DNA of 50,048 bases, taken from the sequence record MH051918, one strand, 5' to 3'. The stretch is from Escherichia phage vB_EcoS_IME347. The notes under the pieces are model-generated. The model was not told the origin of the DNA. It saw only the letters and a program-made list of their open reading frames with translations, and did no database searches. Below are positions 1-50,048 of the stretch, one piece after another. The translations under genes and the position numbers were made by a program. Within the stretch, counting starts at the first letter, position 1, and the number at the start of each line of letters is the position of its first letter.

Positions 1-450
1 CCTACCGACTTTTCCGTTTTTAGCAAAAAGTGCTATCGTGACAAGATTACATTGACTCGCTGTATATCACTGTCTACAATTTCCCGGATTTGTCGGCGTG
101 ACAAAATTACACCTCGCGCCCCTGAGAGTGAGATTACATAACTCTATGATATATATAATAATAATAGTTAAATTTTATCTTTTATATACATAAAATATTG
201 TATTGTCATTGTGGCGTATAGGGTGTACACAATGTATATCTCAGATTTCGTGAAAATGATAATTCATGGACATTTATACAGTACTCTATTTGCATATGCT
301 TATATAGGGAAAACACAGTGACATTGTATACAGTGTGTACACCGCAAAAAAATGCGCCGCGAGCCATTGTAAACGCTGGATTCTTATGTCAACATAGCCA
401 CTTATTGACGCCCCGATACGGGCATAGACACTGTAACTAAGGAGCACGTT
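1..450. promoter_or_regulatory. AT-rich divergent early control region A with operator-like inverted repeats
   Basis: No long ORF; AT-rich; copies of a GTGAC-N10-GTCAC-like 20-bp element at 37-56 and 95-113; a 40-bp block at 313-355 is nearly repeated in region B (31423-31465); lies immediately upstream of the first early ORF. Confidence 0.5.
17..37 (-). promoter_or_regulatory. intergenic motif copy (reverse variant) at the window start
   Basis: TTTTAGCAAAAAGTGCTATC; reverse complement matches the AATAGCACTTTTTGCTAAAA variant. Confidence 0.4.
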
Positions 451-972
451 ATGAGCAATACCAATCAGCAACCACAAATCACCGACATGATTCGCCTTGC
501 CTGTCAAAATCACTACGCCGCAGGTGAAGCCATGTTCAGCTTCGACGCGCAACAAATGGCCTTCCACACCGTCAAGAAGTATGCGGAGCAATCCGGGATG
601 GATATCACCGACGAGCAGATCGACGAGGAAGCCGCTCGTTGGGTGGGGCAGAATACCGAGAACATTGCGAAGCGGTTCAAGCCGTCATTTGCGCAGCCGA
701 TCATTAAGCGATTCTTTGCTCACATCGGAAAGGCCGTCGTGGTGAATACCGGGCGCAACGATGCCAACGAACCGATGATTACCGTGACCATTACGGACGA
801 GGAAGTCGTGAAGCCGCAGCGCAAGAGCCGGGCGAAGAAAAAGCAATCCATCGGGGACATTCTGGATTCGTTCGTCGTGGACGTGTCGAAGCTCGGGGAT
901 TCGGAGTTGATGGTTCGCGATGTGAATGAAATCGTTCGGCAAATGAAGGAGCACATCCTGAAAGGTGAATAG
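451..972 (+). CDS. hypothetical early protein (173 aa)
   Basis: ATG preceded by AAGGAG at 439-444; long ORF; stop TAG embedded in the downstream intergenic motif; no recognisable domain. Confidence 0.6.
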   Translation: MSNTNQQPQITDMIRLACQNHYAAGEAMFSFDAQQMAFHTVKKYAEQSGMDITDEQIDEEAARWVGQNTENIAKRFKPSFAQPIIKRFFAHIGKAVVVNTGRNDANEPMITVTITDEEVVKPQRKSRAKKKQSIGDILDSFVVDVSKLGDSELMVRDVNEIVRQMKEHILKGE

Positions 973-1012
973 CACGAATTGCTAAAACAGGCGGAAGGGA
1001 ATCCGCTATTAT
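968..1012 (+). promoter_or_regulatory. intergenic module: AATAGCACGAATTGCTAAAA motif + hairpin + TATTAT
   Basis: Motif at 968-987 overlaps the stop codon of the upstream ORF; inverted repeat gcgga..tccgc at 991-1006; -10-like hexamer at 1007-1012; followed by RBS and ATG at 1049. Confidence 0.55.
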
Positions 1013-1048
1013 ACATCCATCGAAACGAAACACGGAAAGGGCAGCGAA

Positions 1049-1234
1049 ATGAAAATCATCAAAGTGGGTTATGACATCGTTAACGGCAAAAACTTTGCAT
1101 ACGGCGAAAACTTCCAGTTTGAAATCACCGAAGCGGATCGCATTAATTGGAACTTCGACCTGCTCAACGGCTTTGATCTTGAAATCACTCGTGAAGATTT
1201 CGACGCGCTGACTTGCGAGAAATACGAATACTAA
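1049..1234 (+). CDS. small acidic hypothetical protein (61 aa)
   Basis: RBS GGAAAGG upstream; 13 Asp/Glu versus 6 Lys/Arg; flanked on both sides by the intergenic motif. Confidence 0.5.
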   Translation: MKIIKVGYDIVNGKNFAYGENFQFEITEADRINWNFDLLNGFDLEITREDFDALTCEKYEY

Positions 1235-1277
1235 TAGCACGAATTGCTAAAGCCCGGTCAATCGGATCGGGTATAGT
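1234..1277 (+). promoter_or_regulatory. intergenic motif module (AATAGCACGAATTGCTAAA + hairpin + TATAGT)
   Basis: Motif at 1234-1252 overlapping stop TAA at 1232-1234; inverted repeat at 1253-1271; TATAGT at 1272-1277. Confidence 0.55.
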
Positions 1278-1307
1278 AACCACATCGACAACAAAGAGGG
1301 TAGAGAA

Positions 1308-1556
1308 ATGAAAAAGGTCACGGTTAAGCTGTTAAATCACGGCGGGTATGACGGATTAAAGGGCGTTGAATTCCCGCAGGTAGTGGAAGGATTCGAACAT
1401 CCGACGCTGGATTACATTGACGTTCCGTTTGAGGAGTTGGAGCGCATCGGGTACGACAAGGCGAAAGGTCGCTGCTGTGGAAACCTGCCGGACTGCGCTG
1501 AAGGTAGCCCGTGCCTGACATTCTTCAAGTTTAGCGAAGCGGAGGTGATCGCATGA
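1308..1556 (+). CDS. hypothetical early protein (82 aa)
   Basis: RBS AGAGGG then ATG; ORF in six-frame track. Confidence 0.5.
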   Translation: MKKVTVKLLNHGGYDGLKGVEFPQVVEGFEHPTLDYIDVPFEELERIGYDKAKGRCCGNLPDCAEGSPCLTFFKFSEAEVIA

Positions 1557-1753
1557 AAAAGGTTCCAATGTTCATCGCTGGCGGCATCGCCAAATATTAC
1601 GCCGTAATTGGCAATAAATTCTATTACTGGAGCGAATTCCAAAAGTGCTGGTGTGGCTCAGTTAACGATCCGGGGCAAAATGAGCGACGCCTCGAAAGGG
1701 CGATCCGTGAGGGTAAAGTTTTCCTAGCCACCATCAAGGGGGAAATCCTATGA
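1553..1753 (+). CDS. hypothetical early protein (66 aa)
   Basis: ATGA start/stop overlap with the upstream ORF, suggesting translational coupling. Confidence 0.5.
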   Translation: MKKVPMFIAGGIAKYYAVIGNKFYYWSEFQKCWCGSVNDPGQNERRLERAIREGKVFLATIKGEIL

Positions 1754-1860
1754 ATCCACTCGCTTTCGGCACGGCGATTTTCTTTCTGGCGACGGGGCAT
1801 TTTTGGCTGTTCATCGTCACCATGATCTTAATTGGCGCGGGAGCCTTTGACGATGATTAA
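1750..1860 (+). CDS. small hydrophobic peptide (36 aa), putative membrane peptide
   Basis: ATG overlaps upstream TGA (ATGA); translation is strongly hydrophobic (MNPLAFGTAIFFLATGHFWLFIVTMILIGAGAFDDD); below the track size cutoff. Confidence 0.3.
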   Translation: MNPLAFGTAIFFLATGHFWLFIVTMILIGAGAFDDD

Positions 1861-2053
1861 GATGAAATGTGTGCGGTCAACCTACGCGCTGTTTTCGGCT
1901 GGTGAGGTTTACGACTTCAAACGGGCTGGTGAGGCCGGGCGCTTCACGGTGTACGAGTACGAGCGCGAGGGCGCACTGTATCGCTTCGGTCTTGATGATG
2001 CCGGAGCTAACGAAACTGACGGTAATTTTATGCAATTCGAAGAGGTGAAATAA
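1853..2053 (+). CDS. hypothetical early protein (about 66 aa)
   Basis: ORF in track (1832..2053); first in-frame ATG at 1853. Confidence 0.4.
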   Translation: MIKMKCVRSTYALFSAGEVYDFKRAGEAGRFTVYEYEREGALYRFGLDDAGANETDGNFMQFEEVK

Positions 2054-2250
2054 TGTACATTTTAACTGCTGTTCTGGTTCTGGTGATTCTGGTTCTGTAT
2101 GTGTGCGGCTGCTTCCTCATGCGGGCTTTCCTGCGGACGAATGACACAACCGATCAGGATAAGTGGAAGCCTGTCCTTACGTGGCCTGTCATCATGATTG
2201 ATGTTATTTGGGATTGTGCAATCAAAAACCACAAGAAATTTGAGTGGTAA
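2053..2250 (+). CDS. small membrane protein (65 aa)
   Basis: TAATG overlap with upstream ORF; N-terminal hydrophobic helix (ILTAVLVLVILVLYVCGCFLM). Confidence 0.5.
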   Translation: MYILTAVLVLVILVLYVCGCFLMRAFLRTNDTTDQDKWKPVLTWPVIMIDVIWDCAIKNHKKFEW

Positions 2251-2294
2251 ATAGCACGAATAGCTAAACATGCCGGGCGGCAATCCGGCATAAT
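2250..2294 (+). promoter_or_regulatory. intergenic motif module (AATAGCACGAATAGCTAAA + hairpin + CATAAT)
   Basis: Motif directly after stop TAA at 2248-2250; inverted repeat gccgg..ccggc; CATAAT at 2289-2294. Confidence 0.5.
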
Positions 2295-2326
2295 GCAACC
2301 ACACCAAACGAAACGAGGAAAACGAA

Positions 2327-2584
2327 ATGACTCTCAACGAAGTGATCGAAATCATCTGTGGCTATGGCCTCCGCGCAAAACGCGAACTGCTGACTTGCGG
2401 CGCAACGCACGTAGCGATTGACGATAACGGCTCAATCTTCGCCTACAAAGGCGAGCCGCGCAACGACGACCCGGACGGTCAAGAGTGGTTGCCGGGACAC
2501 GGAGAGGGTGATCGCACTGTGATGTACTGCGGCGTGACCGAATATCCGGGCAACTGGAAAAGCTGCGTCTGGAAACTCCCGTAA
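2327..2584 (+). CDS. hypothetical early protein (85 aa)
   Basis: RBS GAGGAA; ORF in track. Confidence 0.5.
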   Translation: MTLNEVIEIICGYGLRAKRELLTCGATHVAIDDNGSIFAYKGEPRNDDPDGQEWLPGHGEGDRTVMYCGVTEYPGNWKSCVWKLP

Positions 2585-2634
2585 ATAGCACTTTTTGTTA
2601 AAACTGAATCTCGGGGCTGCGATATAGTAGCCCT
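2584..2634 (+). promoter_or_regulatory. intergenic motif module (variant AATAGCACTTTTTGTTAAAA + hairpin + TATAGT)
   Basis: Variant motif at 2584-2603 after stop TAA; inverted repeat ggggctgc..gtagccc around TATAGT at 2623-2628. Confidence 0.5.
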
Positions 2635-2658
2635 ACACCAAACGAAGAGGGTAACACA

Positions 2659-2961
2659 ATGAAATTAGCACGTAGCGCAGTATTCGCAGTCGGCACGCAG
2701 GGCAATAAAAGCACTGCATTCCTGTACATTAACAGCAAGGGTGAAATCTCCCCGTTCTGGCGTAGCGAGTATCATGCGGACGGATGGAGCAAGCACGGCG
2801 AGCTTGACCTGATTTGCGGACAAAAGCCTATCAATCACGATCACTGGTACGGCATCGAACTTGACGGGGTGGAACGTGACATTACCATGATTCAATCGCA
2901 CGTTACCCGCGCTGAAGGTGTGGACTTTAAGCGAGCGCTGAAGTTCATCGGAAAGCACTAA
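2659..2961 (+). CDS. hypothetical early protein (100 aa)
   Basis: RBS AGAGGG; ORF in track. Confidence 0.5.
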   Translation: MKLARSAVFAVGTQGNKSTAFLYINSKGEISPFWRSEYHADGWSKHGELDLICGQKPINHDHWYGIELDGVERDITMIQSHVTRAEGVDFKRALKFIGKH

Positions 2962-3027
2962 TTGTTAAAAGGGGGATTCATCCTGACTGGTATAATCCCC
3001 ACATCAACCAAGCGAGAGGAAAGCAGA

Positions 3028-3492
3028 ATGTTACGCAAAGAAGATATCACCTACCCAATCAGCTTCGTTAGCTTCGGAGTTGGCACCTTTACATTCACCA
3101 ACGAGAAAGGCGGCCACATGGTGTGCGCCAATGGCTACGAGCAACGCGAAATCGAATGCAGGGTGGGGGAATTTATAGAAAAAGCGAACAAGCACAACCC
3201 GGACAACGATCCTAAGCGTGACTACAACTACACGATGCCGGGCGCGGCGGCTGAGGTTAAGTCTGGTGAGTGCAGGGCTGAGTATATGCCAATCGGATCA
3301 ACTCTAACGGGCGTCCGCATGGATGATGGAGATTGGGCTGAACTGAGAATCACTCCTCGCCGGATTGAGGTTGATTCCGAGGTGATTACCTTCCTGCTGC
3401 ATGCGCACTACAGCACCAACACCAAGCAGTCACGTTTTGCCGGGGAAGTGAGCATGAAGCGCGATGCGATTGTTCGTTGGGAGAAGGCATAA
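3028..3492 (+). CDS. hypothetical early protein (154 aa)
   Basis: In-frame ATG at 3028 preceded by GAGAGGAAAG; the track ORF begins further upstream but without an ATG. Confidence 0.5.
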   Translation: MLRKEDITYPISFVSFGVGTFTFTNEKGGHMVCANGYEQREIECRVGEFIEKANKHNPDNDPKRDYNYTMPGAAAEVKSGECRAEYMPIGSTLTGVRMDDGDWAELRITPRRIEVDSEVITFLLHAHYSTNTKQSRFAGEVSMKRDAIVRWEKA

Positions 3493-3644
3493 TGGCAACT
3501 TGGTACTTAATCGCGATCACCTATTACGCCGGGGTTCAGCCGATCCCGTTCGACTCGCACAAGGCTTGCATTGATGCGCGAGAGGTAATCAAGAGAAACA
3601 ACCCGACAACCGCAAGCTTGCAGGTTGTATGCGTTAAGAAATAG
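3492..3644 (+). CDS. small hydrophobic protein (50 aa)
   Basis: ATG overlaps upstream stop (TAATG); hydrophobic N-terminus (MATWYLIAITYYAGV); stop TAG lies inside the following motif; below track cutoff. Confidence 0.3.
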   Translation: MATWYLIAITYYAGVQPIPFDSHKACIDAREVIKRNNPTTASLQVVCVKK

Positions 3645-3690
3645 CACGAATTGCTAAACCTTCCGCAAGGCCATTTGATATAGTGGCCTT
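3640..3690 (+). promoter_or_regulatory. intergenic motif module (AATAGCACGAATTGCTAAA + hairpin carrying TGATATAGT)
   Basis: Motif at 3640-3658; inverted repeat aaggcca..tggcctt at 3667-3690 enclosing the extended -10-like TGATATAGT at 3676-3684. Confidence 0.55.
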
Positions 3691-3724
3691 ATTGAAGCAG
3701 AGCAACCAATCAGAGGCAATGACC

Positions 3725-3937
3725 ATGAAATTTTATCAAACGAGCCGTAACGCTGTTCTGAAATACTGGATTGAAAACGGCGTTGTGATGTGCAGCGGAA
3801 TGGCGGGCGAGCCGTTTAAGTCAGCAATGACCGTCGAAGATGTGGAATGGGCTGTCAGTCGCGGAATGATGGTTCCGGTTCAGAGCAACCCGTTCGACTA
3901 CTGGAATAAACTGAAGTCAGGGGATCTGTTTAAGTGA
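3725..3937 (+). CDS. hypothetical early protein (about 70 aa)
   Basis: ATG at 3725 with RBS CAGAGG about 7 nt upstream. Confidence 0.45.
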   Translation: MKFYQTSRNAVLKYWIENGVVMCSGMAGEPFKSAMTVEDVEWAVSRGMMVPVQSNPFDYWNKLKSGDLFK

Positions 3938-4167
3938 TTATCGTCAACACCGAAACGGGCGAGGTCATGGATAACTGCATCGTTATCGACGACAAGCCCA
4001 AGCCGAAGAGCAAGGCAGGAACTTACGTTAGGACGGTCTGCAAGGCTCCCGGATGCGGGAATATTTACGAGGCGAAAGCCTCAGACCTGAAGCGCGGTTG
4101 GGGATTGACCTGCTGTAAGTCATGCGCAGCCGTGGTTCGCGAACTTAAAAAGAAAGGGCGTTGGTAA
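3934..4167 (+). CDS. small Cys-rich, putative zinc-ribbon protein (77 aa)
   Basis: ATGA overlap; cysteine pattern CKAPGCG ... CCKSC. Confidence 0.5.
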   Translation: MIIVNTETGEVMDNCIVIDDKPKPKSKAGTYVRTVCKAPGCGNIYEAKASDLKRGWGLTCCKSCAAVVRELKKKGRW

Positions 4168-4355
4168 TGGAGCGTTTAAGCTACTGGCAGATACTGGATA
4201 AGGCCGGGCGACTGCGCGAGCAGCTTCGCGGGCTACCGGATAATGACCGAATGGAAATAATCGGTCGGGCGTTGCTGGATCTGGTTCACGGCGACGTGAC
4301 CTATCACTCATGCGGCAACGCACAATGGAACCTGACCTTTGAGGTGAAGAAATGA
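4161..4355 (+). CDS. hypothetical early protein (64 aa)
   Basis: Overlapping start; ORF in track. Confidence 0.45.
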   Translation: MVMERLSYWQILDKAGRLREQLRGLPDNDRMEIIGRALLDLVHGDVTYHSCGNAQWNLTFEVKK

Positions 4356-4654
4356 ACAACTTGCACGAACTGAAGATTTTCCCGCGCCACTTCTACGGCG
4401 TGAAGATGGGGCAGAAGAAAGCAGAATTCAGGGTTGACGATCGCGGATTCAAAACTGGCGACACGCTCCGCCTTCGCGAATGGCACGAGGGCGACTTTAC
4501 CGGGCGGGAAATCAGCGTTGTGGTGACTGACGTAACCGACGTGACCGAGTTCATCAATCGGGCGAACGCCGAACTGTACAACGGGAACCGCTTCGTAATG
4601 CTGTCGTTCTTCGTGGTTCACGCGAGCCTTTGCGATATCCCGTACATCCGATAG
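4352..4654 (+). CDS. ASCH-like (DUF3850-type) small protein (100 aa)
   Basis: N-terminal pattern HELKIFP..F..V..G.K..E.R..DR.F..GD.L.L.E...TGRE resembles the DUF3850/ASCH fold; judged by eye only. Confidence 0.45.
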   Translation: MNNLHELKIFPRHFYGVKMGQKKAEFRVDDRGFKTGDTLRLREWHEGDFTGREISVVVTDVTDVTEFINRANAELYNGNRFVMLSFFVVHASLCDIPYIR

Positions 4655-4702
4655 CACGAATTGCTAAAACAATAATCCGGGGCTATGCCATAATAGCCCC
4701 AC
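4650..4702 (+). promoter_or_regulatory. intergenic motif module (GATAGCACGAATTGCTAAAA + hairpin + CATAAT)
   Basis: Motif overlaps stop TAG; inverted repeat ggggctatg..catagcccc with TGCCATAAT-like element inside. Confidence 0.5.
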
Positions 4703-4725
4703 ACCAAACGAAAGAGGAAGTAGAT

Positions 4726-5106
4726 ATGAAATTCAAATGCACAACCGACACAACGAAGAAATTCACTCCGGGCAAAGTCTACGAGACTTCGGCGAGCAAC
4801 GCACTTCACAACGTGGCTATCCGTGACGACTCCGGGCGGACTCGCGTATTTCGTGTAACTCATAACGGCGAAGGTATTCGCTGGAATGTCGGCGGCAATA
4901 AGTCTGCGGTTATGAAAAAGCTTCATCCTACCTTCCGCATCGACGAGTTGGGTACTGTCCATATCAGCGACGGCGAAGTAACCCGAGTCAAGATCGGCGG
5001 TTGGTGCGAGACTGCGGAATCTAAGCGCGAACGAATCACGAAAATCGCTATCGCGGCAACTCTGGTGCTGGTGAGTGTGGCTGTATTCGTGGCGAATCAC
5101 TTCTGA
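4726..5106 (+). CDS. hypothetical protein with C-terminal transmembrane helix (126 aa)
   Basis: RBS AGAGGAAG then ATG at 4726; C-terminal hydrophobic segment IAIAATLVLVSVAVFVANHF; N-terminal MKFKCT...FTPGKVYE motif is shared with three other small ORFs. Confidence 0.5.
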   Translation: MKFKCTTDTTKKFTPGKVYETSASNALHNVAIRDDSGRTRVFRVTHNGEGIRWNVGGNKSAVMKKLHPTFRIDELGTVHISDGEVTRVKIGGWCETAESKRERITKIAIAATLVLVSVAVFVANHF

Positions 5107-5154
5107 TTTAAAAGGGGAATCTCTCTGAGCGGTTCCCCATAACAAGGAATTCAA

Positions 5155-5280
5155 ATGGTAGACGTGAATCACTGGAATGAACCGCCAAAGCATGACGTTC
5201 TGTTTTGGTTTCTCGGGTTGCTGATAACGCTCGTTATCATCTTGAAAGGCGTGATGGTGGCGGAATGGATTCTGACCTGA
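5155..5280 (+). CDS. possible small membrane peptide (41 aa)
   Basis: AAGGAA RBS about 7 nt before ATG at 5155; hydrophobic core; overlaps the start of the next ORF in another frame; speculative. Confidence 0.2.
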   Translation: MVDVNHWNEPPKHDVLFWFLGLLITLVIILKGVMVAEWILT

Positions 5281-5474
5281 TTAACTACGAAGATGCAGCG
5301 CGTGACGCTATCGATGGTATGCTGCCAAATTCGAAGCGTGTGGCTCACTATCGCGGTTTTAAGGGTTCACCTGTTAAACTGTATTGCGAGATTTTGAAGC
5401 TCTCAGAAGTCGATACAGCGCGTTTAGAGGCATACGATTTTAAGCGTTTTTCGATAACCATCGAAACCAAATAG
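5265..5474 (+). CDS. hypothetical early protein (69 aa)
   Basis: In-frame ATG at 5265 within track ORF 5205..5474. Confidence 0.4.
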   Translation: MDSDLINYEDAARDAIDGMLPNSKRVAHYRGFKGSPVKLYCEILKLSEVDTARLEAYDFKRFSITIETK

Positions 5475-5520
5475 CACGAATTGCTAAAAACCTATCAGGG
5501 GAATGCGCTATGATTCCCCT
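5470..5520 (+). promoter_or_regulatory. intergenic motif module (AATAGCACGAATTGCTAAAA + hairpin + TATGAT)
   Basis: Motif overlaps stop TAG; inverted repeat ggggaatgcgc..gattcccc. Confidence 0.5.
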
Positions 5521-5544
5521 ACACCAACAAGCGAGGACGACAAA

Positions 5545-5976
5545 ATGAAACATCTGGTATGCATTGTAGAAGGTTGCGGCCTGGAAGGAATCGGCGGTGA
5601 ACTCGGTCACTACATGATCGCGAAGAATGACCAAGACCGAAGCGGCGACGTTGAGATAACCTCCCGCCACGCACTCCCTTACATCATGGAGACTCTCGGT
5701 GATGGAATGTATCAGGGTTATGGCTCCAGCGCTATTTACAAGCAATACCCGATCCGCAAGCGTCTGGTTCGCGCATTCTTTAAGTACGCGCATCACGATT
5801 GCAAGCTTTCACGCAATGCGGCGAAAAGTTGGGCGCGAGCTATGGCTGACGGATATTTCTTCCGTGATGGTCAGGCGATCAGCGAAATGATTCAGACAAT
5901 CATGATCGACTATGACGGCGATTTCGGTCAAGAGTCATTCGATAGCTACGTTGCCGACGAGATCTCTTACTGGTAA
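5545..5976 (+). CDS. hypothetical early protein (143 aa)
   Basis: ATG at 5545 after GAGGACGA; ORF in track. Confidence 0.5.
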   Translation: MKHLVCIVEGCGLEGIGGELGHYMIAKNDQDRSGDVEITSRHALPYIMETLGDGMYQGYGSSAIYKQYPIRKRLVRAFFKYAHHDCKLSRNAAKSWARAMADGYFFRDGQAISEMIQTIMIDYDGDFGQESFDSYVADEISYW

Positions 5977-6026
5977 ATAGCACGAATTGCTAAAACTTGC
6001 TCAGGGGCATTTGTTATAGTGTCCCT
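5976..6026 (+). promoter_or_regulatory. intergenic motif module (AATAGCACGAATTGCTAAAA + hairpin with TGTTATAGT)
   Basis: Motif after stop TAA; inverted repeat ggggca..gtccc around TGTTATAGT. Confidence 0.5.
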
Positions 6027-6059
6027 CGTTGAGTTAAGCAACCAATAAAGGAAAAAGCG

Positions 6060-6590
6060 ATGATTATCAACGCATACGGTAAAGAGTTTCACACAAACGC
6101 GCCTTCCGGCCTTGTCTGTATTTTCGACTACGACGGGACGCTTTCGGACGGTTCGCACCGACTTCACCTCCTGCCGAAGAAGGATTTACACCTCACTGAA
6201 AGCTGGAGCGAATTCAACCTTGCATCGGTGGACGACGCCCCGATCGAATCAACTATCAAGGTAATGAATGCGATGTATGCAGCCGGGCATTGTGTCATTA
6301 TTTTGACCGGACGCAGCGATGAAGTTGAAGCGGAATCCCGAGTTTGGTTAGATCGTCACGGCGCGAAGTATGACTTCATGATCATGCGTCGCCACGACGA
6401 CAACCGCAAAGACACGGTTATCAAAGAGGAAGTTCTCCGCGAGATCGGGTTGGAGCGAATCCTCGCGGCTTGGGACGATAGCCCTTCAGTTATTCCACAC
6501 TTTAGGAATATTGGAATAACTACATATGCCGTAACTGACTACGGCGACAACGTTCACGATCACCTTAAATCACACGGAGTAGAAAAATAA
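6060..6590 (+). CDS. HAD-superfamily phosphatase-like protein (176 aa)
   Basis: HAD motif I DxDGT present as FDYDGTLSDGS near the N-terminus; the start of the next ORF overlaps its stop. Confidence 0.55.
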   Translation: MIINAYGKEFHTNAPSGLVCIFDYDGTLSDGSHRLHLLPKKDLHLTESWSEFNLASVDDAPIESTIKVMNAMYAAGHCVIILTGRSDEVEAESRVWLDRHGAKYDFMIMRRHDDNRKDTVIKEEVLREIGLERILAAWDDSPSVIPHFRNIGITTYAVTDYGDNVHDHLKSHGVEK

Positions 6591-7174
6591 TGAGCAAAGT
6601 AATCATTCTCAACGCGCCGCCAGCATGTGGCAAAGACACGATAGGTTCAATCATCGCGGATATGAATCAGATTTATGGCGTTCGCATGTTGAGCTTCAAA
6701 GCGCCGATGTTCGAGATCGCCCGAGCTATCCTCGGTGATGCGAACTTTGATTATTTCATGTTCCTTTATAACGATCGGCTCCATAAGGAAAAGCCCGATT
6801 CCATTCTGAACGGTAAAAGCCCGCGCGAGTTCATGATCTGGATTAGCGAGGCAATCATTAAGCCAGAATTCGGCAATGATTATTTCGGGCGTCGAATGGT
6901 TGAGGCTGTCAAGTCAGGCACTGCCCCGGCGATTATCACGGACGGCGGATTCACTGAAGAGACAATCGCACTAATTGAAGCTGGTATTCAGGTTCACGTC
7001 TGCCGACTGCACCGCGACGGATTCACGTTTGAAGGCGACTCGCGAAACTATCTTCACCTGCCTGTGGGCTGGCAAGGCGTAAACGGCTACACCGAAGAAG
7101 ATTTCCAGTTACGTGACGGTGATCCTGATTACACTGCCAGCGTGATTACCGGGAAATACCTGCGTCACTTCTAA
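6590..7174 (+). CDS. P-loop kinase, deoxynucleoside-monophosphate-kinase-like (194 aa)
   Basis: N-terminal IILNAPPACGKDT resembles the GKDT P-loop of phage dNMP kinases (T4 gp1 type); identified by eye, not by search. Confidence 0.5.
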   Translation: MSKVIILNAPPACGKDTIGSIIADMNQIYGVRMLSFKAPMFEIARAILGDANFDYFMFLYNDRLHKEKPDSILNGKSPREFMIWISEAIIKPEFGNDYFGRRMVEAVKSGTAPAIITDGGFTEETIALIEAGIQVHVCRLHRDGFTFEGDSRNYLHLPVGWQGVNGYTEEDFQLRDGDPDYTASVITGKYLRHF

Positions 7175-7224
7175 TAGCACGAATTGCTAAAAACTCGGCG
7201 GGGTAAGCTGTTATAGTTACCCCA
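7174..7224 (+). promoter_or_regulatory. intergenic motif module (AATAGCACGAATTGCTAAAA + hairpin with TGTTATAGT)
   Basis: Motif overlaps stop TAA at 7172-7174; inverted repeat ggggtaagctg..agttacccc. Confidence 0.5.
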
Positions 7225-7253
7225 TCGAAAACAACCAATCAGAGGAAACGCGA

Positions 7254-7439
7254 ATGATGCAAGTCACCAGCTACACCCAATCGACAGCCGAAGCAATCAG
7301 CGAACTTCGAAAGGTTGCCGACGCGCTGGAGAAAGGCGAGGCTATGCTTTATAGCGGATCAGTTACCAACACCAAGCGTTACGGCGAAGCCCGTGAATAC
7401 GCTATCGAAATCACAGTAGTCACCGATAAGGAGATGTAA
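7254..7439 (+). CDS. hypothetical early protein (61 aa)
   Basis: RBS CAGAGGAAA; ORF in track. Confidence 0.45.
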   Translation: MMQVTSYTQSTAEAISELRKVADALEKGEAMLYSGSVTNTKRYGEAREYAIEITVVTDKEM

Positions 7440-7441
7440 AA

Positions 7442-7645
7442 ATGAGCAACACAATCAAACTTCGCACGACTCACGCCGATTGCCCTTGGATTACTCCGGG
7501 CAAGATTTACGAGGCCGAATTGGTTGCGAAAGATGGATTTGACGGACTGTATCGGCTGAAGAATCCAGACTTCGGAGAGGTGCTCACTGCAATTGAGAAC
7601 TCCTGTCATTTGGGCGGGGAAAGTTGGGAAGTAGTCACCGAATAG
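7442..7645 (+). CDS. hypothetical early protein (67 aa)
   Basis: Closely follows the previous ORF; contains the ITPGKIYE motif shared with ORF 4726. Confidence 0.45.
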   Translation: MSNTIKLRTTHADCPWITPGKIYEAELVAKDGFDGLYRLKNPDFGEVLTAIENSCHLGGESWEVVTE

Positions 7646-7692
7646 CACGAATTGCTAAAAGTTCCGCAAGGGCATTTGATAGAATGCCCTTA
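7641..7692 (+). promoter_or_regulatory. intergenic motif module (AATAGCACGAATTGCTAAAA + hairpin with TGATAGAAT)
   Basis: Motif overlaps stop TAG; inverted repeat caagggca..tgccctt enclosing TGATAGAAT. Confidence 0.5.
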
Positions 7693-7718
7693 TTGAAACG
7701 AAGCAAAGGAAAATAGAA

Positions 7719-7928
7719 ATGAAACCAGCAATTTTCGAAGCACGTCGCACTTATGGCGCAATCCTCTCCGGGATTCAGTACGAAGTAATGAGCAGTGAGG
7801 ATGGTTACTATATTCAGGTGGACGACGACGGCACTTGCTACGAGGTTATTTTCGACAAGTACGATCCCGATGTTTGCATGTTGAAACATGCGCAGTTAAT
7901 CCGATTCGATCGAGTGGAGGAAGCATAA
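7719..7928 (+). CDS. hypothetical early protein (69 aa)
   Basis: RBS AAAGGAAA; ORF in track. Confidence 0.45.
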   Translation: MKPAIFEARRTYGAILSGIQYEVMSSEDGYYIQVDDDGTCYEVIFDKYDPDVCMLKHAQLIRFDRVEEA

Positions 7929-8260
7929 TGTTACAGGTCAACCTTTCAGAGAAACAGGCTCGCGAGTTTTACGACTTCTGCTTGCGCGTCGCTGGTGTGC
8001 AGGACAATCCAGTAATCCGGGAAATGTTCAGCGTTATTGAACGCCAGATCCTGCCGGACTCAACCAACAAGGCGGAGTTCGCAGCGTGGAGGAGCAAGCG
8101 AATCACTCCGGCAATTGTCGAAGCGTGGAAGCGCAAGAACGGATCGCCTCGCATCGTGTTTGCGAACGGTGAACCTCGTCGAAATATGGGTTGCGTCGTT
8201 CTCGGTGAATATGCTGATCTGGCAACCGGGCGAATGGTAACGGTGATGCATCATGATTAA
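7928..8260 (+). CDS. hypothetical early protein (110 aa)
   Basis: ATG at 7928 overlapping the upstream stop (TAATG), in frame with track ORF 7835..8260. Confidence 0.5.
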   Translation: MLQVNLSEKQAREFYDFCLRVAGVQDNPVIREMFSVIERQILPDSTNKAEFAAWRSKRITPAIVEAWKRKNGSPRIVFANGEPRRNMGCVVLGEYADLATGRMVTVMHHD

Positions 8261-8408
8261 GTTTATCCACACTTTCAAAGTGTCGTCCGGCAAAGAGCGG
8301 AAAGAGATCGTGAAGGTTTACGGGAGTCCGGTTAAGGCAAAAGAGCAATTGCGTTTGCTTGGTGGTCGGATTGATGTTGTTAAACATGTTGAATTCTGGA
8401 GTAAGTAA
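8253..8408 (+). CDS. small basic hypothetical protein (51 aa)
   Basis: ATG overlaps the end of the upstream ORF; the next ORF starts 2 nt after its stop; below track cutoff. Confidence 0.3.
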   Translation: MIKFIHTFKVSSGKERKEIVKVYGSPVKAKEQLRLLGGRIDVVKHVEFWSK

Positions 8409-8409
8409 G

Positions 8410-8640
8410 ATGTTTGGTTTAAGTGAAGCGCATTACAATATTGTCAAACGTGCGGCGCGCGGTCTGAACGACGCAATCAGCGAACTACCGAAGGCCGATC
8501 GAAAGAAGGAGCAAATCGTCATTAAGGTGATCGATAAGCATTACGAACCAGTTGCGACACTGATTAACCGGATGCGCTTCGTTTGGGTGGCGGGCTATCT
8601 CGCCGGGCGCGTAGGAAACAAAAATGGGGACTACGAATAA
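8410..8640 (+). CDS. hypothetical early protein (76 aa)
   Basis: In-frame ATG at 8410 within track ORF. Confidence 0.45.
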   Translation: MFGLSEAHYNIVKRAARGLNDAISELPKADRKKEQIVIKVIDKHYEPVATLINRMRFVWVAGYLAGRVGNKNGDYE

Positions 8641-8834
8641 TGATCGGGAAAGTGGATTGGGTGAAGTGCGAACGGGCATATCACGAAAGCGGGTTCACGG
8701 CGGGTTGCGAATATCAGGTTCTGAAGTTCGATTCCCGGCTCGGAGTCATGACGATCCAGAATGAGCGCGGCGAGCGTTGCTTGGTGAGTCACCCTCACGA
8801 CATAAATTACGGAGAGTTTCGAATTATCGATTGA
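8640..8834 (+). CDS. hypothetical early protein (64 aa)
   Basis: TAATG overlap with the upstream ORF. Confidence 0.45.
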   Translation: MIGKVDWVKCERAYHESGFTAGCEYQVLKFDSRLGVMTIQNERGERCLVSHPHDINYGEFRIID

Positions 8835-8990
8835 CTCGAATCTCTGAACGGTGATATCATTCTTTCCGTAGACAAAAGAGGCGCTTAGGCGCAACGCGCA
8901 TCGCGATAGATGCATAACCTTTGTAGTATCGGGGCGTAGTGGTAAGCCCGCCGCAGACCCGTAAGCGGCTCAAATTCACAGGAGCTTTAC

Positions 8991-9152
8991 ATGAAGCAAG
9001 ATATCAAAATCGAAATCAAAGTAACCCGAAACGGCGAAATCACTCGCTACAAAAAATCACTCAAGCCGGGCGAGGCTGTAATCGGTCGAATCGCTGGTGT
9101 GATGCTGAAGGCGCAGGAAGATGAAGCGATTCACGGTAAAGCTAACGATTAA
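8991..9152 (+). CDS. small hypothetical protein (53 aa)
   Basis: AGGAG 7 nt upstream of ATG 8991; partially overlaps the alternative track ORF 9121..9306, so only one of the two may be real. Confidence 0.3.
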   Translation: MKQDIKIEIKVTRNGEITRYKKSLKPGEAVIGRIAGVMLKAQEDEAIHGKAND

Positions 9153-9308
9153 GCGAATGGGGCGCAGGTGCTCAACCTGCCGCCAAAACTTCGAAACCGA
9201 AGTAAAAGCGAGTTCCGCAGAAGAAGCCGTAGCAAAGGCTAAACTCCAGTCAGGAGCCAATGCGGACACTCACCAGTTTTCAATCAACCTTGTAAGGGAA
9301 ATTTAACC

Positions 9309-9533
9309 ATGACAACTTTTTTATTCATTCTCGCCTTTATCGCTGTTTTCGTGCTTGGTATCGCGTCTGCTCTTCTGCTTATCGCCTTTATCGTGAAGCA
9401 CGACGCCGAAACTGACGAAGGCGTGTGGCTGACGTACAATCGCAGTGAGGATGTTTGGAAGTGCTTCGGTGATTTGCCAGCAGTCTACGCGAAGGCTCAA
9501 ACTCACAAAAAGCCGATACAAAAAATCTGCTAA
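9309..9533 (+). CDS. small membrane protein (74 aa)
   Basis: N-terminal transmembrane helix FLFILAFIAVFVLGIASALLLIAFIV; last ORF before the early-region terminator. Confidence 0.5.
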   Translation: MTTFLFILAFIAVFVLGIASALLLIAFIVKHDAETDEGVWLTYNRSEDVWKCFGDLPAVYAKAQTHKKPIQKIC

Positions 9534-9537
9534 AACT

Positions 9538-9561
9538 AAACCCGCCTCGGCGGGTTTTTTT
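9538..9561 (+). terminator. intrinsic terminator ending the early gene array
   Basis: GC stem cccgcc-tcg-gcggg followed by a T7 run. Confidence 0.7.
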
Positions 9562-9579
9562 ACGTCTGGAGTATGATAA

Positions 9580-9598
9580 AATAGCACGAAATGTTAAA
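9580..9598 (+). promoter_or_regulatory. intergenic motif copy (AATAGCACGAAATGTTAAA) upstream of terS
   Basis: Motif variant between the terminator and the RBS GGAGG at 9604-9608. Confidence 0.45.
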
Positions 9599-9614
9599 CA
9601 TCGGAGGACGTTTT

Positions 9615-10139
9615 ATGGAACGGAAAGAGAAAGCGCCCGTAGTGCAGGGCGGTAATTTTAAGGAGCTATACCGAAAGAAATTCGGAACGATTATCGGAAA
9701 ATCAGCCAGCTTCACGCCTGAACAGGTTTTCGATCTGGCGGTGAAGTATTTCACGTGGGCGGAGGACAACGCAATTAAAGCCTCTGAGACAGCGAGTTTT
9801 CAGGGTGAAGTGGAGGAGTCACTCGTTCATAAACCGCGCGTGTTTACTCACAACGGCTTCCGCCTGTTCCTTGGGATCAGCGAGTCGGCGGTCACGAAGT
9901 GGCGGCGACAGGAAGATTTCGCAGAGGTGATGGAGTTCGTTGATACGGTAATCAGCGAGCAGAAATTCCAGCTTGCAGCTAACGGCGTGATTAATGCCTC
10001 GTTCATCGGGAAAGACTTGGGGATCGACAAGCCAGCGACAATCAACATCGACAACCAAGCGAACGCCACGGCGGGCGCGATCGCCTCCACTGAGTCCGCG
10101 ATGCGCGATGCGGTAGAGAGTATTCTGGATAACCTTTAA
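9615..10139 (+). CDS. terS: terminase small subunit (putative)
   Basis: ATG at 9615 with GGAGG RBS; lies immediately upstream of the large terminase gene; HTH-like segment. Confidence 0.55.
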   Translation: MERKEKAPVVQGGNFKELYRKKFGTIIGKSASFTPEQVFDLAVKYFTWAEDNAIKASETASFQGEVEESLVHKPRVFTHNGFRLFLGISESAVTKWRRQEDFAEVMEFVDTVISEQKFQLAANGVINASFIGKDLGIDKPATINIDNQANATAGAIASTESAMRDAVESILDNL

Positions 10140-10172
10140 TCTTCGGGCGGTTCGCCGCCCTTTGGAGTTTTC

Positions 10173-11744
10173 ATGTTAGTGTGGGAAGAACTGGACGCAA
10201 CGCAAAAGCTTGCGATCAAGAAAATGAGCGAGGCAAGTTTCGAAAAGATGATTCGGATCTGGTTTCAGCTTATTCAGGCGCAGCAATTTAAACCTAACTG
10301 GCATCACCTTTACCTTTGTCACGAGGTGGAGGAAATCATCGCCGGGCGGCGCGGGAATACGATCTTCAACGTAACGCCGGGTTCCGGTAAAACCGAAGTG
10401 TTTTCGATTCACCTCCCTGTGTACGCGATGCTTCGCGTGAACAAGATCCGAAACCTGAACGTGTCGTTTGCCGATAGTCTCGTCAAGCGTAACAGCAAGC
10501 GAGTGCGAGAAATCATCGCATCGAAAGAGTTCCAAGAGTTATGGCCTTGCGGGTTCGCCACGTCCAAAGATGATGAAATTCAGGTTCTCAATCAGGCTGG
10601 CAAGGTGTGGTTCGAACTGATATCCAAGGCGGCTGGCGGACAAATTACGGGTTCTCGTGGTGGCTACATGAGCGACGGATTCTCCGGGATGGTGATGCTT
10701 GACGATATCGACAAGCCGGACGATATGTTTTCCAAGGTCAAGCGAGAGCGTACACACACGCTCCTGAAGAATACAATCCGAAGCCGAAGGATGCACAACG
10801 AAACGCCGATTATCGCCATACAGCAGCGCCTACACGCGCAGGATTCGACGTGGTTCATGATGTCGGGCGGAATGGGGATAGACTTCGAACAGATCTCAAT
10901 CCCGGCTCTCGTTACTGAGGAATACGGGCAATCGCTTCCTGAATGGTTACGCCCTCACTTCGAGAAGGATGTTCTCTCGTCCGAGTATGTGATGATAGAC
11001 GGAGTGAAGCATTACAGCTTCTGGCCTGACAAGGAATCTGTTCACGATCTGATTGCATTGCGAGAGGCAGACCAGTACACGTTCGACTCGCAGTACCAGC
11101 AGCGCCCGATCGCGCTTGGTGGCTCCGTGTTTAACTCGGAGTGGTGGACGTACTACGGAAACAGCCTTGAGGCTGACGAACCAGATCCCGGCAAGTTTGA
11201 CTATCGTTTCATTACGGCTGATACCGCTCAGAAAACAGGTGAGCTTAATGACTACACTGTATTCTGTCTTTGGGGTAAGAAAAACGATAAGGTGTACTTT
11301 ATCGACGGGGTTCGCGGAAAGTGGAAAGCGCCGGAAATGGAGACTCAGTTTAAATCATTCGTTAGCACGGCATGGCGTCACAATAAGTCGATGGGCGTAC
11401 TCAGAAAAATCTACGTGGAGGATAAAGCGAGCGGGACGGGCTTGATTCAGAATCTGGAGAAGAAAACTCCCGTCCCGATCACGCCATTGCAGCGAAATAA
11501 GGATAAGGTTACTCGCGCGATGGATGCGCAGCCAGTAATCAAGGCCGGGCGCGTTGTTCTGCCTGAATCGCATCCTATGCTTTCCGAAATCATCACGGAG
11601 CATAGCGCATTCACATACGACGACACGCACCCTCACGACGATATTGTCGATAACTTCATGGATGCGGCAAACATCGAACTTCTGACGATAGACGATCCTA
11701 TCGAACGAATGAAACGCCTTGCGGGAATGGCAAAGCGCAAGTAA
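10173..11744 (+). CDS. terL: terminase large subunit
   Basis: Walker A TPGSGKTE and acidic Walker B-like LDDIDKPDD in the N-terminal half, with a C-terminal nuclease-like half; 523 aa. Confidence 0.85.
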   Translation: MLVWEELDATQKLAIKKMSEASFEKMIRIWFQLIQAQQFKPNWHHLYLCHEVEEIIAGRRGNTIFNVTPGSGKTEVFSIHLPVYAMLRVNKIRNLNVSFADSLVKRNSKRVREIIASKEFQELWPCGFATSKDDEIQVLNQAGKVWFELISKAAGGQITGSRGGYMSDGFSGMVMLDDIDKPDDMFSKVKRERTHTLLKNTIRSRRMHNETPIIAIQQRLHAQDSTWFMMSGGMGIDFEQISIPALVTEEYGQSLPEWLRPHFEKDVLSSEYVMIDGVKHYSFWPDKESVHDLIALREADQYTFDSQYQQRPIALGGSVFNSEWWTYYGNSLEADEPDPGKFDYRFITADTAQKTGELNDYTVFCLWGKKNDKVYFIDGVRGKWKAPEMETQFKSFVSTAWRHNKSMGVLRKIYVEDKASGTGLIQNLEKKTPVPITPLQRNKDKVTRAMDAQPVIKAGRVVLPESHPMLSEIITEHSAFTYDDTHPHDDIVDNFMDAANIELLTIDDPIERMKRLAGMAKRK

Positions 11745-11750
11745 ACGAGG

Positions 11751-11797
11751 TATAATCAGGGCTGGATTTTTCCAGCCCTTTTTTATTGGAGGTAGTA
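11751..11797 (+). promoter_or_regulatory. late leader module: TATAAT + hairpin + UUUUUUAUU + GGAGG
   Basis: TATAAT at 11751-11756; stem cagggctgg..ccagccc; T-rich run then GGAGG immediately before the portal ATG; same architecture at 15474-15522 and 17154-17205. Confidence 0.5.
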
Positions 11798-13111
11798 ATG
11801 AAAATTGTTAAGCAAGATGGGTACAACGAGATCTTTAACGGCGGTGCTGAAGGCGCTCCAAAACCTTTCTACGTAAGCAATCCGCTTGCTTACGGGTTGG
11901 GTTATCTTTACGAGAATAACGGTCTTGCTCGTCGAATCATCGACGTTGTACCGGAAGAAATGGTAGCGCCCGGATTCAAGGTTTCTGGTGTGCAGGATGA
12001 AGCGGCCTTTCGCTCCTCGTGGGATGAACTGGAAATTGAAGGTCATATCGTTGATGCGCTTGCGTGGCGTCGCCTGTATGGTGGTTCAGCTATCGTGGCG
12101 ATCATCAATGACGGTCGGAAGCTAACCTCTCCGGCAAAACCCGAGGGTGTGCTGGAAGGCGTCCGAGTGTACGATCGGGATCAGGTTCAAGTGGAGAAGA
12201 AAGAAACCAACGCGCGAAACATTCGCTACGGCGAGCCTGTTTTGTACAAGATTTCCCCCGGCGACGGGCTGACCCCTTATCTTGTTCACCACACCCGAAT
12301 CAAGATTCTGGACGGCGAACGCCTTCCCCTTCAGCAGCGAAAGATGAATGACGGATGGGGCGCTTCAGTCCTGAATAAGTCTCTGATTGAAGCGATTTAC
12401 GATTACGAGTATTGCGAGGAGCTTGCGACTCAATTACTACGCCGTAAGCAGCAAGCAGTTTGGAAGGTTAAAGGGTTGGCGGAAATGTGTGACGACGACG
12501 AAGCGCAATTCGCTGCACGAATCCGATTGGCTCAGGTGGATGATAATTCCGGTGTCGGTAAGGCGGTTGGTATCGATGCGGAAACGGAGGAATACGAGAT
12601 CCTAAACTCCGACGTTAACGGTGTGTCTGAATTCCTTCAGGGCAAATTCGATCGCATCGTGTCGCTATCCGGGATTCACGAAATCATCCTGAAGAATAAG
12701 AACGTCGGCGGCGTAAGCGCAAGCCAGAATACGGCGCTTGAGACTTTCTATAAGTTGATTGACCGCCAGCGCGCGGAGCATTACCTCCCGATTCTGGAAT
12801 TTCTGCTCCCGTACATGCTGCACGAAAATGAATGGTCTGTGGAGTTCGAACCGCTCTCCATGCCTTCGGAAAAGGAAGCGTCGGAAACAACGAAGAATCA
12901 CGTTGAGGCTATTCGCGGTGCTCTGGAAGATCAGATGATTGACTTAGAAGAGGCTCGCGATACATTGCAATCCGTTGCGCCAATGTTTAAGCTGAAAGAC
13001 CTGAACCACAAAGAGCTTGAGAGCCGTATGCAGGAACAACAGCAGCAAGAGCAGGAACCGGGCGTTAGCGAAGTAATCAGCGAATCGGAGGGAGAAGAGG
13101 GTGAAGATTAA
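11798..13111 (+). CDS. portal protein
   Basis: 437-aa ORF directly downstream of terL; acidic C-terminal tail; position conserved in siphovirus head modules. Confidence 0.75.
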   Translation: MKIVKQDGYNEIFNGGAEGAPKPFYVSNPLAYGLGYLYENNGLARRIIDVVPEEMVAPGFKVSGVQDEAAFRSSWDELEIEGHIVDALAWRRLYGGSAIVAIINDGRKLTSPAKPEGVLEGVRVYDRDQVQVEKKETNARNIRYGEPVLYKISPGDGLTPYLVHHTRIKILDGERLPLQQRKMNDGWGASVLNKSLIEAIYDYEYCEELATQLLRRKQQAVWKVKGLAEMCDDDEAQFAARIRLAQVDDNSGVGKAVGIDAETEEYEILNSDVNGVSEFLQGKFDRIVSLSGIHEIILKNKNVGGVSASQNTALETFYKLIDRQRAEHYLPILEFLLPYMLHENEWSVEFEPLSMPSEKEASETTKNHVEAIRGALEDQMIDLEEARDTLQSVAPMFKLKDLNHKELESRMQEQQQQEQEPGVSEVISESEGEEGED

Positions 13112-13865
13112 CGGGATCGCTAAGAAATGGCGCTTTCCTGAATCCAGCGAGCGGCAACTGAGCCGCTCAATGGAGCAATTTACGGGCGCGATCGTCGCCC
13201 GTATGCAGGAGAGTTTTAAGCCGATGAAGTGGGATGCTGACGAAGAGCAGATCGATCAGACTGAACGTGACTTGCTGGATTATGCTGAAGAGCTAATCGC
13301 CGCTCTGTTCGTATCTCTCCCGGCGTTGGCGTACACCATCTACAAGTTCAACTCAAAGCAGTTTTTGAAGGTGGCGCGTAGTGCTGGAGGGGGAAAGAAC
13401 GAGTCCGTAATGTTGCTTGCTCTGATTGGTGCAAACGGCTCCGAGCCGTGGTATTCGCCTCAGTACAAACTGTGGGAGTCTCAGGCCAAAACATCGATCA
13501 GGAAGTTCGCTGCGAATGCGATTACTGACTTCACGGACAGGCTTCGCAATGCTGCGGCTAACGGGTACGATCGCGAACGTGCTTACGAGGAAACCAATCA
13601 GAGATATAAGGTTTATTCATCTTGGGCGCGTAACCGTGCATCAGGGATCGTGACCACTTGGAACAGCAGAATGATGCGCCAACGTCTGAAGGATGCTCAA
13701 GTTACGCATTACTTTTGGCGTGGAATGATGGATTTACGCGAACGCGAGAAACATGTAAGATGGGAGGGAAAACGCATCCCTATCGACAGTAATCACATAT
13801 TCCCCGGCGAGGAATACAACTGCCGTTGTTGGGCTGTCCCTGACTTCTCAAAAATTGGAGATTAA
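13101..13865 (+). CDS. head morphogenesis protein (minor head protein, putative)
   Basis: Synteny between portal and scaffold; probable GTG start after GGAGAAGAGG; start and product uncertain. Confidence 0.5.
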   Translation: MKINGIAKKWRFPESSERQLSRSMEQFTGAIVARMQESFKPMKWDADEEQIDQTERDLLDYAEELIAALFVSLPALAYTIYKFNSKQFLKVARSAGGGKNESVMLLALIGANGSEPWYSPQYKLWESQAKTSIRKFAANAITDFTDRLRNAAANGYDRERAYEETNQRYKVYSSWARNRASGIVTTWNSRMMRQRLKDAQVTHYFWRGMMDLREREKHVRWEGKRIPIDSNHIFPGEEYNCRCWAVPDFSKIGD

Positions 13866-13868
13866 ATA

Positions 13869-14975
13869 ATGAAGGCAAAGCAAAGGTTCGACAGTGTAAA
13901 AATCAAGGCGCACTTTGATGAACATGGTTTCTTGGTTGACCGTCCGATCGTGGCGCGAATCGGCGCTCAAACGTACCGCACCCCGCATGGGGATCGAGTT
14001 GAGTTCCGCCCGGCCTCGGAGGTTTTCAAGGCTGAATCTCTGGAGACTTATGCGGGCAAGCCCGTAACTATCGGTCACGTAACCGTAAATCCAGACAATG
14101 CGGAAAGCGTGGTTGTGGGATCTTGCGCTGGCTCTGGAATCCCGTCCGGGATCGGGGTTGAGGTTCCAATGTCAATCTACAGCCAGCGAGCGATCGACAA
14201 AGCGAAGTCGAAGGCGGCGGCGGAAATCTCCGTGGGCTACACGTCCGAAGATATCGAAAAGCCGGGTTGGGGTTCCAATGAAACTGGCGAATACATCTTC
14301 GAAGAGGATATGAAGCAGGACGAAGCGCCCCCGGCTGGATGGGTTCACTTTGACGCCCTGCAAACGAACATCAAAGTTAATCACGTCGCGCTTGTGTTTA
14401 AAGGCCGTGCGGGAATCGCTAAATTGAACCTTGATAGCGAGCAGGAATTCCCGTATGATAACGACGTTGACACAAACAAAGAGGATAATGAAATGACTGT
14501 AAAAATTAAGATCGACTCCGCAGAAGTGGAAGTGACCAAGGATGTTGCCGCACACATCGAAAAGCTGAATGCTGAAATCGCAACTGTTCAGGGCAAGGCC
14601 GATGGTCTGGAAGCTGAACGCGATAACCTGAAAGAGAAGGTTGACGGCATCCCGGCGCAAATCGAAGCGGCTGTAGCTCAGGCGAAAGCTGACGCTGAAG
14701 CAATGACCGCGCTTATCGCTCTCGCCTCCGAAGCTGGCGTGAAGTGTGACGGTCTGGACGCTAAAGGAATCAAGGTAGCATTCATCAAAGAAACTACCGG
14801 GAAAGATGTTTCCACCAAATCAGACGCCTATATCGAAACAGCTTTCGACTTTGCGAAAGATTGTGATAACATGGCCTCACAGCGTCAAAGCATTAAAGGC
14901 GATGCCGCGAAAGAAAAAGAGGACGAAAAGCCGGAACTGACTCCGAACTCTCGCCTCGCTAAACTCAACAAGTAA
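13869..14975 (+). CDS. head scaffolding / prohead-protease-like protein (putative)
   Basis: Globular N-terminal domain followed by a long Ala/Glu/Lys-rich predicted coiled-coil C-terminal half; position between portal/morphogenesis genes and capsid genes. Confidence 0.45.
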   Translation: MKAKQRFDSVKIKAHFDEHGFLVDRPIVARIGAQTYRTPHGDRVEFRPASEVFKAESLETYAGKPVTIGHVTVNPDNAESVVVGSCAGSGIPSGIGVEVPMSIYSQRAIDKAKSKAAAEISVGYTSEDIEKPGWGSNETGEYIFEEDMKQDEAPPAGWVHFDALQTNIKVNHVALVFKGRAGIAKLNLDSEQEFPYDNDVDTNKEDNEMTVKIKIDSAEVEVTKDVAAHIEKLNAEIATVQGKADGLEAERDNLKEKVDGIPAQIEAAVAQAKADAEAMTALIALASEAGVKCDGLDAKGIKVAFIKETTGKDVSTKSDAYIETAFDFAKDCDNMASQRQSIKGDAAKEKEDEKPELTPNSRLAKLNK

Positions 14976-14987
14976 GGAGAAGAAATT

Positions 14988-15464
14988 ATGGCAATTGCAG
15001 CAAGCTATCAGAAAGATATGTCTATCGCCGTTCCGGGTATGGTGGCAGACACCTCCCGTTACAACATCGACGGCGCTTGCGTACTGAGCGGTGACGTTGA
15101 TATCCTCGTCGGCGTTGCGGTTCAGGTTGACAACGTTCAGGCCGTTGACGGTCACAAAGTCATGAAGCCTATGGCATCCGGCGGCAAGGCTTATGGTGTG
15201 GCGATTCGCTCCCACTTCCAGACTAAAGGCAAAGATGGTCAGATGTACTATGAAGCGGGCGGCGGCATTAACGTAATGACCTCCGGGCGCGTTTGGGTTA
15301 TCTCCAAAGATTCCACCGCTCCGGCGTTTGGTGAAACTGTCAACTTTGACGTTGACGGACAGCAGAAAGCAGACGGCGCGATCGAAACCGCATGGACTTA
15401 TGCGGGCGGCTTCACTACCTATCAGGATTTGAAGCTGGTTGAAATCCAATTGCATCAACTGTAA
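14988..15464 (+). CDS. capsid-associated protein, paralog 1 (decoration/cement-like, putative)
   Basis: RBS AAGGAG; shares YNIDGACV..GVAVQV..YGV..RS..GRVWV motifs with the next ORF. Confidence 0.5.
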   Translation: MAIAASYQKDMSIAVPGMVADTSRYNIDGACVLSGDVDILVGVAVQVDNVQAVDGHKVMKPMASGGKAYGVAIRSHFQTKGKDGQMYYEAGGGINVMTSGRVWVISKDSTAPAFGETVNFDVDGQQKADGAIETAWTYAGGFTTYQDLKLVEIQLHQL

Positions 15465-15473
15465 TAAGTAGCT

Positions 15474-15522
15474 AATATAGGGATTACCTTTTGGTAGTCC
15501 CTTTTTTATTGGAGGTAATAAA
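15474..15522 (+). promoter_or_regulatory. late leader module: TAATATAG + hairpin + UUUUUUAUU + GGAGG
   Basis: Hairpin gggattacc..ggtagtccc at 15480-15502, T run at 15503-15510, GGAGG at 15511-15515. Confidence 0.5.
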
Positions 15523-16017
15523 ATGTCTGATTATGGTAATTTGTCTTTGGGGGTTAGCTGTCCCGGCCTCCTGTCCGATACGTCGGACTATAATATCGAC
15601 GGCGCTTGTGTGGCTCGTGGGGAAATTCCTTTTGGTGTCGCTGTTCAGGTTGTCGAGATCGTGGATGGTGTCAAGGTTGTCTCCGCGCTGAGTGACGGCA
15701 AGCCGTATGGTGTGTCGATGCGATCGCAATACGAAAACTTGTCGGGCGTGGTTCAGGACGGCGAACCTGTGAGCGTTATCTCTCATGGTCGAGTTTGGGT
15801 TCGCACCTCTCTGGAGGATTCGCCCGCTTTCGGTGAGAAGTTATCCTTCGAATCTGGCGGAGAAGTATCTGAGGCCGGGGAGGCTGGCTGGCCTTTCGCT
15901 GGAGGTTTCGTTAAGTTTGGTGAGGGCTGGATTGTAGAGGTTCAGGTTTTGCAAAACCGATACTACATCCCACCTGAGCCGGAACCTGAACCAGAACAAG
16001 ACCCGGAAGAGCCGTAG
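15523..16017 (+). CDS. capsid-associated protein, paralog 2, with Pro/Glu-rich C-terminus ending at an amber codon
   Basis: Paralogous to 14988..15464; the C-terminal PEPEPEPEQDPEEP is followed by TAG and then 20 further in-frame Pro/Glu-rich codons up to TAA at 16078-16080. Confidence 0.5.
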   Translation: MSDYGNLSLGVSCPGLLSDTSDYNIDGACVARGEIPFGVAVQVVEIVDGVKVVSALSDGKPYGVSMRSQYENLSGVVQDGEPVSVISHGRVWVRTSLEDSPAFGEKLSFESGGEVSEAGEAGWPFAGGFVKFGEGWIVEVQVLQNRYYIPPEPEPEPEQDPEEP

Positions 16018-16100
16018 CCGGAAGATCCTGAACCGGAAGAGGGAGGCGAAACTGACCCGGAAGAAGGTTCAGAGGGTTAACACAAAAACAGTTTGACGCT

Positions 16101-16118
16101 TTAACAAAAAGTGCTATC
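16101..16118 (-). promoter_or_regulatory. intergenic motif copy (TTAACAAAAAGTGCTATC, reverse variant) upstream of the capsid gene
   Basis: Reverse complement matches the AATAGCACTTTTTGTTAA variant; followed by a hairpin plus T run at 16121-16147. Confidence 0.4.
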
Positions 16119-16167
16119 ATAAAGCCGTTATCACTTAACGGCTTTTTTCACAAAAGAGGATGTAAAC

Positions 16168-17145
16168 ATGACTAAGAAATATGACGAATTCGAAGCAACC
16201 GTAGTTGGCTCCCACCTGAAGATGCGCGGTGAAAAAGCCGATGCTGATACTCTCGGTATCTGGACTGCTCAGGAGCTTCACAAGCTGAAAAATCAGTCTT
16301 ACGAAAAAGACTATCCGGCAGGTTCCGCTCTGCGAGTATTCCCGGTAACTAACGATCTGTCCCCGGTTGATAAGACCTTCGAATATCAGACCTTTGATAA
16401 GGTTGGTATCGCGCAGATTATCACCGACTACACCGATGATCTTCCTCTGGTTGATGCTATGTCGTCCAGCGAGTTTGGCAAAGTTTTCCGCCTCGGTAAC
16501 GCATACCTGATTTCAATTGACGAAATCAAAGCAGGTCAAGCAACTGGCAAGTCGCTGTCTAATCGCAAGGTTAACGCCGCGCAACTGGCACACGATCAGT
16601 TAGTCAACCGCCTGGTGTTTAAAGGTTCTGTTCCTCACAAAATTGTGAGCGTGTTTAATCACCCGAACATTACCAAGATCACCTCCAAAGGCTGGACGTC
16701 AACCGCTGGTAGCGTAGTAACCAAAAACCCGGAAACCGCAGAAGAAGAACTGACGGCGGCTATTGAGTCGATCCAGACTCTGACGATGGGCGCACACCGT
16801 GCAACGCACATCCTGATCCCGCCGTCAATGCGCAAGGTTCTGACTGTTCGTATGCCTGACTCCACTGAAAGCTATCTGGATTACTTCATGAAGCAGAACG
16901 GCGGAATCACCATCGAATCAATCGCGGAACTGGAGGATATCGACGGCGCTGGCACGAAGGGTGCTCTGGTTTACGAGTACGACCCGATGAATATGTCCAT
17001 CGAAATTCCTGAAGCGTTCAACATGCTTCCTGCGCAGCCGAAAGACCTGCACTTCAAAGTGCCTTGCACCTCTAAGTGTACTGGTCTTACGATTTACCGC
17101 CCACTAACGATTGTCCTGATTACAGGACTTGCAGTAAGCGAGTAA
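16168..17145 (+). CDS. major capsid protein
   Basis: 325-aa ORF with AAGAGGA RBS in the canonical position after scaffold and accessory capsid genes. Confidence 0.7.
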   Translation: MTKKYDEFEATVVGSHLKMRGEKADADTLGIWTAQELHKLKNQSYEKDYPAGSALRVFPVTNDLSPVDKTFEYQTFDKVGIAQIITDYTDDLPLVDAMSSSEFGKVFRLGNAYLISIDEIKAGQATGKSLSNRKVNAAQLAHDQLVNRLVFKGSVPHKIVSVFNHPNITKITSKGWTSTAGSVVTKNPETAEEELTAAIESIQTLTMGAHRATHILIPPSMRKVLTVRMPDSTESYLDYFMKQNGGITIESIAELEDIDGAGTKGALVYEYDPMNMSIEIPEAFNMLPAQPKDLHFKVPCTSKCTGLTIYRPLTIVLITGLAVSE

Positions 17146-17153
17146 ATTGATTA

Positions 17154-17205
17154 CTATAGGGACTCATTAATTTGAGTCCCTTTTTTATTATCTGGAGAAA
17201 CCAAA
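17154..17205 (+). promoter_or_regulatory. late leader module: TACTATAG + hairpin + UUUUUUAUU + GGAG
   Basis: Hairpin gggactcattaatttgagtccc at 17158-17180 followed by a T run and RBS. Confidence 0.5.
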
Positions 17206-17499
17206 ATGGCTAAAGAACAAAAAACCAAAGCAACCGAAGAGCGCGTAGCGATTGTGAACGTCGGAACGGCGCTGATTTTCATCAACGGTGAAAAGCTGAT
17301 GCCGGATCAGGAAATTGAAATTGATGTGGCTCAACTGAAAACCTCCGGCGTTGAATACCTGTTCGGGCAGGGCGTGGTTATTGTCAAAGATAACTCCGCA
17401 TTAACCAATGAAGTGCGAGCACGAATTGAAGCGCGTCGCAAAGAAGATCCTACCGCTGGCAAGTCCCAAAAAGAACTTGAGGACGGCGGCGAGTTCTAA
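17206..17499 (+). CDS. hypothetical head-associated protein (97 aa)
   Basis: ORF directly after the capsid gene. Confidence 0.45.
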   Translation: MAKEQKTKATEERVAIVNVGTALIFINGEKLMPDQEIEIDVAQLKTSGVEYLFGQGVVIVKDNSALTNEVRARIEARRKEDPTAGKSQKELEDGGEF

Positions 17500-17546
17500 A
17501 ACCGGGGCGCTATATGCGCCCTTAATTGTATCTGGAGGAAAGCAAA

Positions 17547-17960
17547 ATGACTGAGCAGGAAACCCAAGAAACTTACAACATCCTCGTTGCACTGGCTCCG
17601 CCTATGCAGAATCTAAACCCCGAGCAGATTAAGATCTGGATTGATTTAGCTAGCGACTACGTTTGCAAGAAGAAGTTCAAAAGTAAATACCTGAAGGCGG
17701 TTGCTCTGTACGCTCTTCACCTGATGGTGCTTGATGGTGCAATGAAGCAATCAACGGAAAGTGTAGAGTCAATGGGGCGGCGTGTAACGTCATTCTCTCT
17801 GAGCGGTGAATTCTCTCAGACGTTCGGTGATGTGTCGAAAACAACCTCCGCTGACGTTTTGGAGCAAACACCTTGGGGCAAGATGTATCGCGCATTGCTT
17901 CGCAAGAGTGGCGGCGGGATGGGTTTATTAACTGGATATCGTGCGGGGTGCAGACGATGA
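17547..17960 (+). CDS. head-tail connector/adaptor protein (putative)
   Basis: ATG at 17547 after GGAGGA; position between capsid and tail genes. Confidence 0.4.
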
Positions 17961-18334
17961 ATTACGATTCTGTGAGAAAGCTGGCAAAGGACGGGATTGA
18001 TTTCTTTGCCGATCCTATGCTGGGTGGTGGCGATTGTACGCTTATTCGCGGCGGCGGCGTGAAGATGGTTAACGGGGTTGAGGTTGTTCAGCCTCATGAA
18101 ACCTTCGTCATTCGCGGGGTTATTCGTGATGTAAATTCCCGTGACGTTAACGGCGACACTATCCGGGCTGAAGATAAGCGAGGGATTTTCACCTATCAGG
18201 TAGATATCGCCAAGGGGAACTGGATGCTTATCGAAGGCGTGAAATATGAAGTTGTCGATCCTCGCCCTATAAAACCTTGCGGTGCGGTTGTCGCCTATCG
18301 CCCAATCCTTCGGAGGGTTGCAGTCTATGGCTAA
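17957..18334 (+). CDS. head-tail joining protein (putative)
   Basis: Overlapping ATGA start; synteny. Confidence 0.4.
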
Positions 18335-18767
18335 CTACGTGATCAGACAATTTCACGGTTCGATTGACGCATGGATAAAGGCCGCACAAAGCGGCCTAGA
18401 AGATGCTGTAGAAATGATGTTGATGGATGTACACAAGGCGTTAGTTATGGGCTCCCCGGTTGATACAGGGCGCTTCCGTGCCAACTGGCAGATAACATTT
18501 AACACCTACCCACTTCATTCACTCAATGCATATGACAAGCAGGGGCAGGACACAATCGCAGAAGGTCAGGCGAAAATCTCCGGGATGTTCCGGCGTGGTG
18601 GCGCTATAACTTCCGTCCACTTCTCCAACCTGTTAATATATGCCAATGCGCTGGAGTACGGGCATTCAAAACAGGCTCCGGCTGGCGTGGTTGGTATTGT
18701 GGCGGTTAGGTTGCGTTCCTTTATGGCTGACGCGATCAGGAAAGCGAGGGCTAAAAATGCACTATGA
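18327..18767 (+). CDS. neck/tail completion protein (putative)
   Basis: Overlapping start; synteny. Confidence 0.4.
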   Translation: MANYVIRQFHGSIDAWIKAAQSGLEDAVEMMLMDVHKALVMGSPVDTGRFRANWQITFNTYPLHSLNAYDKQGQDTIAEGQAKISGMFRRGGAITSVHFSNLLIYANALEYGHSKQAPAGVVGIVAVRLRSFMADAIRKARAKNAL

Positions 18768-19170
18768 ATTATCAGTGGCGGCGCGAGCCGCCCTTGGGGA
18801 ATGGCTGGAGATCCCCGGAAACGAATATCCAGTGGCTTACGAGAGCGTTCCTTTTGAGCCTCCTTCGGACGGTTCCAGTTGGTTAAAATTCGACTACGTG
18901 GAGGCGGAAACCGTTCGAGTCGGACTGTCCCGCAAGTGCTCGTATTATGTGGGGATGGTTCAGGTTGGCATACACTTTGCGCCGGGGTTAGGTATGGACT
19001 CAACCCGGCTACTCGCGAAAAACCTTGCTGATTTTTTCGCAGATGGTAAAATGCTGATTAACGGTTGTTATATCGTGGAGGGTGGAGAGGTTCGCCCTGT
19101 TCAAAAATCTGTGGGCGGATGGTTCTATCCTGTTCGCTTTTATGTTCGTTATGACTCAAAGGGAGTATAA
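18757..19170 (+). CDS. tail terminator-like protein (putative)
   Basis: ATG at 18757 after GCGAGGG; immediately upstream of the major tail gene. Confidence 0.4.
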   Translation: MHYELSVAARAALGEWLEIPGNEYPVAYESVPFEPPSDGSSWLKFDYVEAETVRVGLSRKCSYYVGMVQVGIHFAPGLGMDSTRLLAKNLADFFADGKMLINGCYIVEGGEVRPVQKSVGGWFYPVRFYVRYDSKGV

Positions 19171-19173
19171 ATT

Positions 19174-19836
19174 ATGCATTTACCTAACGGTTCTCAAATT
19201 TTCATCGGCTCCACCGTCGCTAATGCTGTAGATGTAACCAACGTTAGCAACGCTGTCGATCCGGTTTTCTCAATGGCTGACACCTCCGGCTTTTCCGAAA
19301 ATGACTACGTTATCGTAACGTCTGCCGCTTGGGGCAAACTTCAGGATCGAGTCCTGCGCGTTAAGTCCGTAGCTGAGGGCGTAAGCGTAACTCTGGAGGG
19401 TATCGATACAACCGATACTAACGTTTTCCCAACTGGCACCAACCCGGCGAAGATTGCGAAGATTACCGCATGGACTGAAATCCCTTGCGTTCAAGATCTT
19501 TCTCAGGACGGCGGCGAGCAGCAGTTTTACACGTATCAGTGTCTGTCCGACGATCAGGAGCAGCAGTTACCGACGTTTAAGTCTGCCGTGTCTCTGACTT
19601 ACACCTTTGCGCACGAATTTGATAACGCGATTTATCCGATCCTGCGCAAACTGGACGAGTCCGGCGACGTTACCCCGCTGCGAATGTTCATCCCTAAAGC
19701 GCGAGAAATGCGCCTGTGGGCTGGTATCTTGTCTTTCAACGAGATTCCGCAGACCAGCGTTAACGAAATGGAAACTGTTTCTTTGTCCGTTTCCCTGAAA
19801 GGTAAATTCACCTTCCTTTCTTCCGAAACTGAATAA
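19174..19836 (+). CDS. major tail protein (putative, V-like position)
   Basis: 220-aa ORF directly upstream of the chaperone/tape-measure block; followed by an intrinsic terminator. Confidence 0.6.
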   Translation: MHLPNGSQIFIGSTVANAVDVTNVSNAVDPVFSMADTSGFSENDYVIVTSAAWGKLQDRVLRVKSVAEGVSVTLEGIDTTDTNVFPTGTNPAKIAKITAWTEIPCVQDLSQDGGEQQFYTYQCLSDDQEQQLPTFKSAVSLTYTFAHEFDNAIYPILRKLDESGDVTPLRMFIPKAREMRLWAGILSFNEIPQTSVNEMETVSLSVSLKGKFTFLSSETE

Positions 19837-19843
19837 TCCCAAT

Positions 19844-19868
19844 GGGGGCGCTTGCGCTCCCTTTTTTG
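19844..19868 (+). terminator. intrinsic terminator after the major tail gene
   Basis: GC stem gggggcgc-ttgc-gcgctccc followed by a T6 run; an extended -10-like TGTAGAAT lies just downstream. Confidence 0.6.
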
Positions 19869-19948
19869 TTTCTGTAGAATCACTGTATCAAATCAATACG
19901 GCGCTGTTTTAACAAAAAGTGCTATCACACCAATCAGGAGAAATGACA

Positions 19949-20263
19949 ATGGCTAAATTCAAGTTCACTCTGGGCGCACTGCCTGACTTCAAACTTCCAG
20001 TATCGTTCAACATGCCGAACGGCGAAGAAGGTCGAATCGTGTTTACCGTTAAGCACAAGACCGCCGCAGAGATTCAGGAGTTATTCCAGAAAGGTGCGGG
20101 CGATAAAGATTTCGTGATGGAATTGGCTGTGGGTTGGGATATCGCGGACGACGAGTTTAACGAAGAGAACGTAGAGCGACTGATCAACTATTACCCCGGC
20201 TCAATGCTCGCACTGACTCAGGCATACATGAAGGCTCTTGCAGGTCAGCGCGTAAAAAACTAA
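19949..20263 (+). CDS. tail assembly chaperone (G-like)
   Basis: ATG 8 nt after CAGGAG; 104 aa; located between the major tail and tape-measure genes; ends at a slippery A AAA AAC site. Confidence 0.6.
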   Translation: MAKFKFTLGALPDFKLPVSFNMPNGEEGRIVFTVKHKTAAEIQELFQKGAGDKDFVMELAVGWDIADDEFNEENVERLINYYPGSMLALTQAYMKALAGQRVKN

Positions 20264-20580
20264 AACGGGCGGTTTATCTGATGTATCAGAAGCCGCCCAC
20301 GGATGAAGAATTACGATCGGCTGGCTTATCCAGATCTGACTATGAAGGCGAGGAGCCGGAAGAGGTTATCGGCTCCGAAGATATGCTGAAGTCATGGGAC
20401 GTGTTTTGCGCTATGCAAACACAGTGGAGAAGCGCGGGAGCCGGGGCTTATGGCCTTGATTACAATGTCTTGCCGATGCTGTTCAAAATCTATAAAATAG
20501 ACGATGAAGAGCTAACGTTAAATGACGTGCGAGTTATGGAACAGAAAGCATTAGAAATGATGCACCATAACGCAAAATAA
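19949..20580 (+). CDS. tail assembly chaperone G-T fusion via putative -1 frameshift near 20254-20260
   Basis: Heptamer A AAA AAC at 20254-20260 in the G frame; the -1 frame is open from there through ORF 20281..20580; lambda G/GT paradigm. Confidence 0.45.
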
Positions 20581-20584
20581 CAAG

Positions 20585-20606
20585 CCGCCTTCGGGCGGTT
20601 TTTTTG
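20585..20606 (+). terminator. intrinsic terminator-like hairpin before the tape-measure gene
   Basis: gccgcc-ttc-gggcgg followed by a T7 run, then GGAGGA RBS. Confidence 0.5.
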
Positions 20607-20623
20607 TATCTGGAGGAATAATT

Positions 20624-23533
20624 ATGGTCGATAAAGTAGCGGGCTTGTCGCTTGATGTTGACGTGTCGCAAGTCGATCGCGCGGTGAAGTCCCTGAATCA
20701 ATTCGCCACGGCGAACGATAAGGCTGCGGACGCAACCCACGAGTTTTTGAACCAGACCGAGATTGCGAAGCAGAAGGCGAAGGCACACGCAAGCGAGCTT
20801 GCGAAACAGTCTCGCGAGTATGCATCAATCCAAAAGGCGATTGACCCGACGATCAGCAAAATGAACCAGCTTCGTGATACAGCGAAGTCCCTTGATTCTC
20901 TGTGGCAAAAGGGATTCATCCCGGACGATGAATTTTTCCGGCTGAGTGCAATCCTTGAGCAGCAGGAAAACGCGCTGAATAAGAATAAGCTTGCACTGAC
21001 TGAAGAGGGCAGGGCGGCGATCGAAGAGGGGAAGGCTAAAGACCGTGCGGCGGCGGCTGGCGACAAGTTCATAAAACAGTTGCAGGAGCAGGCTGCGGCG
21101 GCTGGCAAAACCTCAACGGAAATGCTGGAGCTAAAAGCGGCTCAGTTGGGCGTGTCCCAACAAGCAGCGCCATTCATCGCGCAGCTTAACGCTCAGTCAA
21201 AAGGGATGAAGCTTGCCGGGTTGTCTGCGGGGCAATACTCGCAAGCGATGCGAATGCTTCCGGCTCAGATTACGGACGTGGTGACTTCCCTTGCATCCGG
21301 TATGCCTGTTTGGTTGGTTGCAATCCAGCAGGGCGGGCAGATTAAGGACTCATTCGGCGGGATCGGTAATACGTTCAAGGTTCTGACTTCGTACATTACA
21401 CCGATGCGAATTGCTCTTGCTGGCACGGTTGGAGTTCTGCTCGGACTCGGTAAAGCGGCGTGGGATTCCTACGAGGCGAACAAGGCTCTGTCCGATTCGC
21501 TTATCCTGACTGGTAATTACGCCGGGAAAACTACAGGGGAGATTCGGGAAATGTCTGAGGCGATCGCGGACGGCACTAGCGCTACCGTTTCAACCGTTCG
21601 ACAGATTGCAACCGATTTGGTTAAGTCCGGGAAGTACACTGGCGATCAGATTAAAATCATCACGGCGGCAACTGCTCAGTGGTCTACGGTTACGGGTGAA
21701 TCCGCTGAGGAAGTGACGGGCTATTTCAAGAAGATTGCAGATGATCCGGTTCAAGGTCTTGCGAAGCTTAACGAACAGTTTAACTTCCTTGAAAAAGGTC
21801 AGTTAACCTACATTTCCGGTCTTGAAAAGACTCAAGGGACGACGGCGGCTGTTACTGCGGCGACGAAGCTTTTCGCTGACACGATGGAAACTCGGTTACA
21901 GAAGATTGCGGACTCCGCAACGCCTCTTGAAAAGATGTGGGCGAACATCAAGAAGTGGGCTTCCGACGCTTGGGGTTGGGTTGGAGATCACACTCGTGGC
22001 GCGTTGAACTTGATCATTGACGTTGTAGCCGGGACGGTTGAGCAGGTTCAGCTAATCCTGAACAAAGGCGACATTGTAATCGGTCAATTCATCGTTAGCG
22101 CTACGAAGGCGATGCAGAAAATTCCGGGGATGGGTGATGTTGGCAACGACATTATCAAGAATCAGGAAAAAGTGATTAACGACGCGATCGCCAACAACAA
22201 GGAGCTTGAGAAGTCCATCATTGAGCGTGACAAGCGGATTCGTCAAGGCGAAATGGGTTACATCAACTCCGAAGGGAAGGAAAACTTAGGCAAGAAGTAC
22301 GCCGATGAAACCAAGGAAGCCGTAGAGAAAGAGGCCGAAGCGCTCAAGAAGAAAGGGAAGGCTCAGAAGGTCATTGTAGATCAGGGCGACAAGATCACGG
22401 AGCAGTACAACGCCGATATCATCGCGCTACAGTCTCAGTTGGAAGTCCTGAAAGAGCACAAGACGATTAACGACTCAATTAGCCAGCAGCGCAAGACGCT
22501 ATGGAACGAGCAAGCGAAAGTTAAGGTTCTGGAGGAGGCTGCAACTCAGCGTGTACTGACGAAGGAAGAGAAATCCTATCTCGCCAACAAGGATAAAATC
22601 CTCGCGCTGGCTGAACAGAAAGCAATTCTCGGTGATCAGATTGTTGCTCAGCAGAAGCTTAACGCCCTGCAAGACGAGTCAACAAAGTACGTACTGAAGA
22701 TGGAGGCGCAGTCGAAATCAATTCGCGAAACGTCCGGCCTCGGTGATATCGCTGCGAAGCGACAAAGGGAACTGGATGAACTGAAGGCGTCATGGCAGGG
22801 CAAAGGCGGAAGTGAAGATGATCCGGCATTGCAGAAGATGATTGAAGCCCGGCAGAAAGTCTACGCCGATGAAGATGCGCAGCGTCAAGATTGGCTGGCT
22901 GGAGCGGAGGCGGCGTTTAACAACTACGGCGAAGCGGCAACCAACATGTATGACAATGTTGGTCAGGTTGCAAGCGAGGCGTTAAACGGAATGTCCACGA
23001 TGATGGCAGATTTTCTCATGACCGGGAAGGCCAACTTCGGAGACTTCGCGAAGAGCATTATCAGCATGATCATTAACATGATCACGAAGATGGTTCTGTT
23101 TAACTCAATCGCTGGCCTGATGGGTGGAAATACGTGGAGTTTTGCAGGTGGCATGGGTGGATTCGCTAACGGCGGTTACACTGGCGACGGCGGGAAGTAC
23201 GAACCTAAAGGCGTTGTTCACGGCGGTGAATTCGTATTCACCAAAGAGGCGACGAGCCGGATCGGGGTTGGAAACCTGACTAAGCTGATGCGCGGCTACG
23301 CTAACGGCGGCTCGGTTGGTAATGCCTCTCGCGGCACGGGGTTAACCCTTTCATCTTCATCCGGTCAGGGAACCTACGTCGATGTTAGCGGGATGAAGGT
23401 TGACGTTAATAACGGAAATGACCCTCGCGGCATGGAGCATGGGATCCGAATGATTTTCAACGAAATGATTAACGACGCTTGCTCTCAGGGTGGTAAAGTG
23501 TACAACTATATCAATGAGAAAACGGGAGGTTAA
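20624..23533 (+). CDS. tail tape measure protein
   Basis: 969-aa ORF, largely Ala/Lys/Glu/Gln-rich predicted coiled coil, with a Gly-rich C-terminal region (GGMGGFANGGYTGDGG). Confidence 0.85.
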   Translation: MVDKVAGLSLDVDVSQVDRAVKSLNQFATANDKAADATHEFLNQTEIAKQKAKAHASELAKQSREYASIQKAIDPTISKMNQLRDTAKSLDSLWQKGFIPDDEFFRLSAILEQQENALNKNKLALTEEGRAAIEEGKAKDRAAAAGDKFIKQLQEQAAAAGKTSTEMLELKAAQLGVSQQAAPFIAQLNAQSKGMKLAGLSAGQYSQAMRMLPAQITDVVTSLASGMPVWLVAIQQGGQIKDSFGGIGNTFKVLTSYITPMRIALAGTVGVLLGLGKAAWDSYEANKALSDSLILTGNYAGKTTGEIREMSEAIADGTSATVSTVRQIATDLVKSGKYTGDQIKIITAATAQWSTVTGESAEEVTGYFKKIADDPVQGLAKLNEQFNFLEKGQLTYISGLEKTQGTTAAVTAATKLFADTMETRLQKIADSATPLEKMWANIKKWASDAWGWVGDHTRGALNLIIDVVAGTVEQVQLILNKGDIVIGQFIVSATKAMQKIPGMGDVGNDIIKNQEKVINDAIANNKELEKSIIERDKRIRQGEMGYINSEGKENLGKKYADETKEAVEKEAEALKKKGKAQKVIVDQGDKITEQYNADIIALQSQLEVLKEHKTINDSISQQRKTLWNEQAKVKVLEEAATQRVLTKEEKSYLANKDKILALAEQKAILGDQIVAQQKLNALQDESTKYVLKMEAQSKSIRETSGLGDIAAKRQRELDELKASWQGKGGSEDDPALQKMIEARQKVYADEDAQRQDWLAGAEAAFNNYGEAATNMYDNVGQVASEALNGMSTMMADFLMTGKANFGDFAKSIISMIINMITKMVLFNSIAGLMGGNTWSFAGGMGGFANGGYTGDGGKYEPKGVVHGGEFVFTKEATSRIGVGNLTKLMRGYANGGSVGNASRGTGLTLSSSSGQGTYVDVSGMKVDVNNGNDPRGMEHGIRMIFNEMINDACSQGGKVYNYINEKTGG

Positions 23534-23536
23534 GTA

Positions 23537-23890
23537 ATGGCAATTGTCGATCGCTTTACGTGGTGTACTCAGGTACAAAGCAACGGCGGCGCAATGACGA
23601 CGGAGAATAACGATCGTGAAGTTGTATTCGGGAACGGCTACCGACAGGTAGCCTCTTCCGGGTTCAATACGGAGCGGAGAATTTTCACCATCGTGTACGT
23701 CGGGGAGGATTGGAAGGACGTGAAAGAGTTTTTGACCGGGCATCGCCTGAAGCCGTTTATCTGGCTCCCTCCAGATGGTGAACTAGGGTTGTTCCTCACT
23801 AAAACCAACACGGTTGCAACCAAGCCGATCGCGCCGGGAGTGCAGGAAGTCACCGCCACTATAACGGAGCAGTTTACATCAATGCAGTAA
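23537..23890 (+). CDS. minor tail protein (lambda M-like)
   Basis: 117-aa ORF immediately after the tape measure; lambda-like gene order. Confidence 0.65.
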   Translation: MAIVDRFTWCTQVQSNGGAMTTENNDREVVFGNGYRQVASSGFNTERRIFTIVYVGEDWKDVKEFLTGHRLKPFIWLPPDGELGLFLTKTNTVATKPIAPGVQEVTATITEQFTSMQ

Positions 23891-23893
23891 CCA

Positions 23894-23920
23894 AAAGCCC
23901 GCCTTGCGCGGGTTTTTTTA
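23894..23920 (+). terminator. intrinsic terminator (cccgccttgcgcggg + T run), twin of 26029-26053
   Basis: GC hairpin followed by a T8 run; the same 22-bp sequence recurs at 26029; an extended -10-like CTGTAGAAT follows. Confidence 0.6.
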
Positions 23921-23962
23921 TAGCTGTAGAATAGATGAACATTTATAGAGGAGGTCAGGAAA

Positions 23963-24715
23963 ATGGCTACAGGAAAAGAGAAGTTTGATAACTGTCTGCA
24001 ATCGCTTTATCCCGGCGAGATTATCACGCTGGTAGAAATTGACGGAACGAAATTCGGGGCGCAGGTCTACCGATTCCATGCGGAGAATATCGCATACTCC
24101 CCGGCTGAATTGCTTCAGGCTGCGGAAACTGGAGTTCTCCCTCCGAAGGAAATCACGTTTCAGGGTGAACAGTACGGCGCTCGCCCGTTCGGGATTTCCG
24201 GGATCTCGTTCACCAGTAACGGCAAGGCCGGGAAACCAAAACTCAGCCTGTCTAACCTTGATTCTCAGGTTTCCGCGCTAATCCGATCCTACAACGGCAT
24301 GATGCAAGCGAAGGTTACAATTTGGGTTGCACCAAAAGACCTGATGGACGACGACGGCAATATTGAGGACGGAGCGTTTCGCAAGCTGGTATACTACATC
24401 GAAAGGCCGGACTATGCAGATCGTAACGTCGCCCGATTCGACTTGACCTCTCCATATGATATGGATGGGTTGATGATTCCGCCGCGCACTTCTCAGAGTG
24501 TTTGCTATTGGGCGCAACGTGGTTGGTATCGTTCCGGCAAGGGTTGCTCGTACAACGGGAGTAACTATTTCGATAAGGACAATAACCCGGTTTCCGATCC
24601 GTCATTGGACGTTTGCGCAGGTACTGTCACGGCCTGTAAACTTCGATTCGGACCCGATGCCCCGCTTGATTTTGGTGGCTGCGCGGTTGCTTCACTACAG
24701 AGGAAATATCAATGA
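23963..24715 (+). CDS. minor tail protein (lambda L-like)
   Basis: 250 aa; C-terminal cysteine cluster (CYWAQ ... GCSYNG ... CAGTVTAC); synteny. Confidence 0.65.
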   Translation: MATGKEKFDNCLQSLYPGEIITLVEIDGTKFGAQVYRFHAENIAYSPAELLQAAETGVLPPKEITFQGEQYGARPFGISGISFTSNGKAGKPKLSLSNLDSQVSALIRSYNGMMQAKVTIWVAPKDLMDDDGNIEDGAFRKLVYYIERPDYADRNVARFDLTSPYDMDGLMIPPRTSQSVCYWAQRGWYRSGKGCSYNGSNYFDKDNNPVSDPSLDVCAGTVTACKLRFGPDAPLDFGGCAVASLQRKYQ

Positions 24716-25425
24716 TTCAGGCAAAGATTAAGATCGAAATCATGAGACACGCGCGGGATGTTTATCCCGCTGAATGCTGCGGCATTGTCACGCAAAAGAG
24801 CCGGGTTCAGCGTTATCACCGGATCGATAACGTCCACAAGGAGCCGGAGAAGCATTTCGAAATGGATGCACAACAATATGCCGATGCTCTGGAGGCTGGC
24901 GAACTGGTGAGTGTGGTTCACTCCCATACGGGCGATGGAGCTACTACTCTTCCTTCGGCGCATGATACTTGTGTCTGTAACGAAATGGGCGTGATGTGGA
25001 CAATCGTTAGTTTGCCGGAGGGTGATATGAGATTCGTTGAGCCGTCGCAGCTTCCTCTGATTGGTCGCCCTTGGTCGCTCGGTTCGTTCGATTGTTGGGG
25101 GCTTGTCATGTCGTGGCATAAGGAGCATGGGATCGAGCTTAACGATTTCCGCAAGCCTTACGAGTGGTGGAAGCCGGAATTCGGGGAGAATCTTTATCAG
25201 GAAAACTATCTGATCGAGGGATTCGTTCCAACCAATCAGGAGCCGAAGCCGGGAGACATGATTATCATGCAATTGCAGTCTCCAGTTTGGAACCACGCCG
25301 GAATCTACGTCGGAGACAATCAAATTCTACATCACGCATTCGGCAAGTTATCGCGCAACGATATCTATTCTGGATGGTATCGGGATCATACCGTAATGGT
25401 GTGCAGACATAAGGAGCTTAAATAA
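24712..25425 (+). CDS. tail assembly protein (lambda K-like; JAMM/MPN + NlpC/P60 domains)
   Basis: JAMM-like HSHTGDG...SAHD motif and NlpC/P60-like Cys/His (DCWGLV ... H); ATGA overlap with the upstream gene. Confidence 0.75.
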   Translation: MIQAKIKIEIMRHARDVYPAECCGIVTQKSRVQRYHRIDNVHKEPEKHFEMDAQQYADALEAGELVSVVHSHTGDGATTLPSAHDTCVCNEMGVMWTIVSLPEGDMRFVEPSQLPLIGRPWSLGSFDCWGLVMSWHKEHGIELNDFRKPYEWWKPEFGENLYQENYLIEGFVPTNQEPKPGDMIIMQLQSPVWNHAGIYVGDNQILHHAFGKLSRNDIYSGWYRDHTVMVCRHKELK

Positions 25426-26024
25426 TGAGCGAGTTAAAAAAAATCAAGCTGTCCGGCTCTCTCGGGAAACGCTTCGGCGTTTTCCATTACCTTGCGGTTG
25501 ACAGTTACCCGGAAGCTATCCGGGCGCTGTCCTCGCAGGTGGAGGGGTTTAAGGACTACATGCAAAGCGAGGTTGGCTCGCGAATGAAGTACGCTGTATT
25601 TGTGGACGGGAAGAACATTGGACACAATAATGAGAAGGCTTTCCAGTGTGCGGACGAGGTTCGAATCCTCCCGATCCCAACTGGCTCAAAATCTGGTGGG
25701 TTGTTTCAGGTTGTCCTCGGTGCAGCAATTATGGCTACTGCATTCTTTACGGGCGGTGCTTCTCTCGCTGCAATGGGCGCTCTCGCATCCTCCGCTTTTA
25801 TGATGGGCGGCGCGATGGTTCTCGGTGGAGTAATGCAGATGATTTCACCGCAGCAGGGCGGGCAAAACTTCGAGGTTCAGTCGAGCAAAAATAAACCGTC
25901 GTATGCTTTCGGCGGCGCAGTGAATACCACGGCGGCAGGATATCCGATCCCGCTCCCGTATGGTGAAAGAACGTGCGGCGGAGCGACATTCTCCGCAGGT
26001 TCCTACGCTGAAGATATGGCATAA
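25425..26024 (+). CDS. tail assembly protein (lambda I-like)
   Basis: 199 aa with Gly/Ala-rich hydrophobic C-terminal part; position between the K-like and J-like genes. Confidence 0.65.
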   Translation: MSELKKIKLSGSLGKRFGVFHYLAVDSYPEAIRALSSQVEGFKDYMQSEVGSRMKYAVFVDGKNIGHNNEKAFQCADEVRILPIPTGSKSGGLFQVVLGAAIMATAFFTGGASLAAMGALASSAFMMGGAMVLGGVMQMISPQQGGQNFEVQSSKNKPSYAFGGAVNTTAAGYPIPLPYGERTCGGATFSAGSYAEDMA

Positions 26025-26028
26025 ATAA

Positions 26029-26053
26029 GACCCGCCTTGCGCGGGTTTTTTTT
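26029..26053 (+). terminator. intrinsic terminator (twin of 23894-23920) followed by TGTATAAT
   Basis: Identical cccgccttgcgcggg hairpin plus T run; extended -10-like TGTATAAT at 26058-26065; motif copy at 26079-26099. Confidence 0.6.
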
Positions 26054-26101
26054 CGCCTGTATAATGGCATCACCGATAAATAGCACAAAAGGTTAAACAT
26101 C

Positions 26102-29100
26102 ATGAATCAAAAAGTGATAAGCGGCTCAAAGGGTGGCGGCGGAAGTCCGCACAAGCCCGTTGAAATGGAAGATAACCTGATCTCCATCAACAAAATCAGA
26201 GTTCTACTCGCTGTGTCTGACGGTGAAGTAGATCCCGATTTCGATATGTCCATGTTGTACTTGGACAACGTTCCAGTGATGAACAAAGACGGAACTTACA
26301 ACTACGAAGGAATCAAGGCGGAGTTCCGCCCCGGCACTCAGACGCAGGATTACATTCAGGGGTTCACCGACAGCGCAAGCGAAGTCACTATGAACCGGGT
26401 AATCAAAACTGACACCCCGTTTAGCATCAACGTTACGAACCGGAACCTTTCGGCAATCCGAATCAAGATGTTCATGGCTCGCGGCGTAAAGGTTGAGAGC
26501 AACGGCGACAAGAACGGCGTTCGCGTTGAATACAAGGTTGAAATGGCTGTGGATGGTGGAGCTTTCGAACCTGCACTCACTGACGTGATTGACGGAAAAA
26601 CAATGTCAGGATATGACCGTAGCCGCCGCATTAATCTGCCCTCGTTCAACTCTCAGGTGATCTTGCGAGTGTCTCGCGTAACGCCGGACTCCGACGATTC
26701 CAACCTGATTGACGAGATCCAGTTGCGCAGCTATGCGGAGGTTATTGACGCGAAGTTTCGTTATCCGCTGACCGGGCTACTGTTCGTTGAGTTCGATTCG
26801 CAGATGTTCCCGAACCAGATCCCGAACATTTCAATCAAAAAGAAATGGAAGGTTGTCAATGTACCGACGAACTACAACCCGGTAACTCGTGATTACTCTG
26901 GCACTTGGGACGGAACGTTTAAAAAGGCGTGGACGAACAACCCGGCTTGGGTTCTGTACGACATTATCACCAACCAACGTTACGGGCTTGACCAACGCGA
27001 GCTTGGGATTGATGTTGATAAGTGGTCGCTTTACGACGCCGGGCGCTATTGTGATCAGATGGTTCCAGACGGAAAGGGCGGAACCGAGCCGCGATATCTA
27101 TGCGACGTGGTTATTCAATCGCAGGTTGAGGCGTTTAAACTGGTGCGCGATATCTGCTCAATCTTCCGGGGTATGAGCTTTTGGAACGGCGAAAGCCTGT
27201 CTATTGTGATCGACAAGCCGCGCGAGCCGTCTTACATCTTCACGAACGAGAACGTTGTGAACGGTAATTTCTCATACGCTTTCGCGAGTGAGAAAAGCAT
27301 GTATACGGTGTGCAATGTCCAGTTTGATGATGAAGAGAACCTTTATCAACAGGACGTGGAGCCTGTTTTCGATACTGATGCGGCTCGCAGATTCGGCAAC
27401 AACCCGACGAGCATTACAGCGATCGGATGTACCCGGCGCAGTGAGGCTAATCGCCGGGGGCGCTGGATTCTCAGAACCAATTTACGAAGCACTACGATCA
27501 GTTTTGCTACCGGATTGGAAGGAATGATTCCGCAGATTGGCGATGTTATCGCGGTGGCGGATAACTCATTCTCAAGCAACCTCACGCTTAACCTTTCTGG
27601 TCGCGTGATGGAAGTTTCGGGATTGCAGGTTTTCACCGCCTTTAAGGTTGACGCTCGCGCAGGTGATTTTATTGTCGTAAATAAGCCGGATGGGAAGCCC
27701 GAGAAGAGGACTATCGCATCGGTATCGCCTGACGGCAAGACTATACAGTTAAACGTCGCATTCAGCTTCTCTGTGGCTCCTAACACTATCTTTGCAATTG
27801 ACCGCACGGACGTAGCGTTACAGCAATTCGTTGTTACGGATATTTCCAAGGGCGACAATGAAGAAGAGTTTGTGTTTAGCATTACTGCGGTTGAGTATGA
27901 CCCGAACAAGTACGACGCGATCGACTACGGAGTAAACGTTGACGAAAGGCCTACAAGCATTGTCGATCCTGACAAGCTTCCTCAGCCGCAAAACGTGCAG
28001 ATTGAGTCCTTCTCTCGTGTGGTTCAGGGCGTAAGCGTTGAAACGATGGTTATCAGTTGGGATAAGGTTCAGTATGCGGCTCAGTACGAAATCCAATGGC
28101 GAAAGGGTAATGGCAACTGGATTAACACGACACCAACGGCGAACAATGAAACGTTTATCGAAGGCATTTACGCCGGGCAATACTTCGTTCGGGTTCGCGC
28201 TGTATCGTCGGCGGGCAATGCTTCAATGTGGTCTGAAGTTGTCAGCGCATCACTGACGGGTAAAGTCGGAGAGCCGGGTTCGCCAATTAACTTCACGGCG
28301 TCCGATGATGTTGTTTTTGGCATTCGCCTGAAATGGGGCATGCCGGAAGGGACTGAAGATACCGCATATATTGAGGTTCAGCAGTCACCAAACAACAGCA
28401 TTGAAAATGCATCACTGCTAACGCTCGTTCCATACCCTCAACATGAGTATTTCCATACTCCACTTGAGGCCGGGAAGATGATCTTCTACCGCATTCGTGC
28501 GATAGACAGGATCGGAAATGTGTCCGGGTGGACTGACCTGATTCCGGGGATTGCCTCAACTGACGTTGAGAGCATTATCGGGGAAATCAAGGTTGATATC
28601 GAAAACTCCGAGGGGTTCAAGTGGTTGCAGGAAAATGCGGTAGATGCAAACTCGAAGATTCACGGGGCGGCTGAAGCGATAATCGAAACCACGCTGGCTA
28701 ACGATCGTGATGTTCGTATTCAGCGCAAGCGGAACGGGAAGTTCACTGCTCAGTTTAAGCAGTCATTCCAGTTAATCGCAGATGAAACGCAAGCAAGAGT
28801 TGAGCAGTATCAGGAGTTACAGGCCGACTTTGACGGAAAGATAACCGCAACTTCAACTCAGCTTAACCAGGCGATCGCTAACGAAAGGGAGGCGAGAACA
28901 ACTCAGGTAAACCAGATTAGCGCAACGTTCGGCGGAAACCTTGACGATCTTAGCGATAGGGTTGATGGTGATATCGGGGATCTTAATGGAAGGGTTGATG
29001 GTGAGGTTCGGGCTCGTCAAGCTGCGATCTCAAACGTAAACCAAGCCATTGCGAACGAAACCGAGGCGCGAGTTCAGGCTATCAATGATTTGAAAGCGCA

Positions 29101-29683
29101 GGTTGGCAGCGACATTCAAGGCCAGCTAACGCAGTTGAATCAGGCGATCGCCAATGAGACTTCGGCGCGAGTTTCGGCTGATACGGCTCTTAGCACAAGG
29201 ATCGGGAATAACACTGCGGCTCTGAACCAGAAACTTGATTCATGGGCTAACGCAACATCGGTTGGCGCTATGTACGGCGTCAAGCTTGGGTTGAGGTATA
29301 ACGGGGTTGACTACTCCGCAGGGTTGGCAATGTCTCTGGTTGGATCTGGTAATACTGTCAAGTCTCAGCTTTTGCTACAGGCCGACAGGTTCGCAGTTTT
29401 CAACGGGGCAAACAACCAATACCGATATCCGTTCGTTGTTGAGGGCGGGCAGGTTATACTCAGCAGCACGGTTATTAAGGACGGTTTCATTACGAACGCG
29501 ATGATCGGGAACGAGATCAAGTCAAACAACTATGTTGCAGGTCAGACAGGATGGAGGATTGATAAGAACGGTAACTTTGAGATTAACGGCAAGACGGGAA
29601 CCGGAAGGTTGACCATCAACAATAACACTGTGAGCGTTTACGACGCGAACAACCGCCTACGCGTTCGCATGGGCTTGTGGTAA
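26102..29683 (+). CDS. central tail fiber / host specificity protein (lambda J-like)
   Basis: 1193-aa ORF at the end of the lambda-like tail cluster; C-terminal region contains degenerate QLNQAIANE-type repeats. Confidence 0.85.
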   Translation: MNQKVISGSKGGGGSPHKPVEMEDNLISINKIRVLLAVSDGEVDPDFDMSMLYLDNVPVMNKDGTYNYEGIKAEFRPGTQTQDYIQGFTDSASEVTMNRVIKTDTPFSINVTNRNLSAIRIKMFMARGVKVESNGDKNGVRVEYKVEMAVDGGAFEPALTDVIDGKTMSGYDRSRRINLPSFNSQVILRVSRVTPDSDDSNLIDEIQLRSYAEVIDAKFRYPLTGLLFVEFDSQMFPNQIPNISIKKKWKVVNVPTNYNPVTRDYSGTWDGTFKKAWTNNPAWVLYDIITNQRYGLDQRELGIDVDKWSLYDAGRYCDQMVPDGKGGTEPRYLCDVVIQSQVEAFKLVRDICSIFRGMSFWNGESLSIVIDKPREPSYIFTNENVVNGNFSYAFASEKSMYTVCNVQFDDEENLYQQDVEPVFDTDAARRFGNNPTSITAIGCTRRSEANRRGRWILRTNLRSTTISFATGLEGMIPQIGDVIAVADNSFSSNLTLNLSGRVMEVSGLQVFTAFKVDARAGDFIVVNKPDGKPEKRTIASVSPDGKTIQLNVAFSFSVAPNTIFAIDRTDVALQQFVVTDISKGDNEEEFVFSITAVEYDPNKYDAIDYGVNVDERPTSIVDPDKLPQPQNVQIESFSRVVQGVSVETMVISWDKVQYAAQYEIQWRKGNGNWINTTPTANNETFIEGIYAGQYFVRVRAVSSAGNASMWSEVVSASLTGKVGEPGSPINFTASDDVVFGIRLKWGMPEGTEDTAYIEVQQSPNNSIENASLLTLVPYPQHEYFHTPLEAGKMIFYRIRAIDRIGNVSGWTDLIPGIASTDVESIIGEIKVDIENSEGFKWLQENAVDANSKIHGAAEAIIETTLANDRDVRIQRKRNGKFTAQFKQSFQLIADETQARVEQYQELQADFDGKITATSTQLNQAIANEREARTTQVNQISATFGGNLDDLSDRVDGDIGDLNGRVDGEVRARQAAISNVNQAIANETEARVQAINDLKAQVGSDIQGQLTQLNQAIANETSARVSADTALSTRIGNNTAALNQKLDSWANATSVGAMYGVKLGLRYNGVDYSAGLAMSLVGSGNTVKSQLLLQADRFAVFNGANNQYRYPFVVEGGQVILSSTVIKDGFITNAMIGNEIKSNNYVAGQTGWRIDKNGNFEINGKTGTGRLTINNNTVSVYDANNRLRVRMGLW

Positions 29684-29684
29684 T

Positions 29685-29716
29685 AAAAAAGGCTCCTTAT
29701 TGGAGCCTTTTCTTTT
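29685..29716. terminator. bidirectional intrinsic terminator
   Basis: aaaaaaggctcc-ttat-tggagcctttt hairpin flanked by A and T runs, between convergent genes. Confidence 0.65.
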
Positions 29717-30053
29717 ACATGATGGTTACTTTGTTGTCGTCTTTCATTTTTCGTGAAGTCTGTGTAGCGATCAGGTCGTCATATCCCATCTTTCCTTTGT
29801 TCCAGTGAAAGACGGTATTGTAGACGCCGGAATCTTTATAGCACATTACATGTACGTTCTTACGCAGGTGCTTGTCGAAAATCACGTTGTCTGATTGGTT
29901 GATCGTCACGGTCTTTTCGGCGCAGTTGATTGTAGCATGAGTCGAACCGTTCAGAGAGAGGCGGCTGGCGTCAACCGGATATCCGATATTTGCATTGAAT
30001 GCCATAGCGTTAAAAGAAGCTGTGAACATGATAGCGGCGATGATTTTTTTCAT
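29715..30053 (-). CDS. secreted hypothetical protein (112 aa) with cleavable signal peptide
   Basis: N-terminus MKKIIAAIMFTASFNAMA-F is typical of a Sec signal peptide with an AXA site and no lipobox Cys; has its own upstream motif module at 30076-30129. Confidence 0.5.
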   Translation of the reverse strand: MKKIIAAIMFTASFNAMAFNANIGYPVDASRLSLNGSTHATINCAEKTVTINQSDNVIFDKHLRKNVHVMCYKDSGVYNTVFHWNKGKMGYDDLIATQTSRKMKDDNKVTIM

Positions 30054-30109
30054 TGGTGTTTCCTCGTTTCGTTTTGATGAATGCAGTATAGCCCCGTTTC
30101 CGGGGCTTG

Positions 30110-30129
30110 TTTTAGCAATTCGTGCTGTC
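30110..30129 (-). promoter_or_regulatory. intergenic motif copy (reverse orientation) with hairpin and TATACT
   Basis: Reverse complement reads TGACAGCACGAATTGCTAAAA and includes the stop codon of the 216-aa gene, followed on the - strand by hairpin ccccggaaacgggg and TATACT. Confidence 0.5.
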
Positions 30130-30778
30130 AGTTGTAACCTTGGAATCTGGCATAAGGAATCTTGAGCCGTCCACGGCCTGAGAATATCTCAGCGAAAGAC
30201 TTCTGGTTATTCCTTATCCATGTTGTTTGCAACTGCGATCCCGTCCATCTCATTAGGTTCCCCGAGTAGCCAACGGCGAAACCGTCGTCACTCCACTGCC
30301 CGAAGCAGTTATTCCATAGGAAAAACGGGTTGAATCCCGGCGTCACCGACACGACCCGACCCTCAAGGTTTACGTTTCCGGCAACGTCAAGGAATCCCAT
30401 AATTCGAGGCATTGTCGCAGCGCTCGCGGCAGACCAGACAAGATTCCCGCTGGCGTCGAAAACGTCCAAGTAGCCCGACACGTTGGGCTTGTTTCTTGAC
30501 GTCCTAATTACCCTGATCGAGTTCGGAACGAACAGGTTCGCGCCGGGATATCCCCAACCGTTATTGGCGGTGAACTGAATCCAGTATAGATAACCATCCT
30601 CCCGCTTGAAATTGTAGTTCAGATAAGCGAGGGAGCTTACATTTCCAAATGGAGTTGACACGTTGTAATCGCCTGTATTCAACATTCCGGGCGTAACGAT
30701 GGAATCGAAAATCGTGTGTTTCTGATCGGAGTTGATCAGGACTACCCCGGCGTCATTCAAAACCTCAAAACCTGACAT
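30128..30778 (-). CDS. hypothetical beta-rich protein (216 aa), paralog of the 30788..31096 product
   Basis: Shares DASGNLV and N-terminal G-hydrophobic-x-hydrophobic-(W/L)-(N)DA motifs with the adjacent ORF; Gly/Asn/Ser/Val-rich. Confidence 0.5.
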   Translation of the reverse strand: MSGFEVLNDAGVVLINSDQKHTIFDSIVTPGMLNTGDYNVSTPFGNVSSLAYLNYNFKREDGYLYWIQFTANNGWGYPGANLFVPNSIRVIRTSRNKPNVSGYLDVFDASGNLVWSAASAATMPRIMGFLDVAGNVNLEGRVVSVTPGFNPFFLWNNCFGQWSDDGFAVGYSGNLMRWTGSQLQTTWIRNNQKSFAEIFSGRGRLKIPYARFQGYN

Positions 30779-30787
30779 AATTCCCCC

Positions 30788-31096
30788 TTAGTTGAACATG
30801 TAGACTTCTACGTATAGCGTGAGATCCACCGATGGATTTCTCCCCGGAACGTAGATGATATCAATGCCTCCCGATCTGCACACGGGGGCGTAATCGGTAA
30901 CGTATGTCGCTCCGAGGTTCGCACCCATCACGGAGGCGAACGAATTCGAATCCGTCACTCCCGCGATATTTAGCTGAACCCTGTCAACCGATCGCGGAAA
31001 GCTGACATTATACCGCCCGACAAATCGGGTGCTGTAATCACCGAGATCGACAACGAGATTTCCCGAAGCGTCCCAACATTGCAAGCCAGCCGCCAT
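30788..31096 (-). CDS. hypothetical protein (102 aa), paralog of the N-terminal part of the 216-aa protein
   Basis: MAAGLQCWDASGNLVVDLGDY motif; first gene leftward of control region B. Confidence 0.5.
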   Translation of the reverse strand: MAAGLQCWDASGNLVVDLGDYSTRFVGRYNVSFPRSVDRVQLNIAGVTDSNSFASVMGANLGATYVTDYAPVCRSGGIDIIYVPGRNPSVDLTLYVEVYMFN

Positions 31097-31609
31097 AGCA
31101 TTTTCCTCCCAAAATTAATGAATACACATATTAGCTTTTTGCCCTCGGGGAGTCAAAGTTACAGATTTTGCGGTGTAACATCTGTCTACTTTTGTAACCA
31201 AAATGAGGCGTGACAAAATTCGCTCATTTTTTAATCAGCATGACGCACCTTAAGATATAGAAAACTCCTTATAATATATATAGATAGATATAAATTGTTA
31301 TTTTACCTTTTATATATAAATTAGAGGTGTAACCGTTGTATATATTGTCACGGTGTATTTTGTGATGCGCTCAATTTTCTACATCATAATCATGTGAATT
31401 CTGTATTGCGGTATTTTTCTATAAACACAGTTACATTGTATACAGTGGTTACGCCGCAATAAAACACGCCTCAAACGCTTGATATTTATGGACTCGCATT
31501 GTCACGGGTAATTTTGTGACGCCCGAATACACTCATTGACATCGTTACAGGTTGACTAAATGCCGGGAATGGTTATACTGTCCACATCATCAACGAAGGA
31601 GATAAACGA
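31097..31609. promoter_or_regulatory. AT-rich divergent control region B with operator-like inverted repeats
   Basis: 513-bp non-coding region; GTCAC-N10-GTGAC-type elements at 31207-31223, 31345-31370 and 31498-31524; conserved block at 31423-31465 shared with region A. Confidence 0.5.
31552..31579 (+). promoter_or_regulatory. sigma70-like promoter (TTGACT-N16-TATACT) for the recombination operon
   Basis: TTGACT at 31552-31557 and TATACT at 31574-31579, 16-nt spacer, about 30 nt upstream of the RBS of ORF 31610. Confidence 0.5.
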
Positions 31610-32686
31610 ATGTTCAAGGTATTCACGAATGACCAGCTTTCTAACGACGCATATCACGATCCTGAAGGTTGGGCGGCGGAGTACGTAAGCGGCTCAAGCC
31701 TCGCAGAAATCTTCAATACCTGCCCTGCGAACTGGCGGTTCAAGAAGAACGAGATCACAAAGGCTCTTGAGTTCGGTACTCAGTCACATACGAACTTCGA
31801 AAGCAAGGCTCTGTTTGAGGCGTCATATAAGCGCTGCCCTCACCCGAAAGAGTTTAAGGATCTGATTACGTCACAGTCGGCTCTCGCTGCGAAATTAAAA
31901 TCATTCGGCCTGAAAGGTACGAGCGGCAAGCAATATCCCGATCTGATTCGCATGATGGTTGATTGCGGTGAAATGCTCAACGTGCAATGGCTAATTGAAA
32001 TGATCGCGGAAGCGGAAGCGCGAGCGGAAGGAAAGAAACTTGTGGACGCCGAAGCATACGACGCTTGCGTAACAATGCGCCAAGTTCTGGAGAACATCCC
32101 CGAGCACAACGCTTGCATTAACAGCCCAACGGCGATGCATGAGGTTTCAATCTTCGGGGTGATTTCAGGAGTCAAAGTCAAGGTTCGCTTAGACCATCTG
32201 GATTTCGCGGAGAACGTTCAGGCGCGTGTCCTGACTGGTTTCAACAACGAAGGCGAACCAGAATACGAAGATGTGATTTACCCTGAAGCTCTCGTGATTA
32301 CCGATTTCAAGACAACCCAAAGCGCTAACCCGATGGAGTTCCCGAGGCTCGCGTTCAACCACGGCTACTACCTGAAAATGTCACTACAACATGACCTGCT
32401 CAAGCGAGCGATTCAGGCCGGAGCGTTCGAAGGGGTGAGCAAGGACATTCCTATTATCGTTCGCCTACTCGCTCAGGAGAAGAAAGAGCCTTATCTGCCT
32501 CTTGCGTACCGCATGACGATGGAGCAGATCAGGATCGGGCGTCAACAATATATCAGCGTTGTCCACACGTTTAAAGAGTGCTTGGAGTCAGACGTTTGGC
32601 CTTCATACGCTAACGGAGCGGCAGAGGTTGAACTGGAAACTCCGAAGTTCGTTCGCTACCAGTATGATTCACGTTGCAGCATGTAA
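31610..32686 (+). CDS. recombination exonuclease (PD-(D/E)XK-type, putative)
   Basis: 358 aa; D...(I)TDFKT-like PD-(D/E)XK signature; located upstream of the annealing-protein and SSB genes. Confidence 0.55.
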   Translation: MFKVFTNDQLSNDAYHDPEGWAAEYVSGSSLAEIFNTCPANWRFKKNEITKALEFGTQSHTNFESKALFEASYKRCPHPKEFKDLITSQSALAAKLKSFGLKGTSGKQYPDLIRMMVDCGEMLNVQWLIEMIAEAEARAEGKKLVDAEAYDACVTMRQVLENIPEHNACINSPTAMHEVSIFGVISGVKVKVRLDHLDFAENVQARVLTGFNNEGEPEYEDVIYPEALVITDFKTTQSANPMEFPRLAFNHGYYLKMSLQHDLLKRAIQAGAFEGVSKDIPIIVRLLAQEKKEPYLPLAYRMTMEQIRIGRQQYISVVHTFKECLESDVWPSYANGAAEVELETPKFVRYQYDSRCSM

Positions 32687-32767
32687 ACAGCACAAATAGC
32701 TAAACATGTAATTCTCGGGGTGTTATAATGCACCCCGTAGACAAGAAACCAATCAGGAGATAACGAA

Positions 32768-33421
32768 ATGATTCTTTCCCCACAGTCTGACCAAATCCTC
32801 CCGGCTCTGTTCAAGGCTCGCGGTAAATTCGTGAAGGCGAAGAAAGACCGACAAAACACCCACCTGAAAAACAAGTATGCAACGCTTGATTCCATGATGG
32901 ACGCCGTTACCCCGGCACTTACGGAAAACGGTATTATGATCATGCAATCCATGCTCGACACGAGCACGGACACAACCTTCCATCTGGAAACGATGCTGAT
33001 TCATGCGGAGAGCGGACAGTTTGCCCGGTTCTTTATGTCAATGCCGATCGCGAAGCGTGACCCTCAAGGCGTAGGCTCCGCAATGACTTATGCACGGCGA
33101 TACGGGTTGGCGGCGGCTCTCGGTATCAGTCAGGCGGACGACGACGCGCAGCTTGCCGTTAAGTCAGCGTCGGACTGGAAAAAGGATCTCGACGATTGCG
33201 AAACGTTCGACGAACTGAAAGACGTTTGGGCGAATGCCTTCCGCCAGTGTGACGCAGCGAACAGAACCATCGTTCAAGATCACTACAACCAACTGAAGGC
33301 GAAATTCGAAGTCGGCAAGGCTCGTCCGTTCGCCCCGGCGCAAAAGCCGAAGGTTGAAAAACAGGTTGAACCTGAGCAGCGCAAGCCTGTACAATCTCAA
33401 TCAATCGAAGGTTTCGAATAA
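32768..33421 (+). CDS. single-strand annealing protein (Erf-like, putative)
   Basis: 217 aa; YARRYGL-type motif; position between the exonuclease and SSB genes. Confidence 0.55.
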   Translation: MILSPQSDQILPALFKARGKFVKAKKDRQNTHLKNKYATLDSMMDAVTPALTENGIMIMQSMLDTSTDTTFHLETMLIHAESGQFARFFMSMPIAKRDPQGVGSAMTYARRYGLAAALGISQADDDAQLAVKSASDWKKDLDDCETFDELKDVWANAFRQCDAANRTIVQDHYNQLKAKFEVGKARPFAPAQKPKVEKQVEPEQRKPVQSQSIEGFE

Positions 33422-33468
33422 TATCAACCGGGCGGGTAACACCGCCCTTTATCATGAGGTGAAAAAAT

Positions 33469-33885
33469 ATGCACGTTATCACAGGCGAGATCCGAAAAGC
33501 TCCATTCGTAAAGCAGCAACCAAACGGAAATCTGTATATCATCGAACTGTCCGAGCGATACAAGCCGGGACGCGATGCGGCTGCGGAGTACACGAACTAT
33601 AAGTTCTTCTTCAATGACGGCGGCAGACAAGCGATCGCAGATTGGTACGCCGAAGCATTCCAGCAGGGCAAGGTTATTTCAGTGTCGTGTGAAGTCCTGA
33701 AAGCCGAAGTTCGCGATCACGAAGGCAAGACCTACGTTACCCTTATGCCGGGCGACTTCCCGAAATTGCTCTTCAGTCAGCGAGGCGGTAGCGCTCCGCA
33801 GCAATCACAACAACGCCAGCAGTCGCAGCCTCAGCAACGACAGCCGCAGCAACAACAAAACTTCGACGACGATATCCCGTTCTAA
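33469..33885 (+). CDS. ssb: single-stranded DNA-binding protein
   Basis: 138 aa with Gln/Pro-rich linker and the canonical acidic C-terminal tail DDDIPF. Confidence 0.75.
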   Translation: MHVITGEIRKAPFVKQQPNGNLYIIELSERYKPGRDAAAEYTNYKFFFNDGGRQAIADWYAEAFQQGKVISVSCEVLKAEVRDHEGKTYVTLMPGDFPKLLFSQRGGSAPQQSQQRQQSQPQQRQPQQQQNFDDDIPF

Positions 33886-33886
33886 T

Positions 33887-33914
33887 AAAAAAGCCCCCAA
33901 TCGGGGGCTTTCTG
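33887..33914. terminator. bidirectional intrinsic terminator
   Basis: aaaaaagccccc-aatc-gggggcttt hairpin flanked by A and T runs, between convergent ssb and tail-fiber genes. Confidence 0.65.
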
Positions 33915-35780
33915 CTATCTCGCCTTCAGTAAGTCAGCGACAAGTGTTTTAAGATCCTCAACCTCACTTTCAAGCTTGCTGATTCTCTCCTTGTTTTCAA
34001 CGTCACGCGCACGAAGCGCCTTGATTGCAGCCATGCTATCAGTTACTAACGGGTTGAGATCTAAGCACATCATCCCAGGCGTGTTACCGTTAATGTGAAC
34101 ATATTCTTTATCGATCTTCATTACCTGCTGTGCGATAACACCTCTACGGGCAGACCTTTCAGGCGAATCAAAGGTGTATTTGAACAGCTTGAAATCCATG
34201 CGATTGATATTGTCAAGCGCCGACTCAATGTTCATACTGCCTTTGATATCCTTGACTCGCTCGTCAGAAGTTCCCGCTATCTGAAGCTGATTCCAAGGAA
34301 CTTGTGATTTTGGGGTTTGCGGGTTTCCAGTTTGCAGCCAACGACAATATGCGTTCCCCGATGGGTTTACCATAAATTGCGCCAATCTTGCAGGATCATA
34401 ACATGCTTGAAATCCAGCACCATTTGACGCAGCCCACAAAGTCCCGCCGTCATTCTCGGAAAAGAAGGAGTTTGCTGAAACGGTCGGCCTCGCGGCGTAC
34501 TGATATCCAACTCCATAATCCCCCTCAATTACCGATTTATTCCAATTACCCCACCCTAAACTAGGCGTGTAGAATCTAGCAACCCACCTGCCGTTATCGT
34601 CAAGCTGAGCCTGATAAACATCATTAACTCGCCTCATTACAATTCCGGGAGCATACGGCCTTGCATAGTTAACTCCGGGTATGCCAGCACCAGCGAAAAA
34701 TCCGTTTCTTTGAAGGTCGTTTGCGTTGTTTGGCGCGATCACTCCAGTGGTATTCAATCCGAATTCGTCTAATTTGTTGCTGATTCGATTGTCGACTTGA
34801 TTTGATGATTCAAATTTAACCCACGAAGTCCAGTTTACAGTAGAGCCTGACGGCATGCCTCGCCGCTTGTAAAATTCATCGGCGTTGTACGGGTGATAAA
34901 TTTGCGTCGCCTCATTCGCCCCGTTCGCGCCACTATAAAGCACAACGAGAACACCAGCCGCTTGCACTGGATAGTTATTCGCTGGAGTGGCGTTAGCCGT
35001 TGCCGCATTCAAGTGAAACCCTACGTTAGCATAACCAACTTTTGTGTTTAGATTTTCGCTTGCCGTCAGACTTTCGCGCGGCACGAATGGCACTTCAAGG
35101 TTATACCTTGCCGTAACCTTATTTAGCAGATCTGCAAGGTTCTGATCCTTCTTCATGAACGTGTTTGGCTGAAGTGAGTCAGCGTAACCTTTCGCGCGAT
35201 TGGCCTCGTTAGTTGCAGCCGTCGCCTTCTGGCTCGCCGTTGTCGCACTTCCAGATGCAGCCTGCGCTGATGATGCTGCGGCTTGCTGTGCAGATTGAGC
35301 CTGATTCCTTGCTGTTTCCGCACCTGTCTTTGCGTTGTTCGCTGCCGTTGCGCTTGATGCGGCGTTGTTCTTAAAGCCTTCCGCATCGTTTCGGAATTTC
35401 TGAGTCTGATTTTTCAGATCGATTAATTGCTGAAGATCGAAGTTTTCAAAGAATTCCAAAGCCTCTTCGATCTGTGTTTCTTTGCCCTGATAGTAACGCA
35501 AGGTTTCCGCAACGTCCTGCGCCATTCCGTCAACCGTCAGCGAATCACTGAGCAGGATCACATAATTCCCGTTCGGAACCGCCGAGCCGTCAGTTGAAAT
35601 AGCCGTCATTGAAGTGTCGCTTACGATCGTGTTAATCACCGCCAGCTTAATTGGACTCGTAAGGAATACGATCGTTGCACCAGTGCGAATCAAGGAAAGA
35701 GGCTCTTTCCACTTCGTCCCGGTGCCTGTAATGTTGCCTTGAGCGTCCATCGACGCCGTTCCATTTCTGTATAAAGCCAT
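33915..35780 (-). CDS. lateral tail fiber protein with C-terminal intramolecular chaperone (S74-like) domain
   Basis: 621 aa; C-terminal segment ...[11 protein letters not shown]... carries the SDxRxK signature of auto-cleaving chaperone domains of tail fibers/endosialidases; ends in a coiled-coil-like tail. Confidence 0.75.
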
Positions 35781-35797
35781 GGTAAATCCTCCAAGTA

Positions 35798-35817
35798 AAT
35801 AGCACTAATTGCTAAGC
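35798..35817. promoter_or_regulatory. intergenic motif copy (AAATAGCACTAATTGCTAAG) upstream of the tail fiber gene
   Basis: Palindromic motif variant between the primase terminator and the tail-fiber start. Confidence 0.4.
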
Positions 35818-35857
35818 ACCGATTTTATCATTGTGGTATGCGCCCGGCAATAGGGCA

Positions 35858-35881
35858 ATAAAAAACCCGCCGAAGCGGGTT
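35858..35881 (-). terminator. intrinsic terminator (- strand) after the primase gene
   Basis: Reverse complement gives aacccgc-ttcg-gcgggtt followed by a T run. Confidence 0.55.
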
Positions 35882-36824
35882 AGATTAAATCCGATGCCTG
35901 ATAAAGCTTGCGTTCCATTCCTGACCGGAAACCTCCCGGATTCGGGATTATCACCTTCAACTCCCGATCGTCCGCCATATACAGAGCTTCCTTATCATCC
36001 GGCGAACATGCAACGCGCAACTCCCTTCCTCCTCTGTACCTGTATGCAACCATTTCCAGATTGGCAGGGGTGAAGCACGTCCACACCTCCTGCCCCGTCG
36101 CAAGGTGTACTCGCTGCGAGTCAATCCAATCAACGCAAAGGTAAATCGCCTTCTCAGTAGAACCTGTCACGGCAACCGATCCGGCAGTGTGCTTCCTTGC
36201 ATAGAACGACTGCTCCCCCTCCTCATTAATGAATAGGATATTGCAAAACTCGTCGTCCAATTCATCTTCATGAACAAGGTGGCATGGAATGGCATGAATT
36301 ACCGATTCTCCGCCATTCTCCAGCGACTTCACGCCTACGGAGTACATCTTATCATCTGGTAGGAAGATCCCCTCATACGTGCTCAGTGGCGTCGTAGGGC
36401 GTAGTTCTGTCCTTTCCATTACAGCCGCGCAAGCCTCATGCTCTGCGATCGCAGCATTCACTACGGCAACCGGAGTGCGGCGAGCCTTTTTATTCGCCTT
36501 GACAATATACTCCTGCGGAACTTTACCCAAGAATCTCCCGGCAATATTGATTGCTTCGCTGTAGTCAGACCCGGAGAGTTTCATTAGCCAGCCGATACCC
36601 GTGTCGTTACCGCACGAGTTGCACACCGCGCCGCCGTCGCCCGGCTCATTTAGTTTATCAGTCCAGCGAAATCGATCTTTACCTCCGCAGTTTGGGCAAG
36701 GCTGGTGTTTCTTGTTAAAAACGTCGTTAGGTAGTCCGCAAACACTCTGCAAGATCTCACGCCACAGCCCTTTCATGTACGGAAGAACATCTTCTTTCTG
36801 GTACTGCATAAAGTTCTCGTTCAC
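35880..36824 (-). CDS. DNA primase (zinc-ribbon + TOPRIM-like)
   Basis: N-terminal zinc ribbon CPNCGG...CNSCGN and downstream acidic TOPRIM-like motifs; 314 aa. Confidence 0.7.
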   Translation of the reverse strand: MNENFMQYQKEDVLPYMKGLWREILQSVCGLPNDVFNKKHQPCPNCGGKDRFRWTDKLNEPGDGGAVCNSCGNDTGIGWLMKLSGSDYSEAINIAGRFLGKVPQEYIVKANKKARRTPVAVVNAAIAEHEACAAVMERTELRPTTPLSTYEGIFLPDDKMYSVGVKSLENGGESVIHAIPCHLVHEDELDDEFCNILFINEEGEQSFYARKHTAGSVAVTGSTEKAIYLCVDWIDSQRVHLATGQEVWTCFTPANLEMVAYRYRGGRELRVACSPDDKEALYMADDRELKVIIPNPGGFRSGMERKLYQASDLI

Positions 36825-36845
36825 TGAATTATCTCCAATAAAAAA

Positions 36846-36900
36846 CGCGTAACAGGAGTTTACCCGCTACGCGCTTTTGTGTTTTAGCTATTTGTGCTCT
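36846..36900 (-). promoter_or_regulatory. hairpin plus reverse-orientation motif copy at the end of the HTH gene
   Basis: On the - strand: motif GAGCACAAATAGCTAAAA (36883-36900, overlapping the stop of gene 36884..37327) followed by stem cgcgta..tacgcg and a T run. Confidence 0.45.
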
Positions 36901-37327
36901 CGACTTCATCCTTTCGAACTACGCGCATGAACTTGCGGTTCTTGCATCGTTTTTCAAGGCACTTTCCGTTAGAGTCGAACTTGAGATCGAATCGCAGCCA
37001 GCTTGCGCGATACCCGGTACAACCCTGACGACGATACGCGCGATGCGCCGCCTCCGCTCCCTGCCAAGAAATCATGCCGCGAACTTTCCATTCGTTCACA
37101 TTCTGATTTGTTACCTTCAGGGCTTTCGCCGTGGCGGAGGGGGAGCCGTAGAATTCGATCAGGGCGTCAAGTCTGGCGCGTAGTCCGGCGCGAACCTCAT
37201 CTTTCAGGATGTAGAATCCGCATCGCTTGCGAGGCTTTACATCTTTGCCCCGTCGTGTACCATTGTTCCCGTTCAGGTGACGACGATCGATTTCCCCGGT
37301 TGATTCTGCAATACGCTTGATTGTCAT
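36884..37327 (-). CDS. HTH-domain protein (YdaS/Cro-like), putative regulator
   Basis: Central segment GSPSATAKALKVTNQNVNEWKVRGMIS resembles a YdaS/Cro-type helix-turn-helix; divergent from the helicase gene. Confidence 0.4.
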   Translation of the reverse strand: MTIKRIAESTGEIDRRHLNGNNGTRRGKDVKPRKRCGFYILKDEVRAGLRARLDALIEFYGSPSATAKALKVTNQNVNEWKVRGMISWQGAEAAHRAYRRQGCTGYRASWLRFDLKFDSNGKCLEKRCKNRKFMRVVRKDEVESTNS

Positions 37328-37339
37328 AATAAATTCCTC

Positions 37340-37359
37340 AATAGCACTTTTTGTTAAAA
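37340..37359 (+). promoter_or_regulatory. intergenic motif copy (AATAGCACTTTTTGTTAAAA) upstream of the helicase gene
   Basis: Variant motif followed by inverted repeat gcgtg..cacgc enclosing TATTATAC. Confidence 0.45.
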
Positions 37360-37420
37360 CTAACTAATCGATGCGTGTATTATACAGTCAACGCACGAGT
37401 AACGCAAAGGATTAAGAACA

Positions 37421-39472
37421 GTGAAAATCACCCAAGAGACACGAGAGTATTTCCGCACTCAAAACATTAAAAAACAGATCGCAATGCTCGGGGAGGATTA
37501 CATCCGACGCACTCAGGAGCGCTTCCGGGTTGGCGATATCACCCCTTACGAATATCAGGTTGCGGCATACTTTGAGATCGCGAAGCGACTCGGGAAAGAG
37601 TACGAACATCCATTTTACGTAAAAGCCTCAGTATCTGCGGGCAAGACGATTATCTTCGCGATGGTGGCGAAACAATGTCAGGCGATGGGGCTGAAAATGC
37701 TCGTTCTCGCTCGTCAAGGTGAGATTGTGGATCAGGACAGTGAGGAGATTGACAACTTCGGAGTTCCGAATTCCATCTTCTCCGCATCGCTCGGAATCAA
37801 GTCCTGCCACTTCCCGATCGTGGTTGGCTCCGAAGGTACTGTAGGCAATGGCCTGTTCAATGAGTTATCCGATTTTGTCCCGCACGTAATCGGGATCGAT
37901 GAATGTCACCAAGTCGATTGGGAGGACGTGGCGAAGGCGATCGAAGGCAAAGAGTCCTATGCGCAAATGACCACGGATAAGGGATCTATCGTAATGGACG
38001 GCGATATTCCTCTGATTGGTGATGATGGATTGCCAGTTACCGGAACGAAGCGTTCTCAGTACACCGTAATCATCGTCGAAATGATGCGCCGTTGCCGGGA
38101 GAGATACGGGCATGAGTTGCGCGTGTTTGGCATGACGGGATCGGAGTATCGCGGCGTCGTTCCAATTCTCGTTGAGAACAAAAAGCTCGTTGGCTTCTGG
38201 CGTGAGCAGGTGACGAACATTGACACGAACTACCTGATTGAGTTCGGCTCAGTTGTCCCAACCGTGTTTGGCTCAACCGAGGGGGTTCATTACGATCTCG
38301 ACAAGTTCAAGGCGAGCGCCGAAGATGGTGTGTCGGACTTCTCAGAGAAAGAAATGAAGGCGATGGAGGCCGAAATCGTCAAGGATAAATCCTTGACCGA
38401 GAAGATTATGAAGATGGTTGCGAAGGAGGCGGAGAAGCGCAACGCCGTGCTTATCACCTGCGCCGGGCAGCGCCATTGCAAAGAAGCTGCGGCGGCATTG
38501 CCGCCGGGAAGCACTTACGCGATCATTACGGACAAGACAAGCCCGAAAGCACGACAGAAGATTTTGGACGACGTTCGCGCCGGGAAAATCAAGTACACCT
38601 TTCAGGTAATGGCGTTAACGACGGGCGTAAACGTTCCGAATTGGGACTTCTCCGTTATCCTACGCAAGATCGGCTCGCTGACATTGCTGATTCAGCTTTT
38701 AGGGCGCGGAATGCGACTGCTGAAGAAATGGCAAATTGAGCAGGGAATGGTTAAGACTGACCATCTTGTATGGGACTTCGCCGGAACTATGGACGAGTTG
38801 GGGCAGCTTTATTTCGATCCAATTTTGGAACAAGCTCAATATCAGCGCCGTTTCGAAAACGGGAAAGACCCGAAGAAATGCGAATTATGCGGTCACGAAA
38901 ACAGCTTCTATGCGCGTCGTTGCGTGAACGTTATCAACGGCCAGCGCTGTGAGCACTTCTGGACATATCAGACCTGTGAAGATCAGGTAGACGAGAAAAC
39001 AAACAAGGTTCTCGTTAAGGGCTGCGGGGCGAAAAACGACGTGGTAGCGCGTGTTTGCCGTTGCTGTGACGTATCGCTTGTCGATCCTAACCTGAAGTTA
39101 TCCGGCAAGGCGTACACGAAAAACGATTGGTACGACGTGAAACACTTCGAAGTTAAGTTGACGAAAAACCAAAAGGGGATAATATTCCATTACGTCCTTG
39201 ATAATGGCGAGGGTGAATTTAATGCATACGAAAAATTCTTCCCGGAGTCCGATGCGAAAGTGTGCGGGACGCTGTGGAAAACGAAAGGTGTATTGCCGCA
39301 CGTATTCGATCCGAAGATGCGCAAATACTTCATTGGGATGAAGAAAGCAATCAAGATCCTGCAATACGCACACCACATTAAAGCGCCTGTTAGAGTCACT
39401 CACCGCCGCAACGCGAAGAAAGAGGACTTAATCAGCCGCAAAGATTTCGGAATGGAGGAAATTCCAGAATGA
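37421..39472 (+). CDS. superfamily II DNA helicase (DExH-box)
   Basis: Walker A VSAGKTIIF and DExH motif GIDECHQ; C-terminal Cys-rich zinc-finger-like region; GTG start as in the track. Confidence 0.75.
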   Translation: MKITQETREYFRTQNIKKQIAMLGEDYIRRTQERFRVGDITPYEYQVAAYFEIAKRLGKEYEHPFYVKASVSAGKTIIFAMVAKQCQAMGLKMLVLARQGEIVDQDSEEIDNFGVPNSIFSASLGIKSCHFPIVVGSEGTVGNGLFNELSDFVPHVIGIDECHQVDWEDVAKAIEGKESYAQMTTDKGSIVMDGDIPLIGDDGLPVTGTKRSQYTVIIVEMMRRCRERYGHELRVFGMTGSEYRGVVPILVENKKLVGFWREQVTNIDTNYLIEFGSVVPTVFGSTEGVHYDLDKFKASAEDGVSDFSEKEMKAMEAEIVKDKSLTEKIMKMVAKEAEKRNAVLITCAGQRHCKEAAAALPPGSTYAIITDKTSPKARQKILDDVRAGKIKYTFQVMALTTGVNVPNWDFSVILRKIGSLTLLIQLLGRGMRLLKKWQIEQGMVKTDHLVWDFAGTMDELGQLYFDPILEQAQYQRRFENGKDPKKCELCGHENSFYARRCVNVINGQRCEHFWTYQTCEDQVDEKTNKVLVKGCGAKNDVVARVCRCCDVSLVDPNLKLSGKAYTKNDWYDVKHFEVKLTKNQKGIIFHYVLDNGEGEFNAYEKFFPESDAKVCGTLWKTKGVLPHVFDPKMRKYFIGMKKAIKILQYAHHIKAPVRVTHRRNAKKEDLISRKDFGMEEIPE

Positions 39473-39894
39473 TTACAGATAAGGGCGATTATTTAGAGTT
39501 TTACGAGCGCGACCCGAGCGACACGAGAAAGGAGGTAGTTCACCAAATTGAGAGCACTTCCTTTTTGAAAGTTCGACACCCTGACTTGCTGTTTTGGCAT
39601 AGTGTCAACGAGAACGAGAAGAGCAAGGCGACCGCAATGATTGATCAGCAATCCGGCTTATTGAAGGGAGTTAGTGACTTCGTTTTCCTGATTGGTTTCA
39701 ATCACCGATACCCGTTCGCCGCAATCGAACTTAAGCGCGTGAATAAGTCCGGCAAAGGCAAGGCGTCACCCGTAAGCGATGAACAGAAAGCCTTCTTGCG
39801 GAAGGTCAGGGAGCGAGGCGGGTTCGCCGCAGTAGCCTACGGGGTGGAGCAGTTAAAACTCGCAGTAGCTGAAATGCTCAAACAGCACGAATAG
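39469..39894 (+). CDS. VRR-NUC domain nuclease
   Basis: 141 aa; GVSDFV...AIELKRVN...EQKAF pattern typical of VRR-NUC; ATGA overlap with the helicase gene. Confidence 0.6.
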   Translation: MITDKGDYLEFYERDPSDTRKEVVHQIESTSFLKVRHPDLLFWHSVNENEKSKATAMIDQQSGLLKGVSDFVFLIGFNHRYPFAAIELKRVNKSGKGKASPVSDEQKAFLRKVRERGGFAAVAYGVEQLKLAVAEMLKQHE

Positions 39895-39954
39895 CTAAAA
39901 CAGCCGGAAAGGAATCCGGCATAATCACCACATCGAAACAACGGAGAGAAACAA

Positions 39955-40668
39955 ATGAAAGATATCGAAGATATTTCAACGATCGACTTTGCGGAAACTG
40001 GATGTTCATTTACTCGCGAAGCGCTGGCGGTTTCCGGGTATTATTCAGCGGTTAAAACTCCAACCTGCAAAGAAATCTCAGGCCGCAGATACAAGGGAAC
40101 CAATACGCCGGACGCCGTTCGCGATCTGTGGAGCACTTCTCGCGAGGTCATTGCGTACATGGAAGGCAGATATGGGAAATATGATCTTGACGCTGCGGCG
40201 AGCGAAGATAATAAGGTCTGTGAGAAATTCTACTCACAGGAAACTAACTGCCTAAAAAGATGGTGGGGCAAGAACAAGCACGTTTGGCTGAATCCGCCAT
40301 ACAGCCGCCCGGACGCCTTCGTTAAAAAGGCTATTGAGCAAATGGAGCACGGAAACCAAATTGACATGCTTCTGCCCGCCGATAATTCTACGGCATGGTT
40401 TACTGAGGCTCGCCGTAACGCTGCGGAAATCATCTGGATTGAAGGCGATCTTTATCAGGATCTTGACGGTACGGAATACTCCCGTTCAGGACGTTTGGCC
40501 TTCATTTCTGGTGAAACCGGAAAGCCAGTTGACGGCAACAATAAAGGCTCTGTTATCTTTATCATGCGCCAACTCGCGGAAGGTGAGAAGCAGAAAACCC
40601 ACTATGTCAGCATTGCGGATATTTGCCCGTCCGTTAAAAACAAACGCGCAAGAGCGAGGAATATCTAA
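39955..40668 (+). CDS. dam: DNA N6-adenine methyltransferase (phage Dam-type)
   Basis: Catalytic NPPY motif (WLNPPYS); 237 aa; follows replication genes as in T1-like phages. Confidence 0.75.
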   Translation: MKDIEDISTIDFAETGCSFTREALAVSGYYSAVKTPTCKEISGRRYKGTNTPDAVRDLWSTSREVIAYMEGRYGKYDLDAAASEDNKVCEKFYSQETNCLKRWWGKNKHVWLNPPYSRPDAFVKKAIEQMEHGNQIDMLLPADNSTAWFTEARRNAAEIIWIEGDLYQDLDGTEYSRSGRLAFISGETGKPVDGNNKGSVIFIMRQLAEGEKQKTHYVSIADICPSVKNKRARARNI

Positions 40669-40910
40669 TGAATGAGAAAACTGTTTGCCTGAATGAATTT
40701 GGTCAATGGATGCTGTTCCGTGGGCTGGCGTGTTATGCGCTGGAGCGTCACGGCTTGACGGAAAAGGAATTGGGTTGCTCCCTTTGGGAATTCACGGAGT
40801 CGCTTGATATGTCATTCGAGGAAATTCGAAGTCTTGATTTGGCTCAGTGGGCTACAAAAGTAATGGCGGACGCCGAAGAGCTTAGAAACGAGATCGTGAA
40901 AAAGCACTAA
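40668..40910 (+). CDS. hypothetical protein (80 aa)
   Basis: ATGA overlap with dam; stop adjacent to a motif copy at 40901-40918. Confidence 0.45.
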   Translation: MNEKTVCLNEFGQWMLFRGLACYALERHGLTEKELGCSLWEFTESLDMSFEEIRSLDLAQWATKVMADAEELRNEIVKKH

Positions 40911-40975
40911 TTGCTAAACGTACCCGGCGCAAGTCGGGTATTATTGTTTTATTGAAACGAAACGGAGAATCACAA

Positions 40976-41173
40976 ATGACTCGCATCAATGAAGCTTTCT
41001 TTAAAATGGCTCAGTCCTCCGCTAAGACGGCGACGGAATTAACCTCGTATCACGCCGGGCAATTTGATTGGGCTATCGCAATGGACTTCCTGAAAATGGC
41101 TTACTACCGTTGCACCGTTGAGGATATGGAAGGTTTCATTCGTGACGTTGAGAAGGTACTGAATAGTGATTAA
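40976..41173 (+). CDS. hypothetical protein (65 aa)
   Basis: ATG at 40976 after ACGGAGAA; in frame with track ORF 40952..41173. Confidence 0.4.
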   Translation: MTRINEAFFKMAQSSAKTATELTSYHAGQFDWAIAMDFLKMAYYRCTVEDMEGFIRDVEKVLNSD

Positions 41174-41438
41174 AGAATCTGGAAGGCAAGCCGTTTGGAG
41201 TCACGCAAAAGAAACGGGGCTGGCGGACGGGATCGCACTAATTGCTAAATACTTCGATATAAAAGACGTTAGTATTATCGGCAACGGGAAGATAACCTTC
41301 ATCGAAGAGCTTCCCCGGAAGTGCCACCGAGTCCCGGCAACTCCCGGACTTGAGTTTTACCGGGAGGAGGGTAAGCGAATCATGCAAGAATTTAAGGCGA
41401 GCAAAAATGACAAGAGAACTTCCCGGCTTAAACGGTAA
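41166..41438 (+). CDS. hypothetical protein (90 aa)
   Basis: Overlapping start; ORF in track. Confidence 0.4.
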   Translation: MIKESGRQAVWSHAKETGLADGIALIAKYFDIKDVSIIGNGKITFIEELPRKCHRVPATPGLEFYREEGKRIMQEFKASKNDKRTSRLKR

Positions 41439-41737
41439 CTTTGACGGCTACCCGATCGTTGAGTTCGAAGGGGAGAAATATCGGGAGATTCCATTCTCTG
41501 ATTGGTTGCCTTCGGATTTCGAAACAGTTCCATGCAGCAGGGGGGGCGGTCTTATCCCGATGTGGTATAGCCCGGCTCGAAACCTTATGGTGTTTGATAA
41601 CGGCTGCGGAATGAAACCCTCCGATCTCAAAGTCTGGTTGAGGAAACTGTAGAATGTTCGGTTACTTTGGTGTAGTATTCACCCCCGTAATAGCTTTCAC
41701 TCTCATTTATTTAATTGTAATGTAAGGAATTAGAAAT

Positions 41738-42877
41738 ATGTCAATGTCAAAAATCACAACCGAACAGCTTATCGAAGAGCGCGAAAACGGCCTGACCCTT
41801 CGCGAGATCGCGGAGAAGTACGGGATGCATATCCGCACGGTTGAGGCTCGACACGCGAAGCTTGCAAAGGAAGGTCACTTCCACGGCAACAAGCACGTAG
41901 CCGCCAACGTTCCGACCGGGTTCGCCGTAAAAGGTACGTCCGTCATGATTGACGCCGAAGGCAACGAAAAGGTTCGCTGGGTTAAGACCGATCAGGACAA
42001 AGAGAAGATTTACCAACTCATGCAAGCGGCGCAGGTTGCATTTTGCGAAGAGTTGCCGCGCGAAGCCCCAACCCCGATCGAAATAAACAAGCGATTCGAC
42101 GAGGATTCGCTGGCGCTTTACCCGGTATTCGATCTTCATATCGGCGCACTGGCGCACAAGCACGAGTCCGGCGAGAACTACTCCACCGATATCGCGGAAG
42201 ATGTTCTGAACAAGTATTTCGGCTATGCAGTCGGCAAGGCTCCTAACGCACAAAAAGCCGTCCTGTTAATCGGCGGTGACTTCCTGCACTCTGACGGCCT
42301 TGACGCTGTTACCCCGGCAAGCGGTCATGTTCTGGATCAGGACTCGCGTTATGCCAAACTGGTTTACGTCGCAATCCGCGCTACTCGCCGGGCGATCGCT
42401 AAGATGCTGGAGAAACATGCTGAGGTTGAGGTTCAGATTATCGAAGGCAACCACGATCAGGCAGGTATGATTTGGCTACGCGCTGCAATGGCGGCATACT
42501 ACGAGGACGAGCCGCGCGTGAACGTTGACGTTAGCCCGATGATTCTGCACAAAACCCGTTGGGGCAAAACGCTGTTAGGCTACACTCACGGTCACACGAT
42601 GAAGAAAGCGGACACTCGCCTTGCAGCAATGGCGGCAGACTTCCGCGATGATTTCGGCGCGAGCAAGTACGTTTACACTCACAGCGGTCATTGGCATCAC
42701 CAGACGATCACCGAGCATACGTTGGGTATCGACGAGGTTCACGGTCAACTCGGGGCGAAGGATGCTTATGCGGCTCGCGGCGGCTGGCGAGCGTACCGTC
42801 AAGCGGCTGTTATCGTGTACTCAAAAGAGTTTGGCGAGATCGGGCGCTTTATCTACCGTCCAGAAATGACGGCGTAA
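41738..42877 (+). CDS. HTH-fused calcineurin-like metallophosphoesterase
   Basis: N-terminal HTH-like LTLREIAEKYGMHIRTV; phosphoesterase motifs DLHIG, GGDFLHSD, GNHD, GHTH/GHWH in canonical order; RBS AAGGAA. Confidence 0.65.
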   Translation: MSMSKITTEQLIEERENGLTLREIAEKYGMHIRTVEARHAKLAKEGHFHGNKHVAANVPTGFAVKGTSVMIDAEGNEKVRWVKTDQDKEKIYQLMQAAQVAFCEELPREAPTPIEINKRFDEDSLALYPVFDLHIGALAHKHESGENYSTDIAEDVLNKYFGYAVGKAPNAQKAVLLIGGDFLHSDGLDAVTPASGHVLDQDSRYAKLVYVAIRATRRAIAKMLEKHAEVEVQIIEGNHDQAGMIWLRAAMAAYYEDEPRVNVDVSPMILHKTRWGKTLLGYTHGHTMKKADTRLAAMAADFRDDFGASKYVYTHSGHWHHQTITEHTLGIDEVHGQLGAKDAYAARGGWRAYRQAAVIVYSKEFGEIGRFIYRPEMTA

Positions 42878-42896
42878 ATAGCACAAATAGCTAAAG
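42876..42896 (+). promoter_or_regulatory. intergenic motif copy (AAATAGCACAAATAGCTAAAG) with hairpin + TTATAGT
   Basis: Motif overlaps stop TAA; followed by inverted repeat ggggtaacg..gttacccc. Confidence 0.45.
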
Positions 42897-42951
42897 ACAA
42901 ATCAGGGGTAACGAGTTATAGTTACCCCACACAAACAAAGGAGATTTAGCA

Positions 42952-43059
42952 ATGAAAGAGTTCATCTTGAAAACTGTAATCCCATTCGTTGCCGGAGCAG
43001 CAGTAACGGGCTTCTTTATTTGGGTTTTGTCTTTGGCTGGAGACTTCAACGGTTTCTGA
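42952..43059 (+). CDS. small membrane peptide (35 aa)
   Basis: AAGGAG RBS; hydrophobic translation MKEFILKTVIPFVAGAAVTGFFIWVLSLAGDFNGF; below track cutoff. Confidence 0.25.
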   Translation: MKEFILKTVIPFVAGAAVTGFFIWVLSLAGDFNGF

Positions 43060-43069
43060 GGAAAAATAA

Positions 43070-43246
43070 ATGACTCGTGTAAAGTGCATTCGCAATGATT
43101 CCAAATCGCTCCCGTTCCAAGTGAACCAGATCTACTCTGTGGGCTACCATCACGGCGGCGGGATTTACGAGATCTACGACGGGCAAGGCTCTGCAATCCA
43201 AGCGCCTCTGAACGGATTCTATCTCGAATTCATTGCCGTAAAATAA
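43070..43246 (+). CDS. small hypothetical protein (58 aa)
   Basis: ATG at 43070; followed by an intrinsic terminator; N-terminal motif related to ORF 4726 and 7442. Confidence 0.3.
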   Translation: MTRVKCIRNDSKSLPFQVNQIYSVGYHHGGGIYEIYDGQGSAIQAPLNGFYLEFIAVK

Positions 43247-43271
43247 ACCATGCAAATCAATCAAATAACCT

Positions 43272-43297
43272 AAAGGGGGCTTTATGCCTCCTTTTTG
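43272..43297 (+). terminator. intrinsic terminator upstream of the lysis cassette
   Basis: gggggc-ttta-tgcctcc hairpin followed by a T5 run. Confidence 0.5.
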
Positions 43298-43367
43298 TGC
43301 TGTTCCTTTTCTGACCCCCTTCCTATATTATATCCCCACTACATTTTTTAACTTTGGGGAATAATCC

Positions 43368-43583
43368 ATGAAAGACTTTATTAACGCTGCAATGTCCGGC
43401 ACGGGCGGAGCAACCCTCACGAGTGCGGCAACCGGGCAGTTGATGATCGCCGCGCTGACCTTCGTTTTCTTTATGTCCTTTGGTGTTTGGGGCGCTTACT
43501 GGAAGTACCGAGACAGCAAAGCGATCCGGGAAGCTATCGACGCCGGGGATCTGAAAACAGCAATCTCAATCAGGAATAAATAA
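43368..43583 (+). CDS. holin (pinholin-like, two predicted TMDs)
   Basis: 71 aa; weakly hydrophobic Gly/Ala/Thr-rich TMD1 and hydrophobic TMD2, charged C-terminus; immediately upstream of the endolysin. Confidence 0.55.
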
Positions 43584-43585
43584 TT

Positions 43586-44083
43586 ATGGGCGCAATCAAA
43601 AATACATTGGTTGCGGCTGGCGTTTCTTCTGCGCTTGTCCTCATGCCGCAACTGATCGAGAAGTACGAGGATGTGAAGTTTGAAGTCTACTACGATATCG
43701 CGGGCGTCCCAACTGTATGCGCTGGCATTACCGGGAAAGACGTGATTATCGGCAAGAAGTACACGAAGCGGGAGTGTGACGCTCTGCTCATTAAGCATAT
43801 CAATTATGCTGCGTCGCAGGTTGATAAAGCCGTCACCTATCCGATCCCGGTAACGATGCGGGCGGCGATGTACAGCTTCGCCTACAATGCCGGAACCGGA
43901 GCGTTTCGCAAATCAACCATGCTCAAACTGATTAATAAGGGTGAGCTTAAAGCGGCCTGTAACGAGCTATGGAAGTGGACTTACTTCTATAACCCCAAGA
44001 CAGGCAAGAAAGAGAAATCGCGCGGCCTGAAGAACCGCAGGGCTTCAGAATTTGAATATTGCATGAAGGAGTTGCCGAAATGA
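43586..44083 (+). CDS. SAR-type endolysin (GH24 lysozyme, phage 21 R / P1 Lyz-like)
   Basis: N-terminal signal-anchor-release-like segment; catalytic region [25 protein letters not shown] and downstream [16 protein letters not shown]...WTY resemble SAR lysozymes. Confidence 0.8.
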
Positions 44084-44463
44084 AAAGAACAATCTTAGCT
44101 TGCTGCATTGCATTCGCTATCAGCACAATGACGGGCTGCGCTTTAAATCCGCTGGATGCGCTGACAGGTAAACCCGAAGTATCTGCGCAGGTTGGCGCGG
44201 AGAACGTAAAGCAGGGGATCGGCGTCACAGCAAAGAACGAGCAGAAGAGCGAAACCAACGTGAAGGATTCGCAGATCGGGAAGGTTGACTCCTCCACCAA
44301 GAAAACGGAGAGCATTAAGGCGGGAACCATTCAGGCCGAACGCATCGAAGTAAACAATGGTGGCGGTTGGGACTATTTCGGATTCGGCTTTATCGTGGCG
44401 TGGGTACTGGCGGCGCTGTTAGTGTGGGCTGTGGAATACCGGAAAAAACACAAGGAGGCTTAG
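44080..44463 (+). CDS. unimolecular spanin (lipoprotein signal + C-terminal TMD)
   Basis: ATGA overlap with the endolysin; lipobox-like MTGC near the N-terminus and C-terminal [23 protein letters not shown], as in the T1 gp11-type u-spanin. Confidence 0.6.
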
Positions 44464-44478
44464 GCCTCCTTTTTTTAT
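44445..44478. terminator. bidirectional intrinsic terminator
   Basis: aaaaaacacaaggaggc-ttag-gcctcc followed by a T7 run, between the lysis cassette and the - strand array. Confidence 0.65.
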
Positions 44479-44598
44479 TCGTACCGGGTAGCGCTCAGAA
44501 TGCAAATTCCGTCGTCGTCTGCGAGGTTGTGACACTTCGCGCCTGATGCCCGCATAGACGACAGGAGGAGCGAAAGTATCGCTGTATTAAACTCCTCC

Positions 44599-44994
44599 TC
44601 ACTGAGCTTGTGCCTTGCGCACAATTCTACGTTCGAATCTATCAACATTTCTATTCTTGCCGAAGAGTTCTTCATCACTCAATTCCTCAATATGCATCAT
44701 TTCCCACGTATAGCGATTGCGATATCCCTCAAGGCAAGCGAATTGCATCATCACCGGGCGCTTACGCTTCCCTTTGCAGAAGTATTCCTGACCAACCCGA
44801 TCCAGATACCCCTCAGTCATGCAGCGAGCGCAAAACTCCTTTGACAACGCACTCGTGAAAGTGCGCTTATCAAGATCTGCATTTCGTGCCATACGCTCAG
44901 TTTCTGGATGCCCGTAAATGAACCGGGCAATATGCTGACGTGTGTACTTGTCGTAACCCTCACAGAATTTGAACAGGTCAAGCAGAATCATCAC
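44599..44994 (-). CDS. hypothetical Cys-containing protein (131 aa)
   Basis: ORF in track directly downstream of the ATPase gene; the alternative overlapping ORF 44475..44678 (-) cannot be excluded. Confidence 0.4.
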   Translation of the reverse strand: MMILLDLFKFCEGYDKYTRQHIARFIYGHPETERMARNADLDKRTFTSALSKEFCARCMTEGYLDRVGQEYFCKGKRKRPVMMQFACLEGYRNRYTWEMMHIEELSDEELFGKNRNVDRFERRIVRKAQAQ

Positions 44995-45003
44995 TTCATC
45001 ACC

Positions 45004-46566
45004 TTACATTAAGCGCGGATTGATATAAATGTTGTCGTCCACACGGCAAACGTAATTCATGCTTTCCAGCGTTTCCAGCAACGTTTCGATACGCTCCGCA
45101 ACCTTTTGCTGCCCGTTAAACGGAGTGACGTTCCGGCACTTCGCGATCACGCTCTGAATCTGCGCCCGGCCTTTGTTCTTTTTGGCGATCTCACTAACCA
45201 CGTCGATAAGCTTGCGTGATTCAGCTTCATCACCTGCGAAACCTGCGGCGTTTGCAGACGAGAGATAAGTTTTTGACAACTCGTTAAACGTCATGATCGC
45301 TTCCTGCATTGTGTCCAAGTCGATCTCACGATTCGCCCGGTTCGGCTTCTCACCAGCCCAATTCTTGATCGTGTGAATCACGGACGCGATACGAATTACG
45401 TGTTTATCGAATTTCCCCAAGTGACCGCGCAACATGGAGTGTGAGTATTTCCCGCCCGCCGCGAAGCTGGCTTCCATATCCTGACGAGCAAGGTTCAGCG
45501 CTCGGGTTGCGTGAAGGCTCAGGCTGAAAACTACCTTCTCTTCGTTCATGACGTTATGAACGAGGCGGTAATATTTGCTCACGAGCGCCTTGTCAACTGG
45601 CTTGTAAACTGCGTCGCCGTTCTCGTCACACAATACGCGAGTACCCAAACGAGGCTCTTCGCGAACCAGTAAGAAACGCTCGGAAACACCGATACCGCGC
45701 TGACCTGCATCCATGATGCCCTTGATTGTTTCGTCCTGCGCGATTACGCAAATTGCACCAACCGGACGTAAAGAAAGGTTGTTGTCCTGATTGGATCGAG
45801 CTACTTCCATATGGTTCATATCCCAAGCCTTCAGGATTAGCTCGCTGTTCGACTTCTTATCAGTCCCGCCATACGTCAAACCGAGAAGTGTATTGATTGC
45901 CGTCGCTTCGTCCGAGATAACGGAGAAGTTACCCTGAATCGCCGCAACCTTAGCCAAACCCTCTGGAGTAGGATCGGAAACCGCAAACACAACGTTAGCA
46001 GCCTTTTTGAGCTTCTCTTCGATTTTCTCCTTCTCTTCGTACAGGGCAACCATTGAGTTTCCTTTTACGTCGTTCTTGATCTCCTTTTCGATCTTGCGGA
46101 GTTCCCCGGCGAGGCGTGAACGTTCGGCCTTACGCTTCTCGTTGATGCGGTCAATCTCTGCTCGCATCGGGTTAATGGCTGCGGAGTTGATCGCAGATTT
46201 ACCCGTTGACGGCGGCTGGCTGATTACCATGTAAAGTGCGGTTGGCTGCTCTTCACCGTGATAGTCAACCCAAAAGCGACCGAGCATCGCGGCGGACATA
46301 CATCCGATAAAGTGAGCGTATGCGGACGAAACCGGGAATTGCACTGATTCAGCTTTAGCCTTTGCGTATTCGTAAACGAGGTTATCGCCACCGAGGGAAA
46401 TCAACGGAAAACGATCGTTGCCGCTGTTAATCTCTTCGGGCTTATCCCAAAAAGCAAATGAATCCGAGAAGCCGTTTTCGCGAATAGCGATCGCCACCGG
46501 ATTTACTCCAGTAGCTGCGGCGATTTCTTGGATCTGATTGATGGAAAGTTTATTTTGGAAGAACAT
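45004..46566 (-). CDS. P-loop ATPase, putative replicative helicase/primase-associated (DUF3987-like)
   Basis: Walker A ISQPPSTGKSA and Walker B-like VISDEAT; 520 aa; preceded by a motif module at 46585-46637. Confidence 0.55.
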   Translation of the reverse strand: MFFQNKLSINQIQEIAAATGVNPVAIAIRENGFSDSFAFWDKPEEINSGNDRFPLISLGGDNLVYEYAKAKAESVQFPVSSAYAHFIGCMSAAMLGRFWVDYHGEEQPTALYMVISQPPSTGKSAINSAAINPMRAEIDRINEKRKAERSRLAGELRKIEKEIKNDVKGNSMVALYEEKEKIEEKLKKAANVVFAVSDPTPEGLAKVAAIQGNFSVISDEATAINTLLGLTYGGTDKKSNSELILKAWDMNHMEVARSNQDNNLSLRPVGAICVIAQDETIKGIMDAGQRGIGVSERFLLVREEPRLGTRVLCDENGDAVYKPVDKALVSKYYRLVHNVMNEEKVVFSLSLHATRALNLARQDMEASFAAGGKYSHSMLRGHLGKFDKHVIRIASVIHTIKNWAGEKPNRANREIDLDTMQEAIMTFNELSKTYLSSANAAGFAGDEAESRKLIDVVSEIAKKNKGRAQIQSVIAKCRNVTPFNGQQKVAERIETLLETLESMNYVCRVDDNIYINPRLM

Positions 46567-46619
46567 CGTTTTAACTCCTTATTGGACGGGGTAAATTATA
46601 CCCCGCCCATACTACACGC

Positions 46620-46637
46620 TTTTAGCTATTTGTGCCA
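46620..46637 (-). promoter_or_regulatory. intergenic motif copy (reverse) with hairpin carrying TATAAT
   Basis: On the - strand: TGGCACAAATAGCTAAAA overlapping stop of gene 46642..47058, then stem ggggtataatttacccc. Confidence 0.5.
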
Positions 46638-46641
46638 TTCG

Positions 46642-47058
46642 TTACAAGTATTTCGCTTCGAACGTTGTCCCGTCCGCGATGGAGAATCCCACCTCTTCGC
46701 GGAACAGAGTCCAGCGACATCCTTCGCTATCGAAGATGTACCCGGCGACGCCACCGAGCGCCCGACCACTTTCAACCTGATAGCGCTTGCCTACTTTGAA
46801 GGACTTCTTCATCGGATTCTTGTGATCAAGCCCGGTACACTTCAGGGTTTTCGTTTTCAACTCGGTGAACTTCGCAAAGTGTATTTCATCGACGTTGTGG
46901 ATCTGGAATTCGTCATGCTTTCCGAGCGGGTAAAACTTTCCGTCAGGGTGCTTTACTTCTCGCGTACCGTCGTCATGCTCGCGGCCTTTATACAGGTTGT
47001 TTGTTGTGAATCCGGTAACTGATTCCGCTGAAGTGCATTTCAGTTTGATAGTTTTCAT
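46642..47058 (-). CDS. hypothetical protein (138 aa)
   Basis: RBS AGAAGGAA on the - strand; N-terminal MKTIKLKCT...FTTNNLYKG motif is related to ORF 4726/7442/43070. Confidence 0.5.
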   Translation of the reverse strand: MKTIKLKCTSAESVTGFTTNNLYKGREHDDGTREVKHPDGKFYPLGKHDEFQIHNVDEIHFAKFTELKTKTLKCTGLDHKNPMKKSFKVGKRYQVESGRALGGVAGYIFDSEGCRWTLFREEVGFSIADGTTFEAKYL

Positions 47059-47124
47059 CGATTCATTCCTTCTGATTGGTTATCTTGAATAAGGCCACTA
47101 TATCAAATGGCCTTACGGCAATAT

Positions 47125-47143
47125 TAACAAATCGTGCTATTTA
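47125..47143 (-). promoter_or_regulatory. intergenic motif copy (reverse) with hairpin carrying TGATATAGT
   Basis: On the - strand: AAATAGCACGATTTGTTAA overlapping the stop of gene 47141..47386, followed by aaggcca..tggcctt around TGATATAGT, nearly identical to the module at 3640-3690. Confidence 0.5.
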
Positions 47144-47386
47144 CCAAGGAATATAATCCTTTCCCGGCTCCGAATCATCTTCGGCGGTCATAACGAAATT
47201 TGGATCGAATTCGCTTTCTGCATCCATATCCATTTCACCAAGAGCCTGTTCCAAGGTTAAATCCTGATACGCAACTTTGATACAATATTCGCGATTCAGT
47301 CCGGCATCCTGCGCAGTTAAAAAACGATGCCAGAAGTTATCATCATTATTTTTGCAAGGTGCATTGGTCATTTCGATTAACTCCAC
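47141..47386 (-). CDS. hypothetical acidic protein (81 aa)
   Basis: ORF in track; overlapping start of the downstream gene. Confidence 0.45.
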   Translation of the reverse strand: MELIEMTNAPCKNNDDNFWHRFLTAQDAGLNREYCIKVAYQDLTLEQALGEMDMDAESEFDPNFVMTAEDDSEPGKDYIPW

Positions 47387-47601
47387 GCATTGATGTAGAT
47401 TGAGTTTTCGACAAGCATCGCGCGGATATCCGGCATTGATGCATTTACCAGCTTTCCGCCCGGAATGGTCCCGACGATGTTATTTCCACGGGAACCTTTC
47501 GTTACGGTAATAACATTAAAGCCTGAAGCGCGATCCAGTTTGATGGTCACTTTGCCTTTTGCTTCGTAGTGCTTGATAATGCTATTTGCTTTAGAGTTCA
47601 T
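47377..47601 (-). CDS. hypothetical protein (74 aa)
   Basis: ORF in track preceded on the - strand by a motif module (47640-47687). Confidence 0.45.
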   Translation of the reverse strand: MNSKANSIIKHYEAKGKVTIKLDRASGFNVITVTKGSRGNNIVGTIPGGKLVNASMPDIRAMLVENSIYINAWS

Positions 47602-47666
47602 CTTTATTTCCTTGTTTTGTCGTTTCGTTTCGATGGGGTGATAATATCAAATCACCCCGAGGTTGT

Positions 47667-47686
47667 TTTAGCAATTCGTGCTATTT
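47667..47686 (-). promoter_or_regulatory. intergenic motif copy (reverse; AAAATAGCACGAATTGCTAAAA on - strand)
   Basis: Exact consensus in reverse orientation, followed on the - strand by hairpin ggggtgat..atcacccc. Confidence 0.5.
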
Positions 47687-47827
47687 TGAAATGCGATATT
47701 GCATTCCGCTCAAGTCCTCAGGCGACACCGAATAACACGGCTCCCAAGTTCCGTTGACCTTATTGTATTTGCGCACACCTCCAGCGATGCGATACATGCC
47801 GCCGTTATTGTCGTAATAAGTAATCAT
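47681..47827 (-). CDS. small hypothetical protein (48 aa)
   Basis: ATGA overlap with the stop of gene 47824..48147; stop TAG inside the motif copy; below track cutoff. Confidence 0.3.
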   Translation of the reverse strand: MITYYDNNGGMYRIAGGVRKYNKVNGTWEPCYSVSPEDLSGMQYRISK

Positions 47828-48147
47828 TGCTTTCCGTCCCACGTCGTGTACATGGTGGACAATCGAACCTTATTCCGTTTCTTCATGTCCTCGTAGCCGT
47901 TGCTCTGCATTTCACGGAATCGAATGATTTCCTCTTTCGTTTCACGATCCGCAATTACGCGAGAGCTTGCACCATTCAGGAAAGCAACCCGGCTTAAATA
48001 GTCGGATCCGTACTTACGAACGCAAGCGGCAACGGTTCTCTCCATGATGTGGACTTGCAGATCCTTCGCGGCCTTCTCTACAGTATCCCCGATACTGCCG
48101 CCCCAGTGAACATCATGATTGACGCGCAACTCATAAACCTTGCTCAT
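47824..48147 (-). CDS. hypothetical protein (107 aa)
   Basis: ORF in track; overlapping start/stop with neighbours. Confidence 0.45.
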   Translation of the reverse strand: MSKVYELRVNHDVHWGGSIGDTVEKAAKDLQVHIMERTVAACVRKYGSDYLSRVAFLNGASSRVIADRETKEEIIRFREMQSNGYEDMKKRNKVRLSTMYTTWDGKQ

Positions 48148-48368
48148 AATTTAACCTCATTGAATTCGATGAAATCTTGGACATAGGCGCATTCTTTCGC
48201 GTCCTCTTGCCCGGTTAACACTTCACACCCGCCATTGAAGAGCAAGCAACCCGAGCACAAATTGCCGGGGAAATGCTCCTCAACAATCGCAATCCCGGTA
48301 CAACGTCCGCCGCCGAAACGGTGCGGGAAGTCATACGCGCGACAATTGCAGGTTACTTGCTTTCGCAT
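48144..48368 (-). CDS. small Cys-rich protein (74 aa), possible metal-binding
   Basis: Eight cysteines including CNC, CSGC and GGC clusters; ORF in track. Confidence 0.45.
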   Translation of the reverse strand: MRKQVTCNCRAYDFPHRFGGGRCTGIAIVEEHFPGNLCSGCLLFNGGCEVLTGQEDAKECAYVQDFIEFNEVKL

Positions 48369-48556
48369 TATTCCGCCTCAGACACAATCACAGGCTCCAG
48401 CTTTTCAAGGCGAACCCGAAAGCTTTCCATGAAAGACTTGCGCTTGATTAAATCTTCGAAAGTCTCAACGGCGATTGATGCGCGATCTCCGCAATAACAG
48501 ACATTCTCTTTCCCGCTTTCTTTGCTGCGGGCAACTACCCGGTAAATTTTGCTCAC
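48368..48556 (-). CDS. small hypothetical protein (about 62 aa)
   Basis: Track ORF 48368..48604 would overlap the upstream gene; a GTG at 48556 overlapping that gene's TGA gives a non-overlapping start; uncertain. Confidence 0.3.
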   Translation of the reverse strand: MSKIYRVVARSKESGKENVCYCGDRASIAVETFEDLIKRKSFMESFRVRLEKLEPVIVSEAE

Positions 48557-48798
48557 TGCACTGGCTCCCCGTCTAACAAGATGAATACCGCTTCGATGAT
48601 GCATTGCGCTTTGGTCAGTGGCTGAACATCACGCCCGGCAATCTGCCACTTTTTGCCAGCGACGTGATTCACGGTTAAGCTTTTCCCGCCCCTGCACACG
48701 ATGAAATACTTCTGCTCCATCATGCCTTTGGTGTTTACCTCACCGACGACAACGCCATTATCCGTTGCGAAGTCGATCGCGTCAGTTACCTTGTTCAT
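48553..48798 (-). CDS. hypothetical protein (81 aa)
   Basis: ORF in track preceded on the - strand by a motif module (48858-48879). Confidence 0.45.
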   Translation of the reverse strand: MNKVTDAIDFATDNGVVVGEVNTKGMMEQKYFIVCRGGKSLTVNHVAGKKWQIAGRDVQPLTKAQCIIEAVFILLDGEPVQ

Positions 48799-48857
48799 TG
48801 CCTTAATCTCCGTGATTCGTTTCGATGGGGTAATTATGCCAAACTACCCCGATCGCG

Positions 48858-48879
48858 TTTTAACAAAAAGTGCTATTTA
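48858..48879 (-). promoter_or_regulatory. intergenic motif copy (reverse variant) with hairpin
   Basis: On the - strand: AAATAGCACTTTTTGTTAAAA overlapping stop of gene 48877..49194, followed by ggggtagtttggcataattacccc. Confidence 0.5.
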
Positions 48880-49194
48880 GAGCGACTCTTCCAGAATTTG
48901 ACGGATGCGGTTGATTGCCTGTAACTTCATGAGATCCCACGAGTGAGATCCGGCGTTCGGTAATTCGTCAAACAGGTTGCTCACCATATCCGTGACCTGC
49001 TCAATACCGGCCTCTTTTGCAGCCTGTTCCAGTGTCGGCTCGGTGACGTCAATCCAGATACCGTCCTTAATGAATTTCGCGACAGGCGGACGATAGGCCA
49101 GTTCCATTTCGATCCCGTCCGCGCCCATAAGGAAGAAAGTCCCGTTGCGTTCGATGAAGTACATTTTCAGTTTGGTGTGGAAATACTTTTTCAT
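48877..49194 (-). CDS. hypothetical protein (105 aa)
   Basis: ORF in track. Confidence 0.45.
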   Translation of the reverse strand: MKKYFHTKLKMYFIERNGTFFLMGADGIEMELAYRPPVAKFIKDGIWIDVTEPTLEQAAKEAGIEQVTDMVSNLFDELPNAGSHSWDLMKLQAINRIRQILEESL

Positions 49195-49206
49195 GGTTAT
49201 TATTCC

Positions 49207-49437
49207 TTATGCAATGATGAATTTGAAAAGGTCTGCGCCGTAAGCCGTGCGAACAACACAACTCCACGCTGCGCGGCCTTCATGTCCGGAGTCAAGATTA
49301 ACCTGAATCTTAAAGCCAATGCGATCGGTCACGAATACTTTTCCGTCCTCGCGGGTTGCGGTGTACTGATTGCCGGAAACGAAAGCGGCATCACCGAGGG
49401 AGTTAGAAGCAAACACACAAATCATTTTCTTGGTCAT
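49207..49437 (-). CDS. hypothetical protein (76 aa)
   Basis: ORF in track; RBS on the - strand. Confidence 0.45.
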   Translation of the reverse strand: MTKKMICVFASNSLGDAAFVSGNQYTATREDGKVFVTDRIGFKIQVNLDSGHEGRAAWSCVVRTAYGADLFKFIIA

Positions 49438-49497
49438 TTTTGGGAAATCTCTCTGATTGGTTGATGTGTTAAGTATGCCCCGAATCCGATCAGGGCG

Positions 49498-49515
49498 TTT
49501 AGCAATTCGTGCGGT
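49498..49515 (-). promoter_or_regulatory. intergenic motif copy (reverse) with hairpin
   Basis: On the - strand: CCGCACGAATTGCTAAAC immediately after the stop of gene 49516..49794, followed by hairpin gccctgatcggattcggggc. Confidence 0.45.
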
Positions 49516-49794
49516 TTAGATAGATTTCTTCGCAACCTTGTATGCTTCCTTGAAAGCCGGAACATCTTCGATTTCAATCCAGAAGCCGGAGCCATAACCA
49601 TCCTCATAGCAAGGGCACTGATCGCAATAGTCGCCCCAAGTTTTCTCAACGCCACCGATAGAAAACCCTGTGGACATTTCGCAAAGCGCTTCCTCTACAG
49701 CTTCGATCTTGTCGGCGTCGTTGTCCATGATTACAAAGTTCCACTTGCCGTTGTATTCAGTACCGAGTTTGATAGATTCGCGCTTGAGTTTCAT
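49516..49794 (-). CDS. hypothetical acidic protein (92 aa)
   Basis: ORF in track; first gene of the leftward array. Confidence 0.45.
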   Translation of the reverse strand: MKLKRESIKLGTEYNGKWNFVIMDNDADKIEAVEEALCEMSTGFSIGGVEKTWGDYCDQCPCYEDGYGSGFWIEIEDVPAFKEAYKVAKKSI

Positions 49795-49860
49795 GAGTTG
49801 CTCCGTTGTTTTGTGTGCTTCGTTTCGATGAGTGTATTATGCCAAACCAAGCCGATCGAT

Positions 49861-49880
49861 GTTTAGCAAAAAGTGCTATT
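49861..49880 (-). promoter_or_regulatory. intergenic motif copy (reverse variant) at the head of the leftward array
   Basis: On the - strand: AATAGCACTTTTTGCTAAAC, upstream of gene 49516..49794. Confidence 0.45.
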
Positions 49881-50048
49881 CCTGAAATTGTCGATTATTC
49901 CACCGATTCTGGAATAACTGGAATACTTGATGATTACTCATGATTGCAAATGACAAGTTGTGATTATTGCGTGATGTGGAATGATTGCTGTGATTGTTGC
50001 TTGTAATGCAATGAATGTGGAGGGGAGATTATTATGATGCGCTCCTCG

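Follow-up and report, generated by a model that had tools for sequence, protein, structure and literature searches.

Two distant regions carrying the same initiator-binding repeats beside AT-rich DNA are found in the Bacillus phage SPP1 (oriL and oriR) and in the satellite phage P4 (ori and crr), whose initiators, G38P and alpha respectively, belong to other families than DUF3987. At oriF and oriG of T4 and at the primary origin of T7, a promoter reads into an AT-rich unwinding segment, and periodic repeat arrays are not known from these origins. Pairs of similar cis-elements are also known from transcription control: lambda nutL/nutR and HK022 putL/putR lie one per early operon and act on the transcript, as strand-specific RNA structures whose pairing is conserved. 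The classic T phages, seven in number, include T1, and its relatives, the Drexlerviridae, count among the most frequent coliphages and contaminants of fermentations. In the T1 family, the 21-nt intergenic repeat aaATAGCACnnnTTGnTAAAA has been described as a conserved, family-wide cis-element of unknown function, and the 2024 re-annotation of TLS, in which iterons were sought and none were reported, counts the cis-elements of the family among the open questions (PMC11447400). Our literature search found no replication origin or transcriptome mapping for this family. SaPI origins have an AT-rich centre that divides a series of 6-12 iterons, each of five or six nucleotides, the iterons on its two sides being oppositely directed, and the SaPI Rep proteins, including an SF6 member, self-load at these origins (PMC9371898). 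Proteins of the DUF3987 family are considered to be replicative helicases of SF6 that carry a wHTH at the C-terminus (PMC4889955).

The window analyzed here is the whole record MH051918 of Escherichia phage vB_EcoS_IME347 (hereafter IME347), a stretch of 50,048 nt that represents the complete genome of a T1-like (Drexlerviridae) phage and to which all positions refer. The end of the stretch joins its start. Region A covers positions 1-450 and extends over this junction back to 49795, and the intergenic space around it (49795..50048 plus 1..450) amounts to about 700 bp. Region B (31097-31609) is non-coding. Both regions are AT-rich, with a GC content of 0.37 in A and 0.35 in B versus about 0.50 for the genome, and both are flanked by divergent ORFs, as the first-pass annotation had described. 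It had also proposed that A and B have cis-elements in common, and this holds well beyond chance: the internal alignment of A 131-437 with B 31253-31548 showed 63% identity over 316 columns (E 4e-19), and B was the sole significant match of region A elsewhere within the IME347 genome. Judged from their sequences, A and B are paralogous copies of one module of about 450 bp (Table 1). From left to right, this module comprises a cassette of GTNAC-type hexamers, a core of 58-60 bp with more than 90% A+T, a top-strand TGT array with a spacing of about 9 bp, a spacer of about 50-65 bp, an ACA array in mirror image with an A-run behind it, another cassette and finally a near-consensus sigma-70 promoter for the first gene. 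The GC skew across the genome tracks gene orientation and yields no independent origin signal. A region of TGATTG words adjoining A may be pac, but it is missing from B and therefore cannot explain a module common to both.

Table 1. Features of modules A and B and candidate trans-acting proteins in the IME347 genome (positions in the 50,048-nt window; a dot marks features without assigned strand).
Feature	Position	Strand	Remarks
Leftward T1-family promoter box, reverse complement of AATAGCAC-NNN-TTGCTAAA	49862..49881	-	genome-wide 21-nt repeat family, not an A/B-specific element
Second leftward AATAGCAC-type box, TTTAGCAAAAAGTGCTATCG	19..38	-	left boundary of module A; kept in relatives
Left cassette, module A	37..113	.	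CGTGACAAGATTACA (37-51) and CGTGACAAAATTACA (97-111), bracketing the promoter at 52-80
TTGACT-17-TACAAT	52..80	+	best sigma-70-like score genome-wide in a simple weight-matrix scan; rightward into module A
AT core, module A, 60 bp	145..204	.	least stable duplex segment of the genome; GC 0.08 in 60 nt, z 6.0
Proximal array, module A	204..245	+	top-strand TGT units (TGTCAT TGTGGCG..GGTGTACACAATGTATATC)
Distal array and A-run, module A	311..369	+	GTGACA-TATACA-TGTACA, then CCGCAAAAAAA; mirror of proximal array
Sigma-70-like site TTGACA-15-TACAAT	366..392	-	predicted; leftward into the arrays of module A
Sigma-70-like promoter TTGACT-17-TAATAT	31128..31156	-	predicted; leftward, for the gene ending at 31096
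Left cassette, module B	31158..31231	.	GTTACA, TGTAACA, TGTCTA, TGTAAC, then GGCGTGACAAAATT (31207-31220)
AT core, module B, 58 bp	31268..31325	.	second least stable genome segment, z 5.8
Proximal array, module B	31326..31372	+	TGTAACCGT TGTATATAT TGTCACGG TGTATTT TGTGATGCG, period 7-9 bp; contains the element first noted at 31345-31370
Distal array and A-run, module B	31423..31481	+	GTTACA-TATACA-GTTACG, then CCGCAATAAAAC
Promoter-proximal cassette, module B	31498..31549	.	ATTGTCACGGGTAATTTTGTGACGC (sole full GTCAC-N10-GTGAC element), then TTGACATCGTTACA
TTGACT-16-TATACT, near-consensus sigma-70-like	31552..31579	+	recE-erf-ssb operon promoter; kept in all relatives
DNA primase, T7/P4-type zinc ribbon	35880..36824	-	candidate primer maker at the modules
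147-aa Cro/YdaS-like HTH protein, phrog_2856 "transcriptional regulator"	36884..37327	-	candidate binder if the repeats are operators
520-aa DUF3987 protein	45004..46566	-	candidate trans-acting factor; MCM-like AAA+ core and C-terminal winged helix

The repeats had initially been described as operator-like inverted repeats, with an element of about 20 bp of the GTCAC/GAC form at five sites. Related repeats are indeed present, but the copies in A are half-elements without the second arm, and GTCAC-N10-GTGAC does not recur, having a single occurrence at up to three mismatches (31501-31520). The unit is a short GTNAC or TGT-N-AC word in periodic arrays and not a 20-bp palindrome. In a relative with a 98% identical helicase, the GTCAC arms read GTAAC, so the palindrome itself is not the conserved feature. 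A block of 40 bp noted at 313-355 and 31423-31465 proved to be a real near-repeat, with a true extent of 59 nt (311-369 versus 31423-31481, 80% identity). GGCGTGACAAAATT was found exactly at 95-108 and 31207-31220 and as an inverted copy with one mismatch at 31510-31523; at up to two mismatches there were three matches versus 0.55 expected, all three inside A or B. TGTNAC reaches a density of 21 per kb in B and of 5.7 in A versus 1.0 per kb elsewhere; for TGTAYAY the values per kb are 12.8 (A), 5.8 (B) and 0.25 (elsewhere). The left cassette of module A contains a 15-nt direct repeat, CGTGACAA(G/A)ATTACA (37-51 versus 97-111, 93% identity), and CGTGACAAAATTACA at 97-111 is nested in GGCGTGACAAAATTACACC at 95-113. 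The left cassette of module B recurs directly at 31321-31378, at a spacing of 154 bp, and has inverted copies at 31342-31362, 31438-31459 and 31499-31523, while 31344-31368 and 31498-31522 form a 25-nt direct repeat (84% identity). The A/B repeat unit is degenerate and low in information, being essentially TGT/ACA plus a few positions.

No other segment of the genome is as unstable as the two AT cores (z 6.0 and 5.8, next 3.8), and TATATA occurs nine times in A and B together and never in the remaining 49 kb. The left edge of the core reads TATGAT/TATATA in module A and TATAAT in module B, the latter within the block that is most conserved across lineages (cTTATAATATATAtAGATAGATA). In 17 non-redundant modules, TGT outnumbered ACA by 84 to 12 over the 60 nt to the right of the core, and ACA outnumbered TGT by 56 to 17 at +90 to +165 from it, with a modal unit spacing of 9 bp in the arrays. 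The TGT and ACA arrays lie head-to-head at a distance of about 80-110 bp and flank the spacer right of the main AT core, not the main core itself, around which inversion is limited to the nearest units (GTGACA ... TGTCAC). The TGT bias is confined to the right side of the core, and the left flank has no strand bias. In 21 of 31 modules, no more than 3 of 100 shuffles attained the best inverted repeat to the right of the core, and in most of these modules its first arm begins within about 40 nt of the core. Repeat units are present in both orientations, which argues for recognition as double-stranded DNA.

Our preferred reading, to which we give a probability of roughly 0.45, is that A and B are twin modules that would combine a phage replication origin with host-type early promoters. 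Replication-origin iterons had been listed earlier among the alternatives for these repeats, and they appear to fit the module anatomy best. A phage protein would bind the repeated units on either side of easily melted DNA, the best candidate being the MCM-like DUF3987 helicase through its C-terminal winged helix, as for the SaPI Rep proteins. The duplex would then be opened by two oppositely oriented assemblies, synthesis would be primed by the phage primase (35880-36824) and the primers would be extended by host polymerase, and transcription from the flanking early promoters may aid the opening. The likeness of A and B would be maintained by mutual recombination or by co-evolution with the binding protein.

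Like SaPI origins, the modules contain sets of short repeats of element-specific sequence together with an AT-rich stretch, and they may also resemble them in the opposite direction of the sets on its two sides (PMC9371898). Repeat number is also SaPI-like, with 11 TGTNAC words in B and 13 TGTNAC or TGTAYAY words in A (6- to 50-fold enriched), and the cores at 145-204 and 31268-31325 provide an AT-rich, easily melted centre. The same is true of TLS and Rtp, in which the two least stable segments lie at the same two map positions as the IME347 cores. SaPI initiators are AAA+ helicases (SF3 or SF6/MCM-like) that have a winged helix at the C-terminus and work with a primase, either separate or fused; IME347 encodes a helicase of this fold, a candidate initiator whose binding to the repeats is putative, as well as a primase. 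Unlike SaPIs, IME347 has two modules of about 450 bp per genome, with extra cassettes and promoters, and its strongly biased arrays are found to one side of the main AT core, where they enclose another, less extremely AT-rich spacer. Whereas a SaPI origin lies immediately downstream of the adjoining rep gene, the IME347 helicase gene belongs to the leftward operon beginning at region A, and its end is 3.2 kb away from module A and 13 kb away from module B. The winged helix of the helicase has a putative recognition helix (VAERIETLLETLES) that looks acidic. Alignments over six lineages revealed no clear pattern of co-variation with the repeat unit in the HTH protein, the helicase winged helix or the helicase N-terminus. 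The two-region layout is like that of SPP1 and P4, although repeat architecture and spacing differ. As in T4 and T7, the best sigma-70-like site of module A (52-80) is placed about 65 bp upstream of the AT core, but module B has no equally good promoter at the matching place.

A more specific version, which we put forward only tentatively, is that A and B could be the T1-family origins at which the SF6 MCM-like helicase assembles head-to-head on the 9-bp TGT/ACA arrays, as the bacterial-virus counterpart of archaeal/eukaryotic MCM double-hexamer loading, the two origins being kept alike by the phage's own recombination system. In a variant of this version, the arrays would be template-strand sites of the T7-type zinc-ribbon primase, with top-strand sites priming leftward leading strands and bottom-strand sites rightward ones. 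If A and B are origins, they would offer a tractable E. coli system for MCM-type loading on double-stranded DNA without ORC-like factors, and this role would explain why the A and B spacers escape the compaction seen elsewhere in the genome. The analysis locates two precise conserved loci and names the helicase, the primase and the HTH regulator as candidate proteins.

The first-pass annotation had made its proposal depend on conservation of the elements in related phages, and they are kept in T1, Shfl1, JMPW1, Sertoctavirus, TLS and Rtp. The same module pair was found in T1, TLS and Rtp, which represent three subfamilies. Over these subfamilies, the two copies, the order of their parts and their orientation are kept while coding DNA is 65-78% identical or lower, and the AT core and TGT/ACA periodicity persist even where the intervening sequence diverges. 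The repeat unit is lineage-specific, although the recorded hosts are all Escherichia or Shigella: it reads GTGACA/GTTACA/TGTACA in IME347, TTTACAA in the relatives L091/L095, TGTAAT/TGTAAG in Sertoctavirus, TGTAAC/TGTTAATCG in T1 and GTGAACA in TLS. The repeat sequences often appear to change together in A and B, as suggested by the numbers of 9-mers common to A and B within versus across lineages (17 versus at most 7, 41 versus at most 14, 17-24 versus at most 7, and 11 versus at most 8). In Tunavirus proper, A-B similarity is not in excess, and within a single phage, as in L090/L094, A and B can have different repeat variants. Close relatives were gathered through the helicase protein and not by word matching. 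Of two exact-word scans of viral contigs, one returned IME347 alone and the other about 70 matches, mostly due to chance, which included three known T1-like phages.

The main alternative, serious but rather unlikely, is that the modules are early-transcription control regions only. Host-sigma-70 promoters would fire at infection, and the repeats would be operators for a phage regulator, such as the 147-aa phrog_2856 HTH protein, which would later shut off or boost the four operons leaving A and B; the AT core would serve as a tract that bends DNA or resembles an UP element, or as a promoter lacking the -35 element. Both A and B head early operons, and among the nine sigma-70-like sites that score best in the genome, three fall in the modules. 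The predicted promoters at 52-80 (+), 31552-31579 (+) and 31156-31128 (-), which rank among the best of the genome, match the hexamers at 10, 10 and 9 of 12 positions with 16-18 bp spacing, and the first is identical in the close relatives L089 and L090. A TATAAT/TATGAT hexamer is kept at the left edge of every AT core and, together with the three sites, makes a purely transcriptional role possible. The Chapo and T1 records carry promoter annotations in their homologous regions, in both cases at the place matching 31552-31579. The phage also encodes an HTH regulator: among the proteins suggested earlier as binders, that at 36884..37327 is a Cro-like HTH protein (phrog_2856), but that at 41738..42877 turned out to be a DNA-repair exonuclease family protein. 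However, operators normally overlap the -35 and -10 elements, whereas the distance of most units from the promoters is 100-300 bp, and they form periodic head-to-head arrays about the least stable DNA. TLS module B sits between the same-strand genes J and recE and retains its left half without a divergent gene there, so the left half is not merely a divergent-promoter operator. In addition, the HTH recognition helix is identical in IME347 and L092, yet their repeat units differ; we infer that its conservation fits the invariant ATAGCAC promoter box better than the repeat units. If the repeats are operators after all, the modules would define the early regulatory switch of the family.

It is improbable that the repeats act through RNA, with the proximal and distal arms pairing into a long hairpin, either in the transcript or in single-stranded DNA of the plus strand, for example as a structured leader of the two rightward early operons (RNase III site or put-like antitermination RNA). 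As with nut and put, there are exactly two similar elements per genome. Arm 222-238 of module A is 94% complementary to 327-343, and arm 31425-31455 of module B is 77% complementary to 31326-31356, with four of seven mismatches of the G-T type. Predicted folds of the plus-strand RNA reached -41 kcal/mol in B (z -3.9) and -40.6 kcal/mol in A (z -2.6), those of the minus strand being weaker (z -1.1 and -1.7, respectively). Across lineages the arms vary while complementarity is kept, with one compensatory change between CLB_P3 and pSf-2. The plus strand was more stable in 27 of 31 modules, but the left-flank control also favoured it (22 of 30 modules), consistent with G+T richness. RNAalifold returned no consensus pairs in 27 modules, and the pairing registers of IME347 A and B are offset by 11 alignment columns. 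Family-wide, 54-60% of cells pair, against 44-54% when slid by two columns. It is at the periodic TGT/ACA cores that the well-kept pairs are concentrated, and the same units recur beyond the arms in both orientations. A fixed RNA helix across the family is thus not supported by these comparisons and, unlike nut and put, the A/B elements failed a family-wide pairing test and have units in both orientations. Rfam 15 gave no match at gathering score in the whole IME347 genome.

Still less probable is that the repeats are sites for a host protein (CRP, DnaA or OmpR/ArcA-type) recruited by the phage at both regions. The TGTGA units resemble host half-sites, as presumably does the GTTACA unit, and T1 region A has one 8/9 DnaA-box match. 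CRP-type sites had been suggested earlier, but TGTGA-N6-TCACA at up to two mismatches occurs at chance level (21 matches versus 19 expected), with one weak match in A and none at the elements. DnaA boxes (TTATNCACA) or GATC clusters were not consistently present in 29 modules: DnaA-box matches at up to one mismatch number 0-3 per module, unconserved in position or sequence across lineages, and GATC sites 0-4 per module. More generally, lineages whose hosts, where recorded, are always Escherichia or Shigella differ in the unit, which makes a host regulator unlikely. One DnaA-like match recurs among closely related Tunavirus A modules. We give equally little credit to the idea that the A/B likeness is a functionless by-product of an old AT-rich spacer duplication homogenised by the phage-encoded RecE and Erf: A and B do evolve in concert within lineages, but both copies, their part order and their orientation are kept across three subfamilies despite coding divergence, and the AT core and TGT/ACA periodicity outlast the sequence between them.

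The 21-nt repeat of the family is present in the same genomes, and two copies of it bound the left side of region A. It differs from the A/B units in having about 25 dispersed copies, oriented along the direction of transcription and lying just upstream of -10-like hexamers, and in a sequence that stays the same from lineage to lineage; the A/B units, by contrast, are lineage-specific and restricted to two loci. The elements common to A and B do not match aaATAGCACnnnTTGnTAAAA; only 19-38 and 49862-49881 do. The latter box sits at the far left of the intergenic space of region A.

The window is the complete genome of a T1-like siphophage (Drexlerviridae, Tunavirinae; 50,048 bp), and the IMG/VR contig UViG_2974601010_000001 is the same genome. 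In its structural genes it shares about 78% identity with the Sertoctavirus phages SRT8, IME-JL8 and BrunoManser; the recE region is T1-like. Sequence matches to the T1 GenBank record showed that the right end of the window runs on into its left end: the first bases of that record match the final 150 bases of the window, and T1 position ~103 corresponds to window position ~19. Since the ends join, the intergenic space of region A comprises 49795..50048 plus 1..450. The second non-coding region, B, spans 31097-31609.

The first-pass annotation had described operator-like GTCAC inverted repeats and a 40-bp block common to A and B. These elements exist, but the description was too narrow; the present analysis confirms the observation in part and extends it considerably. 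Positions 131-437 of A align with 31253-31548 of B (E 4e-19), and no other part of the genome gives a significant match to A. The element CGTGACAA(G/A)ATTACA has two copies (37-51 and 97-111), while GGCGTGACAAAATT has two exact copies, at 95-108 and 31207-31220, plus an inverted one at 31510-31523 that carries a single mismatch. With up to two mismatches allowed, GGCGTGACAAAATT has three matches against 0.55 expected, all within A or B. Segments 31344-31368 and 31498-31522 are 84% identical. The block is common to both regions but measures 59 nt (311-369 versus 31423-31481, 80% identity). The full 20-bp form GTCAC-N10-GTGAC has a single occurrence, and it is not preserved in a phage with a 98%-identical helicase, where GTCAC reads GTAAC.

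Both regions are built from the same parts in identical order and orientation, hereafter named the module (Table). In B, the TGT array reads TGTAACCGT TGTATATAT TGTCACGG TGTATTT TGTGATGCG, and the cassettes recur at a direct periodicity of 154 bp, with several inverted copies. No other duplex segment of the genome is as low in GC or as unstable as the two AT cores (z 6.0 and 5.8; next 3.8). TATATA is found nine times in the two regions together and is absent from the other 49 kb. Densities per kb are 21 (B), 5.7 (A) and 1.0 (elsewhere) for TGTNAC, and 12.8 (A), 5.8 (B) and 0.25 (elsewhere) for TGTAYAY.

Features of the modules and of the phage genome (promoters are predictions from a simple weight-matrix scan of the whole genome for sigma-70-like sites)
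Feature	Position	Strand	Remarks
Part 1, left cassette			hexamers GTNAC/TGTNAC, ATTACA, TGTCTA in mixed orientation; terminates in GGCGTGACAAAATT
Part 2, AT core	145-204 (A), 31268-31325 (B)		~40 bp past left cassette; 58-60 bp, >90% A+T
Part 3, array of TGT-initiated units		top	immediately right of core
Part 4, spacer			about 50-65 bp, moderately AT-rich
Part 5, mirror-image array			the block first annotated; GT(G/T)ACA, TATACA, (T/G)(G/T)TAC(A/G), then CCGCAA(A/T)AAAA
Part 6, additional cassette
Part 7, sigma-70-like promoter, ribosome-binding site, first gene
Genes diverging from A	from 49794; from 451	leftward; rightward
Genes diverging from B	from 31096; from 31610 (recE)	leftward; rightward
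Primase	35880-36824		T7/P4-type zinc ribbon
Cro-like HTH protein	36884-37327		147 aa, phrog_2856
SF2 helicase	37421-39472
DUF3987 protein	45004-46566		520 aa; in leftward operon starting at A
Predicted sigma-70-like site	52-80	+	TTGACT-17-TACAAT; top score genome-wide
Predicted recE promoter	31552-31579	+	among top nine of genome
Predicted leftward promoter	31156-31128	-	among top nine of genome
Predicted minus-strand sites	392-366, 31463-31435	-	point back into arrays
AATAGCAC repeat	969-990, 1234-1255, 2251-2272, 3641-3662, 4651-4672, 5471-5492, 5977-5998, 7174-7195, 7642-7663, 9581-9602, 35799-35820, 39882-39903, 42878-42899	+
AATAGCAC repeat	19-38, 16100-16119, 19908-19927, 30111-30133, 47123-47145, 47667-47689, 48859-48881, 49498-49520, 49862-49881	reverse complement
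Intrinsic-terminator-like hairpins	9540-9574, 19846-19880, 20584-20618, 23898-23932, 26031-26065		CCCGCCTTGCGCGGG plus T-run

The proposed elements are kept in related phages, with both modules at equivalent map positions in each of four groups: Tunavirus (T1, Shfl1, JMPW1, pSf-2, Chapo, CLB_P3) and Sertoctavirus (BrunoManser, SRT8); four uncultured relatives found via the helicase protein; TLS (Tempevirinae); and Rtp (Braunvirinae). The module A and B loci of TLS and Rtp likewise coincide exactly with the two segments of lowest duplex stability in each genome. The number of 9-mers common to A and B is higher within one phage than between A of that phage and B of any other lineage, or the converse; such an excess was seen in the window, L091/L095 (relatives forming one repeat-unit lineage), Sertoctavirus and TLS lineages, and Tunavirus proper showed no A-B excess. 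In Rtp, which was outside this comparison, long stretches common to A and B were seen by eye.

The best-supported explanation for the observed anatomy, conservation and statistics is that A and B are copies of a duplicated module combining a replication origin with early promoters, to which we assign a probability of roughly 45%. By analogy with known origins, proteins would bind, the duplex would melt and initiation would take place at the modules. The main rival, purely transcriptional control by a phage regulator, is considered less likely. A TATAAT- or TATGAT-like hexamer stands at the start of every AT core; no conserved -35 element was found upstream of these hexamers. In TLS, module B is flanked by two same-strand genes, and its left half is thus not merely the operator of a divergent promoter. 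Origin function and transcriptional control are not mutually exclusive. As far as we could check, the module has not yet been described in the accessible literature; a re-annotation of TLS searched for iterons and reported none (PMC11447400). With these modules, the unmapped origin of T1-family phages becomes directly testable.

The arrays run head to head. Across 17 non-redundant modules, the 60 nt right of the core contain 84 TGT against 12 ACA (modal spacing 9 bp; genome average, 0.8 per 66 nt), and positions +90 to +165 show the mirror image (56 ACA against 17 TGT, spacing 8-9 bp). The left flank of the core has no TGT/ACA bias. In 21 of 31 modules, no more than 3 of 100 shuffles equalled the best inverted repeat right of the core; its arms are lineage-specific (for example, window A, GGTGTACACAATGTATA/TATACAGTGTGTACACC; L095, TGTAAAGTTGTAAAGT/ACTTTACAACTTTACA; TLS, TTCCATTGTTC/GAACAATGGAA). 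For the window arms, the predicted folds of plus-strand RNA have unusual stability (z -3.9 in B, -2.6 in A) and those of the minus strands do not; the left-flank control shows this plus-strand advantage too, in keeping with simple G+T richness. A family-wide RNA hairpin fails the pairing test across modules: RNAalifold gave no consensus pairs for 27 modules, the pairing registers of window A and B lie 11 alignment columns (about one repeat unit) apart, and pairing occurs in 54-60% of cells versus 44-54% with the partner slid two columns. Well-kept pairs are concentrated at the periodic TGT/ACA cores. Repeat units are also present outside the arms, in both orientations. From these results together we conclude that the two arms are probably sets of one binding unit, arrayed in opposite orientations in double-stranded DNA; individual phages may form a transcript hairpin. 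An Rfam search gave no match.

Host factors were also considered. The CRP-type sites suggested by the first-pass annotation found no support, as such palindromes occur at chance level and away from the elements, and a DnaA-type origin was rejected, the modules containing no consistent DnaA boxes and no GATC clusters. Since the repeat unit is lineage-specific and the recorded hosts of the compared phages are all Escherichia or Shigella, a phage-encoded binder, inter-copy recombination or both are favoured over a host factor.

The closest described architecture to the window modules is the SaPI origin. SaPI Reps, one of them SF6, are self-loading helicase-initiators that use their winged helix to read iterons of five or six nucleotides; each origin has 6-12 of these, running in opposite directions and divided by an AT-rich centre (PMC9371898). 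An MCM-like helicase and a primase are established in the window at fold and family level. The third helix of the helicase winged helix is acidic here, and the helicase gene adjoins neither module; protein-repeat co-variation across six lineages gave no clear pattern. Together, these points argue against a simple transfer of the SaPI model. A confident structure model of ORF1, the gene adjoining A, had no structural relative.

Several other elements were observed. The word (T)TATATATACAGTAC (window form CATTTATACAGTAC, 268-286) lies in the module A spacer of nearly all lineages, and in region A of L003, L005, L007, L009, L011 and L015 among the retrieved relatives; it is A-specific, with no module B counterpart. 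Short GC-rich words common to A and B lie just left of the AT core in Rtp (CCGCGGAAA) and TLS ((A)TCCGGCGTA), and may represent a second conserved element between left cassette and core. In the recE-erf-ssb block beside module B (31610-33885, + strand), GC skew is slightly negative (about -0.02), against +0.04 to +0.17 in most other + strand genes; the block may differ in its history or in its replication/transcription regime.

The repeat AATAGCAC-NNN-TTG(C/T)TAAAA has about 25 copies genome-wide, many followed ~17 nt on by a TATAGT-/TATAAT-like hexamer and then a small hairpin-like GC segment. This repeat, 21 nt long, was reported in TLS as a T1-family element, and its function is listed there as open (PMC11447400). 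It contains a small palindrome (TAGCA..TGCTA) and stays invariant across subfamilies, in parallel with the conservation of the HTH protein phrog_2856; we speculate that this protein could be its binder.

Between two leftward ATAGCAC boxes, 49895-50030 holds a run of TGATTGC, TGATTAT, TGATTAC and GCAATGA words, kept in all relatives and missing from region B. Because the T1 GenBank record begins within the homologous stretch, the run probably represents the pac or terminal region that the small terminase (9591-10139) recognises. The CCCGCCTTGCGCGGG hairpins are directly followed by CTGTAGAAT or CTGTATAAT, and the weight-matrix scan across them gave TTGCGC-17-TAGAAT/TATAAT. The terminator stem may thus also serve the next promoter as its -35 element, which would give the late region a 'transcripton' layout.

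Follow-up and report, generated by a model that had tools for sequence, protein, structure and literature searches.

Analysis of the 50,048-nt genome of Escherichia phage vB_EcoS_IME347 (MH051918), referred to here as the window, revealed about 31 copies of a short motif distributed over both strands. These copies are probably consensus marboxes, through which the host regulators MarA, SoxS, Rob and RamA would drive or boost most of the early and middle transcription units. The marbox is an asymmetric site of approximately 20 bp for the enterobacterial proteins MarA, SoxS, Rob and RamA, which are monomers with two helix-turn-helix motifs; MarA, SoxS and Rob are stress and antibiotic-resistance regulators of E. 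coli.

Identity of the repeated motif

The first-pass annotation had described a 19-bp palindrome confined to the early gene array (966-9600). All 12 copies listed there are present, some of them shifted by 1 nt, and in 11 of these the stop codon of the upstream ORF is contained in the motif or coincides in part with its initial bases, the exception being the copy at 9580, which follows a terminator. The restriction to the early array does not hold: in the whole window AGCACNNNNNGYTAAA has 26 exact matches (0.03 expected). Nor is the motif a palindrome: its TAGCA-N5-TGCTA symmetry is incidental, the bases being conserved in an asymmetric pattern (A-T-n-GCAC ... T-G-Y-T-AAA) with strict orientation.

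The commonest phage box, GCACGAATTGCTAAA, agrees at 14 of 15 positions with the published marbox consensus 5'-gcactaattgctaaa-3' (PMC5684230), and two boxes, at 40904 and 41235, agree at all 15. The marbox pattern 5'-gcannwwntgnnaaa-3' (PMC12052159) has 23 exact matches in the whole window, with 0.49 expected. Among 347 unique modules of the family, the box varies at those positions that the marbox pattern gives as n or w, with A or T at the two w positions in 98%. Since variation is confined to these positions, and since the box is far more conserved across subfamilies than the flanking module sequence, selection appears to act on specific bases of the box. Every conserved position of the motif is accounted for by a marbox. 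No link between marboxes and T1-like phages was found in the open-access papers searched. A 2024 paper on phage TLS described the motif as a direct repeat of 21 nt with no known function; its authors proposed stoperator or enhancer roles and mentioned UP elements.

Promoter architecture

In all 25 promoter modules the marbox is oriented the same way as transcription and faces the downstream gene. The gap between the 20-bp box and the −10 element is 18 bp in 21 modules, 17 bp in two and 19 bp in two. The box, whose centre is at −41.5 from the predicted start, overlaps the position that a −35 element would occupy. Start sites were predicted from the −10 element only and set at a conserved A located 7 nt after it (A in 86% of modules). 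With this start, the GCAC sequence occupies −47 to −44, coinciding with the −47G and −45A contacts of Rob in a cryo-EM complex (PMC9178005). The box of E. coli micF, whose centre is stated as −41.5 (PMC9638938), has the same spacing when read from the K-12 sequence (acaGCACTGAATGTCAAAAC-18 bp-TAGAAT).

Among the 347 unique modules of T1-like phages, the −10 element lies at a fixed offset and matches TATAAT at 4.9 of 6 positions; it is extended by TG in 44%. As the first-pass annotation had argued, TTGCTA does not serve as a sigma-70 −35 element: the −10 hexamer begins 22 nt (21-23) after it in every promoter-type copy, and the true −35 position of the 347-module profile matches TTGACA at only 1.6 of 6 positions. 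The modules have no −35 hexamer. Salmonella class II promoters similarly combine a mean of 1.9/6 at −35 with canonical −10 elements (PMC10268841). In its predicted layout, the combination of box and −10 element is the class II architecture of MarA, SoxS and Rob promoters.

Modules of the early region

The features distinguished between 966 and 9600 lie on the plus strand. In the predicted class II marbox promoter module at 969-1019, the box (969-988) contains the upstream stop codon (TAG, 970-972) and is followed by a −10 element TATTAT (1007-1012), a predicted start at ~1019 and a gene start at 1049. The module at 1234-1284 (box 1234-1253; −10 TATAGT, 1272-1277; predicted start ~1284; gene start 1308) has a hairpin between box and −10. 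Further modules are located at 2251-2301 (box 2251-2270, GCACGAATAGCTAAA; −10 CATAAT, 2289-2294; gene start 2327), 2585-2635 (T-type box 2585-2604, GCACTTTTTGTTAAA; −10 TATAGT, 2623-2628; gene start 2659) and 2952-3003 (box 2952-2971, GCACTAATTGTTAAA; TG and TATAAT, 2991-2996, gap 19; gene start 3028).

The module at 3641-3691 (box 3641-3660; predicted start ~3691; gene start 3725) has a near-identical counterpart in T1, at 3537, and carries TGaTATAGT in the loop of a hairpin, AAGGCCA...TGGCCTT. Hairpins also occur at 4651-4701 (box 4651-4670; GGGGCTAT...ATAGCCCC around TGcCATAAT; gene start 4726), 5471-5521 (box 5471-5490; AGGGGAAT...ATTCCCCT; −10 TATGAT, 5509-5514; gene start 5545), 7174-7224 (box 7174-7193; GGGGTAA...TTACCCC; TGtTATAGT; gene start 7254) and 7642-7692 (box 7642-7661; AAGGGCATT...AATGCCCTT; TGaTAGAAT; gene start 7719), the last having the same −10 hexamer as micF. 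A polynucleotide kinase gene (start 6060) follows the module at 5977-6027 (box 5977-5996; TGtTATAGT, 6015-6020). The forward marbox at 9581-9600, directly upstream of the terS ribosome-binding site, has no −10 element in register and is conserved in T1 (8364).

Modules and related sites elsewhere in the window

Outside this region, plus-strand modules precede a recombinase gene (32687-32736; A-type box GCACAAATAGCTAAA; TG and TATAAT, 32724-32729, gap 17; gene start 32768), a helicase gene (37341-37390; T-type; −10 TATTAT, 37378-37383, gap 17; gene start 37421), a Dam methylase gene (39882-39932; −10 CATAAT; gene start 39955) and the lysis region (42878-42929; A-type; −10 TATAGT, gap 19). The Cro-like regulator gene is divergent, and its leader contains the helicase module. 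The boxes that match the consensus at 15/15 positions belong to the plus-strand modules at 40901-40951 (GCACTAATTGCTAAA; −10 TATTAT; gene start 40976) and 41232-41282 (intragenic; −10 TAGTAT).

On the minus strand, modules precede the primase gene (36850-36900; A-type; −10 TAAACT; gene start 36824), an ATPase/helicase gene (46588-46638; A-type; −10 TATAAT; gene start 46566) and the DUF5417 gene (49829-49879; T-type; TG and CATAAT; gene start 49794), whose homologue in the myovirus Lw1 also has a marbox module. The remaining minus-strand modules are located at 30078-30128 (box 30128-30109; −10 TATACT; gene start 30053), 47090-47140 (TG and TATAGT; gene start 47058), 47634-47684 (TG and TATTAT; gene start 47601), 48826-48876 (T-type; TG and CATAAT; gene start 48798) and 49465-49515 (−10 CATACT), and a minus-strand box at 17-36 is truncated at the window's left end. 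An antisense marbox promoter is predicted at 19875-19925, minus strand (box 19925-19906; TGaTACAGT); it is directed back into the major tail gene and is conserved in T1.

Canonical sigma-70 promoters were also distinguished. The plus-strand promoter at 52-80 (TTGACT-17-TACAAT), upstream of the first gene (451-972), has no marbox; it stands outside the repeat family, is part of the regulatory layout and, read by eye, has a T1 counterpart. The major capsid gene has a plus-strand promoter at 16093-16120 (TTGACG-16-TATCAT), whose spacer and −10 element are filled by a reversed marbox (16098-16117), and T1 shows the same arrangement (TTGACG-16-TATTAT). Next comes a terminator hairpin whose 5' arm contains the predicted start. 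In the lateral tail-fibre promoter (35799-35850, minus strand; TTGCCG-17-TGaTAAAAT, 35850-35822), conserved in T1, a reversed marbox (35799-35818) lies at about +1 to +20. A degenerate forward marbox at 26080-26099 (plus strand) overlaps the ribosome-binding site of the tail-tip J gene and is conserved in T1 (25023). Six copies, at terS, the capsid gene, the tail chaperone gene, J, the tail fibre gene and the regulator leader, are outside promoter register; they need a separate explanation and count against the reading of the motif as an activating marbox.

Hairpins and likeness to PeSL elements

The first-pass annotation had also noted an inverted repeat near the −10 element. This second, G/C-rich hairpin is real, though some modules lack it: perfect stems of 6 bp or more are found in 30-39% of modules and in 5% of cross-module controls. 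It covaries, with 37 distinct stem sequences among the modules, and it behaves as sense-strand RNA structure, since stem mismatches are G·U in 14 cases and A·C in 2, as against 32 and 37 in controls (p = 0.004). PeSL stem-loops of T4-type phages have GGGG...CCCC stems that include G-T pairs, and they are positioned over the −10 or between it and the −35 (PMC2839356). The comparison with PeSL drawn earlier agrees with the architecture found here, both in the placement of the hairpins and in their sense-strand G·U mismatches.

Distribution and cassette exchange

The motif is present across the T1-like family, and the cassette is common to T1, TLS, Rtp, BrunoManser and a Klebsiella Tempevirinae phage. 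It also occurs in the unrelated phages Lw1/RB16/RB43 (176-180 kb myoviruses) and C130_2 (42 kb). No phage protein common to all three groups was found in the loci compared, which represent part of the Lw1 and C130_2 genomes; the distributions of the gene-1 product, DUF5417 and the Cro-like regulator each fail to fit that of the cassette. The proposed association of the motif with gene-content breakpoints holds at the level of whole module-bounded transcription units, which differ between relatives, while the DNA-level test is weak, 12% of homology breakpoints falling inside modules against 10% expected. The modules have clearly spread by recombination, and a stop-codon-to-start-codon cassette repeated ~25 times would provide homologous joints for the gain, loss and swap of gene units.

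Alternative explanations

A factor-binding site, an UP-like element and an RNA signal had been suggested earlier; the first of these, with no factor named, is the best reading. The factor might be a phage DNA-binding protein, likeliest the Cro-like regulator (36884-37327), a dimer of which would occupy the TAGCA-N5-TGCTA dyad. From −42 such a protein would activate, in the way lambda CI does at PRM, and at sites that overlap a promoter it would repress, in keeping with the stoperator/enhancer proposal of the TLS authors. We consider this unlikely. The core is indeed a 5+5 dyad, its half-sites being spaced by 10 bp and its centre lying near −42, and the regulator is a core gene product of the T1-like family (823 records), conserved in all its phages, with a Cro-type helix-turn-helix and a PHROG annotated as transcriptional regulator; the reversed motif copy in its own leader is what autoregulation would predict. 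However, the position paired with the invariant G1 in the dyad varies (C in 65%, T in 35%), neither the invariant C4 nor the AAA tail has a symmetric partner, and a symmetric dimer would not require the strictly forward orientation of all 25 promoter modules. Moreover, early promoters must fire before a phage protein exists, and the cassette occurs in Lw1/RB43 and C130_2, yet no homologue of the regulator was found in the loci compared, including the syntenic primase-helicase gap of C130_2. The marbox match in both sequence and register would be a coincidence.

It is quite improbable that no factor is involved and that the box is an UP-like element (as mentioned for TLS), a displaced −35 read by RNA polymerase, or a sequence tolerated beside a self-sufficient extended −10 and repeated by cassette duplication. 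TTGCTA and TTGTTA resemble a −35 hexamer, the frequent TG and strong −10 make basal activity likely, and modules spread by recombination; but TTGCTA is 5 bp out of register, on the other helix face, the core of the box consists of G/C, not of an A/T tract, and its conservation and pattern of variation are those of a marbox. Binding by host Lrp, whose SELEX consensus YAGHAWATTWTDCTR fits the outer bases TAGCA.....TGCTA, is very improbable. By manual count 11/15 (G-type) to 13/15 (T-type) positions fit, but that consensus includes neither the AAA tail nor the invariant C that follows TAGCA, whereas a marbox covers every conserved position; Lrp sites usually form phased clusters far upstream, in contrast to this oriented motif in fixed class II register. 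The chance is equally slight that the 19-mer acts as RNA, a UAGCA-loop-UGCUA hairpin that together with the second hairpin would signal intercistronic processing or termination. Folding predicts both hairpins in each module RNA analysed (z-scores −3.5 to −4.8), and the second has the properties of a sense-strand RNA structure; the first stem, however, shows no covariation, its sequence rather than its pairing being conserved, and the TAGCTA variant breaks the closing pair uncompensated. An Rfam search gave no match, constant spacing to the −10 is a DNA-level property, and the conserved positions are those of the asymmetric marbox.

Proposed mechanism and implications

No MarA-like protein was detected in Pfam scans of 20 candidate ORFs or in a six-frame maximum-sensitivity HMM search (best E-value 0.23), so host proteins would be the drivers of the marbox modules. 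The bound activator would replace the −35/sigma region 4 contact, as in class II promoters, and bring in RNA polymerase by way of sigma region 4 and the alpha C-terminal domain. In the absence of stress this role would fall to Rob, which is constitutive, and under stress to MarA, SoxS or RamA. In transcripts arriving from upstream, the G/C-rich inverted repeat that surrounds the −10 would form a hairpin, probably attenuating or ending them, or protecting their 3' ends, as in PeSL; the new transcript would lack it because its predicted start lies just 3' of the hairpin.

T1-like phages grow vigorously in ordinary cultures. Yet most Rob is reported to be sequestered when cells are not stressed, and MarA and SoxS to be present in small amounts (PMC2787020; PMC5684230). 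The module promoters, 44% of which have an extended −10, may therefore be largely activator-independent. To our knowledge, T1-resistance selections have yielded receptor mutants only, never rob, marA or soxS, an absence that redundancy among the three regulators could explain. With a near-perfect marbox exactly at the position from which MarA, SoxS and Rob activate, the majority of the early and middle phage genes appear to be under the control of a host stress regulator.

Distribution of the repeated motif

The analyzed DNA is that of a T1-like siphovirus of the family Drexlerviridae. Its closest records are phages SRT8, IME-JL8 and BrunoManser, with approximately 78% identity across the structural genes, and most of its early arm is without a match. 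All 12 copies of a 19-bp motif listed in the first-pass annotation were found (12/12). The relaxed core AGCACNNNNNGYTAAA gave 26 exact matches in the window, compared with 0.03 expected, and approximately 31 copies were distinguished when a few mismatches were allowed. The motif had been described correctly, but the limits assigned to it (966-9600, the "early array") were too narrow, since it occurs on both strands and genome-wide. At 11 of the 12 listed sites the stop codon of the upstream ORF lies inside or against the motif (the TAG of AATAGCAC or a TAA overlapping the first motif bases), and the -10 hexamer starts 22 nt (21-23) past TTGCTA, both as originally reported.

Most copies (boxes), together with the -10, the leader and in many cases a hairpin, form modules that span the interval between the upstream stop codon and the next start codon. 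Box subtypes sort by gene class across all modules of the window. GAA-type boxes are found mainly with small early genes, AAATAG-type boxes, which deviate from the marbox pattern at one position, are located 5′ of the recombinase, primase, ATPase and lysis region, and the TTT-type includes two reversed late-region sites (16114 and 19922). These subtypes could constitute a hierarchy of affinity or timing. Subtypes A, T and G were also noted for the repeat of phage TLS (PMC11447400).

A motif search across related phages, proposed in the first-pass annotation as a check, revealed that the motif is family-wide and present in many copies per genome. In phage T1 it occupies places equivalent to those in the window, and in a scan of viral contigs, TLS, Rtp, SRT8, ADB-2 and other phages each yielded numerous matches. 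The early arm of a Klebsiella phage of the Tempevirinae contains six exact copies, all of them adjoining the preceding stop codon. According to the 2024 re-annotation of TLS, the direct repeat aaATAGCACnnnTTGnTAAAA, 21 nt long, occurs 21 times in that genome, oriented with transcription, approximately 76 nt 5′ of start codons, and reported in T1, Rtp and Rogue1 as well (PMC11447400). Its authors could detect just three sigma-70-like promoters; they proposed that the repeat acts as a stoperator, enhancer site or UP element, and left its function open (PMC11447400). The motif of the window and the TLS repeat are the same element, which is hence already published. The fixed -10 register, hairpin covariation, marbox identity and occurrence outside the family are absent from that paper and are added here. 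An open-access literature search with the motif string had no result, and for Drexlerviridae promoters and transcriptomes the TLS paper was the only one retrieved.

The full cassette (box, hairpin, TTTGATATAGT and CATCGAAACGAAAC leader) was also identified in Escherichia phages Lw1/RB16/RB43, which are T4-related myoviruses of 176-180 kb, and in C130_2, a 42-kb siphovirus of a different lineage. In two Lw1 copies the gap between the box and the -10 is 29 bp rather than 18 bp, i.e. one extra helical turn, and a true U-tract terminator hairpin is inserted into this gap. Several records labelled as "Campylobacter", "Streptococcus" and "Stutzerimonas" phages are T1-like or C130_2-like genomes; these unlikely-looking host labels may reflect contamination.

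Module architecture and similarity to class II marbox promoters

A family profile was built from 347 unique modules. The conserved box positions are A-T-n-G-C-A-C-n-w-w-T-T-G-Y-T-A-A-A, followed by a variable stretch and by a TG whose G is present in 73%; next come TATAAT, matched at 4.9/6 and always at one offset, and a C-rich discriminator. An A is placed exactly 7 nt past the -10 in 73% of the 347 modules and in 86% of the 256 that have a good -10. The 3′ part of the module consists of a CA-rich leader and a ribosome-binding site. At the -35 position (17-bp spacer) the match to TTGACA is 1.6/6, and TG is present in 44%. Of the 25 window modules, 21 have a gap of 18 bp between box and -10, two a gap of 17 bp and two a gap of 19 bp. 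The in-register boxes, 25 of 25, are directed towards a start codon, which follows the predicted start at a distance of 22-39 nt, or of 64 nt for the antisense promoter at 19922.

Since the motif is asymmetric, oriented and centred at -41.5 from the predicted start, a comparison with the marbox, the binding site of the E. coli stress and antibiotic-resistance regulators MarA, SoxS and Rob (also RamA), suggested itself. The marbox pattern 5′-gcannwwntgnnaaa-3′ is non-palindromic, and class II sites are forward and overlap the -35, with their centre anywhere from -36 to -55 (PMC12052159). In the window this pattern has 23 exact matches versus 0.49 expected. The commonest phage box, GCACGAATTGCTAAA, is identical at 14 of 15 positions to the ChIP-seq consensus 5′-gcactaattgctaaa-3′ (PMC5684230), and the boxes at 40904 and 41235 match it fully (15/15). 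Where the phage copies differ from one another, the marbox pattern has n or w.

The archetype is the class II promoter of micF, whose 20-bp box contains GCAC as its A site and CAAA as its B site, is centred at -41.5, and is contacted by Rob at -47G and -45A (PMC9178005; PMC9638938; Rob and SoxS cryo-EM). In E. coli K-12 the micF promoter reads acaGCACTGAATGTCAAAAC, 18 bp, TAGAAT, and the distance from the G of GCAC to the first -10 base is 35 nt, identical to that in the phage modules. The phage boxes overlap the -35 region with their centre at approximately -41.5 and GCAC at -47 to -44, where +1 is the predicted start. They are asymmetric, contain GCAC and (C/T)AAA, point forward, lack a -35 and precede a canonical -10. 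Class II promoters of Salmonella cluster near -41, are forward, have no -35 (mean 1.9/6) and have a canonical -10 (PMC10268841); the phage modules agree with them on every one of these points.

An older consensus, AYnGCACnnWnnRYYAAAYn, with an 18-19 bp rule for class II sites, was reportedly given by Martin et al. in 1999, and the conserved A-T 5′ of GCAC in the phage modules is compatible with it. In the presence and forward orientation of the box, the 18-bp gap, the centre at -41.5 and the lack of a -35, the modules thus resemble the MarA/SoxS/Rob/RamA promoters of class II in Enterobacteriaceae (micF; also lpxC P2, lpxL P1 and rfaY P1). Unlike the host regulon, with its few dozen degenerate sites per 4.6 Mb, they amount to approximately 25 copies per 50 kb of a virulent phage, and their boxes are nearer the consensus than that of micF itself, which has one mismatch to the published pattern. 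They also differ from host class II promoters in having an RNA hairpin and a conserved CA-rich leader fused into one cassette. Judging from these features, the modules are most likely phage-wide class II marbox promoters carried in cassettes similar to the promoter-early stem-loop (PeSL) units of T4-type phages. This identity of the repeat was not found in the open-access literature searched, in which no paper linked the marbox, MarA or SoxS to T1-like phages.

The first-pass annotation had considered a factor-binding site, an UP-like element or an RNA processing signal, which was on the right track but unspecific. UP elements are A/T-rich tracts at -40 to -60 contacted by the alpha subunit's C-terminal domain. 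The invariant GCAC and the G-Y core are not A/T-rich, which speaks against this part of the proposal. Stoperators of the mycobacteriophage L5 type are likewise many oriented asymmetric sites, at which a bound phage repressor blocks transcription. The phage boxes are numerous and oriented, but most of them are located 5′ of a -10 in a register suited to activation. Moreover, the phage is virulent, and no repressor for the boxes was identified.

In sigma-54 promoters the spacing between the GG and the GC element is exactly 10 bp (TGGCAC-N5-TTGC). The phage sequence, TAGCAC-N3-TTGC, has AG rather than GG, a spacing 2 bp shorter and a sigma-70-type -10 on its 3′ side, and this assignment was rejected. 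The outer bases of the motif fit the Lrp consensus (a string that occurs in three papers), but its invariant C and AAA tail do not. The λ cII repeat (TTGC-N6-TTGC), the T4 MotA box, which has the wrong position, and a MerR-type long spacer were considered and dropped. Among phage activators acting at promoters without a -35 are λ CI at PRM (-42), Mu C and Mor (-43.5) and T4 MotA (boxes at -30). Their promoters share with the modules a strong -10, the lack of a -35 and an activator site over the -35 region. CI, C and Mor use dyad sites and MotA binds at -30, and all of these proteins are phage-encoded, whereas the marbox interpretation of the modules implies an asymmetric site for a monomeric activator of the host.

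Candidate regulatory proteins

No AraC/MarA-type protein was detected in Pfam scans of 20 candidate small ORFs of the window. A maximum-sensitivity profile search of all its six-frame ORFs with MarA, SoxS and Rob gave a best E value of 0.23. The window shares enzymes of replication and lysis, and the product of one small mobile gene, with the Lw1 or C130_2 loci; no protein was common to the T1-like phages, the Lw1 group and C130_2 in the loci compared, which cover part of the Lw1 and C130_2 genomes.

Three phage proteins were considered as the factor, and the distribution of each is at odds with this role. The product of the first gene (451-972), the only one behind a canonical promoter, has no domain match, and its homologues are confined to 67 records, of phages of Escherichia, Shigella and Citrobacter; it was discarded because this distribution is not co-extensive with the motif. 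The DUF5417 protein is shared with Lw1 but occurs in 1418 phage records, including T4-likes, and has no solved relative. The Cro-like regulator (36884-37327), a helix-turn-helix protein, is core to the T1-like family, and no homologue of it was found in the C130_2 and Lw1 loci compared, including the syntenic site of C130_2.

Considering the lack of a MarA-type phage protein, the distribution of the cassette, the failure of these candidates and the fact that early promoters must act before any phage protein is made, we infer from the sequence comparisons that the regulators acting on the modules are probably MarA, SoxS, Rob or RamA of the host. Rob has been described as mostly sequestered, and MarA and SoxS as scarce without stress (PMC5684230; PMC2787020). 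Basal activity supplied by the extended -10 elements may be substantial, in which case the role of the boxes may be to tune expression and not to gate it.

Hairpins and comparison with PeSL cassettes

A perfect stem of at least 6 bp is present in 39% of the modules, versus 5% when 5′ and 3′ halves of different modules were paired. Among 134 diverged modules such stems occur in 30% (5% in the control), with 37 distinct stem sequences. The stem usually extends from approximately -25 to -2 with the -10 in its loop, and a transcript initiated at the predicted start does not contain the hairpin. Single mismatches in the stems, read on the sense strand, comprise 14 G·T and 2 A·C (controls 32 and 37; p = 0.004), and the same count in unclustered modules is 33 versus 4. 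This sense-strand G·T bias argues for an RNA hairpin formed in transcripts arriving from upstream. In the sense direction the hairpins are not followed by a U-tract, while on the antisense strand the TTTT of the box comes next. Without a U-tract, their exact role may be that of an attenuator, a 3′-end protector or a processing site. Rfam gave no match to the module RNA.

PeSL cassettes were described in phages RB49 and phi1 by Arbiol et al. in 2010; their GGGG...CCCC stem-loops contain G-T pairs, are mostly located between the -35 and -10 or over the -10, and attenuate transcription (PMC2839356). The modules have stem-loops of the same type, composition and position, including the G-T pairs with their sense-strand bias, and they form a repeated intergenic unit of promoter and stem-loop that spans the interval from stop codon to next start codon. 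Both kinds of cassette flank small orphan early genes and, in the modules probably as in PeSLs, are gained or lost as units between relatives. The resemblance to PeSLs claimed in the first-pass annotation therefore holds for the composite structure and the stem-loop, but not for the promoter: PeSLs have a full sigma-70 early promoter, including the -35 and A/T-rich sequence upstream of it, whereas in the modules a marbox takes the place of that half. Terminator activity and mini-circle formation have been demonstrated for PeSLs.

The early backbone genes are collinear with those of T1 and BrunoManser, and entire between-box units differ. The first four early units are replaced between the window and T1. 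T1 lacks the unit of four genes bounded by the boxes at 3640 and 4650; it has a single module near-identical to that at 3640, and next to this the counterpart of the gene that follows 4650. An Lw1 gene with 68% identity to the first right-arm gene (DUF5417) likewise has a marbox module on its 5′ side, and module sequences form islands of cross-phage similarity amid unmatched genes. These exchanged units would fit the suggested association of the motif with gene-content breakpoints; at the DNA level the signal from HSP boundaries was weak, with 12% of homology breakpoints in modules versus 10% expected. The DUF5417 gene itself (49516-49794, minus strand) is small, early and mobile, and its range, which includes both T1-like siphoviruses and T4, is unusually wide.

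Boxes outside the promoter register

Six boxes have no -10 in register or are reversed over another promoter, and most of them are kept in T1. A forward box adjoins the terS ribosome-binding site, a degenerate one overlaps the ribosome-binding site of J, and a reversed box covers +1 to +20 of the tail-fibre promoter. In the strong promoter of the capsid gene, TTGACG-16-TATCAT (TTGACG-16-TATTAT in T1), both spacer and -10 are taken up by another reversed box. The helicase box lies inside the leader of the divergent Cro-like regulator gene. An antisense marbox promoter at 19875-19925 (minus strand; T1 18790-18850, minus strand) reads back into the gene of the major tail protein at its 3′ end and could produce an early antisense RNA against this late gene. 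Directly 3′ of the capsid promoter (16093-16168; T1 15062-15139) there is a U-tract terminator hairpin with the predicted start in its 5′ arm, so transcripts from upstream would terminate, while the promoter's own could not form the stem.

In E. coli a marbox in the promoter spacer represses pbpG (PMC12052159). By analogy, we hypothesize that the out-of-register boxes may keep late genes low while the factor is available. That a single host factor family would serve jointly as accelerator and brake of the phage programme is a rather doubtful extension of this hypothesis. It would require MarA, SoxS, Rob or RamA to activate approximately 25 early and middle promoters from -41.5, and to obstruct late expression at the capsid promoter spacer and -10, at +1 to +20 of the tail-fibre promoter, at the boxes adjoining the terS and J ribosome-binding sites and through the antisense promoter located behind the gene of the major tail protein. 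The switch from early to late expression would then result from titration of the factor by replicating phage DNA (approximately 30 boxes per genome), or from decay of the short-lived MarA and SoxS after host shut-off. The cassette would be a mobile promoter unit common to unrelated enterobacterial phages (T1-like, RB43-like and C130_2-like).

Other control regions

A divergent control region is located by a canonical promoter at 52-80, where the repeat CGTGACAAnATTACA occurs at 37-51 and 97-111, with a third, partial copy seen by eye at approximately 129-140. The region also contains TATAGGGTGTACAC-like repeats in a very A/T-rich stretch; T1 has different "ATTAC/ATTAA" repeats at the equivalent place. 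The region (37-140 and 200-345) may function as an origin or as an operator, or may be related to pac. Within 8831-8990, another strong canonical promoter, TTGACT-18-TGaTATCAT, is followed by a 130-nt non-coding leader, after which come three small genes conserved in T1-like phages; no unusual structure was found in the leader (8867-8995; z = -0.28). The non-coding right end (49880-50048) is rich in TGATTG/TGATTA repeats, may be a packaging or replication signal, and resembles the sequence that opens the T1 record (1-60). A marbox at 17-36 (minus strand) points left and is truncated where the window ends, which makes it probable that part of the genome lies outside the window.

Significance

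Ever since the sequencing of the T1 genome, the way in which T1-like phages are transcribed has been a puzzle, and the class II marbox interpretation offers a specific answer that names candidate proteins. The layout of the modules also provides annotators of these genomes with a rule for finding promoters, and it extends the idea of PeSL-type mobile promoter cassettes to siphoviruses and to cassette sharing between phage families. A replicating phage with approximately 30 consensus boxes could act as a sponge, draining MarA, SoxS and Rob from host promoters. If the marbox interpretation is true, a common family of coliphages and Klebsiella phages, used therapeutically, would be coupled to multidrug-resistance regulators, and phage gene expression would be altered in Mar-type mutants or under salicylate, bile or oxidants, which bears on phage-antibiotic combinations. 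If the factor had the dual role as well, phage expression would read the stress and antibiotic-resistance state of the host.

Follow-up and report, generated by a model that had tools for sequence, protein, structure and literature searches.

Standalone SH3 proteins with the Pfam domain DUF7244 have been proposed as components of the phage lysis cassette because they were found only there, next to the lysis genes (Eremina et al. 2026, Int J Mol Sci, PMC13164509); as stated in the same work, DUF7244 is assigned to the SH3 clan by InterPro. In the window, that is, the whole stretch of 50,048 nucleotides analysed here (Escherichia phage vB_EcoS_IME347, record MH051918), gene C belongs to the family described there and is a full DUF7244 member. 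The genes reported below resemble these proteins in length, in the SH3-like fold and in the KC...G.xY.V...DD.G pattern, but A, B, D, E, F, G and H stay below the gathering score and are not near the lysis cassette, and such members away from the cassette contradict the published single, lysis-linked copy per genome (PMC13164509).

Another T1-like phage protein with a small SH3-like barrel, Gp54 of Bas11 (PDB 9AXB; Zhang et al., Nature 2024, PMC11578894), triggers the defence protein CapRelSJ46, which binds it directly. The likeness to the present family lies in its small size (66 aa), its non-essential character, its lack of an assigned function, and a small beta-barrel with a long loop between strands 1 and 2 whose nearest structural relatives are SH3 domains; unlike the family, Gp54 has six strands. 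Its own family was recovered via the published residue positions, and phmmer with Gp54 found 19 homologues at E<1e-10 in other T1-like loci and none in the window. Likewise, hhsearch with Gp54 gave at most 2.4% to every window family and 0.3% to SF1, the HMM constructed here from outside proteins alone, many of which pass both the DUF7244 and the DUF6501 gathering cut-offs. For want of a sequence link Gp54 was rejected as a family member; we treat it instead as a structural analogue or a very distant relative.

The LSm-like N-terminal domains of GoF and MotB.1 as well as Frd.2 of T4 (Kim et al., CSBJ 2025, PMC12152347) are similar in being several sequence-dissimilar, five-stranded small barrels that one lytic coliphage encodes in early, non-essential genes and that came to light only through deep comparison of profiles and structures; unlike the window domains, they reach a larger size of 82-91 residues and precede C-terminal domains. 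The SH3b domains of Gram-positive phage endolysins also share the SH3-like fold, and gene C adjoins an endolysin gene, but the window genes have no sequence match to them, no export signal and no endolysin fusion, and seven of the eight lie elsewhere.

Member genes and their genomic context

The window, nearly a full genome, comes from a T1-like member of the Drexlerviridae close to Sertoctavirus and contains at least eight genes with nine copies of the domain, the candidate gene H being counted among the eight. Seven of these genes are located within two divergently transcribed arrays of small accessory genes (approximately 0.9-9.5 kb and 44.5-50 kb), both of which, judging from position, are presumably expressed early, and the remaining one, C, adjoins the lysis cassette. 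Genes were called by strand block; greedy longest-ORF calling had chosen antisense ORFs over A, B, C and D, each of which has a Shine-Dalgarno sequence 7-10 nt 5' of its ATG. The four ORFs listed in the initial annotation (A to D) were recovered with exactly the coordinates and N-termini given there, and their placement on both genome arms, which are divergently transcribed, agrees with our gene map; the copy number of four, in contrast, has to be raised to eight genes and nine domains. The internal second copy in D and four further member genes had been missed.

In gene A (4726..5106, + strand, 126 aa; SF1 HMM E 3e-10, hhsearch 97.5%, the score against SF1 being not independent of the seed alignment) the SH3-like domain is N-terminal (residues 1-55, nt 4726-4890) and is followed by a beta-rich middle and a C-terminal hydrophobic helix, ITKIAIAATLVLVSVAVFVANHF, which looks like a tail anchor. 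Other T1-like phages have 212-aa proteins with two domains (phrog_10580), and gene A corresponds to their second half (PHROG profile positions 89-209 of 212). Genes B (7442..7645, + strand, 67 aa; SF1 E 5e-4, hhsearch 74.8%) and C (43070..43246, + strand, 58 aa; SF1 E 0.011, hhsearch 94.7%) encode one domain each, which in B is the entire protein, and C is found between an exonuclease gene and a holin-endolysin-spanin cassette (holin/endolysin 43368-44463). Gene D (46642..47058, - strand, 138 aa) carries two tandem domains, both detected by SF1 (whole-protein E 3.6e-6); the N-half spans nt 47058-46855 and the C-half nt 46854-46645 (second copy approximately residues 69-138), and in hhsearch with SF1 the C-half scored 70.9% and the N-half a weak 17%. 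Downstream of D, a DUF3987 helicase-like gene (45004-46566) is syntenic with it in more than 50 T1-like phages.

The additional members on the + strand are E (7719..7928, 69 aa; SF1 E 8.5e-5, hhsearch 74.5%), F (1862..2053, approximately 63 aa; SF1 E 2e-3, hhsearch 78.3%) and G (8640..8834, 64 aa, phrog_4927; SF1 E 1.6e-6, hhsearch 96.5%), whose score against SF1 is not independent because G-type sequences sat in the seed alignment. The reading frame of F is open from 1832, MKC being the start in orthologues, and that of G from 8583. Gene H (49207..49437, - strand, 76 aa; SF1 E 0.085, hhsearch 14.6%, P 1.9e-3) is a candidate member only: it is the ninth hhsearch match with SF1 and stands barely above noise, which begins at P 0.047.

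Homology of the domain copies

SF1 selects eight of the 416 six-frame ORFs (A, B, C, D and those at 7719, 1862, 8640 and 49207; E 3e-10 to 0.085), and the next ORF follows at E 3.4, leaving a clean gap. In hhsearch with SF1, seven families reached 71-97.5% and every unrelated family at most 1.1%. Within the 68 small-gene families of the window, the best six non-self matches of the A family are C (P 1.3e-5), the C-half of D (P 2.6e-4), g1832, the N-half of D, B and g8583, and gene F matches the C family with P 7.6e-5; in profile statistics the members are cleanly separated from 60 other families and some 400 decoy ORFs. Smith-Waterman scores exceeded those of 500 shuffles, with z values of 3.4-4.8 and in one common register, for A-B, B with the N-half of D, C with either half of D, and A with the C-half of D, and were not above the 500 shuffles for B-C, for B with the C-half of D and for the two halves of D with each other.

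An A-seeded profile retrieved 149 proteins from 1.84 billion representatives. Independent HMMs of the B, C, E and F families match 8-35 of these outside proteins (35 at E<0.01 with that of E), and eight control families from the window match none of the 149 at E<0.01. Bridging sequences were also found: outside protein P0012, with four repeats, matches the PHROGs of A (5e-12), B (2e-7) and G (3e-28), and P0110 joins an A-type N-terminus to a B-type C-terminus. Single-sequence searches of a 5.8-billion-protein index returned close orthologues only (A, n=6; B, n=4), and the A4 profile query of the same index returned only unnamed small proteins with no Pfam annotation.

The N-terminal pattern pointed out in the initial annotation is accordingly not due to chance, given the gap in the SF1 search, the profile-profile separation and the five shuffle-tested pairs. 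The alignment statistics, which might have placed the similarity no higher than random for short basic N-termini, place it above shuffles and with a clear profile gap to noise, and HMM building and profile comparison confirm a homologous small-domain family.

Domain identity and fold

Taken together, the ORFs very probably belong to a single superfamily, ancient and highly diverged, of small SH3-like beta-barrel domains of 55-65 residues, with the consensus GDKVKCIDSSGGSYLTKGKIYEVIKEDDGRVLVIDDDGDERGYDKSRFELVEE. On the basis of sequence, this superfamily corresponds to DUF7244 and DUF6501, two Pfam domains of unknown function in the SH3 clan, and genes A to G match it in register with HMM E values of 3e-10 to 0.011. 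The DUF7244 (PF23896) gathering cut-off of 27 bits is passed by gene C alone (98.9 bits, E 1.6e-28, full length 1-57 of 57); gene D stays below it (19.2 bits, E 1.3e-3, residues 4-41), A, B and E have no match at E<=10, and F, G and H none at E<=1. By Pfam's rule, A, B, D, E, F and G are sub-threshold relatives within the superfamily and not DUF7244 members. The DUF7244 threshold is passed by outside proteins linking A, B, E and F, and outside proteins retrieved with the A profile match DUF6501 (PF20111) with up to 73 bits over the residues that also match DUF7244, so that both Pfam families denote a single superfamily. Among the window proteins, none has a direct DUF6501 match at E<=10.

The structure models, which cover B (pLDDT 88) and D (AF2, all-beta; N-half pLDDT 86-90), predict that the fold of the family is an SH3-like small beta-barrel, five-stranded and antiparallel. 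In Foldseek searches seven BFVD targets are common to the top 50 of both models, both match DUF7244 proteins, and the D model additionally matches A-family proteins. When the pattern pointed out in the initial annotation is placed on this fold, the h-K-h-K-C segment would form beta-strand 1, the long loop leading from strand 1 to strand 2 would be equivalent to the RT loop of SH3 domains, and F/L-T-x-G-K-x-Y-E-V would mark the start of strand 2. PDB sequence searches with the B family, the A-seeded profile and the A4 profile gave only noise (Kelch, Cas6, designed propellers) and linked no solved structure to any member.

Possible functions of the family

SH3-like folds in general serve as binding modules. 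From this behaviour and from gene context, we tentatively suggest that the members may be ligand-binding adaptor or inhibitor modules, an assignment that we hold less firmly than the reading as a whole, an ancient superfamily with a binding-module role, which we consider the probable and best explanation of the data. Each copy would be a stand-alone or appended module whose variable barrel loops bind a specific partner, which is most likely a protein of the host or the phage and for some members may be nucleic acid; through this binding the module would serve host takeover or counter-defence as an adaptor or an inhibitor. Gp54 of Bas11, non-essential and directly bound by CapRelSJ46, offers a precedent (PMC11578894). 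The contexts vary: A has a predicted membrane anchor, D is syntenic with the helicase-like gene, C lies at the lysis cassette, and in L127 a HAD-PNKP phosphatase (the polynucleotide kinase/phosphatase of other T1-like phages) is fused to a C-terminal domain copy. A reusable targeting module fits such differing contexts, rather than a single fixed function. PADLOC gave no defence-system match for the members, and their cluster names are all 'hypothetical' bar one evidently wrong 'IMP cyclohydrolase'.

In a more far-reaching form of this proposal, which we regard as unlikely to hold, T1-like and many other lytic phages would keep 3-9 hyper-diverged stand-alone SH3-like barrels as a general binder scaffold, each copy neutralising or redirecting a host factor or defence system of its own, with bacterial immunity in turn sensing some of them, as CapRel does Gp54. 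If true, the family would be a major and hitherto unrecognised source of immune triggers as well as of anti-defence and host-takeover proteins, and the published lysis-module SH3 merely one member of this repertoire.

It is similarly unlikely that the members are nucleic-acid-binding small beta-barrels (Sm/LSm, KOW or Tudor-like) acting on RNA or DNA. The fusion to polynucleotide kinase/phosphatase, a nucleic-acid repair enzyme, the synteny of D with the helicase-like gene, a related PHROG with the putative label 'DNA binding protein' and the T4 parallel of a multi-copy early family with SH3 topology (PMC12152347) would all agree with such a role. Nevertheless, SF1 gives no significant match to GoF (E 0.25) or MotB.1 (E 0.73), its match to Frd.2 is weak and fragmentary (E 0.002 in a set of 12 proteins), Sm motifs are absent, and the conserved consensus positions correspond to the hydrophobic core and not to a basic surface.

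A still less likely role is that of SH3b-type peptidoglycan-binding proteins assisting lysis. SH3b domains are common binding modules of endolysins, and gene C lies immediately upstream of holin, endolysin and spanin, a position conserved in 188 of 522 Drexlerviridae for the DUF7244 gene to which a lysis role was attributed (PMC13164509). However, C alone adjoins holin/endolysin, and the other seven of the eight genes (A, B, E, F, G, D and H), in the accessory arrays or beside the helicase-like gene, are 2.6-41 kb away. Moreover, no signal peptide was seen in any of the eight sequences when read by eye, no Pfam SH3_3, SH3_5 or SH3b match was obtained at E<=10, and relatives are fused to a cytoplasmic PNK phosphatase. 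The claim that the gene occurs exclusively near the lysis module reflects the strict HMM cut-off applied (E 1e-5, coverage 0.5; PMC13164509).

Origin of the copies

The initial annotation had attributed the family to expansion by cassette duplication, each copy lying within a motif-delimited cassette. The motif in question, ATAGCACGAATTGCTAAA, occurs in 25 copies against 0.05 expected; one (4651..4668, + strand) lies directly 5' of gene A, and equivalent copies are found at 7174 (unit with B), 7642 (E), 42878 (unit with C), 47123 (- strand, D) and 49498 (- strand, H). The cassette description fits only loosely: A and D are indeed directly behind a copy, but B and C are each the second gene behind one, and the motif precedes most early genes. 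From its position we take it to be a promoter-like unit ahead of most early transcription units, irrespective of gene content; a simple sigma-70 scan did not call it as a promoter.

That the copies arose as in-genome paralogues, by duplication of promoter-delimited gene cassettes in this phage lineage, is improbable. The identical promoter-like motif directly ahead of several copies, the tandem duplication within D and the 212-aa relatives of A, and the eight copies of the window against approximately five in SRT8 speak for it. Against it, the nine domain copies are pairwise only 10-35% identical in amino acid sequence, and blastn among the eight CDSs detected no nucleotide similarity beyond a 21-nt stretch encoding TPGK(V/I)YE. 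Every copy has closer orthologues in other phages (40-85% identical in other Drexlerviridae), so that the copies are not each other's closest relatives, and the motif stands ahead of most early units whatever their genes. The superfamily itself is spread across unrelated large phages, as tandem arrays of 2-6 copies and in multi-copy genomes, and at least 18 sequence-distinct domain clusters are present across T1-like phages (Drexlerviridae loci). Sequence comparison thus indicates that the copies are anciently diverged and not recently duplicated, the only evident duplication being the intragenic tandem of gene D and the 212-aa relatives of A. The copy number would then result from retention or acquisition of long-diverged members together with tandem intragenic duplication in D.

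Finally, a mere chance likeness of short, basic, beta-prone N-termini with no family behind it, to which the marginal individual pairwise scores (three pairs being no better than shuffles) and the close orthologues alone returned by single-sequence searches might point, is highly improbable and is refuted by the clean profile gap to noise, the zero cross-matches from the eight control families, the predicted fold and structural neighbours in common, and the P0110-type bridges.

Significance for the phage family

Since the domain was already catalogued and no function emerges from the analysis, the advance is incremental, and the result adds modestly to a domain of unknown function that was known before. 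Seven hypothetical genes of the phage gain a fold and a superfamily assignment, and one superfamily now unites at least 18 gene clusters from across the Drexlerviridae with more than 30 PHROGs. With sensitive profiles the DUF7244-type module is found throughout the accessory genome, fused to a PNK phosphatase and beside a helicase-like gene; it is therefore widespread outside the lysis cassette, and an endolysin-adjacent position is weak evidence for a role in lysis. These small, non-essential-looking barrels constitute a candidate set in which host partners, anti-defence activity and recognition by defence systems such as CapRel may be sought.

Homology of the small ORFs

The four small ORFs that the initial annotation had grouped by a common N-terminal pattern, namely A (4726..5106, + strand, 126 aa), B (7442..7645, +, 67 aa), C (43070..43246, +, 58 aa) and D (46642..47058, - strand, 138 aa), are present as it described; each is preceded by a ribosome-binding site, and D harbors a second internal copy of the pattern (KTKTLKCTGLDHKN..FKVGKRYQVES). 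An antisense ORF longer than the real gene lies over each of them (4618-5193, 7379-7648 and 42891-43196 on the - strand and 46528-47022 on the + strand, respectively) and is picked by a greedy, longest-ORF gene caller. These antisense ORFs oppose the local direction of transcription, and it is the sense ORFs that have homologues, Pfam/PHROG families and the correct strand context.

Smith-Waterman comparison gave z-scores of 3.4-4.8 for five pairs, always in an identical register, and no signal for B-C or for the N- and C-terminal halves of D (Dn and Dc); since these pairwise scores are marginal, profiles were used. A total of 130 T1-like phage loci were fetched and family alignments were built for all 68 window genes of <=200 aa. 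In an hhsearch of the A family among these 68 families, the best six non-self matches were C (P 1.3e-5, 81%), Dc (2.6e-4), g1832 (gene F, at 1862), Dn, B and g8583 (gene G, at 8640), with noise thereafter, and over all 68 queries the A-C link was the strongest between families, a pair of capsid-decoration paralogues excepted. A domain alignment that was seeded with A and drawn from T1-like phages retrieved 233 proteins at E<=1e-3 out of 1.84 billion representatives, and many of them are tandem arrays of 2-6 copies. When 149 outside proteins, a set with no orthologues of B, C, D, E or F, were scanned with independent HMMs at E<0.01, matches were obtained with the families of B (9), C (33), E (gene at 7719; 35) and F (8), and control HMMs from eight window families matched 0 of the same proteins.

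Those outside proteins were used to build an HMM, SF1, which was then scored on all 416 six-frame ORFs of the window, yielding E-values of 3e-10 for A, 1.6e-6 for G, 3.6e-6 for D (two domains), 8.5e-5 for E, 5e-4 for B, 2e-3 for F, 0.011 for C and 0.085 for H (at 49207, a candidate only), with the next ORF at 3.4. The profile-profile probabilities with SF1 were 97.5% for A, 96.5% for G, 94.7% for C, 78% for F, 75% for B, 74.5% for E, 71% for Dc, 17% for Dn and 15% for H, all other families remaining at <=1.1%; relatives of A and G were among the seeds of SF1, which makes these two scores partly circular, and the scores of the other families are free of this. Judged on these profiles, which separate members from noise, the SH3-like family is real and A-D are homologous, as had been suggested, although it extends to eight window genes and nine domains rather than four genes.

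Identity and fold of the domain

Pfam DUF7244 includes C as a full member (98.9 bits), and Dn gives a sub-threshold match to the same family (19 bits). Over the same residues, the outside bridging proteins clear the gathering cut-offs of DUF7244 and of DUF6501 alike. P0012, an outside protein with four repeats, has matches to 34 PHROGs, among them the PHROGs of A, B and G. AlphaFold2 models B confidently (pLDDT 88.3, pTM 0.72) with five strands, and its model of D is all-beta, with Dn confident and Dc at a pLDDT of ~55-60. In BFVD, seven of the top-50 targets are common to the models of B and D, both of which match DUF7244 proteins, and the D model also matches A-family proteins of JMPW1 and SRT8. 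The N-terminal motif covers strand 1 of the barrel, the extended RT-like loop and the beginning of strand 2. The domain already has an entry as a DUF in the SH3 clan, and the window proteins are therefore new, divergent members of a known superfamily, for which no names, PADLOC matches or sequence-linked structures were found.

Origin of the copies

The proposal that the family expanded by cassette duplication is not supported by the sequence comparisons. The copies are only 10-35% identical to one another and share no DNA similarity, except for 21 nt encoding TPGK(V/I)YE in A and B, and for each of them other T1-like phages encode orthologues with 40-85% identity; at least 18 distinct domain clusters are found in T1-like loci, and contigs of unrelated phages (112 kb and 153 kb) carry the domain too. 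On these grounds a recent cassette duplication is rejected. Tandem duplication within genes is evident in D and in 212-aa relatives of A, of which A represents the second half. Tandem sets of 4-6 domain copies make up the outside proteins P0012, P0014, P0015 and P0018, and the 112-kb metagenomic phage-like contig (L133:6001-12060) carries three DUF7244/DUF6501-type genes (257, 219 and 62 aa) within 6 kb, with AAA ATPase, DEAD helicase and GmrSD-like genes as neighbors. In general, the superfamily tends to occur in multiple copies and in arrays. Unlike this family, the adjacent genes 14988-15464 and 15523-16017 (+), which match the capsid decoration protein region of phage BrunoManser, are clearly paralogous (hhsearch 100% over 143 aligned columns) and constitute a genuine tandem gene duplication.

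Genomic context and promoter-like motif

The window, to which IMG/VR contig UViG_2974601010_000001 is identical over its 50,048 bases, belongs to a T1-like siphophage of the Drexlerviridae, whose closest annotated relatives are the Sertoctavirus phages SRT8, BrunoManser (Bas12) and IME-JL8 (~76-80% nucleotide identity). Since the left genes lie on the + strand (~0.4 to 29.7 kb), the right genes on the - strand (44.5 to 50 kb) and the map is circular, the small-gene arrays at 0.9-9.5 kb and 44.5-50 kb form two divergently transcribed arms. These also contain accessory genes common to T-even phages: 49516-49794 (-, 92 aa), a full-length member of DUF5417 (158.8 bits), the family of T4 early protein Frd.1, and 4352-4654 (+), directly upstream of A, a DUF3850 gene (ASCH-like, 56.8 bits).

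A conserved 18-19-mer, ATAGCACGAATTGCTAAA, occurs in 25 copies in the window versus 0.05 expected, nearly always in the orientation of the downstream genes, for example at 969, 1234, 3641, 4651, 5471, 5977, 7174 and 7642 (+) and at 47123, 47667 and 49498 (-). It includes the dyad TAGCA-N5-TGCTA, and in most cases a G+C-rich hairpin comes next, which varies in sequence between copies with compensatory changes in its arms; a -10-like hexamer begins at a constant distance of 22 nt downstream of TTGCTA, ahead of a leader that is conserved (CAYCGAAACGAA) and an RBS. TTGCTA sits 5 nt too far upstream for a canonical -35 box, and a simple sigma-70 scan of the window missed these sites. From its sequence, the putative unit resembles in geometry an activator-dependent (class II) or a structured-spacer promoter. 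The view that each copy lies in a motif-delimited cassette holds in part: A, D, E and H are directly behind a copy of the motif, but B and C each come second behind one, F and G are located further down their operons, and the motif, found at the head of most presumed early units, is not specific to the family.

Possible functions

Two precedents exist for small barrels in coliphages. Gp54 of Bas11, which is non-essential and directly triggers CapRelSJ46 (PMC11578894), is a barrel like those described here, although unrelated by sequence. Its homologues, recognised via published Gp54 residue positions, occur in many of the fetched T1-like loci (L117:6503-6769 and L128:6819-7085, both -, and ~17 others), and none was found in the window. 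The second is the T4 GoF/MotB.1/Frd.2 family (PMC12152347), with no convincing sequence link to the present one. We tentatively hypothesize that each copy may be a reusable ligand-binding module, which would work as an adaptor or inhibitor. The members are found in different settings: A carries a hydrophobic C-terminal anchor, and a DUF3987 helicase-like gene is syntenic with D. In two other T1-like phages (L127:9962-10687, +, and L130, same coordinates) a PNK phosphatase (HAD_PNKP, 78 bits) bears a C-terminal SH3-like copy at residues ~188-239, a natural fusion, which suggests that a nucleic-acid repair enzyme can use the module as an appendage for targeting; that the barrel itself binds nucleic acids seems unlikely. 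Peptidoglycan binding, considered for C only, is slightly less probable still. The C family has been proposed as a lysis-accessory SH3 from its exclusive co-location with the lysis cassette, with DUF7244 at E<=1e-5 (PMC13164509), an argument weakened by the dispersed relatives found here. Between a promoter-like motif and C, just upstream of the holin, lies a 35-codon ORF (42952-43059, +) encoding a single hydrophobic helix (MKEFILKTVIPFVAGAAVTGFFIWVLSLAGDFNGF); it is kept in 5 related loci, is annotated as bas12_0041 in BrunoManser, and could specify a small membrane protein belonging to the lysis region. Recognition of the family offers better annotation, advises caution on the published lysis-module inference and provides a defined candidate set for host-interaction screens.

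Follow-up and report, generated by a model that had tools for sequence, protein, structure and literature searches.

The window analysed here is the whole 50,048-nucleotide sequence of Escherichia phage vB_EcoS_IME347 (MH051918), a T1-like coliphage of the Drexlerviridae whose large terminase (10173-11744) shares 93% protein identity with Sertoctavirus phages and about 90% with T1-like ones. The locus of interest is a gap at positions 8835-8990, located between the ORF at 8640-8834 and the next ORF, which begins at 8991. A putative promoter, a leader with short hairpins, three small ORFs (the cargo) and an intrinsic terminator follow one another here, all on the plus strand:

8831..8836, plus strand, -35 hexamer TTGACT (10/12 match with the TG), which includes the TGA stop of ORF 8640-8834
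8844..8851, plus strand, spacer motif CTGAACGG, family consensus CTGAnnGG
8852..8860, plus strand, extended -10 TGaTATCAT, with the TG at 8852-8853 and the hexamer at 8855-8860, 18 nt from the -35
8867..8880, plus strand, predicted start CGT (8867-8869) and unpaired 5' tail CGTAGACAAAAGAG; the tail is conserved in alignments A3/A4
8881..8892, plus strand, hairpin P1, GCGC / TTAG loop / GCGC, with compensatory changes in 4/4 pairs (GC, CG, UA and AU types)
8893..8897, plus strand, linker AACGC(G), near-invariant in alignments A3/A4
8898..8913, plus strand, hairpin P2, GCATC / GCGATA loop / GATGC, with compensatory changes in 4/5 pairs and a conserved loop
8930..8949, plus strand, hairpin P3, GGGC / GTAGTGGTAA / GCCC, lineage-specific
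8950..8969, plus strand, hairpin P4, GCCGC / AGACCCGTAA / GCGGC, with CCGTAA conserved on the 3' side of the loop
8970..8990, plus strand, conserved tail TCAAATTC, with the Shine-Dalgarno sequence AGGAG at 8980-8984 and the ATG at 8991
8991-9152, plus strand, cargo ORF 1, 53 aa
9121-9306, plus strand, cargo ORF 2, 61 aa, CxxC..TH
9309-9533, plus strand, cargo ORF 3, 74 aa, DUF7299, with a hydrophobic N-terminal stretch
9538..9565, plus strand, strong intrinsic terminator AAACCCGC CTCG GCGGGTTT followed by TTTTTT, which closes the unit

The initial annotation described the gap as a non-coding segment with hairpins, and this was confirmed: no plus-strand ORF of at least 25 aa lies inside it. The sole ORF within the gap is on the minus strand (8857-8979, 40 aa, GTG start), and it was rejected as a gene, being unconserved and interrupted by frame shifts and stops among relatives; the frame shifts arise because the indels in the loops are not multiples of three in size. 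A sense mini-ORF was also rejected, and the gap may serve as a caution to annotators against spurious ORFs. Of the two palindromes pointed out initially, gcatcgcgatagatgc (8898-8913) is genuine and corresponds to hairpin P2, with support from covariation. The other, gcgcaacgcgc at 8889-8899, is present in the letters but does not represent a conserved pairing; relatives read GAGCAACGCGC at this place, and the conserved helix nearby is P1, in which 8881-8884 pairs with 8889-8892. Thus one palindrome had been paired wrongly, and the promoter that overlaps the upstream stop codon had been overlooked. The usual motif module had rightly been reported as missing: the 21-nt repeat ATAGCACnnnTTGnTAAAA, present in 31 copies in the window against 1.3 expected, is absent from 7660 to 9581. 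The single-sequence fold has an MFE of -36.4 kcal/mol with z = -0.06 against shuffles, and therefore the gap is a real but by itself unremarkable observation. Similarly, 7 promoter-like matches were found in 4 kb against 3.9 expected, so that a single match is not significant alone. Support for the element comes wholly from the comparison with relatives.

Homologues were gathered via blastn, tblastn and protein-anchored loci, following three routes: a DNA pattern, the adjacent 53-aa protein, and terS-anchored loci with 2.5 kb of upstream sequence. With blastn, 115 phage records matched the gap together with the next ORF at about 70-78% identity, and in these same matches the ORF upstream of the gap gave no alignment at the DNA level. 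A megablast against the phage collection returned 0 matches. The counterpart in T1 is the gap between ST58 and ST57 (T1 7591-7754); the gap is 70% identical between the window and T1, and the flanking ORFs are 54%, 73% and 60% identical. No features are annotated in the homologous gap in the T1 record or in the other annotated relatives.

We found that the sequence TTGACT-18-TATCAT with an upstream TG has the form of a sigma-70 promoter and that its architecture is conserved. The TTGAC(N) -35 was invariant in 56 of 56 distinct homologous sequences. The spacer contains CTGAnnGG and measures 17 nt in 46 of the 56 and 18 nt in the other 10, and the -10 hexamers comprise 13 different sequences among relatives, every one of the form TAnnnT. 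An invariant CGT follows 6 nt past the -10 (51/56) or 5 nt past it (5/56). The combined pattern CTGAnnGG-(0-3)-TAnnnT-(5-6)-CGT was seen a single time in each T1-like locus that contained it, and likewise in the whole BrunoManser genome, and TTGAC-N7-10-CTGAnnGG occurred once in the window against 0.07 expected. Judging from the distance to the -10, transcription would start at about 8867-8868, and the element is predicted to fire as a host sigma-70-type promoter. A 2024 re-analysis of phage TLS reported three sigma-70-like promoters only (P01, P51 and P57), a list that omits the homologue of the leader promoter.

Directly behind the promoter, a four-way alignment showed stem sequences that differ yet remain complementary, and RNAalifold recovered P1 and P2 with covariation from 19 diverse sequences. 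A covariance model of the 5' domain, R1, matched 80 of 90 related sources with one match per source, and every match, including the weak ones at the syntenic position, was on the plus strand and 540-820 nt upstream of terS. The match in the window (8865-8915) scored 69 bits with E = 6e-19, and in neither the window nor BrunoManser (complete genome) did R1 find a second copy of the kind seen with putL/putR or nutL/nutR. In P1 and P2 together 98.2% of the cells were paired, compared to 64.4% after shuffling and 25-47% with the partners slid, and compensatory changes were seen in 8 of the 9 pairs, P2 alone having up to 4 pair types and 99.5% paired cells; these counts lean toward the modelled structure, because the alignment was fitted to R1. 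As the MAFFT alignment placed gaps inside the P4 stem, the P4 pairs were tallied by script, which gave six stem variants, all with standard pairs including G-U, and a loop end that always reads C(C)GUAA. The stems of P4 and of the terminators also covary, and 10 G-U wobbles correspond to A-C mismatches on the opposite strand, which favours an RNA read in the gene direction. The 5' tail and the P4 loop each contain a copy of the motif CGUAA(GA). Inspecting the alignments and the output of RNAalifold revealed no covarying alternative (antiterminator) pairing, and no tertiary or antiterminator pairing between the conserved unpaired motifs was seen by eye. Altogether, these sequence comparisons give strong support to an RNA-level structure that is conserved and lies directly behind a conserved promoter. 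The initial annotation had suggested looking for conserved structure across homologous regions, and this was indeed found, in the covariation of P1 and P2 and in the matches of the covariance model. The functions proposed at that time were a small RNA, a pac site or a regulatory structure; a conserved RNA structure behind a promoter fits the first and the last of these, but a pac site was not borne out. In T1 the homologous gap is situated ~7.6 kb inside, and the annotated terminal repeat that starts at pac occupies 1-2800, about 8 kb from the gap, so the pac reading fails. In TLS, pac was mapped near the left genome end (PMC11447400).

More generally, we considered that the locus might act as DNA, for example as a pac site, an origin of replication or an operator bound by protein, with the hairpins being incidental. 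The CTGAnnGG spacer motif and the invariant CGT at +1 could form a promoter-overlapping operator, and an inverted repeat brackets the -10 in several Tempevirinae (TLS L029 1121-1165, Motto L034, Vc1 L035 and W011D L031), that of TLS being TTGACGGCGT...ACGCCGTGAAC (ACGGCGT...ACGCCGT). However, the bracketing repeat is not general, being weak or missing in both the T1 group and the Webervirus-like phages, and the position of the T1 terminal repeat speaks against pac. The helices stay paired through sequence change, and the compensatory changes and strand-specific G-U wobbles point to RNA rather than a DNA recognition site. We regard a DNA-level element as highly improbable.

Some variation was observed in the 3' half of the leader. 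P3 occurs across the Tunavirinae with the stems GTTGC/GCAAC, GTTGG/CCAAC and GGGC/GCCC, and the Tempevirinae have other hairpins instead. In the Tunavirinae the P3 loop (8936-8945, GTAGTGGTAA; in T1 ATAGTGGTTAA) resembles a tRNA D-loop, and P3-P4 recall the D and anticodon arms without a T arm. P3-P4 could be a tRNA remnant; a scan with ARAGORN for tRNA and tmRNA found 0 genes in the window, P3 included. With respect to the 3' end, the leaders fall into three classes. In class A (the window, T1 and TLS) a short P4 without a U-tract is followed by an (A)ACCAUUC tail and the Shine-Dalgarno sequence; the tail of P4 in the window is UCAAAUUC, which has no U-tract and does not make P4 a leader terminator. 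In class B (Henuseptimavirus-like and others) there is a 9-bp GC-rich stem with CCGUAAGA in an unusually long loop of 17-35 nt, which thus carries the conserved motif, and then a run of four to eight U, with the Shine-Dalgarno sequence and ATG of the next gene at most about 20 nt from this leader terminator. In class C (Webervirus-like) the leader consists of the 5' tail, P1 and P2 alone, and a U-rich run follows P2. In loci L196 and L205 the 5' part is different, whereas the promoter and CGT are retained along with the 3' domain (AUCGG, P3 and P4). As judged from these variants, the element is modular and no RNA part of it is universal. Since class B has an intrinsic terminator inside the leader, downstream expression in these phages needs readthrough, and since P4 in the window has no U-tract, attenuation cannot work there as in the terminator-bearing relatives.

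Downstream of the leader, the first gene varies between phages, and the constant cargo consists of the 61-aa CxxC..TH protein and the DUF7299 protein. Searches of Pfam and PHROGs with ten flanking small ORFs returned only families of unknown function. A strong, A-tract-flanked terminator lies 50-100 nt before terS in 22 of the 22 loci checked; its place in the window is 9538-9557. Of this promoter-to-terminator module, the head is the part that varies least. In five loci ARAGORN detected 1-6 tRNA genes directly after the leader, that is, between the leader and the small ORFs: six tRNA genes in L196 (1320-1967), and others in L179 (2012-2166), L180 (1708-1861), L182 (2091-2166) and L185 (1849-1936). 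The tRNA types are Arg, Ser, Asn, Trp, Met and Val, and their 5' ends begin 8-10 nt past the conserved leader tail. The 3' side of the leader is thus a slot in which T1-like phages insert tRNA genes.

The 61-aa protein (9121-9306) was missing from only a few of the related loci scanned; its homologues were taken from the loci, as a word-index protein search gave 2 only. The start of its ORF overlaps the end of ORF 8991-9152 by 32 nt. The protein has the invariant residues G14, C17, C20, T50 and H51 and a basic N-terminal beta-hairpin; with only one CxxC, two copies of the protein may share a zinc site. An AlphaFold model was confident (pLDDT 86.6) and showed a beta-beta-alpha-beta arrangement, for which the best fold matches were to the archaeal/eukaryotic ribosomal protein LX/eL20 (TM 0.64-0.70, E about 0.08-1, not significant). 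The model gives a hint that the protein may bind nucleic acid. The leader might be a translational operator, at which a small downstream protein such as the 61-aa CxxC protein would bind near the Shine-Dalgarno sequence and repress its own synthesis. This would suit the end of P4 lying 10-15 nt ahead of the Shine-Dalgarno sequence in most versions, the constancy of the 61-aa protein with its basic beta-hairpin as a partner, its weak best matches to LX/eL20, and the presence of two CGUAA(GA) motifs, which could suit a dimer. However, the fold matches are not significant, and in the five tRNA-bearing loci the tRNA genes intervene between the leader and the 61-aa ORF, so that control of its Shine-Dalgarno sequence in cis is not the conserved role. 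As the cargo varies and can consist of tRNA genes, a purely translational operator is unlikely as the conserved role, and we consider it improbable overall.

The explanation that we favour, with a probability of roughly 45%, is that the gap controls a short, self-contained transcription unit that is widespread among T1-like phages (Drexlerviridae), and that the leader is a co-transcriptional regulator of the attenuator or antiterminator type. Onto the promoter architecture, helices, synteny and terminator-bearing variants described above, the regulatory mechanism would be fitted as follows. Host sigma-70 polymerase would start at the single-copy promoter (TTGAC, 17-18 nt including CTGAnnGG, and TAnnnT), and the transcript would begin at about 8867-8868, at the invariant CGT. 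Its first ~120 nt would fold into the unpaired 5' tail, P1, P2, a lineage-specific P3, and P4 with its CCGUAA loop. The unit would then carry a variable cargo, which is three small ORFs in the window and in some relatives has tRNA genes first, and would close at the strong terminator just before terS. The leader would act during transcription by setting the flow of polymerase into the cargo, and its unpaired motifs would probably be bound by a conserved factor, which may be RNA polymerase itself or another protein of the host or the phage. Action at the level of transcription is most plausible because in class B a terminator is built round the conserved motif, ahead of genes that lack a promoter of their own. 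A plain 5' stabiliser hairpin is unlikely, since the 5' tail is 14 nt long and unpaired.

A more specific form of the favoured reading would be a riboregulator of the Drexlerviridae, made up of the single-copy promoter and the modular leader, in which a factor on the CGUAA(GA) motifs would choose between termination in the leader and readthrough. This factor could be the small CxxC beta-hairpin protein of the unit or RNA polymerase itself, and readthrough would lead into the tRNA and small-gene cargo and perhaps onward to the packaging genes. We consider this form rather unlikely in its full detail; if true, phages would have a new kind of timing switch, one that works without a polymerase or sigma factor of their own.

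The main rival is that the leader is a stable small RNA, trans-acting or structural, which would run from promoter to terminator in some genera and be processed in others, with a secondary role in the mRNA. In the terminator-bearing relatives the promoter and the leader terminator bound an RNA of ~110 nt, and in the Webervirus-like phages P2 with its U-rich run bounds one of ~55 nt. RNase P cleaves at tRNA 5' ends, and a cut at the 5' end of a following tRNA would free the leader as a separate molecule. The seed regions of enterobacterial small RNAs are often at the extreme 5' end, and the extreme 5' end is the most conserved unpaired stretch of the leader as well. Against a small RNA, P4 is not followed by a terminator in the window, T1 or TLS, where the next Shine-Dalgarno sequence comes within 10-15 nt. 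In addition, the 5' tail is not shared by all versions, no complementarity to a target was identified, and no copy that would suggest mimicry was found in E. coli genomes or other hosts. Indeed, none of 5,426 E. coli genomes contained a copy of the leader. The 14 pattern matches obtained in 100,044 reference genomes were discarded, as they were in unrelated taxa, scored 12-24 bits after pre-selection and looked like chance. When a loose pattern was used on viral contigs, 9 of 100 matches were real, all on contigs of T1-like size. On balance a stable small RNA is possible but doubtful. It is not mutually exclusive with the leader attenuator; the two readings are compatible.

A further alternative is that the leader is a processive antitermination RNA like put, or a nut-like site, with which polymerase would read past the unit terminator into terS, terL and the structural genes. 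In phage HK022, putL is promoter-proximal and consists of two short hairpins (PMC9378689), and the put RNA makes polymerase terminator-resistant via the zinc-binding domain of beta'. The leader of the window is similarly promoter-proximal with two short hairpins, lies directly after the promoter and needs no particular downstream gene, and HK022 likewise uses unmodified host polymerase. Such antitermination would also go with the at least six strong sense-strand terminators of the late region (plus strand, 9538, 11758, 15479, 17158, 19844 and 20582) and with the few canonical sigma-70 promoters seen, only three according to the TLS authors; independence of the cargo and tolerance of tRNA genes would fit a polymerase-bound RNA. 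On the other hand, R1 found nothing in the HK022 genome (best 6.7 bits, E = 1.2), and the leader stems of 4-5 bp are far shorter than the long bulged put stems and occur in one copy per genome, not two. No boxA-like run (CGCUCUUA-like) was found to be conserved by inspection of alignments A3/A4, and the annotation of the close relative BrunoManser includes neither an N-like nor a Q-like gene. In addition, the stretch from the terminator to terS includes a 21-nt repeat module, the late region of T1 is described in the TLS paper as a set of separate promoter-terminator modules, and a leader terminator that bears part of the conserved motif looks like a component of the device, not its target. 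These points make put-like antitermination unlikely.

Comparison with known RNA families gave no assignment. With Rfam 15 at gathering score the whole window had 0 matches, and a permissive search of 8780-9050 gave only sub-threshold matches in the gap (snoZ155, 18 bits against 43, and a viral pseudoknot, 17 against 33). A truncated, weak match to RT-2 RNA at 9007-9050, inside the 53-aa ORF, reached 17 bits where the gathering score is 40 (E = 0.042) and is probably due to chance. Rfam has no put family and finds nothing in HK022, and therefore its silence is uninformative on likeness to put. A literature search on T1-like transcriptomes, small RNAs and antitermination returned nothing relevant and no description of the leader element. 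A 23-nt direct repeat with 83% identity was noted between 2399-2421 and 8888-8910 (GGCGCAACGCACGTAGCGATTGA / GGCGCAACGCGCATCGCGATAGA; two copies only); R1 gave no match at 2399-2421, and the repeat is probably also due to chance.

The leader of the favoured reading is most readily set beside leaders with promoter-proximal terminators, such as lambda PR'-tR'/6S and those controlled by proteins or ligands. The likeness consists of a constitutive-looking sigma-70 promoter with a hairpin and U-tract within ~110 nt in several genera, phage downstream genes without their own promoter, covarying stems, and conserved junction and loop nucleotides; in contrast to such leaders, the window version has no U-tract, the terminator loop is unusually long and bears a conserved motif, and no antiterminator fold, ligand or regulator was identified. 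Species 1 and 2 of phage T4 are small stable RNAs co-transcribed with the phage tRNA cluster, and in some relatives the leader is likewise non-coding, structured and part of one transcript with phage tRNA genes. However, it precedes the tRNA genes, has its own promoter and persists in phages without them, and no evidence of homology was found. As in the leaders of ribosomal-protein operons, a structured leader stands before a small basic protein with a predicted fold weakly like that of a ribosomal protein, although here tRNA genes can intervene, the fold match is weak and mimicry of rRNA was not seen. The leader thus appears akin in kind to attenuator leaders and phage leader RNAs, but in sequence and architecture it is unlike any of those compared. 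T1-like phages have no gene for an RNA polymerase or a sigma factor. For the regulation of their transcription, a promoter that is conserved in single copy and joined to a covarying RNA directly before the packaging genes offers a concrete and testable handle, and the leader is a candidate new RNA family for the databases.

Two further features of the surrounding DNA were noted. The 21-nt repeat of the Drexlerviridae has as its core the dyad TAGCA-N5-TGCTA and is found, for example, at 969-987, 5977-5995, 7174-7192, 7642-7660, 9581-9599 and 47666-47684. In the early-region copies a TGnTAnnAT lies ~22 nt downstream, so that the dyad centre is near -42 of an extended -10 without a -35, and a variable GC hairpin overlaps the -10; this layout looks like that of activator-dependent promoters, or of operators. 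The function of the repeat is listed as an open question in the TLS paper. The copy at 9581-9599 lies directly after the unit terminator and overlaps the start region of terS, and the packaging genes may therefore have a promoter or control module of their own and be independent of the leader unit. Further downstream, the plus-strand block of structural genes contains strong sense-strand terminators at 11758-11779, 15479-15502, 17158-17181, 19844-19861, 20582-20601 and 29687-29711, and these agree with the modular 'transcripton' picture of the T1 late region, as the TLS paper relates it from the T1 genome study.

Follow-up and report, generated by a model that had tools for sequence, protein, structure and literature searches.

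Candidate sigma-70 promoters joined to Rho-independent terminators ahead of late genes in the T1-like Escherichia phage vB_EcoS_IME347

Transcription signals described in T1-like phages

T1-like phages are described as using the host polymerase (PMC11447400). They encode neither an RNA polymerase nor a sigma factor. According to the "transcripton" model of phage T1 (Roberts, Martin & Kropinski 2004), as far as it is recounted in PMC11447400, transcription units are flanked by terminators and contain RpoD promoters, whereas the 2024 re-analysis of phage TLS reported terminators everywhere and almost no promoters, and did not confirm transcriptons (PMC11447400). At the three sites considered here, terminators are annotated in T1 (AY216660) at the orthologs of site 2 (14237-14269) and site 3 (16107-16137), the site 1 terminator not being in that record, in vB_EcoS_SA12KD (OL960582) at the ortholog of site 1, and in TLS as T30 (site 1), T34 (site 2), and T36A (site 3), listed in Supplementary Table S1 of PMC11447400. 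These are all predictions and not mapped ends. None of the three annotations includes a promoter overlapping these terminators, and the stringent promoter predictors applied to TLS by its authors yielded none here (PMC11447400). In the literature on T1-like phages we found no mapped transcript 5' or 3' ends, and the PhageExpressionAtlas preprint does not mention Drexlerviridae.

The window analyzed here is the whole 50,048-nucleotide stretch of MH051918, the complete genome of a T1-like siphophage of the Drexlerviridae with about 79% DNA identity to Sertoctavirus. The terminators of T1, SA12KD, and TLS have counterparts in MH051918 at the same positions, on the same strand, and with the same hairpin-plus-T-tract anatomy, while the stem sequences are partly the same. 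PHROGs and Pfam assignments place site 1 between terL and the portal gene, site 2 between two cement/decoration paralogs (phrog_1989; Pfam Phage_cement), and site 3 between the gene for the major head protein (MCP) and a DUF7444 gene, which bears out the gene labels (portal, capsid-associated paralog 2) of the initial annotation. The largest open reading frames (ORFs) in the genome encode the tape measure, a J-like tip protein, a tail fibre, a helicase, and a DUF3987 protein, and many small ORFs have no known function. PHROGs or Pfam scans covered more than 40 ORFs, and their sole transcription-related match was one Cro-like HTH regulator.

Anatomy of the three sites

The initial annotation had proposed leader modules composed of a TATA-like element, a GC-rich hairpin, a U-rich tract, and a Shine-Dalgarno (SD) sequence, and these are present at all three places, 3' of terL, of the first capsid-cement paralog, and of the major capsid gene. 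Their common layout is a 9-10 bp GC-based hairpin, CCC-TTTTTTATT, and GGAG(G) 5-8 nt before the ATG. The features are as follows.

11727..11732, plus strand: site 1, weak -35-like hexamer ATGGCA in the C-terminal codons of terL, 18 nt upstream of the -10, no TTG
11742-11744, plus strand: site 1, terL stop codon
11751..11756, plus strand: site 1, candidate -10 hexamer TATAAT
11758..11779, plus strand: site 1, terminator hairpin AGGGCTGGA/TTTT/TCCAGCCCT, 9 bp stem and TTTT loop, closing the terS-terL unit
11779..11787, plus strand: site 1, T-tract TTTTTTATT (T6ATT), terminator U-tract and U-rich leader of a putative promoter-born RNA
11788..11800, plus strand: site 1, SD GGAGG (11788-11792) and portal ATG (11798)
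15450..15455, plus strand: site 2, candidate -35 TTGCAT, from Leu-His codons at the end of cement paralog 1
15462-15464, plus strand: site 2, stop codon of cement paralog 1
15473..15478, plus strand: site 2, candidate -10 hexamer TAATAT
15479..15502, plus strand: site 2, terminator hairpin, 10 bp stem and TTTT loop
15502..15525, plus strand: site 2, T-tract TTTTTTATT (T6ATT, 15502-15510), SD GGAGG (15511-15515), and ATG of cement paralog 2 (15523)
17129..17134, plus strand: site 3, candidate -35 TTGCAG, from Gly-Leu-Ala codons at the MCP C-terminus
17143-17145, plus strand: site 3, MCP stop codon
17152..17157, plus strand: site 3, candidate -10 hexamer TACTAT
17158..17181, plus strand: site 3, terminator hairpin, 9 bp stem and 6-nt loop, closing the MCP unit
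17181..17208, plus strand: site 3, T-tract TTTTTTATT (T6ATT, 17181-17189), SD GGAG (17194-17197), and ATG of the DUF7444 gene (17206)

The GC-rich hairpin ending in CCC and followed by the U-rich tract was seen at three of three sites as annotated, whereas the SD, which had been placed about 10 nt before the ATG, ends 5-8 nt before it. As for the proposed TATAAT/TATAG element, TATAAT is found at site 1, but "TATAG" is better divided into a TAnTAT hexamer and the AGGG with which the stem begins. The stems contain 5-6 GC pairs, enclose loops of 4-6 nt, and begin 13-14 nt past the stop codon; their extension by pairing between the hexamer and the T-tract was ruled out by eye, since U-U mismatches interrupt it. 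The sequence CCCTTTTTTATT has exactly three occurrences, all at sites 1 to 3, and with one mismatch it yields 6 matches against 0.37 expected. A repeated mobile element was ruled out, as the modules have only functional elements in common and relatives carry a lineage-specific stem at each site.

Conservation of the terminators

Sites 1 to 3 are three of the four top terminator-like matches in the region 9000-27000, and the full leaders fold with -17.4 to -18.9 kcal/mol (z = -3.3 to -3.5). Orthologs were drawn from 62 related loci, which gave 34, 43, and 37 distinct sequences for sites 1, 2, and 3, respectively. A stable hairpin is retained without exception and the T-tract with few exceptions, while the stem sequence varies by clade. 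All distinct orthologs (34/43/37) form a perfect stem of 5-11 bp with -11 to -19 kcal/mol, and among them 8 (site 1), 15 (site 2), and 13 (site 3) different stem sequences are all perfectly paired, for instance GGCTGGA/TCCAGCC versus GGCTGTC/GACGGCC at site 1; as ortholog stems were defined as perfect pairs, the 100% pairing arises by construction and is weaker than an independent covariation test. Pairing falls to 59-73% when arms are swapped between orthologs. These figures come from hairpin finding in each sequence and pair counts anchored at the stem base, used in place of RNAalifold, which on a MAFFT alignment of the 37 site-3 sequences returned no pairs, with stems of different length out of register. 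A covariance-model search of 9000-27000 against Rfam 15 found no family with E<=1 on or close to the three sites.

The anatomy, the family-wide conservation of position and structure, and the ortholog annotations in T1, SA12KD, and TLS support the intrinsic terminators suggested by the initial annotation, so that sites 1 to 3 appear, at the level of sequence, to be ordinary Rho-independent terminators already annotated at the same places in T1 and relatives. The T-tract of site 1 is absent solely in one clade (L051-L060). Because hairpins persist without a T-tract in some relatives, at site 1 in this clade and at the MCP module described below in L005, L012, and L046, the hairpin probably has some role beyond termination, which a promoter-terminator model leaves unexplained.

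Conserved promoter-like elements adjoining the stems

Across the 37 distinct site-3 sequences, the four defined bases of TAnnAT never change, a conservation equal to that of the SD and the ATG, although the flanking intergenic bases vary. A hexamer is likewise found in 34 of the 34 distinct site-1 orthologs, as TATAAT (22), TAAAAT (6), TACAAT (3), or overlapping TAATGT/CATAAT (3), and it stands there 0-1 nt ahead of an A-run and the stem. At site 2, TAnnnT occurs at the stem in 25 of 43 distinct orthologs and is missing from several clades, leaving 18 with a terminator and no hexamer. Where present, the hexamer is always within 3 nt of the stem (0-2 nt in the site-3 orthologs).

Taking sites 2 and 3 together, TTG stands exactly 17 nt upstream of the hexamer in 43 of 44 distinct contexts, against a background of 4.3% for random TAnnAT in the same loci: it does so in 26/26 contexts at site 3 and in 17/18 hexamer-bearing contexts at site 2, the remaining one having it at 16 nt. 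The TTG is supplied by different codons after indels. At site 3 there are three codon arrangements by clade (cTT-Gnn of Leu-x, aTT-Gtc of Ile-Val, and a TTG Leu codon), and at site 2 there are two, including a shifted context (L011) with TTGAAG from Phe-Glu codons. Within the T1-like group, just one of the nine codons that end the MCP gene has a third position that never varies, namely the Ile/Leu codon supplying the TTG. The TTG conservation is nevertheless due in part to shared descent and to the conservation of the Leu/Ile-Val residues themselves, and in clade L051-L060 site 3 has the hexamer without TTG, together with a separate candidate promoter downstream of the terminator.

In MH051918 itself, TTGCAT and TTGCAG (sites 2 and 3, at 17 nt) match the -35 consensus at just 3/6 positions. 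Site 1 has ATGGCA at 18 nt; no ortholog has TTG there, and relatives carry at this position ATGGTT/TGGTTA or the ATAGCAC half of the family's direct repeat. ATGGCA-18-TATAAT scores 10/12 and is the top promoter-like match in 9000-27000. Scans of the single genome for promoters were uninformative, with match counts equal to those of shuffles and no enrichment. For a putative sigma-70 core promoter of the form TTG-17-TAnnAT, sites 2 and 3 offer good comparative evidence and site 1 weaker evidence.

At each of sites 1 to 3, (n)GGG(A/G) comes next after TAnnAT, and most orthologs show the same succession. Initiation by Escherichia coli RNA polymerase occurs about 6-9 nt past the -10, and the start expected here, at the 7th to 9th nucleotide after the hexamer, falls within the 5' arm of the hairpin at all sites. 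With the predicted start at the 7th nucleotide, only 2-5 nt of the 5' arm would be left in a promoter-born RNA, and leaders cut at that point have no significant structure; pairing of the freed CCCUU with the SD appears in the minimum free energy fold at sites 1 and 2 and is not significant (z = -0.4 to -0.6). Since the start would lie in the 5' arm and the truncated leaders are unstructured, the hairpin is taken to belong to the upstream transcript and not to the promoter's own RNA. Of the proposal that these are promoters whose transcripts begin with a hairpin, the comparison supports the sigma-70 core (TTG-17-TAnnAT), more so at sites 2 and 3, and the 5' hairpin is unlikely.

The GGG has a described parallel in promoters with a G-rich (GGGA) discriminator, which sigma region 1.2 recognizes. 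With GGGA at -6/-3, promoter fragments that contain a -10 have an affinity for E. coli polymerase about 7-10-fold higher, and a GGGA/G-rich discriminator strengthens the binding of such fragments to both the E. coli and the Thermus enzyme (PMC3526302). Unlike in those promoters, the GGG in MH051918 is also the base of the terminator stem, and its register is often shifted by one (AGGGA); because of this double role, its conservation is not creditable to a promoter alone.

A terminator and a promoter in one element, and the alternatives

On balance, we lean towards reading each site as a Rho-independent terminator of the upstream unit, preceded by and fused with a core promoter of the host sigma-70 type that serves the next unit. 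The units ended would be terS-terL (site 1), portal to cement paralog 1 (site 2), and MCP (site 3). The final codons of the gene upstream would contain the -35, as TTGnnn at sites 2 and 3 and as the poorly matching ATGGCA at site 1. The -10 TAnnAT would come 17-18 nt after it and abut the stem, and the GGG with which the 5' arm begins would double as a G-rich discriminator. Polymerase arriving from upstream would copy the whole hairpin and the U-tract and terminate; polymerase from the local promoter would start about 7-9 nt past the hexamer, within the 5' arm, and its RNA, having no GC stem base, would form no terminator and read through the T-tract, which would then serve as a U-rich leader ahead of the SD. 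This tract could plausibly act as a leader or translational enhancer. In MH051918, like in E. coli U-rich S1-binding enhancers, it lies directly upstream of a strong SD.

Terminators at these positions were already annotated in relatives; what the comparison suggests as new is a promoter fused to each, with its start inside the stem. In the literature covered, which takes in the T1 model as recounted in PMC11447400, we found no description of a -10 abutting a stem, of a start in the 5' arm, or of the comparative TTG-17-TAnnAT signal. A literature search for earlier cases in which a promoter overlaps a terminator hairpin found none that is relevant, and a Mycoplasma transcriptome paper considered as one proved not to be. 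The comparative signal, TAnnAT abutting the stem and TTG kept at 17 nt through coding changes, provides specific promoter candidates at known coordinates, and the fusion offers a simple mechanical reason for strong terminators directly before abundantly expressed structural genes. If it is true, the cassettes of about 45 bp would give synthetic biology compact, natural "terminate-and-restart" parts. Otherwise the sites are ordinary, already annotated terminators.

This latter explanation, in which plain and possibly leaky intercistronic Rho-independent terminators feed the downstream genes by read-through alone and so set stoichiometry, TAnnAT and TTG being by-products of A/T-rich context or coding, is the most serious alternative, if a rather unlikely one. 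It agrees with the anatomy and its conservation, with the annotation of T1, TLS, and SA12KD, with the weak -35 matches, with the 18/43 site-2 orthologs that have no hexamer, and with the unenriched single-genome scans. It does not explain, however, the invariant T-A-n-n-A-T of 37 sequences amid varying intergenic bases, the fixed 0-2 nt between hexamer and stem, or TTG at exactly 17 nt across codon contexts. Moreover, the late terminators at 9538, 17505, and 20582 of the same phage lack the hexamer, which is therefore not a generic terminator feature, and the hairpins, with -15 to -17 kcal/mol and six U behind the stem, resemble strong terminators more than leaky ones and would starve the downstream structural genes.

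Improbable, though able to coexist with local promoters, is a phage-encoded antitermination system (lambda Q/N-like or RNA-based) that overrides strong terminators late in infection. Many strong terminators do lie within one co-oriented structural gene block, an arrangement reminiscent of the lambda late operon. Against this, no Q/N-like protein, other antiterminator, or sigma factor was detected among the more than 40 ORFs scanned with PHROGs or Pfam, and the Rfam search found no conserved RNA family.

We hold it to be very improbable that the sites are promoters whose RNA carries the whole hairpin as a 5' stabilizer followed by an AU-rich translational enhancer. The promoter elements are present, and in E. 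coli 5' stem-loops and U-rich leaders, such as the ompA leader and S1-binding U-rich leaders, stabilize mRNA or enhance translation. Yet the hexamer ends 0-1 nt before the stem, so that the discriminator would have to be 0-1 nt long for RNA to start at the first base of the stem. From a start at the 7th nucleotide, just the few arm nucleotides noted above would be left; MH051918 differs in this from the E. coli stabilizers, as with the predicted start in the stem no 5' hairpin is expected. A full hairpin and U-tract in the promoter's own RNA would, furthermore, terminate that RNA.

A shade less probable still is RNase III/RNase E processing of a polycistronic late transcript into stable monocistronic pieces with 3' hairpins. 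An AU-rich single-stranded stretch does adjoin a stable stem, and the hairpins without a T-tract in some relatives hint at 3'-end protection, but canonical RNase III substrates need stems longer than the 9-10 bp found here, on which ground an RNase III site was rejected, almost all orthologs keep the T-tract, and the TTG at -35 spacing is left unexplained.

Promoters for a T7-like single-subunit RNA polymerase (TATAGGGA), a resemblance raised in the initial annotation, have next to no probability: ACTATAGGGA at 17153-17162 (site 3) is identical over ten bases to positions -7 to +3 of the 23-bp T7 consensus, but only 4/12 positions of the upstream specificity region match, relatives carry TATTATAGGGGC, TATCATGGGAGC, or TAATATCGGGGA instead, no single-subunit polymerase gene was seen among the ORFs scanned (PHROGs/Pfam), as the initial annotation had stated, the only ORFs above 700 amino acids being the tape measure and the J-like tip protein, and T1-like phages are described as users of the host polymerase.

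The MCP module and the late region

Returning to the reading of a terminator fused to a promoter, we found a fourth module of the same build ahead of the MCP gene.

16093..16148, plus strand: MCP module, with promoter TTGACG-16-TGcTATCAT (16093-16120), hairpin (16122-16144), and T-run to 16148

It aligns with sites 1 to 3 without gaps from the -35 to the T-tract. Its promoter is undisputed, near consensus, and strong, the layout with the -10 abutting the hairpin is conserved family-wide, and this promoter must escape the adjoining hairpin to make the most abundant virion protein.

We consider it evenly poised whether the Drexlerviridae late region at large is built from fused promoter-terminator cassettes, in which one GGG...CCC hairpin would act both as terminator and as discriminator and initial transcribed region, and a start in the stem would render the cassette's own transcripts immune; a second design would have the -35 in the terminator loop and the T-tract as spacer. 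If this holds, it would lend the unconfirmed transcripton model support from sequence and describe a natural transcriptional insulator/reset element of 45 bp. The order P1/T, P2/T, PM/T, P3/T in MH051918 fits the T1 transcripton model in the form in which that model is recounted in the TLS work. In both T1 and SA12KD, the orthologs of the MCP module are annotated as a promoter followed by a terminator.

Terminator anatomy of the late intergenic modules

The three intergenic leaders singled out in the initial annotation are real modules, each with these elements in order: stop codon, TAnnAT hexamer, 9-10 bp hairpin, TTTTTTATT, GGAG(G) and, 5-8 nt further on, ATG.

Hexamers and hairpins at the three sites
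Site 1, between terminase large subunit and portal: TATAAT 11751-11756, hairpin 11758-11779
Site 2, between two paralogous capsid cement/decoration proteins (phrog_1989 / Pfam Phage_cement): TAATAT 15473-15478, hairpin 15479-15502
Site 3, between major capsid protein (MCP) and DUF7444 protein: TACTAT 17152-17157, hairpin 17158-17181

The hairpins start with (A)GGG, end with CCC(T) and are three of the four best terminator-like matches in a scan of 9-27 kb. Compared with shuffles, the leaders fold far more stably (z = -3.3 to -3.5). Only these sites carry an exact CCCTTTTTTATT, once each; with one mismatch permitted, there are 6 matches against 0.37 expected. No Rfam family matches sites 1-3. 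A 19-nt identity, CCCTTTTTTATTGGAGGTA, covering stem end, T-tract and Shine-Dalgarno (SD) sequence, is common to sites 1 (11776-11794) and 2 (15499-15517) and could have arisen by convergence on a single optimum or through gene conversion of a short stretch.

The window corresponds to the complete 50,048-bp IMG/VR viral genome IMGVR_UViG_2974601010_000001, and its structural region has ~79% DNA identity to the Sertoctavirus phages SRT8, BrunoManser and IME-JL8, T1, TLS and other Drexlerviridae being more distant. Orthologous intergenic regions were extracted from 62 related loci retrieved with the capsid protein, yielding 34, 43 and 37 distinct sequences for sites 1, 2 and 3, respectively. A perfect 5-11 bp stem (-11 to -19 kcal/mol) is found in every one of them, with a T-tract behind it in nearly all, and the stem sequence itself depends on the clade, with 8, 15 and 13 distinct versions (for instance GGCTGGA/TCCAGCC and GGCTGTC/GACGGCC at site 1; GGGACTCA, GGGGAATCC, GGGAACC, GGGAGCCTC and GCCTCTC at site 3). 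In T1, Rho-independent terminators are annotated at the counterparts of sites 2 and 3 and of the MCP-upstream site; SA12KD has them at all of these and at site 1 as well, and TLS lists the same four sites as terminators T30, T34, T35 and T36A. These stems, T-tracts and annotations support the earlier suggestion of intrinsic terminators, which is thus well supported and, for the intercistronic regions of the T1-like late operon, already known from relatives. By their anatomy, the terminators at sites 1-3 look strong.

In a distant clade (L051-L060, MCP ~59% identical), the site-1 ortholog reads TAA-TACATAAT-GTGGGCTTAACGGCCCAC-AAATCAC, with hexamer and hairpin retained and the T-tract gone; the MCP-upstream hairpin of L005, L012 and L046 has also lost its T-tract. 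Hairpins seem to be retained even where canonical terminator function is impossible, and since they persist they may serve a further role, e.g., 3'-end protection. One locus (L007) carries between terL and an intact site-1 cassette an additional ORF of ~170 codons (1678-2256), probably a homing-endonuclease-like insertion. Cement paralog 2 (15523-16017) has only 164 aa, with a Pro/Glu-rich tail at its end, and its counterparts in BrunoManser (L001 5943-6725) and T1 (14282-15049) have ~255-260 aa with an Ig-like domain; the 75 nt 3' of its stop (16018-16092) have the appearance of a coding remnant.

A conserved promoter-like signal abutting the terminators

The site-3 orthologs, aligned as 37 distinct sequences, all share the four fixed bases of TAnnAT (T, A, A and T), a conservation equal to that of the SD and start codon, and the bases from stop codon to hexamer, like the stem, vary freely. 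No more than 3 nt separate hexamer and stem in any ortholog. A TTG stands exactly 17 nt 5' of the hexamer in 26/26 distinct site-3 contexts and 17/18 site-2 contexts (at 16 nt in the remaining one), against a background of 4.3% among 3,377 TAnnAT hexamers of the same loci. The gene in front contributes it from its final codons, and these differ between clades. At site 3 they are cTT-Gnn (Leu-x), aTT-Gtc (Ile-Val, where C-terminus and spacer differ by 18 nt) or a TTG Leu codon with the frame shifted by one; at site 2 they are the Leu TTG in ...QLHQL* or, shifted by 11 nt, the ttT-GAa in ...FEVQ... Among the last nine MCP codons of the T1-like group, the only invariant third position is the one inside TTG. 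Selection on a sigma-70 core promoter would be expected to leave just such a conserved TTG-17-TAnnAT pattern. The bases 3' of the hexamer, (n)GGG(A/G), match the G-rich discriminator, which strengthens RNA polymerase binding of -10-containing promoter fragments (PMC3526302), a match carrying little independent weight because it is confounded with the stem.

Site 1 has a weaker signal: its TATAAT is perfect, but ATGGCA stands at 18 nt, TTG is found in no relative, and in many relatives the -35 region is taken up by a direct repeat of 18-21 nt that is typical of the family. The -35 agreement of sites 2 and 3 in the window is only 3/6, and single-genome promoter scans gave matches no better than shuffles. 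The hexamer is missing from 18/43 site-2 orthologs, and L051-L060 keep the site-3 hexamer without TTG; in these loci a separate promoter seems to lie 3' of the terminator. Shared descent and amino-acid constraint account for some of the conservation. We incline only slightly towards the composite reading, a Rho-independent terminator fused to a sigma-70 promoter starting inside the 5' arm of the stem, and consider the matter evenly balanced for such cassettes at the family level; that sites 1-3 are plain terminators is rather unlikely.

A predicted start inside the stem and a predicted late transcription map

Transcription by E. coli RNA polymerase usually starts at the 7th-9th nucleotide after the -10 hexamer. 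Because the hexamer abuts the stem, the predicted start falls inside the 5' arm, so that the predicted local transcript retains only 2-5 of the 7-11 5'-arm nucleotides, and such truncated leaders are not significantly structured (z = -0.6 to +0.9). A polymerase arriving from upstream would transcribe the full hairpin and U-tract and terminate, while one starting locally would make neither and continue. The initial annotation had also proposed promoters whose transcripts begin with the hairpin: the conserved -10/TTG signal speaks for the promoter half of this proposal, but a whole hairpin in the promoter's own RNA is unlikely, as transcription would have to begin 0-1 nt from the -10 and that RNA would self-terminate. 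The T7-like resemblance noted there fails, being limited to ACTATAGGGA, which is not conserved in relatives, and, as had been stated, no single-subunit polymerase gene is present. Nothing among the >40 ORFs scanned speaks for antitermination, which is an unlikely alternative.

The best internal control for a start inside the stem is the near-consensus MCP promoter (16093-16120, TTGACG-16-TGcTATCAT), which is conserved family-wide and listed as such in the T1 and SA12KD annotations. On its 3' side, a single base separates it from a terminator hairpin, which its transcripts must escape if the most abundant virion protein is to be made. The four modules align gap-free from -35 to T-tract. The composite reading would divide the late region into five units.

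Predicted late transcription units (P, promoter; T, terminator; numbered by site, M for MCP-upstream)
Unit 1: terS-terL, ending at T1
Unit 2: P1, portal to cement 1, ending at T2
Unit 3: P2, cement 2, ending at TM
Unit 4: PM, MCP, ending at T3
Unit 5: P3, DUF7444 and head-tail genes

This map fits the "transcripton" idea for phage T1, as far as it is quoted in the TLS paper, where it could not be confirmed and no promoters are listed at these sites (PMC11447400). We found no mapped transcript ends in the literature on T1-like phages. What appears to be new here is the comparative evidence for a putative host-type promoter fused to each terminator, with its start inside the stem.

Other candidate promoter elements in the genome

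A second composite design places the -35 (TTGCGC) in the loop and 3' arm of a terminator hairpin, with the T-tract as 17-nt spacer before TAGAAT or TATAAT.

Sites of the second design
19844-19880, after major tail protein (BrunoManser ortholog: TTGCTT-17-TAGAAT)
23898-23932, after tape measure
26030-26065, before J-like tip protein

The direct repeat ATAGCACnnnTTGnTAAA, the "DR" of TLS (PMC11447400), has 31 copies in the window where 0.27 would be expected, most of them pointing in the direction of local transcription.

Examples of repeats and associated features
Repeats, (+) strand: 969-986, 1234-1251, 3641-3658, 4651-4668, 5471-5488, 5977-5994, 7174-7191, 7642-7659
Repeats, (-) strand: 47667-47684, 48859-48876, 49862-49879
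Hairpins downstream of repeats: 4679-4700, 5497-5520, 6003-6026, 7668-7691, 32716-32737, 42905-42928
36884-37327, (-) strand: 147-aa ORF, phrog_2856 "transcriptional regulator"

In 22/31 copies, the repeat is followed at a distance of exactly 20 nt by the start of a -10-like hexamer (TATAGT, CATAAT, TATTAT or TAGAAT, often with TGn in front). This phasing, not reported in the TLS paper (PMC11447400), centres the palindromic core TAGCA-N5-TGCTA near -42, a class-II-activator-like position. These sites look like an early/middle promoter class belonging to the phage itself and are probably the first family of the initial annotation. Spacer and hexamer are enclosed by a GC-rich hairpin, GGGG...CCCC (-11 to -15 kcal/mol), with the hexamer in its loop or 3' arm; this hairpin has no T-tract and is not a canonical terminator. 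Its 3' end is near the predicted +1, and conserved ACACCAAAC or ATCGAAACGA and the SD come next. Reverse-oriented copies lie at 16099-16117 and 19908-19925, and the former makes up the spacer and -10 start of the MCP promoter (TTGACG-cTTTAACAAAAAGTGC-TATCAT), where a DR-binding protein would sit in a repressor-like position, in contrast to near -42 elsewhere. The 147-aa ORF has a Cro-like HTH, although a weak one that falls below the gathering score (Pfam P22_Cro, E=1.8e-4). No other recognisable transcription factor turned up in the ORFs scanned, so this ORF is a candidate for that protein. Another copy, ATAGCACGAAATGTTAAA (9581-9598), overlaps the annotated terS start, and the ATG at 9591 stands where the repeat has its "TTG". 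As the PHROG alignment begins at residue 14, translation may really begin at the downstream Met.
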